In this document: piece after piece, positions 1 to 32,000 of the stretch
Layout of the letters: every line of letters starts with the position of its first letter
Numbering within the stretch: the stretch's first letter is position 1
Assembly: GCF_035285525.1 (NCBI RefSeq)
Contig: NZ_JAYKGW010000119.1
Coordinates: 1-32,000, forward strand
From: Okeania sp.
GTDB taxonomy: Bacteria; Cyanobacteriota; Cyanobacteriia; Cyanobacteriales; Microcoleaceae
Direction: 5' to 3'
Length of the DNA stretch: 32,000 bases
Made by a program: the position numbers and the translations under genes
The notes under the pieces: model-generated
Seen by the model: the letters and a program-made list of their open reading frames with translations, nothing else
Database searches by the model: none
What the model was told of the DNA's origin: nothing

Positions 1-245
1 CTACCGTTACAACTAATGGTAACTTATTAATAGTATCAATAGATAAAACCAAAACTGGTCTAGCACCAGATTATTTTTTACCCAAAATTTTGGGTCTAAA
101 GCCTCCTCTTTGAAGAGGATAAAAAAAAGAAAACTCCATATTTCAAGCCTCTCTCTCAAGCAAGAAGTGCTGATAACTGATAACTGAAATGACCTTTTAC
201 CCGATTAAGATTTACAAAATAAATTTCTCCTCTCTGAATGGTCAT
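1..245 (-). pseudogene. PemK/MazF-family toxin gene split by a ~110-118 nt repeat insertion; the 3' part runs off the left window edge
   Basis: The minus strand from ATG 245..243 reads MTIQRGEIYFVNLNRVKGH, a MazF/PemK N-terminal signature (RGEI..V.L.P..G). It then enters (CTGATAA)n and stops at 158..156. The family sequence resumes at 70..1 as SGARPVLVLSIDTINKLPLVVTV (RP.LVLS.D..N...V.V motif). The intervening ~71..188 carries a heptamer repeat, a 16-nt perfect palindrome (80-95, ACCCAAAATTTTGGGT) and a 6-bp hairpin (104-119). Confidence 0.6.
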
Positions 246-301
246 AATTAATCAATTCCATCCATTTCAGTAATTCTAAATTCTTGGTCAATTAAAGCTA
301 T

Positions 302-481
302 TTATCTTTGAATATCTGGAGCGCTTGCCATTAGTTCAATCTGATTTTCTATGTTAGATTCTGCAAGTATTTGATTTGACTTTTGCTTGACTTTTTCAGT
401 TAAACGGTTAAGTAACCATTTTTGTTCATCTAAAGATAAAGAATTAATTACTTGTTCAATTTCCAATAGTTTATTAGACAT
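302..481 (-). CDS. small (59 aa) putative antitoxin-position protein upstream of the mazF-like remnant
   Basis: The ORF-track ORF 302..508 starts at TTG. The first ATG is at 481 (MSNKLLEIEQVINSLSLDEQKWLLNRL...). The protein is small, helical and charged, and its stop lies 57 bp upstream of the toxin ATG on the same strand. Function is inferred from position only. Confidence 0.4.
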   Translation of the reverse strand: MSNKLLEIEQVINSLSLDEQKWLLNRLTEKVKQKSNQILAESNIENQIELMASAPDIQR

Positions 482-534
482 AAATTTCTGCTGCGGATTA
501 ATTATCAATTATTATATTAATTATCAATAGCTAT

Positions 535-1000
535 CTGCCCATTCTCTCACCCGATAGTGATTGACAAAAGTACCTTCATGAGAATAAGTTTCGAGAGCTA
601 ATTTACTTTGTAAAATCATTTCTTATTCTGTTAGAGAGCAAAAGTTTAATTCAGAGTCTATCTCGCCGTAATCTAATAATTATTCAGTTTTTTTACTTGA
701 TTTACTTTTCAGTAATTCCTCAAAATCTTCTAAATTACCAGATGAATTTAATAGCCATTTTTAAGAGCAAATTTTTTACTTTTTCGCCTGGTAATGGTTC
801 TAAAAGACTAAACAATTTGACGATAATATTCTATTTTATCCATTGTAAAATTATCTCCTGAATCTGGTCATAAATAATTAGTTTAATCTGATATCTTATT
901 CCACAGTGGTTCCTGAGCTATATCATTATCATCCAATACTATAACATCAAGAATATAAGCAGACTTATCCGAATCTATAGCTTTAATTAGTCCTTGTCGA
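535..1000 (-). pseudogene. stop-riddled remnants of small accessory genes (possibly an XisH/XisI-like pair)
   Basis: Minus-strand fragments are FIPRQGLIKAIDSDKSAYILDVIVLDDNDIAQEPLWNKISD* (~990..880), then MDKIEYYRQIV* (ATG 843), then ..YGEIDSELNF.. and ..HYRVREWADSY* in shifted frames with several stops. MDK..YYRQ and GEI..E..F recall XisI-family N-termini from memory. No intact ORF is present. Confidence 0.25.
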
Positions 1001-1083
1001 GGGATAAAAAAAAGGCAAATTTAGACGTTGACAGCGCTTTGCTTTTCACTCTTGATGAACCATATCGTCGTAACCAAAATATT

Positions 1084-1111
1084 GTAAGGACGTTGCATGC
1101 AACTTCCCTAC
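1084..1111. repeat. 28-nt imperfect palindrome GTAAGGACGTTGCATGCAACTTCCCTAC (dispersed small palindromic element, intergenic copy)
   Basis: 12 of 14 arm positions pair. The same element occurs at 1838-1865 and 17298-17325, with a half copy at 15092-15105. Confidence 0.8.
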
Positions 1112-1253
1112 TGTGGTTTACTGAAATAAATAATCTTTATCTAATAGATTAATTCATCTGGAAGATAACTGAATTAATCAGCAATTACGCCAAACATAAA
1201 ATTATACATTATCAAAAATGCTTTTGTATTATACTTATCGTCCGTAATGTGGG

Positions 1254-1354
1254 TTACTAAAAATTGGCAACTAATCCCTGATAACTGAATTGCATAAGTC
1301 CTATTAATATTTTACTAAAAACTGGCAACTAACCGCTGATAACTGATAACTGAA
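1254..1354. repeat. two ~36-nt direct repeats (1254-1289, 1312-1354), each ending in CTGATAA heptamers, upstream of the island's first gene
   Basis: TTACTAAAAATTGGCAACTAATCCCTGATAACTGAA versus TTACTAAAAACTGGCAACTAACCGCTGATAACTGATAACTGAA. Confidence 0.75.
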
Positions 1355-1422
1355 AAAGGGAACTTTCTCTAACTAATTTGTTACTTTTTAGTTTATAGTT
1401 ATTAAGACTATTGTCGTATAAA

Positions 1423-1443
1423 TAACTGATAACTAATAACTGG
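1423..1443. repeat. heptamer STRR (TAACTGA/TAACTAA/TAACTGG) abutting the ATG of the TPR-GT gene
   Basis: Three 7-nt units end 1 nt before ATG 1445. No purine-rich Shine-Dalgarno sequence is visible in the last 20 nt. Confidence 0.7.
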
Positions 1444-1444
1444 T

Positions 1445-4400
1445 ATGGGTGTCACCACTTTTGCGAGAGGAAATCAACTTCTTCAAGAAGGAAAATTAGA
1501 AGAGGCCATTGCTGCTTATCAAAAGTCCATAGAAGAAAATCCCCAGTTTATTCACTCTTACCAAAATTTGGCCAAAGTGCTGGAACAGGTGGGACGCATA
1601 GATGAGGCGATCGCTGCCTTACGTCAAGCAGTGGCCATAAATCTTCAAACTCCCTTACTTTTATATAACTTGGGGAGACTGTTCAAGAGACAAGGCCAGT
1701 TTCAGGAAGCCGTAGATTATTTCCGGCAAGCGATCGCTCTCAAACAAGATGTACCGGATTTTTATTTGGGTTTGGCCAGTGTTTTAGTGAAATTGGGACA
1801 ATGGTCTGAGGTAGAGGACTGTCTTAATCAGATGACTGTAGGGAAGTTGGATGCAACATCCCTACCCCCTACTCCCTACTCCCTACTCCCTACTCCCCAT
1901 TTACCAGATATTTATTTTTATTTGGCAGAAGCTAAGTCTGGACAACAGCAATGGTCTGAGGCAGTGGAGTATTATCAGCGGAGTTGGGATATTGATTCCG
2001 GTAGGGTAGATTGTGGTATTGGTTTGGCCAAAGCTTTGGGTAAGTTGGGGCGATGGTCAGAAGCGGTAGAATTATATCGTGAGATAGTGTATTTGTCAAA
2101 TAGTTCTGGTGAAGTATTGTGTAGTTTGGGTCAGGCATTGGCACAGTTGGGTAGATGGTCAGAGGCAGTTGGTGAATATCGAAAAGCTATTGATTTGGGT
2201 TGTGCGGGAGCTGAGGTGAGGCATCATTTGGGGTATGCTCATACGCAGTTGGGTAGATGGGAAGAGGCGGTGGTTGAGTATCGGTTGGTGCGGGAAGTTA
2301 ATCCCAAGTCTGCGGTGGTGAGGCATCAGTTGGGGTATGCTTTGATGCGATTAGAACGTTGGCGGGAAGCGGAGATTGAGTTGCGGATATCGGCAGAGTT
2401 GTATCCTGGGTCTGCTGTGGTTTGGCAGCAGTTGGGAGACGTTTTGAGGGAGTTGGGGGAGAAGGAAAAGGCAGTTGAGGCTTATCAGCAGGCGATCGCC
2501 TGTAACCATGATTTTTATCAAGCTCACCACAATTTGGGAGAGAACTTGGAAGAGTTGGAACGTTGGGAAGAGGCGATCGCTGCTTATCAGCGCTCAGTGG
2601 AGTTGAAGCCGCAAGCAGCATCTCACCAGAAATTAAGTCGAGTCTTGCGAAAAGTTGGACGGGTTGAGGAGGCGGAAAATTCAGAAAATCAGGCTGTAAC
2701 AATTGAGTCGAAATTGGCTGAGCTTACACAAAATGGGCATGGCATAAATGAGAACGTTTCAACGACGACTAATCAAACTACTCATAGTTCTCTTACACTC
2801 GATCCATCAGGTTCTCTAAAGCTTAATACATCAGAGTCTGAAAATATTTTAGTATCAATCATTATTCCAGTATATGAGCATCATTTATTCACTATTAATA
2901 CCATTTTGAGTATTGTCGATCACACTGATTTAACTAATGTAGAATTAATCATTGCTGATGATGCTTCCCCTACTCCAGTAGAGAAAGTTTTGGCGGATCT
3001 TGATGGTTTAAAAATATTAAGGAATAAAAATAACTTGGGATTTCTTAAAAATAGCAATGAGGGGATGAAAGCAGCAAAAGGAGATTATTTAGTTATCCTC
3101 AATAATGATATTAAGGTAACTGCTGGATGGTTGCCAGCTTTATTAGATGTTTTTTTATCTCACAATGATGCAGGTTTAGTAGGTGCAAAGTTAGTTTATC
3201 CAGATGGAACACTACAAGAAGCAGGTAGTATAGTTTGGCGCGATGGCTCTGCTTGGAACTGGGGAAGAGGAAAAGATGCGCTCATACCTCATTTTAATTA
3301 TGTGAGAAAAGTCGATTATTGTTCAGGAGCGTGTTTGATGATCCGCCGGCAAGATTGGTTGTTCCTGAATGGATTTGATGATGCTTTTAGCCCTGGTTAC
3401 TATGAGGATACTGATTTAGCTTTTCGAGTTAGAAGTATGGGAAAACACGTTTACTATCAACCTCACTCTGTAATAGTTCATTATGAAGGTATTTCTCATG
3501 GTAAGGATGTAAACGCTGGCATCAAAAAACATCAAATTATCAACAAAAAGCGTTTTTATTCTCGATGGCAGGAAACCTTAAAAACGCACCAAGCAAATGG
3601 TATTGAACCTTTTAGAGAAGTAGATCGTTATGTTAGTGCCAGAGTTTTATTTATTGAAGCAGAAATGATTACCCCCGATAAAGACTCTGGGTCATTTCGC
3701 ACTGAGAAAATGTTGAACATACTTGTTAATCTGAATTGTAAAGTTGTATTCGTACCAGATAACCTTTTAGGTAATCAACCTTACTTGTCAAAACTTCAGG
3801 CTGGTGGTATAGAAGTTTTACACACACCTTTTGTTACTAGCATTGAAGAATATATCAAATTAAATGGGGATTTGTTTGATGTTGTATTTTTATGTAGGCA
3901 TTATATAGCAATCAAATATATAGATCATATACGAAAGTATGCTCCCAAGGCAAAAATAATTTTCGATACAGTTGACTTGCACTATTTGAGGGAAGAGCGT
4001 CATGCAAAATTAGAGAAATCAAACGATCTTATGAAAAAGGCAAGAATTACTCGAGACCAAGAGTTGAAAGTAATCCAAGGAGCAGACATGACATTAGTGG
4101 TGAGTCCGGTTGAAAAAAATGAGTTGAAAAAAATGATTCCAGATGCTAGGGTAGATATTTTATCAAATATCCATGACGTTTGTGGTGAAAATCCCCCAGA
4201 CTTCTATGCAATGCGAGATATCTTATTTGTGGGTGGGTTTAGTCATCCACCAAATGTTGATGGGATTACTTGGTTTATTCAAGAAATTTTTCCATCGTTG
4301 CAAGCTCAAATTCCAGATATTAATTTGGATGTAGTGGGAAGTAATATGCCAGAAAAACTAAAAAAGATTAGTCAACCTGGGATAAATATGCATGGTTTTG

Positions 4401-4741
4401 TTGAAGATTTAAAACCTTTTTTCAACCAAGCTAAGATTGTAATTGCTCCCTTGAGATATGGTGCAGGTGTCAAGGGTAAGGTTAATCAAGCTCAGAGTTG
4501 GGGAATTCCAGTTGTGGGAACTTCCGTAGCTATTGAAGGTATGTATCTTAGTGATGAAGTCGATGTACTAATAGCTGATGAACCAGAAACTTTTGTTCGA
4601 CAAATAGTTAGATTATATAACAATTCAGAACTGTGGAAATTAATTTCTGAAGGAGGACGAAAGAACGTTCAACAGCATTTCTCCCGTGCTAAAGCACAGG
4701 AAACATTGAAAGAAATTATTTTTGATAAAATAGACAAATAA
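1445..4741 (+). CDS. TPR-repeat / family-2 glycosyltransferase / GT-B (GT4-like) glycosyltransferase fusion protein (1098 aa)
   Basis: The first ~400 aa are 34-aa TPR units (..LGRWSEAV.EYR.AI..). The central GT-A/GT2 part has VSIIIPVY, ADDASP, ILNNDI and YEDTDLAFR. The C-terminal ~350 aa resemble GT-B retaining transferases (GGFSHPPNVDGI, APLRYGAGVKGKVNQA, GIPVVGTSVAIEGMYLSDEVDVLIADEPE, an E-x7-E-like region). Confidence 0.8.
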   Translation: MGVTTFARGNQLLQEGKLEEAIAAYQKSIEENPQFIHSYQNLAKVLEQVGRIDEAIAALRQAVAINLQTPLLLYNLGRLFKRQGQFQEAVDYFRQAIALKQDVPDFYLGLASVLVKLGQWSEVEDCLNQMTVGKLDATSLPPTPYSLLPTPHLPDIYFYLAEAKSGQQQWSEAVEYYQRSWDIDSGRVDCGIGLAKALGKLGRWSEAVELYREIVYLSNSSGEVLCSLGQALAQLGRWSEAVGEYRKAIDLGCAGAEVRHHLGYAHTQLGRWEEAVVEYRLVREVNPKSAVVRHQLGYALMRLERWREAEIELRISAELYPGSAVVWQQLGDVLRELGEKEKAVEAYQQAIACNHDFYQAHHNLGENLEELERWEEAIAAYQRSVELKPQAASHQKLSRVLRKVGRVEEAENSENQAVTIESKLAELTQNGHGINENVSTTTNQTTHSSLTLDPSGSLKLNTSESENILVSIIIPVYEHHLFTINTILSIVDHTDLTNVELIIADDASPTPVEKVLADLDGLKILRNKNNLGFLKNSNEGMKAAKGDYLVILNNDIKVTAGWLPALLDVFLSHNDAGLVGAKLVYPDGTLQEAGSIVWRDGSAWNWGRGKDALIPHFNYVRKVDYCSGACLMIRRQDWLFLNGFDDAFSPGYYEDTDLAFRVRSMGKHVYYQPHSVIVHYEGISHGKDVNAGIKKHQIINKKRFYSRWQETLKTHQANGIEPFREVDRYVSARVLFIEAEMITPDKDSGSFRTEKMLNILVNLNCKVVFVPDNLLGNQPYLSKLQAGGIEVLHTPFVTSIEEYIKLNGDLFDVVFLCRHYIAIKYIDHIRKYAPKAKIIFDTVDLHYLREERHAKLEKSNDLMKKARITRDQELKVIQGADMTLVVSPVEKNELKKMIPDARVDILSNIHDVCGENPPDFYAMRDILFVGGFSHPPNVDGITWFIQEIFPSLQAQIPDINLDVVGSNMPEKLKKISQPGINMHGFVEDLKPFFNQAKIVIAPLRYGAGVKGKVNQAQSWGIPVVGTSVAIEGMYLSDEVDVLIADEPETFVRQIVRLYNNSELWKLISEGGRKNVQQHFSRAKAQETLKEIIFDKIDK
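1838..1865. repeat. 28-nt palindromic element copy inside the TPR-GT coding sequence (in frame)
   Basis: GTAGGGAAGTTGGATGCAACATCCCTAC, with 12 of 14 arm positions pairing. It starts on a codon boundary and is translated VGKLDATSL. Confidence 0.8.
1860..1898. repeat. STRR heptamer array (CCCTACC, CCCTACT x4, partial) inside the TPR-GT coding sequence
   Basis: Directly visible. It is translated ..PPTPYSLLPTPH.. between two TPR units. This orientation has no stop codon in any frame. Confidence 0.9.
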
Positions 4742-4800
4742 ATGTTATCCAAATTTATTAAAAATATATCAATTAAAATCTATAAATTCTTTGGCAAAGT

Positions 4801-5565
4801 ATGGAAAGGAAAATTTTGATTCACCATCATATATTTAAAAATGCTGGTACATCCTTGCAATATGCACTCAAAAAGTTTTTTGGAGAATCTTATTACGAAT
4901 GTGAACTACCACAAAGTCAAATGGTTACAAAAGATGATTTAGAAAAATTCATCTTAAATAATCCTAGTGCTTTGGCTATATCTGGTCATCATATATGTCT
5001 GCCTACCCCTCAAGGTCAACAATATCAAACTTTTTCTATTATATTATTAAGGAATCCTTTAGCAAGGGTGGAATCAATTTATAAGTTTGAGAAAAGACAA
5101 AAAGCTCAAACTCAAGGTGCAATTAAAGCTAAAGAACTAAATTTTCAGGAGTATGTAAAATGGAGATTAAATCAGACTCCGACAATGTTTTGTAATTATC
5201 AAACTTATTATTGTTCAAGACAGAATAAAAGTGAAGGGAGTAAAATTCCTAAAGATAGGGATTTAAAACTAGCAATTGAAAATCTTCAGTCTAGTGCTGT
5301 AGTAGGAATAGTTGAGAGGTACAAAGAAACTTTGGAACTGGCTAACCAAGTATTAAGTGAAAATTTCCCTGGTATACATTTAGAATATACTTATTTGAAT
5401 GCAACATCTGCTCAAAATAGCATAAAAGAAGAAACTCAAATAAAAAACAAGCTCGAAGCAGATTTGGGTAGTGAAATTGTCAAGCAATTGGAAGAGGGAA
5501 ATGCACTTGATAAAAAATTATGGAAAGTAGCCGATAAAATGATAACCGATAAATTGAAAAAATAA
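4801..5565 (+). CDS. sulfotransferase-family protein (254 aa)
   Basis: N-terminal IHHHIFKNAGTSL resembles the PAPS 5'-phosphosulfate loop (HIPKTGGTS type). LLRNPLARVESIY resembles the 3'-phosphate-binding R.P..R..S motif. It lies 59 bp after the previous gene on the same strand. Confidence 0.6.
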   Translation: MERKILIHHHIFKNAGTSLQYALKKFFGESYYECELPQSQMVTKDDLEKFILNNPSALAISGHHICLPTPQGQQYQTFSIILLRNPLARVESIYKFEKRQKAQTQGAIKAKELNFQEYVKWRLNQTPTMFCNYQTYYCSRQNKSEGSKIPKDRDLKLAIENLQSSAVVGIVERYKETLELANQVLSENFPGIHLEYTYLNATSAQNSIKEETQIKNKLEADLGSEIVKQLEEGNALDKKLWKVADKMITDKLKK

Positions 5566-5588
5566 TTAGAAGCATTACCGTCAAGCAA

Positions 5589-7463
5589 ATGAAAGCACAA
5601 AATCAAAATGCAATTGAAACGACTTCTCATACAGCAAAGTATCACTATGAACAAGGTGAAAGTTTGGCTAAGATTGGACAGTTTAGAGAAGCAGAAATCC
5701 ATTACCAAAAAGCGATTGAGTTGAATAGCAAGTGGTTTAAACCTTATTACAGCTTGGGTGTTGTTCTAGACAAACAAGGAAAAATAGAAGAATCCTGCAC
5801 TTTTTACGAACGCTCTCTTGAAATTAATCCTAATTTTGCTTGGTCTTACTTTCATTTGGGAAACCTATATCGTCAGAAAAGACTCCTTGAAAAAGCTTCT
5901 GAGTCCTTTAAAAAGGCGATTGAAGTTCACCCGCCAGAAAAAAGCTATTGGTTTCATCTCGCATTGGGCGATCTTCTAATTGAACAAGGTGAGTATAATT
6001 TAGCGATTCAAAGTTATACTCAGGGAACTAAAATCGATCCTAAAAAAACACAAGGACAGTTCAAATTGGCCTTGGCACTAACCAAACAACAGGATTGGCA
6101 GGGTGCGATAGCGCTATTTCGTCAAGTGATTCATACTCAACCAAATTTTCACCAGGCTTATGTGGAACTGGGAGATGCTTTATGTCAGATTGACAAAGAG
6201 GAGCTAGCGATTCCTATATATCAAAAAGCTATGGAACTGAAACCAAATGATGCCAAGTCTTATCAGAGATTACAACAGTGTTTGGTGCGACGTTCGGGAG
6301 TAGAATATCCAGAACTACAAAATTGTTATTCAATCTTACAACAGGAAACGAACAAAGTTGACGTTTATTTTGAGGTTGCCAAAGTATTTGTCAAACGAGG
6401 TTTAATTGAAGAGGCTGTTAAAGTTTACTTGAAAATTTTGGCCATTCAGCCTACTTTCACTTCTGTATATGAAAATCTAAAGCACGCAACCCTTTATCTC
6501 AAAAATTTGGATGGTTTAGTTACGGCTTATCGGAAAGTTATTCAAGAGCATCCCAATTTGTTACCAGCTTGTATTGGTATGGGAAATGTATTGACAGAAC
6601 AAGGCCGGACTCAGGAGGCTTCAGATTTCTATCAAAAAGCAGTTTATCAAAAGTGTCTTGCCAAAGCACCTGAATTTGTTCATAAATATTGGGATGATAA
6701 GCAACAACGTCGCCCTCACTTTATTATTATTGGTGCTGAAAAGTGTGGGACAACTTCCTTACATAATTACATTATTCAGCATCCATGGGTTTTGGAGCCA
6801 GTGGAAAAGGAGATTCATTTTTTCACTCAAAAGTTTGATAAGGGTTTTGCTTGGTATGAGGCTCACTTTCCGCCTATTTCTCAAGAGTCTGACTATATTA
6901 CTGGAGAAGCAAGTACATCTTATATTGGTTGCCATAATAATGCACCGGAGCGACTATTTAATTTGTACCCTAATGTCAAATTGATAGCTGTGTTGAGATA
7001 TCCAGTAGATCGGGCAATTTCTCATTACAATCAGTTGGTTAAGTTGGGGCGGGAAGGTCGTTCTTTGGAGGAGGTAGTAACGGCAGAGATAGAAGTGCTA
7101 GAAGGGGTTGAAGATATTTGGTCAGTGCGTCAGCAGTATTGGAGTGTAGGGAAAGGGTGTATTTGGCATGGTTTGTATGTTTATTTTCTTAAGCGATGGA
7201 TGAGCGTGTTTCCCAAAGAGCAGCTTTTGATTCTCAAGAGTGAGGATTTGTTTGAGCAACCTGGGGAGATTATGAAGCAGGTGTTTGAGTTTTTGGAACT
7301 GCCAGATTATCAGCTTTCTAGTTATCCACAATACAATTCAGGAGGAACTTATAAACGTCCAGAAAAGTTAATAATTTACAAGAAAATGGCAGCTTTTTTT
7401 CACATCTTTAATCAGAAATTAGAAAATGTCTTGAGAGTTAAGGTGTGTTCAAACCAAGATTAA
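5589..7463 (+). CDS. TPR-repeat / sulfotransferase fusion protein (624 aa)
   Basis: The N-terminal ~370 aa are TPR units (AEIHYQKAIELN, CTFYERSLEINPNFAWSY...). The C-terminal domain has PHFIIIGAEKCGTTSL (5'-PSB loop) and AVLRYPVDRAISHY (3'-PB motif), as in Sulfotransfer_1-type enzymes. Confidence 0.75.
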   Translation: MKAQNQNAIETTSHTAKYHYEQGESLAKIGQFREAEIHYQKAIELNSKWFKPYYSLGVVLDKQGKIEESCTFYERSLEINPNFAWSYFHLGNLYRQKRLLEKASESFKKAIEVHPPEKSYWFHLALGDLLIEQGEYNLAIQSYTQGTKIDPKKTQGQFKLALALTKQQDWQGAIALFRQVIHTQPNFHQAYVELGDALCQIDKEELAIPIYQKAMELKPNDAKSYQRLQQCLVRRSGVEYPELQNCYSILQQETNKVDVYFEVAKVFVKRGLIEEAVKVYLKILAIQPTFTSVYENLKHATLYLKNLDGLVTAYRKVIQEHPNLLPACIGMGNVLTEQGRTQEASDFYQKAVYQKCLAKAPEFVHKYWDDKQQRRPHFIIIGAEKCGTTSLHNYIIQHPWVLEPVEKEIHFFTQKFDKGFAWYEAHFPPISQESDYITGEASTSYIGCHNNAPERLFNLYPNVKLIAVLRYPVDRAISHYNQLVKLGREGRSLEEVVTAEIEVLEGVEDIWSVRQQYWSVGKGCIWHGLYVYFLKRWMSVFPKEQLLILKSEDLFEQPGEIMKQVFEFLELPDYQLSSYPQYNSGGTYKRPEKLIIYKKMAAFFHIFNQKLENVLRVKVCSNQD

Positions 7464-7520
7464 TTTGAATAAAACTAACTTAATTTTAACAGTTTCAAAT
7501 AACTAAAAAGGAGAATAAAA

Positions 7521-8306
7521 ATGACATCCGATAAATCAACGAAACTTAAAGCAGAAGTAGACAGTACCACTATACCTAGTCAATACCCACACGCTTTAAA
7601 TCTTACTACAAATTATACTAAAGCCGTTTTAACAGAACTACTAAAACAATATGAGCCATGGGGCCATAGAATAGAATTTTCAAATGGTCTGACTACAGCA
7701 GATTTTAAGCGTAGAGTACCTTTTTCTGATAATCCTATGAGTAAAATTATGTTGATCGATCAGAAAATTTGTTTAGATAGGATAAAAGGTGGTAAAGTTC
7801 TGGATGTTGGCTGTAATTCAGGATACAATTCAATATATTGTGCCACGAAATATTCTATGCGGGTAGTTGGTATTGATGTTAACCCAAGACATATCGAAGT
7901 ATCTAAACTCTTAAGCGAGATTGCAAATATTGATGCTGAGTATTTATTAGGGAGTGCAGAAACATTCTGTCGCTCTGAAGAATTTGACCTTATATTACAT
8001 TTAGGAACCCTATATCATCTTCCAAATCCATTACTGTCTCTTCAGACTAGCTATACCAATCTTAAGCCTGGTGGTTATTTAGCCTTAGAAACACAATGTT
8101 ATGACGATCCTTCTGATGAAAATCACTGCTATTTCATGCACATGCATAATAACGATCCAACTAACTTTTGGGCTTTAAGCAGTAAAGTTTTACAAGATTA
8201 TATCAGAATTCTAGGTTTTGTTGATTGTGAGTTAATTAAGAGGGTTGTTCCCAAAACCCTTGAAAATCAGTATATGAGTCGGGTTGTTTTAGTTGCAAAA
8301 AAATAA
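7521..8306 (+). CDS. class I SAM-dependent methyltransferase (261 aa)
   Basis: Motif I is VLDVGCNSGYNS, followed by an acidic residue after beta-2 (VVGIDVN) and DLILHLGTLYHL. A good Shine-Dalgarno sequence AAGGAG lies at 7509-7514. Confidence 0.75.
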   Translation: MTSDKSTKLKAEVDSTTIPSQYPHALNLTTNYTKAVLTELLKQYEPWGHRIEFSNGLTTADFKRRVPFSDNPMSKIMLIDQKICLDRIKGGKVLDVGCNSGYNSIYCATKYSMRVVGIDVNPRHIEVSKLLSEIANIDAEYLLGSAETFCRSEEFDLILHLGTLYHLPNPLLSLQTSYTNLKPGGYLALETQCYDDPSDENHCYFMHMHNNDPTNFWALSSKVLQDYIRILGFVDCELIKRVVPKTLENQYMSRVVLVAKK

Positions 8307-8468
8307 TGTCTAGCTATTTCAGTATAAAGTCAAAATCAAAGAACTTGTGTTATTTTTATTTTAAAAATTTAGGTTTTGATAAAAACTTTTAAGGGTAGTA
8401 ATATATTGTCATCTTTTACTCATATTGATATTTTCTATACAAAGCTCCTAAAATAGGAAGCAAACATA

Positions 8469-10850
8469 ATGCAGATAAACGAAGAATCTCAAAAAACGAA
8501 TGCTGAAGAGTATTTGCAGGCTGCTAATCAATTAAAGCAAGAAGGTAAGTTAGACAGAGCAATTAATGTTTATTGTCTAGCTGGAGATGCTTTTATTCAG
8601 GCAAATCAAATATCATATGCAATTAGTGCTTATAAAAGAGTTCTTGTAATTAACCCTAATTATGCTCGAATTTACATGAAAGTTGCCTATAGTTACTATT
8701 TAAAAAAACAAGTAAACCTAGCAATTAAAAACTATATAGCAGCTCTTCATCTCGACCCAGGTTTAGTTCCTGCTTTAAACCAGCTAGCGAATATTTATAG
8801 AAGTAATAAAAGAGTCAAACAAGGTGTTTTTAAGTTTCAAAGGCTAGTCGAACAACAACCTAATAATGGTGCTTTTCAGGCAATTCTAGGTACTTTTATG
8901 AAAGAGGTAGGGAACGATAAAGAAGCAATATTAGCATATCAGCAAGCAATTAGTAATCAACCAAATTTACCAGTTTACAATTCTTTGACAAGTATTCTTA
9001 AACAGAGTAATCAAATGAATGAAGCTACTGTAGCTTATCAAAAATTAGTTGAAACTCAACCAAAAAATGGCCTAGCCTATGTGGAGTTAGCAGAGTGCTT
9101 TAATCAACAGGGTAATATAAAGAGTGCAGTTAATATTTGTCAGCAATTTATTGACTCAAACTTTTTTGATAATAATAAGCAAAAAATAAATGTTGAACTA
9201 TCGAATTTGAATCAACTAGAAAAGCTTATAATAACAATAGCAACAACCAAGATTGAAAACCTTTTATTCATAAATATAATGCGATTTGTGTTATCTTTGA
9301 AGGAAAATAAAGCTTTTTCCTGGGATTTAAGGTTGTTTATTGCTGAAGAAATTGTGCAAGACGATGGAATACTTTTTGACAAAAAGTTTTGTTTGCTAGC
9401 TGTGCTTTCTTGTTTTAATTCGGTTCTGGAAAATGCTTTTAAGTGTTGGTTGCAAGATTTTAGTAAGCATTCTTCTATAGATCAAAATATTGTTGTATTT
9501 GCAGCATTAAATCCATCGAATTTTTTGTCAGTTCGTCGCCTAGAATTTAAAAATATTCTCTCGCCAAAAATTCGCCAGTTTTTAGTAGAAAATATAAACA
9601 ATGATATTACTAAAAAGCTAACATATATATTTAATAATGACCTAAATACTGAAAGCTATAAAATTTTGAATAGTCAAAACAGTGAGTTTAATAACTTTCT
9701 TTTTGTTTTTTCTTTTTTAGACTTTTATAAAACTTCATCTCATTTGAAAACAGTTATAGATTATGCTTATTTTTTAACGAAAGAAATGCCTTTTTCCAAA
9801 GTTAACATTTTGGTTACTGATGAATTTTCATTTAGTAATTGCATGATTGACTCACCTAAGCGTATCTTGAAAGACAAAGACCGCACTCAGTTTTATGAAA
9901 TTTTACACAGCTTTTATCAAGATGCTTCTAAAGATAGAATTAAATTTATTATTCCAGAAGTAGCTTTATCACCTAGTAGTTTAGGTTCAGATTATACACT
10001 TCATATTCTCAGGAAGCTAATTTCTTGTATGCCAGACATAGTTATTTTTTTTGGAGGAGTTTTTGGCTCTCTAATTTTACCAGAGGTTGTTTACAAATAC
10101 TATCCAACAATTTATGCACAGTTTAATACAGGAAATAATACAAAACATAGTTTTGATATATATATATCATGTAATCCTAGAGAGGTCAGTAATCAATTTG
10201 CCAATAGAATTAATTCGGATCGGTGGAGGTTTCACGAATACATTTATGCACCTTTTCCTTCTGAAGATAAGCATAGTATGGAAATGGTAAAGTCATCACC
10301 TGAATCTATTACAGTTGTTACAGTTGGTTTCAATTTGAATGGCAGAATAAGCGATCCTGAATACTTGGATTGTTTAGTTAATCTTTTGGAACTTTATCCT
10401 CAACTAGAATGGTATTTGATTGGGGTAAACAACGAAGAAGAGTTTTTGTCTAGAAATGTTAAGCTTCCATCTCTTTATACTCTTGGCAGACTGAAGTTAG
10501 TAAAATTCGAGGAAGATTTGTTATCATTTTATAGGTTCTGTGACATTTATACTTATCCAGCACATAGTGGAGGAGGGCGAGGGACTTTCCTTGCTGCTAC
10601 CCAAGGACTACCAATTCTTTGCTTTAAAAATAATGATGCAGAAGGTTTTTTACCTACAGAATGTATCTTTAATAATAATGATGATTATTTTTCCTTTCTT
10701 GAGAAGTTAATTAGTAATCCATCTTTAAGAATTTCTCTGGGCAAAAAAAACCAGGAAAGGGTATCTGAAAATAGAACTCAAAAGTCACTAAAGGAGTTTC
10801 TTGGTTTTTGCCAAGAAGCTAGATTAAACTTTATGAAAAGGATAGGTTGA
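8469..10850 (+). CDS. TPR-repeat protein with an unassigned central region and a GT-B/GT41-like C-terminal half (793 aa)
   Basis: The N-terminal ~230 aa are TPR units. The C-terminus ITVVTVGFNLNGRISDPEYLDCLVNLLELYPQLEWYLIG...FCDIYTYPAHSGGGRGTFLAATQGLPILCF follows the pattern of O-GlcNAc-transferase-like (SPINDLY/GT41) C-terminal lobes, as recalled from memory. The region from aa ~240 to ~560 has no motif I recognise. Confidence 0.45.
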   Translation: MQINEESQKTNAEEYLQAANQLKQEGKLDRAINVYCLAGDAFIQANQISYAISAYKRVLVINPNYARIYMKVAYSYYLKKQVNLAIKNYIAALHLDPGLVPALNQLANIYRSNKRVKQGVFKFQRLVEQQPNNGAFQAILGTFMKEVGNDKEAILAYQQAISNQPNLPVYNSLTSILKQSNQMNEATVAYQKLVETQPKNGLAYVELAECFNQQGNIKSAVNICQQFIDSNFFDNNKQKINVELSNLNQLEKLIITIATTKIENLLFINIMRFVLSLKENKAFSWDLRLFIAEEIVQDDGILFDKKFCLLAVLSCFNSVLENAFKCWLQDFSKHSSIDQNIVVFAALNPSNFLSVRRLEFKNILSPKIRQFLVENINNDITKKLTYIFNNDLNTESYKILNSQNSEFNNFLFVFSFLDFYKTSSHLKTVIDYAYFLTKEMPFSKVNILVTDEFSFSNCMIDSPKRILKDKDRTQFYEILHSFYQDASKDRIKFIIPEVALSPSSLGSDYTLHILRKLISCMPDIVIFFGGVFGSLILPEVVYKYYPTIYAQFNTGNNTKHSFDIYISCNPREVSNQFANRINSDRWRFHEYIYAPFPSEDKHSMEMVKSSPESITVVTVGFNLNGRISDPEYLDCLVNLLELYPQLEWYLIGVNNEEEFLSRNVKLPSLYTLGRLKLVKFEEDLLSFYRFCDIYTYPAHSGGGRGTFLAATQGLPILCFKNNDAEGFLPTECIFNNNDDYFSFLEKLISNPSLRISLGKKNQERVSENRTQKSLKEFLGFCQEARLNFMKRIG

Positions 10851-11029
10851 TGTATCTGTTGAGGAAATAAAATTTCAGCAAAATTAACGTTAAATGTTAA
10901 CCTCAAAAAATTCTTGAAATAACAGTTTCAATAATAGAGATATAAAAATAGTTTTGATCCCATTGTTCAGATAATTAAGCAAGTTATTATATTACCAAAA
11001 TTGAAAATTTTTTTCATAAGTAGTTACAA

Positions 11030-12166
11030 ATGTCTAACTTAATTCCCTATAATAAACCTTATATGACTGGCAAAGAGCTATGGTATGTCAGCCAAGCTCA
11101 TCATTCAGGACAACTTGCAGGTGATGGTAAGTTTACTGAACGCTGTCGTTTGTGGCTAGAACAAACCATTGGTTGTAAGAAAGCTTTAATGACACATTCT
11201 TGTACTGCTGCTCTGGAAATGGCGGCCATTCTGCTTAATGCTCAACCTGGTGATGAAGTCATTATGCCATCTTATACCTTTGTTTCTACTGCAAATGCTT
11301 TTGTATTACAAGATTTAGTACCAGTTTTTGTGGATATTAGAGAAGACACCCTCAACCTAGATGAATCTCTAGTCGAAAAAGCCATCACTGACAAAACTCG
11401 CGCTATTGTCCCTGTACACTATGCTGGTATTGGCTGCGAAATGGATGCTTTAGTTAAAATTGCCAGCGCTCATAATCTAATGTTGATAGAAGATGCTGCT
11501 CAAGGAATTTTTTCTTCTTACCAAGGGAAGCCTCTAGGTAGTTTTGGTGGATTGGCAACCCTCAGTTTTCATGAGACAAAAAATGTTATTTCTGGTGAAG
11601 GTGGGGCTTTACTGATTAATGATGAAAGATTAATTGAACGTGCTGAAATTATTAGGGAAAAAGGAACAAATCGCAGTAAGTTCTTTCGAGGTCAAGTCGA
11701 TAAATACACTTGGGTAGATGTTGGCTCTTCCTATTTATGTGGCGAACTTATCTGTGCATTTTTGTACGCACAGTTAGAGGAGTCGAAAAAAATTACAGAA
11801 GAACGCCTGAAGATATGGAAAACTTACCATTCTGCATTTGAGTCTCTAGAATCAGAAGGAAAGTTGAGGCGTCCAACTGTTCCCAATAATTGCTCTAATA
11901 ATGGCCATATTTATTACCTGATTCTTAATTCTCTTGAAGAAAGAACAAAATTCATCAAGTTCTTATCTGAGCGCAATATCAAAGCTGTTTTTCATTATGT
12001 GCCACTCCATAACTCACCTGCGGGAAAGAAGTATACTAGAACTTATGGCAATTTGTCTAAGACTGAGCATCTTTCTGAGTGTCTGGTTAGGTTACCGATG
12101 TGGATGGGGCTAGAGTCTCAACCTGTAATCGAAGCCGTGTATAATTTTTTTGAAAAAAATGTCTGA
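11030..12166 (+). CDS. wecE: dTDP-4-keto-6-deoxyhexose 4-aminotransferase, WecE/RffA type (DegT/DnrJ/EryC1 family)
   Basis: It is nearly collinear with E. coli WecE as I recall it: IPYNKPYMTGKELWYV, GDGKFTERCRLWLEQ, GDEVIMPSYTFVSTANAF, VPVHYAG, SFHETKN (PLP lysine), AEIIREKGTNRSKFFRGQVDKYTWVDVGSSYL, VFHYVPLH. Confidence 0.9.
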   Translation: MSNLIPYNKPYMTGKELWYVSQAHHSGQLAGDGKFTERCRLWLEQTIGCKKALMTHSCTAALEMAAILLNAQPGDEVIMPSYTFVSTANAFVLQDLVPVFVDIREDTLNLDESLVEKAITDKTRAIVPVHYAGIGCEMDALVKIASAHNLMLIEDAAQGIFSSYQGKPLGSFGGLATLSFHETKNVISGEGGALLINDERLIERAEIIREKGTNRSKFFRGQVDKYTWVDVGSSYLCGELICAFLYAQLEESKKITEERLKIWKTYHSAFESLESEGKLRRPTVPNNCSNNGHIYYLILNSLEERTKFIKFLSERNIKAVFHYVPLHNSPAGKKYTRTYGNLSKTEHLSECLVRLPMWMGLESQPVIEAVYNFFEKNV

Positions 12167-12217
12167 GTTTAAGAACAAAGGCAATAAAACTTCTAGCTGT
12201 TTAAGGAGAGTATATTA

Positions 12218-12787
12218 ATGGCTTTTATCCCGCAAGCACAACTGGCCAATTTGGGGTTTAAAAAACTTGGTAAAAATGTTCTAATTAGCGATAAAGCTTC
12301 AATTTACAATTGCGACCAAATTGAGATTGGAGATAATTCGCGTATAGATGATTTTTGTGTTGTGTCAGGAAAGGTAAGTATTGGTCGCAATGTTCATATT
12401 GCTGTTTTCTGCAATGTAGCAGGTGGTACGGAAGGTATTGTGTTAGAAGATTTTTCTGGTCTTGCCTACGGTTGTCATGTCTTTACTCAAAGCGATGATT
12501 ATAGTGGTAGAACTTTAACTAACCCTACTGTACCGACGAAATTTAAAAATGAAGCAAAAAAGTCTGTGCGCGTTGGTCGCCATGCTATTGTAGGTACTAG
12601 CTCCCTCATTTTTCCCGGTGTTACTTTAGCAGAGGGAACTTCAGTTGGCGCCATCTCTTTGGTAACTAAATCTACTCAACCTTGGTCAATTTATTTTGGC
12701 ATTCCAGCTAAACGAATAAAAGCCCGTAGCCAAGATCTTTTAGAGTTAGAAAAGCAATATTTAGCAGAAGAAAATCAAGATAATTGA
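12218..12787 (+). CDS. left-handed beta-helix (hexapeptide-repeat) sugar acetyltransferase (189 aa)
   Basis: Hexapeptide periodicity is visible (IGDNSRIDDFCVVSGKVSIGRNVHIAVFCNV, VGRHAIVGTSSLIFPGVTLAEGTSVGAISLV). It sits directly after the aminotransferase, which is the expected position for the N-acetylating step of a 4-amino-4,6-dideoxyhexose. Confidence 0.75.
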   Translation: MAFIPQAQLANLGFKKLGKNVLISDKASIYNCDQIEIGDNSRIDDFCVVSGKVSIGRNVHIAVFCNVAGGTEGIVLEDFSGLAYGCHVFTQSDDYSGRTLTNPTVPTKFKNEAKKSVRVGRHAIVGTSSLIFPGVTLAEGTSVGAISLVTKSTQPWSIYFGIPAKRIKARSQDLLELEKQYLAEENQDN

Positions 12788-12829
12788 TTTTGGCTTTCAA
12801 CTACACATTTTTCAGATTTAGAGTTTTTT

Positions 12830-14614
12830 TTAAGAAATCAAAATACTTCTTACTGCTAAAGCGAGAGGTCTTTGATCTATATTTTCCGAACTTTGGCTAG
12901 AATAATCAGGCATATCAAAGACAAAATTGAACTTGGTTTCCCCTGATATTAAATCAAGAGGAAGTTTAAGTTTTTTAGTCAGGAAATCATTTCCAGAAAA
13001 AAGTAATTCCCCAAGTTTTTTGTCGTTTAATTTGACATTTATAACAGTTTCGGTGTTATTATCTGGCAATTTAGCCTTTGCATTGATACTTAAAGTTAAT
13101 TTTCGTTCTACCTGATTTTTTAAACTTAAACTTAACTTAGCTTGTGGCCTTAACGCCCAACAACCCCATTCTTCAGGGTAAGACCAACCTGAAACCAAAT
13201 AAGGTTTTGCATTACCGCCCTTTGCTAAGTTTAATTCATTACCGATGTTGTATATGGATAGTCTTTTATTGTGGAGTAAAGAATCAGGATTTAATAAATC
13301 ATCATTTCTATCTAAATAGAAAGAATCTAAAAAAATATCTTTAATATTATTAAAATTATTTGAGCATATTGCAATAAAGTAAACTGGTTCATAGAGAGGT
13401 AAAAATTGCTTTGAAATCAACTGACTATCACCTGAATAACAATTCAAATTTTTAAGATTAGATTCATCTAGTGAGTATAGAAAAGAGCTAATAGCCATTC
13501 TTTGTCCATAAATTTTAGTATGACTAAAATATTTATTCAGTAATTCAGTAAATTCCTCCTGATACAATTCTTTTATATGAAAAGGATTACAATAATTAGG
13601 CAAATCTGAATAAACGAAACGGTTTGGGGAAGAAATAATTAATACTCCATCATTTTTCAGAACTCTCTTAATTTCTGTCATCATTTCTTCATGTTTATCA
13701 TGATGCTCTATTGTCTCAAATGAAACAACAATATCTATAGATTCACTAGGTAAAGGAATTGAATCACATCCACCAACTAAAAACTTTAAATTAGATTTAT
13801 CTTGATACTTTTTTTTTGCAAATTCTATAGATGATATATCAATATCAACACCAACTACGGAACTTGCCGTTTGGGACAACATAGCTGAACCGTAACCTTC
13901 TCCAGAGGCTATATCTAAAACAGACTTGCCACGCACTATTTCTAGACACAACCCATACCTATGTAAATGTTCGTAGCTAATTTGACCTTGAATATTAGGC
14001 ACATATCTTTCCCCGGTAAATTCCATCTCAGGACTATCTTTGAGAGGTGAAATGATGTGACTCGCTTTTTGATTTTGACTTGGTAGTTGTGGATTGAGAG
14101 CGATCGCTTTCTCGTAGTATTCTCTAGCTACAGATAACTTGTCTTGTTTCGACAAAACTTGGCTTAAATTATAATAACCCCAACAAGAATCAGGTTTTAA
14201 TTCTATTGCTTTCTGGAAAAAGTCAATAGCTTCATCATATTTTTCTTTTCCAATCAAAGCTAAACCAAGACTGTTATAATACTTATGGAAATCTGGCTGA
14301 ATTTTTACTGCACGTTCCAAATAATTAATAGCTTCATCAAATAACTTTTGTTTAACTAAAACTTCTCCCAGGTAAGCTTGGGAAACTACAGAATCTGGCT
14401 TCAGTTCAAGAGCTTTTTTTAACTCTAAGGTAGCTTCATCAAGTAACCCTTTTTTCACTAAAGCATCCCCTAGATTTTGATGCAAGATGAATGAATTAGG
14501 ATTTAGCTTTATAGCATTGCGGTAGTTAGCGATCGCCTCATCCAACCTCCCTTGTCTCTTCAACTTATTAGCCTGCTTCAACAACTGGCCAGCACTCATA
14601 CTCTGATTACCCAT
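12830..14614 (-). CDS. TPR-repeat / class I SAM methyltransferase / C-terminal beta-rich domain protein (594 aa)
   Basis: The N-terminal ~180 aa are TPR units. Motif I is VLDIASGEGYGS, followed by DIVVSFETIEH and GVLIISSPN. The C-terminal ~160 aa carry GWSYPEEWGCW, a motif type I recall from polysaccharide-biosynthesis proteins (domain unnamed). The gene is convergent with the acetyltransferase. Confidence 0.75.
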   Translation of the reverse strand: MGNQSMSAGQLLKQANKLKRQGRLDEAIANYRNAIKLNPNSFILHQNLGDALVKKGLLDEATLELKKALELKPDSVVSQAYLGEVLVKQKLFDEAINYLERAVKIQPDFHKYYNSLGLALIGKEKYDEAIDFFQKAIELKPDSCWGYYNLSQVLSKQDKLSVAREYYEKAIALNPQLPSQNQKASHIISPLKDSPEMEFTGERYVPNIQGQISYEHLHRYGLCLEIVRGKSVLDIASGEGYGSAMLSQTASSVVGVDIDISSIEFAKKKYQDKSNLKFLVGGCDSIPLPSESIDIVVSFETIEHHDKHEEMMTEIKRVLKNDGVLIISSPNRFVYSDLPNYCNPFHIKELYQEEFTELLNKYFSHTKIYGQRMAISSFLYSLDESNLKNLNCYSGDSQLISKQFLPLYEPVYFIAICSNNFNNIKDIFLDSFYLDRNDDLLNPDSLLHNKRLSIYNIGNELNLAKGGNAKPYLVSGWSYPEEWGCWALRPQAKLSLSLKNQVERKLTLSINAKAKLPDNNTETVINVKLNDKKLGELLFSGNDFLTKKLKLPLDLISGETKFNFVFDMPDYSSQSSENIDQRPLALAVRSILIS

Positions 14615-14650
14615 AGAAACTCAAATATCAATCTATTCAAAAGTTTAATT

Positions 14651-14870
14651 CTACTCTAAAAATGCCCCTTTCATCTCACCAAAAAAAACTCGCTGACTAT
14701 TTTTAAACTCATCCCTTGGTTCCTCAATAACCTCAATAAACTGAGAATTTTCACTTCAATCAAAAGATTCCAAATCAATAATCTTGCACCGAGACAACAG
14801 CAGCAATACCTCGACCATTTAAAGTTAAAATAACCGTTTTTTCACTAAAATATTCTACATAATCTGCCAA
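14651..14870 (-). pseudogene. Phd/YefM-family antitoxin remnant (frameshift and internal stops, N-terminus displaced by a palindromic repeat)
   Basis: The minus strand reads LADYVEYFSEKTVILTLNGRGIAAVVSVQDY*, the YefM core (V.IT.NG.P.AVL.S.EDY). It continues after a frameshift as IDLESFD* and SENSQFIEVIEEPRDEFKNSQRVFFGEMKGAFLE*. The palindrome TAGAAACCCGGTTTCTA (14884-14900) lies where the N-terminus should be. No toxin partner follows. Confidence 0.5.
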
Positions 14871-15226
14871 TATTATGTAGGCTTAGAAACCCGGTTTCTA
14901 GATAGTTCTTAGTCGATTGTATTTTTGAAGGAGGACTATGCTTTAGCAAAGTTGGAAAACTGGCTAGTTAATAATGGATAATTGATAATGAAATAGTTTT
15001 TTAAAGCGCTTTTAAAATTGATTAAACCCATTGCCATAACCAAAATTTTGTAGAGACTTTTTCAGCTAAGAAATGAAACGCATTTTTGTTATACAACGTC
15101 CCTACTATGGTCTATAGTTCAGGAAAACTGCTGTAAATTTCAGGAAAAGTTAATTGGAGAGAAGAATAGACAAATTAGTTTAACTAGAAATAAATATATA
15201 TTCTTTCCAAATTTTTCCTAACCTTT

Positions 15227-15251
15227 CTGCCTTCTGCCTCCTGCCTTCTGC
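15227..15251. repeat. STRR heptamer array (CTGCCTT/CTGCCTC x3.5)
   Basis: Directly visible, just 3' of the yajQ-like gene. Confidence 0.85.
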
Positions 15252-15259
15252 ATTTCCGC

Positions 15260-15751
15260 TCAACGATAATTAGTAAATTGCAATGGCATGGGAAAATCTT
15301 CTGCTTTTAACCTTTGGATTACTTGTTGTAATTCATCTTTAGATTTAGCAGTAACTCTCACTGCATCACCTTGAATAGATGCTTGAATTTTTTTAAATTC
15401 TTCTTTAATCAATTTAGTAATTTTTTTGGCATTTTCTTGACTAATACCTTTTTGTAATTTAACTTCTTGTCTAACTCTACCACCACTAGCAGATTCGACT
15501 TTACCAAAATCAAATATTTTTAATGATAAATTTCTTTTAGCTGCTTTAGTTTGTAAAACGGTATGAACTGCATCTAAACTAAATTGACTACTTGTATTTA
15601 TGGTAATTGTATCTGCCCCTAATTCTAATGTTGTGTTAGAATCTTTTAAGTCATAGCGAGCTTTAATTTCTCTTTCTGCTTGATCTATTGCATTAATTAA
15701 TTCTTGTCTATCAAAGTCGCTGACTATATCAAATGATGATGTAGATGCCAT
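15260..15751 (-). CDS. yajQ: YajQ-family (UPF0234) nucleotide-binding protein (163 aa)
   Basis: [32 protein letters not shown], the ~160 aa length, and the C-terminal PLQFTNYR match the YajQ family pattern. Confidence 0.85.
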
Positions 15752-15972
15752 AATTTTTTTTCAGATATTATTCTAGTTTTACTTAGGGTTGGCGCTGAAA
15801 AGTCTGATGGTAAAGTTAGGGATTAGGGAGTAGTTGAAGTTCAGGATAAATAAGAATTATAGAGGAGTTAATTGTAATAATTGCCTCTTAATTTTTCTAC
15901 TCTTGTGTGAGCCTTCTGATGCTAACTTTTTCAACCTTTTTGTTGATGGAAAAGCTGACACTTTTTCCAGAC

Positions 15973-17496
15973 TTAAAAAGTCGAAAAGCTTGATATGTCA
16001 ATTTTCTCAGATATTATTCTAGCTACTTTTAATTTGACATACTCCCGACGCTCTCCCGTAGGGAGAGCGCGGGATTCTTCAGTCAGAGAAAAACTGACCG
16101 CAGTTTTAACAGAAGTGATGTCCTCCTCCTGTGTTGACAACAATCCTATTTTTTGTATTAGTAGTGCTGAGTTATAATCTCTATCTAATTCTTGTCCACA
16201 TTCCGGACATGAATGCCAGCGCTGTGATAAACTTTTAGAGACTTTATTCAGACATTCCCAACAATGTTGAGATGTACCTTTGGGGTCTACTTTGATAATT
16301 CTTTTGCCAAGTTTCCAGGCTACATACTCCAAAACCTGAACAAACTGACCAAAAGCAGCATCTTGCAAAGACTTATTTAGTCCTGACTTAGCTGATTGAC
16401 CATTGGGCAAAAACTGACCATTATCACCTAATTTAGCTTTGCAACGTCGGACTAGATTTGCTATTTGTAGGTCTTCTAAAAATATCACGCTCACATCACT
16501 GAACAAATGGTAAGCCAGTTTAAATTGCCAATCTAGTCGTTGTCTAGCTATCAACTGATGCAGTCTAGCGATTTTCCCCTTGAGAATTTTCCAAGGCTTA
16601 GAATGCTTTTGTTTCTTAGCTAATCTCACCTGAAGTTTAGATAATCTATTTTCAGAAAGCCTAAAAAACTTAGGAACTTCAATAAATTCTCCATCACTGG
16701 TAAAAGTATAGTGCAACAATCCTAAATCAATACCTTTTGAGTTTTTTAAAGTGGGTTGAATTTCTGCAACCTCTACAGGTACGGTTTTATCTTCTATCGT
16801 TAAGCTAATATACCATCCGTCTGCTTCGCGAATCACTGTACCTGTCTTAACCTTGAACCCCTTCGATATTTGCCGATTGAAGACAAAAGGGACTAAGCCA
16901 ATTTTTGGTAAATTGACACAATACCGACCATTGGCATTTTTGACTATATTGGCATTTGATAACTGAGGATAACTGAAAGAATTATAATAATGCTTTCCCT
17001 TAAATTTAGGTCTACCAGTGGTTTTACCATTTTTATCAGGTTTGGTAAAATTATCCATTGTTGTTTGTACGCGCTGAATAACATCTTGCAACACCTGAGA
17101 GTGCATAGACTTATACTCAGGAAAAAGTTTTTTAGTCTGTGCTAAATCTGCTAGTTGCACAGTCTCCCAAGTAACATATCCATTAATTATGTTCGGATGT
17201 TTATCCCCTTTCCTAGTTATCGGATTACCATTATTATCTTTTTTTCTGCCATCTCGTGTTTGTACCCTAAATTCAGGGATGTTCTGATAAATCCGGTGTA
17301 CGGACGTTGCATGCAACGTCCCTACCACTGAAACATTAAGTGGACAAGCATTTACTGGTGTGCGTGTTGCTTCAAACCAGTTTAACCTTTGAGCTAAACG
17401 ATAATTATATTGCTTCCTAGCCATGGACAACCAGTTAGATATAATTACCGCTTGCCTTTTATGTGGTTTTAGCTTGTACTTATATTTCAATAGCAT
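15973..17496 (-). CDS. tnpB: TnpB (OrfB) RNA-guided endonuclease-type transposon protein, 507 aa from ATG 17496
   Basis: The N-terminus MLLKYKYKLKPHKRQ..NWLSMARKQYNYRL is typical of OrfB. RuvC-like residues are present: GIDLGL (D), IFLEDL (E), DRDYNSALLI (D). A zinc finger is CWEC..x..CPEC. The ORF-track start at 17577 is a TTG inside the left-end hairpin region. The ORF reads through the right-end hairpin (..TEESRALPTGERREY..), so the last ~50 codons may be fortuitous. Confidence 0.85.
   Translation of the reverse strand: MLLKYKYKLKPHKRQAVIISNWLSMARKQYNYRLAQRLNWFEATRTPVNACPLNVSVVGTLHATSVHRIYQNIPEFRVQTRDGRKKDNNGNPITRKGDKHPNIINGYVTWETVQLADLAQTKKLFPEYKSMHSQVLQDVIQRVQTTMDNFTKPDKNGKTTGRPKFKGKHYYNSFSYPQLSNANIVKNANGRYCVNLPKIGLVPFVFNRQISKGFKVKTGTVIREADGWYISLTIEDKTVPVEVAEIQPTLKNSKGIDLGLLHYTFTSDGEFIEVPKFFRLSENRLSKLQVRLAKKQKHSKPWKILKGKIARLHQLIARQRLDWQFKLAYHLFSDVSVIFLEDLQIANLVRRCKAKLGDNGQFLPNGQSAKSGLNKSLQDAAFGQFVQVLEYVAWKLGKRIIKVDPKGTSQHCWECLNKVSKSLSQRWHSCPECGQELDRDYNSALLIQKIGLLSTQEEDITSVKTAVSFSLTEESRALPTGERREYVKLKVARIISEKIDISSFSTF
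17298..17325. repeat. 28-nt palindromic element copy inside tnpB (in frame)
   Basis: GTACGGACGTTGCATGCAACGTCCCTAC, with 13 of 14 arm positions pairing. On the coding strand it is translated VGTLHATSV. Confidence 0.8.
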
Positions 17497-17904
17497 CCCA
17501 GAATCGACCTTTATATCTATTTGAGTTATTATATCAAAAATAACGACAAACCGCACAAATAAGGCCCGGCTTTCCAATTGCGTCGCTCCCCTACGGGAGA
17601 GCGCGGGACTTCCCGCCGGGGGAGTTAAAGTTAAATATCTATATTAATGAACAGTTCACTAAGTCTGAAAATTTCTATAAAAAAATTTCTAGCTTTTCTC
17701 AAACTTGTGAAGGATATTTATCTTTTTGTCTTTCTATTATCTATTCCCTGTTCCCTTAAACCTAGTAATTTTGTATTTTACAAATATGGGAATATAGCAA
17801 CCGCAAAGGCGGTTAGAATATGGACTGATGATGAATCAAAGACCACGGAAACACTGTTTTAACTTTTCCCTATTCCCTCCATACCTGTTCTCTGCTATAC
17901 TATT

Positions 17905-18321
17905 CTAAAAATTATTCACACTACTTAAACTGAGAATAAACAAAATAGCCGTACAAGAAGAACTAATAGCAAACATGAGCGATCGCCCTATAGGTACATC
18001 AAAAATATAAAATATTGAATAAAAAAATCGCCCAACCACAAAAGTTAATGCTGCTATTATTGCTAAAACAGAATCTTGTTCTGTTAAATATGCCATTATA
18101 GAAGCTGTGGCAAATAAAATAAAGGTTTCAAAAGAATTTTGATGTGCCCAACTTGCTCTCTTAGCATAATTGGGCAATTTTTCAAACAAAGCACGAGGCG
18201 CACCCAAATCATAGCCTACTTTAACACGACCGTAGGCTACTACTAAAAAAGGTGCGTAAACTAGCAGTGCTGCTAGAGCTATACAATCTAAAAAGATTGT
18301 AGATGGTGATAATTCCAACAT
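17905..18321 (-). CDS. MAPEG-family membrane protein (138 aa)
   Basis: Four hydrophobic segments are present, and ..RASWAHQNSFETFILFA.. matches the MAPEG signature region. Confidence 0.7.
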   Translation of the reverse strand: MLELSPSTIFLDCIALAALLVYAPFLVVAYGRVKVGYDLGAPRALFEKLPNYAKRASWAHQNSFETFILFATASIMAYLTEQDSVLAIIAALTFVVGRFFYSIFYIFDVPIGRSLMFAISSSCTAILFILSLSSVNNF

Positions 18322-18352
18322 ATTTATTTTTCTAGTATACCGCTACACGTTA

Positions 18353-18380
18353 GGGAACAGGGAACAGGGAACAGGGAACA
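18353..18380. repeat. STRR heptamer array (GGGAACA x4)
   Basis: Directly visible between the MAPEG start and the DprA-like gene's 3' end. Confidence 0.9.
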
Positions 18381-18477
18381 GTAGAATATCAACAGGTTTT
18401 TCGTAATAGGGAAATGTTCCGCAAACAGGATATAAAAATGTCCGCGCCCAATATTCATTCGACTGCTATAAAACTAA

Positions 18478-18981
18478 CTAATCAAAATAGAACAGAGTTA
18501 CTAATTTACGTTGTTCTTCTGCATCTTGACAAGTCTGCAACAAAGTATGACTATCGTGAAAAGCAAAACAAATTAATTGTTGACATCGAGAAACAATTTC
18601 TTGATTACAAATAGAACTCGCTTCTGCTAAAGATAATTGATCATTTTTCGGATTTTCTACTAAATGAATAACCTTTTCTAACTCTTCACGAGATTCTCTT
18701 GGTTGTCTTTTCAAACTTTGAGGTAAAATTACTGTAACCAAATTAGGGTCAGCCCTCATTGCACCTCGAACTGCTGCTAAGTTACTACCTGTTGCTCCTG
18801 ATGTAATAATATGATTTGAACCTAACACCAAAGCATAACTTAATAACTCAATTAATTGTTGATGAGTAATAGGAACATGACGGGAACCCAACACAGCGAT
18901 TCTTTTAGAACCTGTTTGTTGGATTGCTAAAAGTTCCTGTAAAAAATCATCTACCTTGGGTATATCAATTGATTGACTCAA
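18478..18981 (-). CDS. DprA/Smf-like Rossmann-fold protein (DNA recombination-mediator protein A family), 167 aa; start uncertain (TTG)
   Basis: RIAVLGSRHVP...LGSNHIITSGATGSNLAAVRGAM follows the DprA core pattern (GSR...SGGA.G.D..AH.GAL). The most upstream start is TTG at 18981, and there is no in-frame ATG near the N-terminus. Confidence 0.55.
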   Translation of the reverse strand: MSQSIDIPKVDDFLQELLAIQQTGSKRIAVLGSRHVPITHQQLIELLSYALVLGSNHIITSGATGSNLAAVRGAMRADPNLVTVILPQSLKRQPRESREELEKVIHLVENPKNDQLSLAEASSICNQEIVSRCQQLICFAFHDSHTLLQTCQDAEEQRKLVTLFYFD

Positions 18982-19067
18982 TGATTTTATCTACTATAAT
19001 AAATTTGCCAAAAGGATTATAACAAGTAAATATGTTTTTGTACATTTTAGTTATGGAATAGGTATGG

Positions 19068-19145
19068 AGGGAGGAGTAATCACTTTTCTTCAAGGGAACA
19101 GAGAATAGGCAATAGGCAATAGGGAGGAGTAATCACTTTTCTTCA
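19068..19145. repeat. perfect 25-nt direct repeat (19068-19092, 19121-19145) flanking an (AATAGGC)x3 heptamer array (19104-19124)
   Basis: AGGGAGGAGTAATCACTTTTCTTCA occurs twice, 28 nt apart. Confidence 0.85.
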
Positions 19146-19408
19146 GTAGAAAATCTCAACAAAAATGTGCTTTTTGATAGAAAGTTGCACCAAAGATGGC
19201 TCAAAATTTCTCTTGGCCTTAACATCTTAAAACATTTTTTGCTCGACTTTTACGTCAAATATAAAAAACATACCCTTATTAAACCTCCCCATCACCTTAT
19301 ATACCAGTCAAAGCAAAGAGCGCAGACCCATCAAAAGCCTAAAACCCAGACCAAATCAAGATTTTTCCTTCTCCCTTTTGCTATACCTCCCAATCACCCA
19401 TGAAAATT

Positions 19409-20476
19409 TTAATCAATTTTCAAATTTTCTTGCAAGCGTTCAAAATCAAAGTGTTGTGCCATTAGTTCTTTGACAAATCCTACTTTGGCAGGTTCATGTA
19501 AACGCACACTACCAAAAGTTTTTTCAATGATTTCTACTGTAGAAAGGGTATCATAGTCCACTGACAAAATGGGTACTTCTGCATCGTCTGCACGCCGTAA
19601 TACTAACTCATCCGGTGGCAGTTGTCCAGTTAAAATCAGACAATGAGTCGAAGTTTCTAGAGCTGCTAGCTGAATATCTGTGCGATCGCCCCCTGTCACT
19701 ACTGCCATATTTGTCGCCTTACGGAAATATTTTATAGCTGCACTAACATTCATTGCACCAATTGTCAAGCTTTCTACCATTAAATTTAAGCGATCGCCAC
19801 GACAAAGTACCTGAGCTTTTAATTGTTTTACTAATTCTGCCACTGGAACTCCTCGTAGGAAACTGCTTCTAGGCAATATTCCGAATACTGGTATATCTCT
19901 AGATTGGAGGAAAGGTTTTACTAATGTAGTTACTGTTTCTTGTGCTGATACTGGGACATCGTTAATAACTACACCAAGAAGGGAGCTACCTAAACGTTGT
20001 TTAGCTGAAAGTAAAGAATCTATGTAATGTGAACTTGGACGAGTTACCAAAATCACACCTGCATTAAGGGTTTCTGCAACTTGTGGCAGTGATAGTTCAA
20101 ATAGACTACCGTCATCTATGTTACTAGGTCCTTCTAATATTACTAAACCTTCTGACTCTACCTGTAGATATTGTGCTAGAGATTTTTGATAATCATTTTT
20201 CTCCTCTCCTAGCAAGCGCTTTTCTATGGTATTTTTGTCCAAGGTCAACAAAGTTGGTCGAACACTATTTTGTGAAAGTTGGAGAGTATCAGGTATGAAC
20301 TGTACATCAGCATCTATGGAAGTAGATGTTGGAGTTAAACAGTTCCCCAAAGGTTTTCCATAGGCAATGCTTATACCTTTTGCTTGTAACTCATGGGCTA
20401 TTCCTAAAATAATTGTAGATTTGCCACTGTAAGGTTCAGTCGATCCAATTAGCAAATAATTTGCAGATTTTGGCAC
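19409..20476 (-). CDS. phosphotransacetylase-family protein (BioD-like N-terminal domain + DRTGG domain), 355 aa, GTG start
   Basis: LLIGSTEPYSGKSTIILG is a P-loop-like motif of the Pta N-terminal/BioD-like domain, and AVVTGGDRTDIQLAALE is the DRTGG motif. The start codon is GTG (plus-strand CAC at 20474-20476). Confidence 0.75.
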   Translation of the reverse strand: MPKSANYLLIGSTEPYSGKSTIILGIAHELQAKGISIAYGKPLGNCLTPTSTSIDADVQFIPDTLQLSQNSVRPTLLTLDKNTIEKRLLGEEKNDYQKSLAQYLQVESEGLVILEGPSNIDDGSLFELSLPQVAETLNAGVILVTRPSSHYIDSLLSAKQRLGSSLLGVVINDVPVSAQETVTTLVKPFLQSRDIPVFGILPRSSFLRGVPVAELVKQLKAQVLCRGDRLNLMVESLTIGAMNVSAAIKYFRKATNMAVVTGGDRTDIQLAALETSTHCLILTGQLPPDELVLRRADDAEVPILSVDYDTLSTVEIIEKTFGSVRLHEPAKVGFVKELMAQHFDFERLQENLKID

Positions 20477-20520
20477 ATCCTAGCTCCTGCAATTAATAAA
20501 CTTTTGGCAATTATCGCATT

Positions 20521-20621
20521 TTTAGGGCAAATATTCCTGGGATAATGGATAATAAATAATAAATAATTAGGGCTTGCTGATTAAATATGGACTTAGAAAA
20601 GAAACCTGGTTGTTTGAAGGT
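20521..20621. repeat. left arm of a ~100-bp imperfect inverted repeat bracketing the 129-aa ORF
   Basis: TTTAGGGCAAATATTCCTGGGATAAT..GCTGATTAAATATGGA..GAAACC.GGTT..GTTTGAAGGT. Its reverse complement is found at 21441-21572. Confidence 0.85.
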
Positions 20622-20836
20622 CAAGCAGTTGCTTGTTCCTCTACTCCCTAATTAATAAAGCTATTAATTAGGCTTAAGTTATTTGTATCGGGTTTCTAAA
20701 TATGAACCTGGCTGATTAAATATAATATGAACCTAGAAACCCGGTTTCTTTGAAAAACCGGGTTTCTGTTTGAAGGTCAAGCAGTTGCTGTTCCCCTACT
20801 CGCTAATGAATAAAGCTATTGATTAGACTTAAGTTA
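20576..20836. repeat. two tandem ~105-125-bp direct copies (20576-20681, 20711-20836) of a repeat module
   Basis: The module is GCTGATTAAATAT..GAAACC(C)GGTTTC..GTTTGAAGGTCAAGCAGTTGCT.GTTCC.CTACTC.CTAAT.AATAAAGCTATT.ATTAG.CTTAAGTTA. Both copies are readable by eye. Copy 2 carries an extra inverted GAAACCCGGTTTC/GAAACCGGGTTTC pair, and its end overlaps the stop codon of the 129-aa ORF. Confidence 0.85.
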
Positions 20837-21223
20837 GTTATAGCGAAGTAGCTTTTTGTAGAAAGCCTTAGAAAAATCTATTGTATCACTGATTCTATAA
20901 TTCCGTAAGACATCTATTAAACAATCAACAAATTCATAAGTAGCCATTATAATTTCATAACTGAGTTCTGGATTATCATCAAACTGCATTCTGCAACGAG
21001 TTATGTCTGCGGGTAATATCGAAACATTCCAGGTAATAACAAAAGGAATATTTTCAACTCCTTTTATATTTTTTGATCCTTCTATATTCCTTGCTCCTTC
21101 TAAATGTTTTTGTTTGTACAAGCTAATAGCAAGACCTAAAAATTTACGTCTTTTTTCTGTGTAGTATGGATTATAAACAGCTATCTCTCCTTTTTCTGCT
21201 GGTTTTAATTGGTTAATTAACAT
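20834..21223 (-). CDS. hypothetical protein (129 aa), no recognisable family
   Basis: It has an ATG start with GGAGA ~10 nt upstream. It contains three tandem 18-nt coding repeats (21047-21100, peptide EGARNI-EGSKNI-KGVENI). Coding status rests on ORF length and the Shine-Dalgarno sequence only. Confidence 0.45.
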   Translation of the reverse strand: MLINQLKPAEKGEIAVYNPYYTEKRRKFLGLAISLYKQKHLEGARNIEGSKNIKGVENIPFVITWNVSILPADITRCRMQFDDNPELSYEIIMATYEFVDCLIDVLRNYRISDTIDFSKAFYKKLLRYN

Positions 21224-21440
21224 TTTAAATATTCTCCGTAATCATCAATGATCTTCTAAAAGTCTAGTTTTTTCTGTTTATATAACTAGGAAATTTAGCA
21301 TTTGTAATAATAATTGTATTTCAGATTTTATATCATGCCTGGTAGCATCGGTATGGTATAGAGAAGGTAAGGAATAATAAAGAAGTTGCCAAAGAAGGAA
21401 AAAACCTTACAAAAAATATTTTTCCAATTTTTTTACACAA

Positions 21441-21572
21441 ACCTTCAAACAGAAACCCGGTTTCTTTAAGAAACCGGGTTTCTATATCCATATTTAAGAA
21501 ACCGGGTTTCTATATCCATATTTAATCAGCTAGCTCTAATTATCAATTATCCCAGGAATATTTGCCCTAAAA
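21441..21572. repeat. right arm of the inverted repeat (includes a duplicated TATCCATATTTAAGAAACCGGGTTTC unit)
   Basis: The reverse complement reads TTTAGGGCAAATATTCCTGGGATAATTGATAAT..GCTGATTAAATATGGATATAGAAACCCGGTTTC..GTTTGAAGGT, matching 20521-20621. Confidence 0.85.
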
Positions 21573-21855
21573 AGCCATTTTTTAGCAATAAGAAATAGGC
21601 AATATTTTTAGAGTTTATTTCTAGTTTTTGAATTATTGCAACCTATATACGGCTGGCTGATTAAATCTCAAAATATTCTATAGATAAAAGTTTCGATCTT
21701 TTTAGAGTCCTATTTCTCAGGAACCGTAAAAGTTAAAGTTTTTAGGCAGGTCAGGTTTAGACATCCGAGCATTTTAGGTTAATTAGGACAGAAAAACTAA
21801 GGAACTATTTTAACAACTACTTCCTCTATAACCCTCCTAAATCTTTACTCTTAAC

Positions 21856-21890
21856 TACTCCCTACTCCCTACTCCCTACTCCCTACCTCC
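21856..21890. repeat. STRR heptamer array (TACTCCC x4 + TACCTCC)
   Basis: Directly visible, ~100 bp upstream of the GT2 start codon. Confidence 0.9.
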
Positions 21891-21991
21891 ACAAAAATAC
21901 CATATTTATAGTTTTTTAAGACGAAATTAGGTTAGTCTCTTAAACATAAGAAAATTATTTAGTTGTTACATCTTTTAAGATTAGTTAAATT

Positions 21992-23512
21992 ATGCCGGAC
22001 AGTTCTTGGCCAAAAAACGATTACTATCAGGAAACCCAAATTAACCAAAACTATGCCTCAGATAATGAACAGCAAAATTATCAGGTATCAGAAAAACAGG
22101 AAAGTTCAGATGCTAACCAGATAGAGCCAAAAATAAAAGTCATGGAAACCAAAAAGTTCAGTAATCAGAATATCTACGATGGTCGTAGACTTAAAGCAGC
22201 TTTTGTGCTGTCCTTGATCTGGACTGTTACCATAATACTACATTTGCTGTCCTGGGGATATTGGACAATTCTGGGTTTAACCGGTTTACTCTCAGTTCAA
22301 TTTTTGCGGATACTATTTGCTAAACCAAAACTAGCTCCTAAAAGTTTATCAGAAGAAAATTTAACAGACTGGCCTTATGTATCTCTTATAGTAGCAGCTA
22401 AAAATGAAGAAGCTGTCATTAGCCAATTGGTAAAAAATATTTGTGCTGTAGATTATCCTACCAATAATTATGAACTTTGGGTAATAGATGACAATAGCAC
22501 AGATAAAACCCCTGTATTGCTAGAAAAGTTGGCTCAGGAATATCAACAACTAAAAGTGATTAGAAGAGGTCCAGATGCTAGGGGTGGTAAGTCTGGCGCT
22601 CTCAATGCTGCTGTACCTTTCGTTAGGGGAGAAATTTTAGGAGTATTTGATGCAGATGCACAGGTGACACCTGATTTACTCAGAAAAGTAGTACCACTTT
22701 TTACCAGGGAAGAAGTAGGAGCAGTACAAGTGAGAAAGGCGATCGCTAATGGGGGTCTAAATTTTTGGACAAAGGGACAATCAGCAGAAATGGTTGTGGA
22801 CAGTTTTTTTCAGGAACAGCGCATTGCTATTGGTGGGATTGGAGAACTGAGAGGAAATGGCCAATTTGTGCGGTTGAATGCTCTAGAAGAATGTGGGGGG
22901 TGGAATGAAGAAACTATTACTGATGATTTAGATTTAACTGTTCGTCTACATCTGAATCAATGGGATATAGATTTTTTGGCTTCTCCAGCAGTAATGGAAG
23001 AAGGGGTGACTAACCCTGTAGCTTTGTGGCATCAACGCTCCCGATGGGCTGAAGGAGGGTATCAGCGCTATTTAGATTATTGGAAATTGATTTTCCGTAA
23101 CCGAATGGGACTTGGTAAAACTTGGGATTTATGGCAATTTTGGGTGACACAATATGTAATATCTGTTGCTGCTGTACCTGACTTTTTGATGGCGATATTT
23201 TTACGTCGTTTACCAATAACGAGTCCTTTAACTGTGTTTACTGTGATGGTTTCTTTGTTAGGAATGTTTATTGGTTTACGTCGAACTCGGAAACGACAAA
23301 GGAGTTTAGTAGAAGAAAAAGAGATAATTGAATTTACTTCTCAGAAAGAACATTCATCGTCTTTATTTTTGACTTTTTGGGAAAGTGTGCGGGGAACTTT
23401 TTATATGTTGCATTGGTTTGTGGTTATGAGTATTACTATTGCTCGAATGTCTCTATTACCTAAGCGGTTGAAATGGGTAAAAACAGTTCATACGGGTGAT
23501 GAGGAAAGTTAA
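21992..23512 (+). CDS. membrane-bound processive-type family-2 glycosyltransferase (506 aa); candidate lipid or polysaccharide beta-glycosyltransferase
   Basis: GT2 motifs are present in order: VIDDNSTD, VFDADA, ITDDLDL and QRSRWAEGG (Q-x-x-RW). Transmembrane segments lie before and after the catalytic domain. The N-terminal ~50 aa are Q/N-rich, and the true start may be the internal METKKF. The architecture is compatible with cyanobacterial monoglucosyl-diacylglycerol synthase-type enzymes, but I cannot verify that assignment. Confidence 0.75.
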   Translation: MPDSSWPKNDYYQETQINQNYASDNEQQNYQVSEKQESSDANQIEPKIKVMETKKFSNQNIYDGRRLKAAFVLSLIWTVTIILHLLSWGYWTILGLTGLLSVQFLRILFAKPKLAPKSLSEENLTDWPYVSLIVAAKNEEAVISQLVKNICAVDYPTNNYELWVIDDNSTDKTPVLLEKLAQEYQQLKVIRRGPDARGGKSGALNAAVPFVRGEILGVFDADAQVTPDLLRKVVPLFTREEVGAVQVRKAIANGGLNFWTKGQSAEMVVDSFFQEQRIAIGGIGELRGNGQFVRLNALEECGGWNEETITDDLDLTVRLHLNQWDIDFLASPAVMEEGVTNPVALWHQRSRWAEGGYQRYLDYWKLIFRNRMGLGKTWDLWQFWVTQYVISVAAVPDFLMAIFLRRLPITSPLTVFTVMVSLLGMFIGLRRTRKRQRSLVEEKEIIEFTSQKEHSSSLFLTFWESVRGTFYMLHWFVVMSITIARMSLLPKRLKWVKTVHTGDEES

Positions 23513-24429
23513 AAGAAGAAGCTATTTCAGTTATCAGTTATCAGTAACAATCTCTGAAGTTAGAGACTGGAAATATTTATGATAATTGATACTCTCTTTG
23601 TAATAAATATTCACCTAAATTACTATTTGATTTGTGAATAAAATTTTGATAAGTAGGTCGGCGTGAATAAACGTCACTATGTAACAAAATTTTAAAGCAT
23701 TTAAAACCCTTGAGATTGCTTCCTTCCACGGTGTTACGGCTCCCTGGGGATGTACTTGTAAATTTTTTCCTTACCTACTTCGTTAAAGTGATCACTGTAA
23801 CAGTTTTTAAGATTTAGATTTGCTATAGTTAGGGTTTATTGAAAAAGTCTTTTGGTTAAGGTAGGGATTAGGGAGTAAACCCACCCCTAACCCTTCCCAG
23901 GAGTTAAGCTTAGGAGGAATGGGAGTTATAAAAGAGGTAGTTGGAAGAATTGTTTCTTAATTTTTTCGTCTAATCACTGTACAAAACTTATATCTAATAG
24001 ACTGTAAATTTTTATATCTATAGGAAAAATAGGGGTGCATTTTAATCCATGAATAAAGCCAAAAACTTACCGCTTTTAGGGAACACTTAACAGTGAACAG
24101 GGAACAGGTATGGAAAAAATAGGTATGGAGGAAAAAAGTATTTTTGCAAATATATCAGATGCACCCAAAAAACTTGATAAACATAAAATTTTTATCACAA
24201 AAGATAAAGGGAAAAAATGAAAAAACTAGATGATTAAAGCAGCAATTTATTGCTAAAAAAATTATTCTAGTCTTTTAAGAGCATTAATTAAGTTTACACT
24301 TATTAAGTAGGTTTAATCTTACCAAATTTATGAAAATCTTGGGGATGCTCAAATAAAGTTTCCCAAACTATTATTGTAAACATTCAGTAGGAAATGCTTA
24401 CACCAGAGCAAATTAAAAGTTAAGTTAAT

Positions 24430-25683
24430 ATGAATTTATTAGAATATCAGGCGAAGGCATTGTTTGGCGAAATAGGAATACCTGTTTTACCATCTCAAAA
24501 AATAGATTATCCTCAAGATTTAAAAAGGTTAAAAATACCCTATCCAATTGTACTAAAATCTCAAGTTCATCATGGGGAAAGAATTAGTTTAGGCGGAATT
24601 AAATTTGTTGAAAATACAATAGATGCGGTGGCAGCAGCTCAGACAATTTTTAATTTGCCAATTAAAGATGAATATCCAGAAGTTTTGTTAGCAGAGGTAA
24701 AATATAATCCTGACCAAGAATTATATTTAGCTGTTGTTTTAGACCCAATAGTACGTCGTCCTGTACTTATAGGTTCAGCGCAAAGGATTGTTGATACAGA
24801 AAAAACCATGAAAAATATACAAAAAGTGGTTGTGAATCAAGAATTTTCCCCTTTTTATGCACGTCGTTTAATGGTAAAAATTGGGCTGGAAGGAAAACTA
24901 ATAACATCAGTAAGTCATATAGTTGAAAAAATGTATCAATTGTTTGTAGAAAAGGATTTAGATTTGATAGAAATTAATCCTCTTGGTATTAGTCCAAGAG
25001 GAGAAGTAATGGCTTTAGATGGTAGAGTTAGTGTTAATAATTATGCTTTAGGTCGTCATCCAGAGTTGGTGAGTTTAGTTAGCAAAAATGTTAGTAATAA
25101 TTATGAACTTCAAGAGAAAAAGGTAAATGGAATATATAATAATTTGCAAGTATTGAATAAGAATAATAATGGTATTTGTAAGGAAAAATTTATTCCAGAT
25201 TATCGACTGAAATTAACGGAGTTAAATGGAAATATCGGAATTTTATGTAATGGTGAAGGTTTGACAATGGCTACTCTTGATTGGGTAATGCAATGTCATG
25301 GTAAACCAGCTAATTTTTTGAATATTAATTTGGGTGATTATTTTGAGTTAAAAGATGGTTGGCGATCGCATATTTTTACTGCTTTGGATTTAGTTAGTCG
25401 GTCAAAAAATGTTGATGTGGTTTTGATAAATATTACAGGTATAGTTCAGACAAGTGATGAGTTGATTACTATAATATCTGAATATTTTAATCAGTTAAAA
25501 ACTGTAGAACAAAAAACAATTCCTTTTGTACTGCGTTTATTAGGAGGTAACATTAAAAGAGTTAGAGAAAGTTTATCAGGTTTCTCAATAGAGGTTATAG
25601 AAAAATTGGAAGATGCAGTTAAAAAAGCTGTTTATCTATCTAAAGAAGGGAGAAGGGAGCAGGGAGCAGGGAGTAGGGAGTAG
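24430..25683 (+). CDS. sucC: succinate--CoA ligase beta-subunit-like protein (ATP-grasp), 417 aa, with an STRR-derived C-terminal tail
   Basis: MNLLEYQAKALFGEIGIPV is the SucC N-terminus. NGNIGILCNGEGLTMATLDWV..GKPANFLN and VVLINITGIV match SucC C-domain motifs. An insertion lies near aa 215-260. The last 13 codons (EGRREQGAGSRE*) lie in the heptamer array. Confidence 0.75.
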   Translation: MNLLEYQAKALFGEIGIPVLPSQKIDYPQDLKRLKIPYPIVLKSQVHHGERISLGGIKFVENTIDAVAAAQTIFNLPIKDEYPEVLLAEVKYNPDQELYLAVVLDPIVRRPVLIGSAQRIVDTEKTMKNIQKVVVNQEFSPFYARRLMVKIGLEGKLITSVSHIVEKMYQLFVEKDLDLIEINPLGISPRGEVMALDGRVSVNNYALGRHPELVSLVSKNVSNNYELQEKKVNGIYNNLQVLNKNNNGICKEKFIPDYRLKLTELNGNIGILCNGEGLTMATLDWVMQCHGKPANFLNINLGDYFELKDGWRSHIFTALDLVSRSKNVDVVLINITGIVQTSDELITIISEYFNQLKTVEQKTIPFVLRLLGGNIKRVRESLSGFSIEVIEKLEDAVKKAVYLSKEGRREQGAGSRE

Positions 25684-25700
25684 GGAGTAGGGAGTAGGGA
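25645..25700. repeat. STRR heptamer array, 8 units in graded variants (GAAGGGA x2, GCAGGGA x2, GTAGGGA x4)
   Basis: Directly visible. The array overlaps the sucC 3' end and contains its TAG stop (25681-25683). Confidence 0.9.
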
Positions 25701-26209
25701 GTAAAGCCACCCCTAACCCCTCCCTGGAGGGGAAGTAAAGAGTTGCAGGGATTTATATAGGAGGTATACGGTTCCGGAGGAATCAGAAAAATTATCCCCT
25801 GACTTGGGTGCCCCTATCTTAATCCAAATACATACTAACTTTTTGATTTTTCCGGAACTGTGCTTTAAGGAGAGAAAATCTCGTACTTTTTCTGAGCTAA
25901 AAAATGCTTTTATCTTTACCTGTCAATGCTTCTATATTTGATCGGCAAATCCTAACTACTTAATTAATTATTCCCTATTCCCTCAAACTTAAACTTGTTT
26001 AACTAACTGTTTAACTAACAGACAACAGAAAGCACTGTAAGAAATTTATTTTGCACTACTAATTATATAGCAATGCGTGCATAGGTTGTGAAAAATAAAT
26101 AAAGTAAATTAAAAAACTGAAACTTCTACTTGTTCCCTCAAAGTAATGAAATTTTTTACACAACTCAAAGGGGATTGCTATATAATAAATAATTAGTGGC
26201 TAAAATATT

Positions 26210-27091
26210 ATGAATTTAACTCGAAATAGTAAAGTTATAGTTCAGGGTGTGACAGAAAAAATATCTACCCAGATAGCCTTAATGATGAAATCTTCTGGCA
26301 CAAATGTAGTAGCAATTATTAGTCCTGGAGAAGGGGGAAAAGAATGGGATGGCATTCCCGTTTTTAGTTTGGTAGAACAGGCAGTGGCAAAGGTGGGTAT
26401 GATTGATGCTAGTGTGATAGTTATGCCTGCTTATCAGGTCTTAGATGCTGCTTTAGAGGCGATCGCTTCTGGCCTTAAACAAATTGTGATTGTGACAGAG
26501 GGTGTCCCTCCTCTGGATATGGTTAAGTTATTAAGAAAAGCTGAGGCCACAGAAACTCTGATTGTTGGGCCTAGTTGTGCAGGTATTATTGTACCAGACC
26601 AGTTTTTATTGGGTACTCATTCGCCTCAATTTTATACTCCAGGTAAAATTGGTATTCTTAGTAGAAGTAACACTCTGACTTATGAAGTTGCCTGGGAATT
26701 AACAAAGTCGAAGTTTGGCCAGTCTATTTGTGTGAGTTTGGGTTGCGATCCAATTGTTGGTTCTTCTTTTCTCCAATGGTTGCAAATATTAGATGAGGAT
26801 GAGCGTACAGAGTTGATTGTCTTAGTGGGAGGAGTTAGTGGTGTAAGTGAGGAAGTAGCAGCTTCTTATATTTCAGAAACGATTGATAAACCTGTTATTG
26901 CTTATATTGCTGGTACTTATGCTCCTCTAAATCAAAATCATAGTCATGGTAGTTATTTAATTAGTGCTAGGGTTGCTGGTGAAATTGAGAGTAAAATTGC
27001 AGCTTTTGAGGCTGTTAAAATACCAGTAGCAAAATGTCCTTCTGATATTCCAAGTTTAGTTGGAAATTTACTGGAAAAGAAATGTTCTTAA
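26210..27091 (+). CDS. sucD: succinate--CoA ligase alpha-subunit-like protein (293 aa), divergent in glycine-rich motifs
   Basis: It is collinear with SucD: KVIVQGVT, PGEGGKEWDGIPVF, VIVTEGVPPLDM, GPSCAGII, GILSRSNTLTYE, VSLGCDP, YIAG, ..HSHGS.. at the phospho-histidine position. Confidence 0.7.
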   Translation: MNLTRNSKVIVQGVTEKISTQIALMMKSSGTNVVAIISPGEGGKEWDGIPVFSLVEQAVAKVGMIDASVIVMPAYQVLDAALEAIASGLKQIVIVTEGVPPLDMVKLLRKAEATETLIVGPSCAGIIVPDQFLLGTHSPQFYTPGKIGILSRSNTLTYEVAWELTKSKFGQSICVSLGCDPIVGSSFLQWLQILDEDERTELIVLVGGVSGVSEEVAASYISETIDKPVIAYIAGTYAPLNQNHSHGSYLISARVAGEIESKIAAFEAVKIPVAKCPSDIPSLVGNLLEKKCS

Positions 27092-27115
27092 TTTCTATTT
27101 TAATAATATTGATTG

Positions 27116-27148
27116 ATTCCAGAAATATTTGGAATTATTTAATTTTTC
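27116..27148 (+). terminator. possible intrinsic terminator after sucD
   Basis: The hairpin ATTCCA-GAAATATT-TGGAAT (27116-27135) is followed by TATTTAATTTTT. The stem is short and AT-rich. Confidence 0.35.
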
Positions 27149-27151
27149 AAC

Positions 27152-27300
27152 TGTAGGGGTTTGGTTACCAAACCTCTTTCCCCTTGGGTAATATCAAATC
27201 CGCTGGCTTTGGAGAAGAAAATTATACCATCAGAAAAGAAGGAAAAGTCCTAGTTTGTATAGGGTACGGTTCCCGAAAAATTGGATACCAAACCCCTACA
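27152..27300. repeat. MITE-like unit with terminal inverted repeats TGTAGGGGTTTGGT(A/T)
   Basis: 27152-27168 TGTAGGGGTTTGGTTAC pairs with the reverse complement of 27283-27300 (GGATACCAAACCCCTACA). A second inverted pair, ATATCAAATCCG (27191-27202) with CGGATTTGATAT (27324-27335), interleaves with it. Confidence 0.65.
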
Positions 27301-27369
27301 ATTTTTAATTTTACCGATACTACCGGATTTGATATAAGGTGAATTTTAGATATGGCTATAAGGAAAAAA

Positions 27370-27427
27370 CTGTAGGGGTTTGGTTTCCAAATCCCTTTGC
27401 ACTTCGGGAAAGGAGACCAAACCCCGC
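27370..27427. repeat. short hairpin copy of the same repeat family
   Basis: TGTAGGGGTTTGGT...GACCAAACCCCGCA. The first ~40 nt are a direct repeat of 27151-27190. Confidence 0.65.
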
Positions 27428-27495
27428 ATTTATAAATCTTACAACTTAACCTATATTACTCATACATCATAACAAAATTCAGGAACCCCTCAAAA

Positions 27496-28920
27496 CTAAC
27501 CTGAAGTTTCTGGTACTTCCTCTGCTTCTGGTTCTCCTTCTCCAAATACTACTCGTAATAGGGGAGGCGCTAAGAATGTGGTAATAATCACCATCAAAAT
27601 AATTGCTACATCCAAAGCAGGAGATAAAGCACCACTAGCGGAACCAACAGCAGCAAAGACTAAACCAACTTCACCCCGTGGTACCATACCAACACCAATA
27701 GCTAAACGATTAACATTACCTAAACCAAACACACTAAAACCACAAGCAACTTTACCGACAATAGCAACTACTATTAAGAAAATTGCAATTACCAAACCTT
27801 CTCGGTTAGCAGGAACAGCAGGGTTAAGAACACCCAAATTAGTTTTTGCTCCCACAGTAACAAAGAAAATCGGAACTAGCACATCAGAAATAGGCAGAAT
27901 TAGTTTTTCTAATTCTCGTCCCACCTCTGTTTCGTGCAAGTTATCTAAAACTAATCCTGCAGCAAAAGCTCCCAATATTGCCTCCAAATGGATAGCAGCA
28001 CCAACATAAGACATAAACAATGCTATTGTCAAAGCTGGAATCACTGCTCTACCTCTGGTTTTAAATTTTTCAGCAAAGAAAATAAAAGTATCGTTGAAGA
28101 AACGACCTAGCAATACTGCACCTACCAAAAATACACTCGCACTAACAATTAAATAGACAGCATTGATAATATCAACTTCACCAGTTTTCGCTAAACTTGC
28201 TACTACTGCTAGGATAATAATACCCATAACATCATCTATAACTGCGGCACCGAGAATAATTTGACCTTCTTTTGTGTTGAGACGGTTAATTTCTGTTAAT
28301 ACTCTGGAAGTGATACCAATACTCGTCGCTGTCAGTGCTGCTCCGGCAAAAATTGCTGGTACTGCTGAGACATGAAATATCCCCATCATTCCTGCTGTAC
28401 CTGCAACAAATGGTAATGTTACCCCAACAGTTGCTACAACTAGAGACTGAACACCAACTTGCATTAAGTCTTTGATATTAGATTCTAGACCAATTTCAAA
28501 CAACAAAATGATTACGCCTATTTCTGCTAGAACTTCTAGTACCTCACTTTGAGCTTGAAATGTAACCTCAGCAGCATCAGGAGCTAAACCTGCTGTTAGT
28601 TCTAACATTTTCACAATTATTGATGCAGAACTATCAACCCCATTTTCTGGAAAAATCACTAAATTGAGGGCGGAAATACCGATAACTACACCTCCTACCA
28701 ATTCTCCTAACACTGGTGGGAAACCTAGCCAGTTAAAAAATTCGCCCCCTGCTTTACTAGCTATATAAATGGCCACTAAACTCAGAAGCACTCCTGCCAA
28801 CACCATTGCTGGTTCAGCTTTGATTTCTGTGGCCATAGCCAGTATCGGTGCAATTTTCCCTGATAAAGGAAATAAGAAAATTTCACTCACAAAATTAGAC
28901 CCTGCCATTAAACTAAACAT
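27496..28920 (-). CDS. cation:proton antiporter (Na+/H+ exchanger family, CPA2-like), 474 aa
   Basis: The protein is hydrophobic almost throughout, with ~12 predicted helices. ..FPPVLGELVGGVVIG.. is the typical first-helix motif, and the C-terminal tail is acidic. Alternative in-frame ATGs lie at 28908 and 28836. Confidence 0.8.
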   Translation of the reverse strand: MFSLMAGSNFVSEIFLFPLSGKIAPILAMATEIKAEPAMVLAGVLLSLVAIYIASKAGGEFFNWLGFPPVLGELVGGVVIGISALNLVIFPENGVDSSASIIVKMLELTAGLAPDAAEVTFQAQSEVLEVLAEIGVIILLFEIGLESNIKDLMQVGVQSLVVATVGVTLPFVAGTAGMMGIFHVSAVPAIFAGAALTATSIGITSRVLTEINRLNTKEGQIILGAAVIDDVMGIIILAVVASLAKTGEVDIINAVYLIVSASVFLVGAVLLGRFFNDTFIFFAEKFKTRGRAVIPALTIALFMSYVGAAIHLEAILGAFAAGLVLDNLHETEVGRELEKLILPISDVLVPIFFVTVGAKTNLGVLNPAVPANREGLVIAIFLIVVAIVGKVACGFSVFGLGNVNRLAIGVGMVPRGEVGLVFAAVGSASGALSPALDVAIILMVIITTFLAPPLLRVVFGEGEPEAEEVPETSG

Positions 28921-28980
28921 TAAATCTTTCTAAATCATCTTGATTTAATGTAACAGGACTTTGGGTAGTGGTGGTCTATT

Positions 28981-29049
28981 AATTTAGAATTTAGAATTTA
29001 GAATTTAGAATTTAGAATTTAGAATTTAGAATTTAGAATTTAGAATTTA
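28981..29049. repeat. STRR heptamer array (AATTTAG x ~9.9), followed by CTTCTGG/CTTTTGG heptamers to ~29075
   Basis: Directly visible. It lies 61-129 bp upstream of the antiporter ATG and 37 bp downstream of the hydrolase stop codon. Confidence 0.95.
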
Positions 29050-29085
29050 TTCCTGCTTCTGGCTTTTGGCTTCTGGCTTCTTCCT

Positions 29086-29901
29086 TTATGAAGCAAAAAC
29101 CCTATGTTGGAGGGACGGCATTTGCCTACGAACTTGTTGTAGACGAGTAGGGTTAATTTCTGCGATCGCTACTCCTGGTTTATCGCCAGTATCTGCCAAA
29201 ATCAAACCCCAGGGGTCAATTATCATTGCATGGCCATGACTTTGTCTTCGACCGTAATGATTACCTGTTTGGGCTGGAGCGATAATATAACAGGTATTTT
29301 CTATGGCCCGTGCTTGCAGTAATACTTGCCAGTGGTCTTTTCCTGTAAATGCGGTGAAAGCTGCTGGTACAAATAAAACTTCAGCTCCTGCTTTGGAGAG
29401 ATGTCGATATAGTTCTGGAAATCTTATATCATAGCATACTGATATACCAAAATTACCATAATCTTGAGATGAATAAACGGATGGTAGTTTAACACCTGCT
29501 TTGACTGTGTTGGATTCTCGGTAAGTATTACCATCAGGTATATTAACGTCAAATAAATGTGCTTTGGCATACCTGGCTACTTCTGTTCCATTAGGCTCAA
29601 TTAAAGATGCAACATTGTAGACTTTACCATCTGTTGTTGGTACTGGATACCCACCTCCTAAAATGGTAATTTGGTATTTTTGAGCAATTGTTTTGAGAAA
29701 TTTTTCAGTTGCTGTAGCGATCGCTTCTGCTTGAGATATTTTTTCTTCTTCTTCACCTAAAAAAGGAAAATTTTCTGGTAAGGTAACTAATTCTGCACCT
29801 TGACGAATAGCTAAGTCTATTAATTCTTCTGCCTGTGATAAATTTTTTGACAAGTCAGGCACACTTGTCATTGATATGGCAGCAGCGAGATAGGATTTCA
29901 T
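29086..29901 (-). CDS. carbon-nitrogen hydrolase (nitrilase superfamily, Nit-like), 271 aa
   Basis: The catalytic triad context is present: TLPENF (E), YAKAHLF (K) and ISVCYDIRFPELY (C). Confidence 0.85.
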   Translation of the reverse strand: MKSYLAAAISMTSVPDLSKNLSQAEELIDLAIRQGAELVTLPENFPFLGEEEEKISQAEAIATATEKFLKTIAQKYQITILGGGYPVPTTDGKVYNVASLIEPNGTEVARYAKAHLFDVNIPDGNTYRESNTVKAGVKLPSVYSSQDYGNFGISVCYDIRFPELYRHLSKAGAEVLFVPAAFTAFTGKDHWQVLLQARAIENTCYIIAPAQTGNHYGRRQSHGHAMIIDPWGLILADTGDKPGVAIAEINPTRLQQVRRQMPSLQHRVFAS

Positions 29902-29948
29902 TAAGTTAGTTTTTCAGTGGTCTTAAAAATAATTAATAATTAATAATG

Positions 29949-29990
29949 GATAATTAATAATTTAGAGATACTTTTCATTATCAATTATCC
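29949..29990 (-). terminator. possible psaFJ terminator: AT-rich 14-bp-stem hairpin built from oppositely oriented GATAATT-type heptamers
   Basis: GGATAATTAATAAT (29949-29962) pairs with ATTATCAATTATCC (29977-29990) with 1 mismatch. On the minus strand it is followed by a T-rich tract. It lies ~210 bp after the psaJ stop. Confidence 0.3.
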
Positions 29991-30199
29991 ATTATCTATT
30001 TAGCTAGGATGGTGTCAGAAATCAAGTTTTCAACTTTAATTTAGTTAAGAATGTTGATTTCTGTATTCACCACATTTTTAACTTGGCAATTTGAGGTTGA
30101 ATTTGATCTTAATCTTTTCTCATACTATTAAATTTAATCTGAATATTTCAGATAATTCAGAGAAATTTTGATTAATTCAAAATTCTGATTTTTTTGCTT

Positions 30200-30325
30200 T
30201 TACATAGGGTGGAAAAGCAGGTCTGGGAAAAAGCGATTAAACTCAATTAAAATTCCAGCTGTGATAGTCATCCAAGCTGCAGCCAAAACTGGAGCTGTAG
30301 ATAGATACTTAAGTAAGTCTTGCAT
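30200..30325 (-). CDS. psaJ: photosystem I reaction centre subunit IX (PsaJ), 41 aa; not in the ORF track
   Basis: Manual translation of the minus strand gives [41 protein letters not shown]. The conserved PsaJ core STAPV...[11 protein letters not shown](F/Y)PDLLFHP is present, and the gene lies downstream of psaF. Confidence 0.9.
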
Positions 30326-30648
30326 GAATATTTCTCCTGAAACTGATTTTTAAACCAGGTGTTGTTCAGACAATGTTAATTTGCTATCAGCTTTTAGCAT
30401 TTCCATACCGAAAGGCTCTGCAAACAACTATCAGCTTTGACTGGGTTAAAGTCCATAAAAACTATATGTCTAAGATAGACTTAAATACCCTACTCGCACT
30501 TTCAAAAAAAATGCTCATGCTGATTGCTAGTTGCTGACCGCTGACTGCTCTTTGAAAAACATTGTTTTAAATAGATTGGTAATTATTAAGTTAGTATTTC
30601 TATACTGACTAAAATTACCTAATTTATGGTGTTCCGTTCGTCACTTTT

Positions 30649-31140
30649 CTAGCGAGGTGAAACAGTAATTTCGTTATCTTTAGCAAACATTTCGCCTGAA
30701 GCATATTCCTTGAATGCTAACAGAGGCCATAAAAAGCCACCTAGCATTTTTTGGATTGCTAAAGGTACATCAATAATAATCTCTTTTTCTTCTGAATTTT
30801 TATCAGATTTAATTGCTTGAAGATAGGAACGACCTACCCAACCAATCCAACCTGCAATATACAAGAATAAAATGCCAGGAATAGTAAAGTCCCCAGCGTG
30901 ACTCCAACTTCCATCTACGATTAAATGAGGTAGTCCGTCGTCTTTTCCACAAAGTTGTTGGGAATAGCGTTCAAATCGTTTTGTGCCAGATTCTGGATCT
31001 GCTGTAGTCGGACGAGCATTTTCAGCTAATGCCTGAAAAGCAGGTGATTCTGAACAAGGTACTAAATTATATGCTGATGCTGTAGGTACAAAAGTTACCC
31101 AAAGACTAATGGCTAAAACTAAAGCCAACAATCGTCTCAT
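30649..31140 (-). CDS. psaF: photosystem I reaction centre subunit III (PsaF), 163 aa from ATG 31140
   Basis: The signal peptide is [23 protein letters not shown]. The mature part [11 protein letters not shown]...[21 protein letters not shown]...[16 protein letters not shown] matches PsaF. The ORF-track start at 31209 adds 23 unlikely codons. Confidence 0.9.
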
Positions 31141-31487
31141 GGAATTGTTTCCTTTTATTACAAAGTGTTGACAATTACCTATACTTCTGTTGCCAAATAA
31201 TAGCTCCAAAAGAAAGGATTTTTTGATTAAGATTTTCCCAACTCCAAAAGCAACAGTTTGGAACTGGTATTCTTGACTTAATGATTGGGATTTTCTGCTG
31301 CCAAAGATGACTAACTAGGCCAATGTTTTTTGAGCCTATCTGTATCTTCTCCACAGAATATTTTTACCACGATGTGTTTCACCAGAGGTATTTCTTATTC
31401 GTCTGATTTTACAATACTTTATTTACCTCAACACTAAATTTATTTAGTGCTAATATTTTGATTATATTAATATCAATTTATGTAGCA

Positions 31488-32000
31488 ATGACAAGGGTTT
31501 TAGCTATAGAAACAAGTTGTGATGAAACATCTGTGGCAATTGTTAAAAATTATCAAGTTTTAAGTAATATTGTAAAGTCACAAATTAATATTCATAGCTT
31601 TTATGGAGGTGTAGTTCCTGAAGTAGCCTCAAGACAACATTTAGAAATAATAAATCAGGCGATCGCTCAAGCTTTCAGAGAAGCAGATTTAGATTGGCCA
31701 GATATTGATGGTATTGGGGCTACTTGTGCCCCTGGTTTAGTGGGCGCTTTATTAGTGGGCCTAACAGCAGCAAAAACTCTAGCTATTGTTCATAACCAGC
31801 CATTTGTGGGAGTCCATCATTTAGAAGGTCATATTTATGCAGCCTATCTGACTAGACCAGAATTAAAACCACCTTTCCTCTGTTTGTTAGTTTCTGGAGG
31901 TCATACCAGTTTGATATATGTTAAAGACTGTGGAGAGTATGAAACTTTAGGAAAAACCAGAGATGATGCAGCAGGAGAAGCTTTTGATAAAGTAGCGAGA
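31488..32000 (+). CDS. tsaD: tRNA N6-adenosine threonylcarbamoyltransferase TsaD (Gcp/Kae1 family), 5' part; continues past the window end
   Basis: Manual translation from ATG 31488 gives [19 protein letters not shown]...[12 protein letters not shown]...[11 protein letters not shown]...VHHLEGHI...LLVSGGHT...[13 protein letters not shown]. It is open to position 32000, and the TsaD motifs occur in order. Confidence 0.9.

What the first reader, a model, noticed from the sequence alone, without database searches (positions are those of the whole stretch)
1445..14614. Glycan-tailoring island in which half the enzymes are fused to TPR arrays (GT2-GT4, sulfotransferase, methyltransferase, GT41-like), with an amino-sugar branch but no priming or export genes in view
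Seen in the sequence:
- Eight consecutive genes, seven co-directional with 23-179 bp gaps and one convergent.
- Four of them carry N-terminal TPR arrays of ~180-400 aa fused to different catalytic modules: GT-A+GT-B, a sulfotransferase with GAEKCGTTS / RYPVDRAISHY loops, a GT41-like lobe, and a SAM methyltransferase.
- Also present are a second sulfotransferase, a second methyltransferase, a WecE-type 4-aminotransferase and a hexapeptide acetyltransferase.

Established knowledge:
- WecE plus an acetyltransferase yields a dTDP-4-acetamido-4,6-dideoxyhexose donor.
- TPR-glycosyltransferase fusions of the OGT/SPINDLY type use the TPR superhelix to select protein acceptors.
- Sulfated extracellular polysaccharides exist in cyanobacteria.

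Inference: the product should be a sulfated, methylated glycan containing an N-acetyl-amino-deoxyhexose. The recurrent TPR fusion suggests either a TPR-scaffolded multi-enzyme assembly or enzymes directed at a protein or polymer acceptor, rather than a classical Wzx/Wzy or ABC O-antigen pathway. No initiating phosphoglycosyltransferase, flippase, polymerase, ABC transporter or rmlA/rmlB gene lies within the 32 kb. I know of no characterised system with this combination.
Basis: partly seen in the sequence, partly recalled or inferred. Interest (0 to 1): 0.72.

Follow-up and report, generated by a model that had tools for sequence, protein, structure and literature searches.

The report
TPR-fused sulfated glycan biosynthesis island
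Eight neighbouring genes in the marine cyanobacterium Okeania encode soluble enzymes, half of them fused to TPR repeat arrays, that most likely build, cap, methylate and sulfate a deoxy-sugar surface glycan; the gene set is real and recurs in a few cyanobacteria, but it looks like a variant of the known ABC-transporter-type polysaccharide pathway, not a new kind of system.

Summary
Eight ORFs lie at the stated coordinates, and domain searches confirm nearly every call. Corrections:
- The organism is Okeania (Oscillatoriales), not Nostocales.
- The "acetyltransferase" is about 50% identical to AntD, a dTDP-4-amino-4,6-dideoxyhexose N-acyltransferase.
- The "GT41-like lobe" is a divergent GT-B domain with no Pfam family. 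Its best fold matches are GT41 enzymes, but its sequence profile leans towards GT4.

The genes are functionally coupled.
- The core recurs in Trichodesmium and in one further assembly.
- TPR-GT2-GT4 genes with sulfotransferases, and often methyltransferases, recur in three Pleurocapsales-type or unclassified MAGs.
- In other phyla the same catalytic domains are covalently fused: sulfotransferase or methyltransferase to GT2-GT4, and sulfotransferase or AntD-type acyltransferase to the g5-type GT-B.

The GT2-GT4 family, with its partner methyltransferase, sits next to Wzm/Wzt exporters in about nine loci outside the cyanobacteria. EPS genes are typically scattered in cyanobacterial genomes.

Best reading: cytoplasmic assembly and tailoring genes for a sulfated, methylated deoxyhexose glycan exported by unlinked machinery, with the TPR arrays acting as scaffolds. 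A protein acceptor is not excluded. I rate it a new variant of a known kind, of moderate interest.

The parts
1445..4741 (+). g1: TPR array (aa 1-~430) + GT2 (GT-A, aa 471-682) + GT4-like GT-B (C-lobe aa 925-1060); 1098 aa, soluble
   Evidence: Pfam. The catalytic module has more than 5,400 homologues at about 50% identity. Full-length TPR-GT2-GT4 relatives occur in six other cyanobacterial loci.
4801..5565 (+). g2: stand-alone Sulfotransfer_2-type sulfotransferase (254 aa)
   Evidence: Pfam 26.5 bits against a cut-off of 22. PAPS-loop motifs are present. Orthologues are in L001 (410 bits) and L004 (266 bits; TPR-fused there). The domain is fused to the GT2-GT4 core in L074 and L075, and to a g5-type GT-B in P0136.
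5589..7463 (+). g3: TPR array (aa ~16-315) + Sulfotransfer_1 domain (aa ~372-600)
   Evidence: Pfam. PDB 3rnl E 3e-24 and heparan sulfate 3-OST/NDST E 1e-21 to 1e-15. A TPR-sulfotransferase homologue lies in Waterburya locus L050 (169 bits).
7521..8306 (+). g4: class I SAM-dependent methyltransferase (261 aa), Methyltransf_9/CmoB-like fold
   Evidence: Pfam and NCBIfam. No orthologue was seen in the syntenic loci.
8469..10850 (+). g5: TPR array (aa 1-231) + helical linker (aa ~245-400) + divergent GT-B glycosyltransferase (aa ~405-793)
   Evidence: The C-terminal 553 aa have no Pfam hit. AlphaFold model pLDDT 84.6. The 19 best Foldseek hits are GT41 enzymes (SPY, HMW1C, OGT), followed by GT4. 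There are 475 remote relatives, with weak GT4-type Pfam hits. The domain is fused to an AntD-type acyltransferase in P0147 and to a sulfotransferase in P0136 and P0142.
11030..12166 (+). g6: WecE-type dTDP-4-keto-6-deoxyglucose 4-aminotransferase
   Evidence: NF008687 593 bits (cut-off 375) and TIGR02379 576 bits. PDB 4piw E 4e-140. Conserved in L001 and L004.
12218..12787 (+). g7: AntD-like left-handed beta-helix N-acyltransferase for dTDP-4-amino-4,6-dideoxyhexose
   Evidence: PDB 3vbk/3vbn (AntD of B. cereus): E 3e-52, about 50% identity, no gaps, full length. That 3vbn is AntD comes from PMC6031040.
12830..14614 (-). g8: TPR array (aa 8-186) + Methyltransf_11 domain (aa 226-341) + C-terminal DUF7024-like beta domain (aa ~475-592); convergent with g7
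   Evidence: Pfam. The methyltransferase part is fused N-terminally to the GT2-GT4 core in L080, L085, L086, L087 and P0009. It is an adjacent gene in L007, L008 and L037.

Best explanation
The island encodes the cytoplasmic assembly and tailoring enzymes of a surface glycan (sheath/EPS, capsule or O-antigen-like). The glycan is built on the inner face of the membrane and exported by machinery encoded elsewhere, most likely an ABC transporter of the Wzm/Wzt or KpsMT type.

Proposed steps:
1. Unlinked RmlA/RmlB supply dTDP-4-keto-6-deoxyglucose (inferred).
2. g6 (WecE) aminates C4 and g7 (AntD-like) N-acylates it (strong homology).
3. g1 extends the chain with its inverting GT2 site and retaining GT4 site. 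This suits alternate addition of two sugars, probably including rhamnose (inferred from the rmlCDAB genes next to the Waterburya homologue).
4. g5 adds the N-acyl-amino-deoxyhexose (inferred from a fusion of a g5-type GT with an AntD-type domain elsewhere).
5. g2 and g3 O-sulfate sugars using PAPS.
6. g4 and g8 O-methylate. g8 is the cognate, possibly chain-terminating, methyltransferase of the g1 family.

The four TPR arrays hold the soluble enzymes together as a non-covalent complex. They replace the covalent enzyme-enzyme fusions seen in other phyla.
For: Shown:
- All catalytic domains are confirmed.
- All eight proteins lack a signal peptide and TM helices.
- Synteny: g1, g2, g5, g6 and g7 are conserved in a Trichodesmium MAG (L001). 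g1, g2, g5, g6 and a Sulfotransfer_1 gene are conserved in GCA_965191275.1 (L004).
- TPR-GT2-GT4 genes with sulfotransferases, and in several loci methyltransferases, recur in Waterburya, Pleurocapsa and another cyanobacterial MAG. They come with different sugar-nucleotide genes: rmlCDAB, or kpsF/kdsB/kdsA.
- Fusions: g2-type sulfotransferase with GT2-GT4 (L074, L075). g8-type methyltransferase with GT2-GT4 (L080, L085, L086, L087, P0009), or as a neighbour (L007, L008, L037). g5-type GT-B with sulfotransferase (P0136, P0142) and with a g7-type acyltransferase (P0147).
- Wzm/Wzt lie beside the g1-family gene in L048, L064, L069, L084, L086, L087, L088 and L089, and Wzt alone in L065. In L089 the Wzt carries a Wzt_C domain (Pfam). 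The Wzt of L065, L069, L084, L086 and L087 resembles that C-terminal part (20-56 bits).

Literature:
- EPS genes are scattered in cyanobacterial genomes, and the O-antigen route there is thought to be mainly ABC-dependent (PMC4594306).
- Sulfotransferases sit in partial Wzx/Wzy- or ABC-type clusters in cyanobacteria and are abundant in Trichodesmium (PMC8205485).
Against: - No exporter, priming transferase, ligase or rml gene lies within reach of any of the seven cyanobacterial loci. I could not inspect the rest of the genome.
- Many proteobacterial family members are lone genes in housekeeping neighbourhoods, for example next to PBP1B. The family is therefore not tied to Wzm/Wzt.
- The best fold matches of g5 are protein glycosyltransferases.
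- The donor sugars, the sulfation and methylation positions, and the scaffold role of the TPRs are all inferred. No TPR-TPR contact was modelled.
- The four TPR arrays are only 21-32% identical to each other.
Confidence: 0.5

Rival explanations
1. This is a cytoplasmic protein O-glycosylation system. The TPR arrays select a protein acceptor, such as a pilin, an S-layer or oscillin-like protein, or another secreted protein. The glycan is built, capped, methylated and sulfated directly on the protein before secretion, as in flagellin or BclA-type glycosylation and in OGT/SPY.
For: - g5 has the GT41 architecture: a TPR array, a helical linker and a GT-B domain. Its 19 best fold matches are GT41 protein glycosyltransferases.
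- All the enzymes are soluble and cytoplasmic.
- No lipid-carrier or export genes occur in any of the seven cyanobacterial loci.
- The aminotransferase, N-acyltransferase, methyltransferase and large-GT content matches the viosamine island of P. syringae flagellin (PMC3927599). The aminotransferase, AntD-type acyltransferase and GT content matches the ant operon of Bacillus BclA (PMC7793302).
- A cyanobacterial TPR-GT (Ogt) is needed for pilin glycosylation (PMC9306852).
Against: - The Pfam GT41 model does not hit g5. Its remote relatives and its profile point to GT4 instead.
- The TPRs show no continuous asparagine ladder: Asn at position 6 in 5 of 20 repeats by a crude scan.
- No candidate acceptor gene is conserved next to the loci.
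- The g1 family with its partner methyltransferase sits in Wzm/Wzt loci elsewhere.
- The nearest relatives of the g3 sulfotransferase domain act on polysaccharides.
Confidence: 0.22
2. The island is a mosaic serving two or more products. For example, the WecE/AntD branch with g5 serves one glycan, and g1 with the sulfotransferases serves another. The genes were brought together by rearrangement and are not one pathway.
For: - Gene content differs between the syntenic loci: g3, g4 and g8 are missing in Trichodesmium, and the accessory genes differ in L004.
- TnpB elements lie beside the island and inside the Trichodesmium copy.
- g8 is on the opposite strand.
- The intergenic gaps of 162 and 179 bp could hold internal promoters.
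Against: - The fusion network links both halves. The g2-type sulfotransferase is fused to g1-type cores and also to g5-type GT-B domains. g7-type is fused to g5-type, and g8-type to g1-type.
- g1, g2, g5 and g6 stay together in three genomes, and g7 in two of them.
Confidence: 0.13
3. The enzymes tailor a small molecule or a cytoplasmic glycan that is never exported. Examples would be a glycosylated natural product or an intracellular polymethylated polysaccharide.
For: - Lone GT2-GT4 plus methyltransferase modules with no exporter are common in proteobacteria.
- From my own knowledge: Okeania is rich in glycosylated natural products, and mycobacteria make cytoplasmic methylated polysaccharides.
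Against: - There is no PKS, NRPS or other scaffold gene in the 32 kb.
- Sulfated intracellular glycans are unknown in bacteria.
- The family is associated with Wzm/Wzt elsewhere.
- The sugar-pathway content varies between loci in the way surface antigens do.
Confidence: 0.05

Closest known systems
ABC-transporter-dependent O-polysaccharide systems with a terminating methyltransferase (E. coli O9a WbdA/WbdD/Wzm-Wzt; Geobacillus S-layer glycan WsaE). The details of these systems are from my own knowledge.
   Same: A multi-domain soluble GT extends the chain in the cytoplasm. A partner SAM methyltransferase is fused or adjacent. Close family members (54% identity, P0009) lie directly upstream of ABC2_membrane and ABC_tran+Wzt_C genes. 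Paenibacillus and Cellulosilyticum loci have Wzm-Wzt-[MT-GT2-GT4] in a row.
   Different: There is no wzm/wzt in the window or in any cyanobacterial locus. The domain pair is GT2+GT4 and is not sequence-related to WbdA; no solved relative is closer than E 3e-11. TPR arrays take the place of coiled coils. Two sulfotransferases are present.
Synechocystis xss cluster for the sulfated exopolysaccharide synechan (PMC8205485)
   Same: It is a cyanobacterial cluster combining two sulfotransferases of different subfamilies with several glycosyltransferases. Part of the export machinery (OPX) is encoded elsewhere.
   Different: xss carries Wzx, Wzy, a PCP and a priming GT. This island has none of them. 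'TPR' does not occur in that paper's text. xss has no amino-sugar branch and no methyltransferases.
Anthrose (ant operon, BclA) and modified-viosamine (P. syringae flagellin) pathways (PMC7793302, PMC3927599)
   Same: All three combine a 4-aminotransferase acting on dTDP-4-keto-6-deoxyglucose, an N-acyltransferase and a GT. The viosamine island also has a methyltransferase (vioM) and a GT of over 1,100 aa (vioT). g7 is about 50% identical to AntD.
   Different: Those glycans are attached to proteins. They have no sulfotransferases and no reported TPR fusions. The aminotransferase here is WecE-type, which is galacto-configured in E. coli. I could not test homology of g1 or g5 to VioT, AntB or Fgt1.
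GT41 protein glycosyltransferases (OGT, SPINDLY, HMW1C/NGT; Synechococcus elongatus Ogt)
   Same: In g5 an N-terminal TPR superhelix leads through a helical linker into a GT-B catalytic domain. The best Foldseek matches are SPY, HMW1C, XcOGT and human OGT (E 8e-10 to 6e-8).
   Different: There is no hit to Pfam Glyco_transf_41. TM-scores are only 0.40-0.49. The sequence profile's weak best match is to the GT4 enzyme PimB'. No asparagine ladder was seen.
TagF-like capsule polymerases with TPR domains (e.g. A. pleuropneumoniae serotype 3 capsule multienzyme, PDB 8qoy)
   Same: A soluble multi-domain capsule polymerase (PDB 8qoy) was a Foldseek hit at rank 48. That such polymerases carry a TPR module serving as an architectural element is from my own knowledge.
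   Different: The catalytic chemistry differs (phosphodiester polymers). The TPR is internal, not an N-terminal array. There is no sulfation.

Membership tests
Sulfotransfer_1 (PF00685) carbohydrate sulfotransferases - g3 | Profile match above the gathering score, plus the 5'-PSB (PKxGTT-like) and 3'-PB (RxPxxRxxS) PAPS loops | tested here: met
   66.7 bits against 22. GAEKCGTTS and RYPVDRAIS are present. The nearest PDB entries are 3rnl and heparan sulfate 3-OST/NDST.
Sulfotransfer_2 (PF03567) - g2 | Profile match above the gathering score and PAPS loops | tested here: met
   26.5 bits against 22, E 8e-6. FKNAGTS and RNPLARVES are present. The match is weak, and there is no PDB relative.
WecE (dTDP-4-amino-4,6-dideoxygalactose transaminase, NF008687) - g6 | Equivalog-level score over the full length | tested here: met
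   593 bits against a cut-off of 375, covering aa 5-374. E. coli WecE 4piw E 4e-140. The C4 stereochemistry of the product cannot be tested here.
AntD-type N-acyltransferase (LbH) - g7 | Full-length similarity to AntD; use of a dTDP-4-amino-4,6-dideoxyhexose acceptor; identity of the acyl-CoA | tested here: inconclusive
   Similarity is met: E 3e-52, about 50% identity, aa 2-186 against 20-204. Acceptor and acyl-donor specificity cannot be tested with these tools.
GT41 (OGT/SPY/HMW1C) - g5 | Match to the Pfam Glyco_transf_41 model | tested here: not met
   No GT41 hit at E<=0.01. Remote relatives give weak Glyco_trans_1_4 or Glycos_transf_1 hits. The profile's best PDB hit is PimB', a GT4 enzyme, at E 0.04.
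GT41 (OGT/SPY/HMW1C) - g5 | Architecture and fold: a TPR superhelix continuous with a GT-B catalytic domain | tested here: met
   The model has pLDDT 84.6 and pTM 0.85. Foldseek ranks 1-19 are all GT41 entries, aligned over 544-655 columns, but TMq is only 0.39-0.49.
GT41 (OGT/SPY/HMW1C) - g5 and other TPR arrays | Asparagine ladder lining the TPR lumen for peptide binding (feature recalled from the OGT literature) | tested here: inconclusive
   A crude motif scan found Asn at TPR position 6 in 5 of 20 detected repeats, and in none of those in g5 or g3. No structural check was made.
GT2 + GT4 bifunctional transferase family ('O-antigen biosynthesis protein' in JGI naming) - g1 | Contiguous GT-A and GT-B domains homologous over the whole about 650-aa module | tested here: met
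   5,468 proteins at E<=1e-10. The best are 48-54% identical over 95-99% of the module. 372 confirmed genome loci.
ABC-transporter-dependent (Wzm/Wzt) glycan pathway | wzm/wzt (or kpsMT) genes, a priming transferase and a ligase serving the locus | tested here: not met
   They are absent from the 32-kb window and from the six other cyanobacterial loci. The rest of the genome cannot be searched with these tools. Family members elsewhere are adjacent to Wzm/Wzt.
ABC-transporter-dependent (Wzm/Wzt) glycan pathway | Cytoplasmic polymerising GT with a chain-modifying or terminating methyltransferase partner | tested here: inconclusive
   The g8-type methyltransferase is fused or adjacent to the g1-family core in 9 loci or proteins. 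Polymerising and terminating activities were not tested.
Wzx/Wzy-type sulfated EPS cluster (xss-like) | Wzx flippase, Wzy polymerase and PCP in the cluster | tested here: not met
   No such domains occur in any window ORF of 100 aa or more.

The most novel reading that the evidence does not exclude
The island is a cytoplasmic, TPR-guided protein glycosylation system. It assembles a rhamnose-type chain capped with an N-acyl-4-amino-4,6-dideoxyhexose directly on a secreted cyanobacterial protein, then methylates and sulfates it. That would be a sulfated bacterial glycoprotein made by an OGT-like logic, with four different enzyme classes sharing TPR-based substrate targeting.
Probability: 0.15. 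Interest if true: 0.8.

Novelty: new variant of a known kind. Interest (0 to 1): 0.5.

Why it matters
- Sulfated polysaccharides are a hallmark of cyanobacteria. According to the paper that described it (PMC8205485), very little was known about their biosynthesis before the Wzx/Wzy-type synechan pathway, and that is the only characterised pathway my searches turned up.
- This locus type occurs in the bloom- and colony-forming marine genera Okeania and Trichodesmium. It would be a second, architecturally different route: soluble multi-domain enzymes, probably ABC-type export, an amino-sugar cap and methylation.
- It gives named candidate genes for the sulfated mucilage or sheath that PMC8205485 suggests may adsorb metal ions such as iron.
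- It defines an uncharacterised GT-B family (g5-type, 475 relatives) that has no Pfam model.
- The fusion pattern gives a testable idea: TPR arrays substitute for covalent enzyme fusions in glycan assembly lines.
- The g1 family is very large (more than 5,000 members), and I found no characterised member. Any biochemical result would therefore transfer widely.

Tried and rejected
- **g5 against PDB by sequence**: nothing, whether as a single sequence or as a profile (only E 0.04 to PimB').
- **First structure model of g5**: built from a 3-sequence alignment, it was unusable in the catalytic part (pLDDT 50). The second model, with 44 remote relatives, worked.
- **Word-indexed homologue search with the g5 profile**: returned only the three known proteins. 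The search was wasted.
- **Scans with the g5 alignment**: the genome contigs and metagenome-contig scans found no loci. A first attempt failed because no column stretch was conserved enough.
- **Reaching sequence upstream of the window**: look-ups of g1 and of the small ORF at 302-508, with two alternative starts, found nothing on record. The genes upstream of g1 therefore remain unseen.
- **Is g1 related to Pseudomonas flagellin glycosyltransferases?** The literature describes FgtA (PA1091) as GT2 plus phosphotransferase (PMC11833859). That is a different architecture, and I had no sequences of Fgt1, Fgt2 or VioT to compare. I kept this as an analogy only.
- **TPR arrays as recent duplicates of one docking module**: rejected. 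They are 21-32% identical to each other.
- **Other scans**: Rfam, tRNA, promoter and terminator scans gave nothing above background.
- **Natural-product tailoring**: rejected as the main reading, because no scaffold genes are present.

Full report
**What is there**

The window is from Okeania sp., a marine filamentous cyanobacterium of the Oscillatoriales (Microcoleaceae). g5 and g1 are 100% identical to NCBI proteins of that genus, on a 56-kb contig. It is not from the Nostocales.

Eight ORFs occupy 1445-14614 exactly as described. Seven are co-directional, with gaps of 23-179 bp. The eighth is convergent, 42 bp from g7.

Pfam and NCBIfam confirm the domain calls:

| Gene | Domains |
|---|---|
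| g1 | TPR + GT2 + GT4-type GT-B |
| g2 | Sulfotransfer_2 (weak, but above the gathering score and with both PAPS loops) |
| g3 | TPR + Sulfotransfer_1 |
| g4 | class I methyltransferase |
| g5 | TPR + 553 aa with no family hit |
| g6 | WecE equivalog |
| g7 | hexapeptide acyltransferase |
| g8 | TPR + methyltransferase + C-terminal DUF7024-like beta domain |

None of the eight has a signal peptide or a transmembrane helix. All chemistry is therefore cytoplasmic, where the NDP-sugars, SAM and PAPS are.

The rest of the window is housekeeping: YajQ, TnpB, MAPEG, a sucCD-like pair, a Na/H exchanger, a CN hydrolase and PsaF. There is also an unrelated PgaC-like membrane GT2. No exporter, priming transferase or rml gene is present.

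**Refinements of the domain calls**

- **g3.** The sulfotransferase domain's nearest solved relatives are all carbohydrate sulfotransferases: 3rnl, heparan sulfate 3-OSTs and NDST. No protein-tyrosine sulfotransferase appears among them.
- **g7.** It is not a generic acetyltransferase. It aligns without gaps at about 50% identity over its full length to AntD, the N-acyltransferase of D-anthrose biosynthesis (identity of the PDB entry from PMC6031040). That AntD acts on dTDP-4-amino-4,6-dideoxyglucose is from my own knowledge. Together with a bona fide WecE, the amino-sugar branch is well supported. The acyl group is uncertain.
- **g5.** The C-terminal part has only three close full-length relatives (Okeania, Trichodesmium, one further assembly). 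It has 475 remote relatives among 1.84 billion representatives. Those relatives give weak GT4-type Pfam hits, never GT41.
  - A model built with 44 remote relatives is confident (pLDDT 84.6). It shows a helical linker followed by a two-lobed GT-B fold.
  - Its 19 best PDB matches are all GT41 protein glycosyltransferases (SPY, HMW1C/NGT, XcOGT, human OGT). TM-scores are modest (0.39-0.49). GT4 enzymes follow and match the catalytic part alone.
  - So 'GT41-like' is right for the architecture and unproven for family membership.

**Are the genes one system?**

Synteny:
- A Trichodesmium MAG keeps g1, g2, g5, g6 and g7 in order. A TnpB is inserted there, and the TPR-sulfotransferase is reduced to a TPR-only ORF.
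- A further assembly keeps g1, g2 (there fused to TPRs), g5, a Sulfotransfer_1 gene and a WecE-like gene. It adds a TPR-GT61 and a WcbI gene.

Four more cyanobacterial loci are anchored by full-length TPR-GT2-GT4 genes and show the same theme with different accessories:

| Locus | Content |
|---|---|
| Waterburya | rmlC, rmlD, rmlA, rmlB, then TPR-GT2-GT4, two GTs, a TPR-sulfotransferase and an FkbM methyltransferase |
| Pleurocapsa | a GT4, a methyltransferase, kpsF/kdsB/kdsA-type Kdo genes and a sulfotransferase |
| Unclassified cyanobacterial MAG | two sulfotransferases and two GT4s |
| Microcoleaceae MAG | TPR-GT2 and a triple methyltransferase |

Domain fusions give the strongest coupling evidence:
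- The g2-type sulfotransferase is fused to the GT2-GT4 core in a Bacteroidia MAG and a gammaproteobacterial MAG.
- The g8-type methyltransferase is fused to the core in Paenibacillus, Cellulosilyticum, two actinobacterial genomes (Saccharomonospora and an Acidimicrobiales MAG) and a metagenomic protein. It is the neighbouring gene in three proteobacterial loci.
- g5-type GT-B domains are fused to a g2-type sulfotransferase plus TPRs (P0136), to another Sulfotransfer_2 domain (P0142), and to a g7/AntD-type acyltransferase (P0147).

These fusions link g1, g2, g5, g7 and g8 into one network. They also suggest that g5 is the transferase for the N-acylated amino sugar.

**Which pathway type?**

The g1 catalytic module belongs to a very large family: more than 5,400 proteins at about 50% identity and 372 confirmed genome loci. 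I found no characterised member.

Its contexts are mixed:
- Many are lone genes or GT-plus-methyltransferase pairs in housekeeping surroundings.
- In about nine of about 80 non-cyanobacterial loci, Wzm and Wzt lie beside it. In L089 the Wzt carries a Wzt_C domain by Pfam, and several other Wzt proteins resemble that C-terminal part.
- These include the third-best hit to g1 (P0009, MT-GT2-GT4, directly upstream of ABC2_membrane and ABC_tran+Wzt_C). They also include Wzm-Wzt-[MT-GT2-GT4] runs in two Firmicutes.

That is the layout of ABC-transporter-dependent O-polysaccharide and S-layer-glycan loci. From my own knowledge, a cytoplasmic multi-domain GT polymerises the chain there, a methyltransferase caps it, and the cap is read by Wzt.

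None of the seven cyanobacterial loci has an exporter. However, cyanobacterial EPS genes are known to be scattered singly or in small clusters, and the O-antigen route in the phylum is thought to be mainly ABC-type (PMC4594306). Maeda et al. also noted that cyanobacterial sulfotransferase genes mostly lie in partial Wzx/Wzy- or ABC-type clusters and are abundant in Trichodesmium (PMC8205485).

The absence of export genes is therefore weak evidence for a non-classical route.

**Role of the TPR arrays**

The four arrays are only 21-32% identical to one another. A crude scan finds no continuous asparagine ladder. TPR number varies between orthologues (793, 889 and 883 aa for g5).

Other phyla join the same catalytic domains covalently. 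Cyanobacteria instead attach each to a TPR array, and P0136 has TPRs between a sulfotransferase and a GT-B domain. The simplest reading is that the TPRs assemble or space the enzymes in a complex.

This is inference. No contact was modelled.

**Most likely mechanism and rivals**

I put 0.5 on a cytoplasmically assembled, exported, sulfated and methylated deoxyhexose glycan. It would carry an N-acyl-4-amino-4,6-dideoxyhexose and be made by a TPR-held enzyme complex, with unlinked export.

Rivals:
- **Protein acceptor (0.22).** It is kept alive by g5's GT41-like architecture, by the close parallel with the anthrose/BclA and modified-viosamine/flagellin gene sets (PMC7793302, PMC3927599), and by the pilin-modifying TPR-GT Ogt in Synechococcus (PMC9306852).
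- **Mosaic island (0.13).**
- **Small-molecule or intracellular product (0.05).**

The two leading readings can also converge. From my own knowledge, S-layer glycans in Firmicutes are built by the ABC route and then transferred to protein.

**Novelty and interest**

The individual enzyme families are known, and sulfotransferase-bearing partial glycan clusters in cyanobacteria have been noted before.

Three things are new here:
- A recurrent locus type with several TPR-fused tailoring enzymes.
- An uncharacterised GT-B family with GT41-like architecture.
- A fusion network that predicts who works with whom.

That makes it a new variant of a known kind. It is of moderate interest, and of higher interest if the acceptor proves to be a protein.

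Noticed in passing
window 15973-17577 (-); L001 2727-3806: There is a TnpB (IS200/IS605-type RNA-guided endonuclease, NF040570 220 bits) just downstream of the island, with no TnpA beside it. A second TnpB sits inside the syntenic Trichodesmium island, where the TPR-sulfotransferase is reduced to a 243-aa TPR-only ORF. This suggests that mobile elements remodel the locus.
   Followed up: partly
window 170-186, 1336-1352, 1426-1442, 23528-23544 (-); 1859-1897; 15225-15251: Short tandem heptamer repeats are present. CTGATAA doublets occur four times in intergenic DNA (0.01 expected); one ends 3 nt before the g1 start codon. TCCCTAC x5.6 lies inside g1 and encodes a proline-rich insert between TPRs. 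TTCTGCC x3.9 lies upstream of the YajQ gene. They resemble cyanobacterial STRR repeats.
   Followed up: partly
window 21992-23512 (+): A membrane GT2 of the processive synthase type lies 7 kb from the island, separated by housekeeping genes. It is PgaC/IcaA-like (114 bits) and XrtP-associated-GT-like (104 bits), both below cut-off. It may belong to a separate synthase-dependent polysaccharide.
   Followed up: partly
L026 7511-11908; L063 and about 20 other Xanthomonadales loci: In Xanthomonadales and Marinicella the g1-family gene is a lone GT4-GT2-GT4 protein of about 1,450-1,650 aa. In the two loci examined with Pfam (L026, L063) it lies next to PBP1B and a 175-aa ORF (a TPR protein in L026), with no other glycan genes nearby. 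I do not know its function.
   Followed up: partly
window 24430-25683 and 26210-27091 (+): A succinyl-CoA ligase beta/alpha-like pair scores well below the NCBIfam equivalog cut-offs (222 vs 370 and 268 vs 336 bits). It may be a divergent acyl-CoA ligase and not SucCD.
   Followed up: no
window 302-508 (-) and 1-1444: The 1.4 kb upstream of g1 is AT-rich (30% GC) and essentially non-coding. It contains a small 59-68-aa ORF of unknown family. No record of it was found in the gene index.
   Followed up: partly
window 12839-13192 (-) (g8 aa ~475-592); L050 14706-15371: A DUF7024-like beta domain ends g8 (E 5e-5). A similar domain appears weakly (E 0.025) in a small gene near the Waterburya TPR-GT2-GT4 gene. 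It might be a glycan-binding module, but I did not test this.
   Followed up: no
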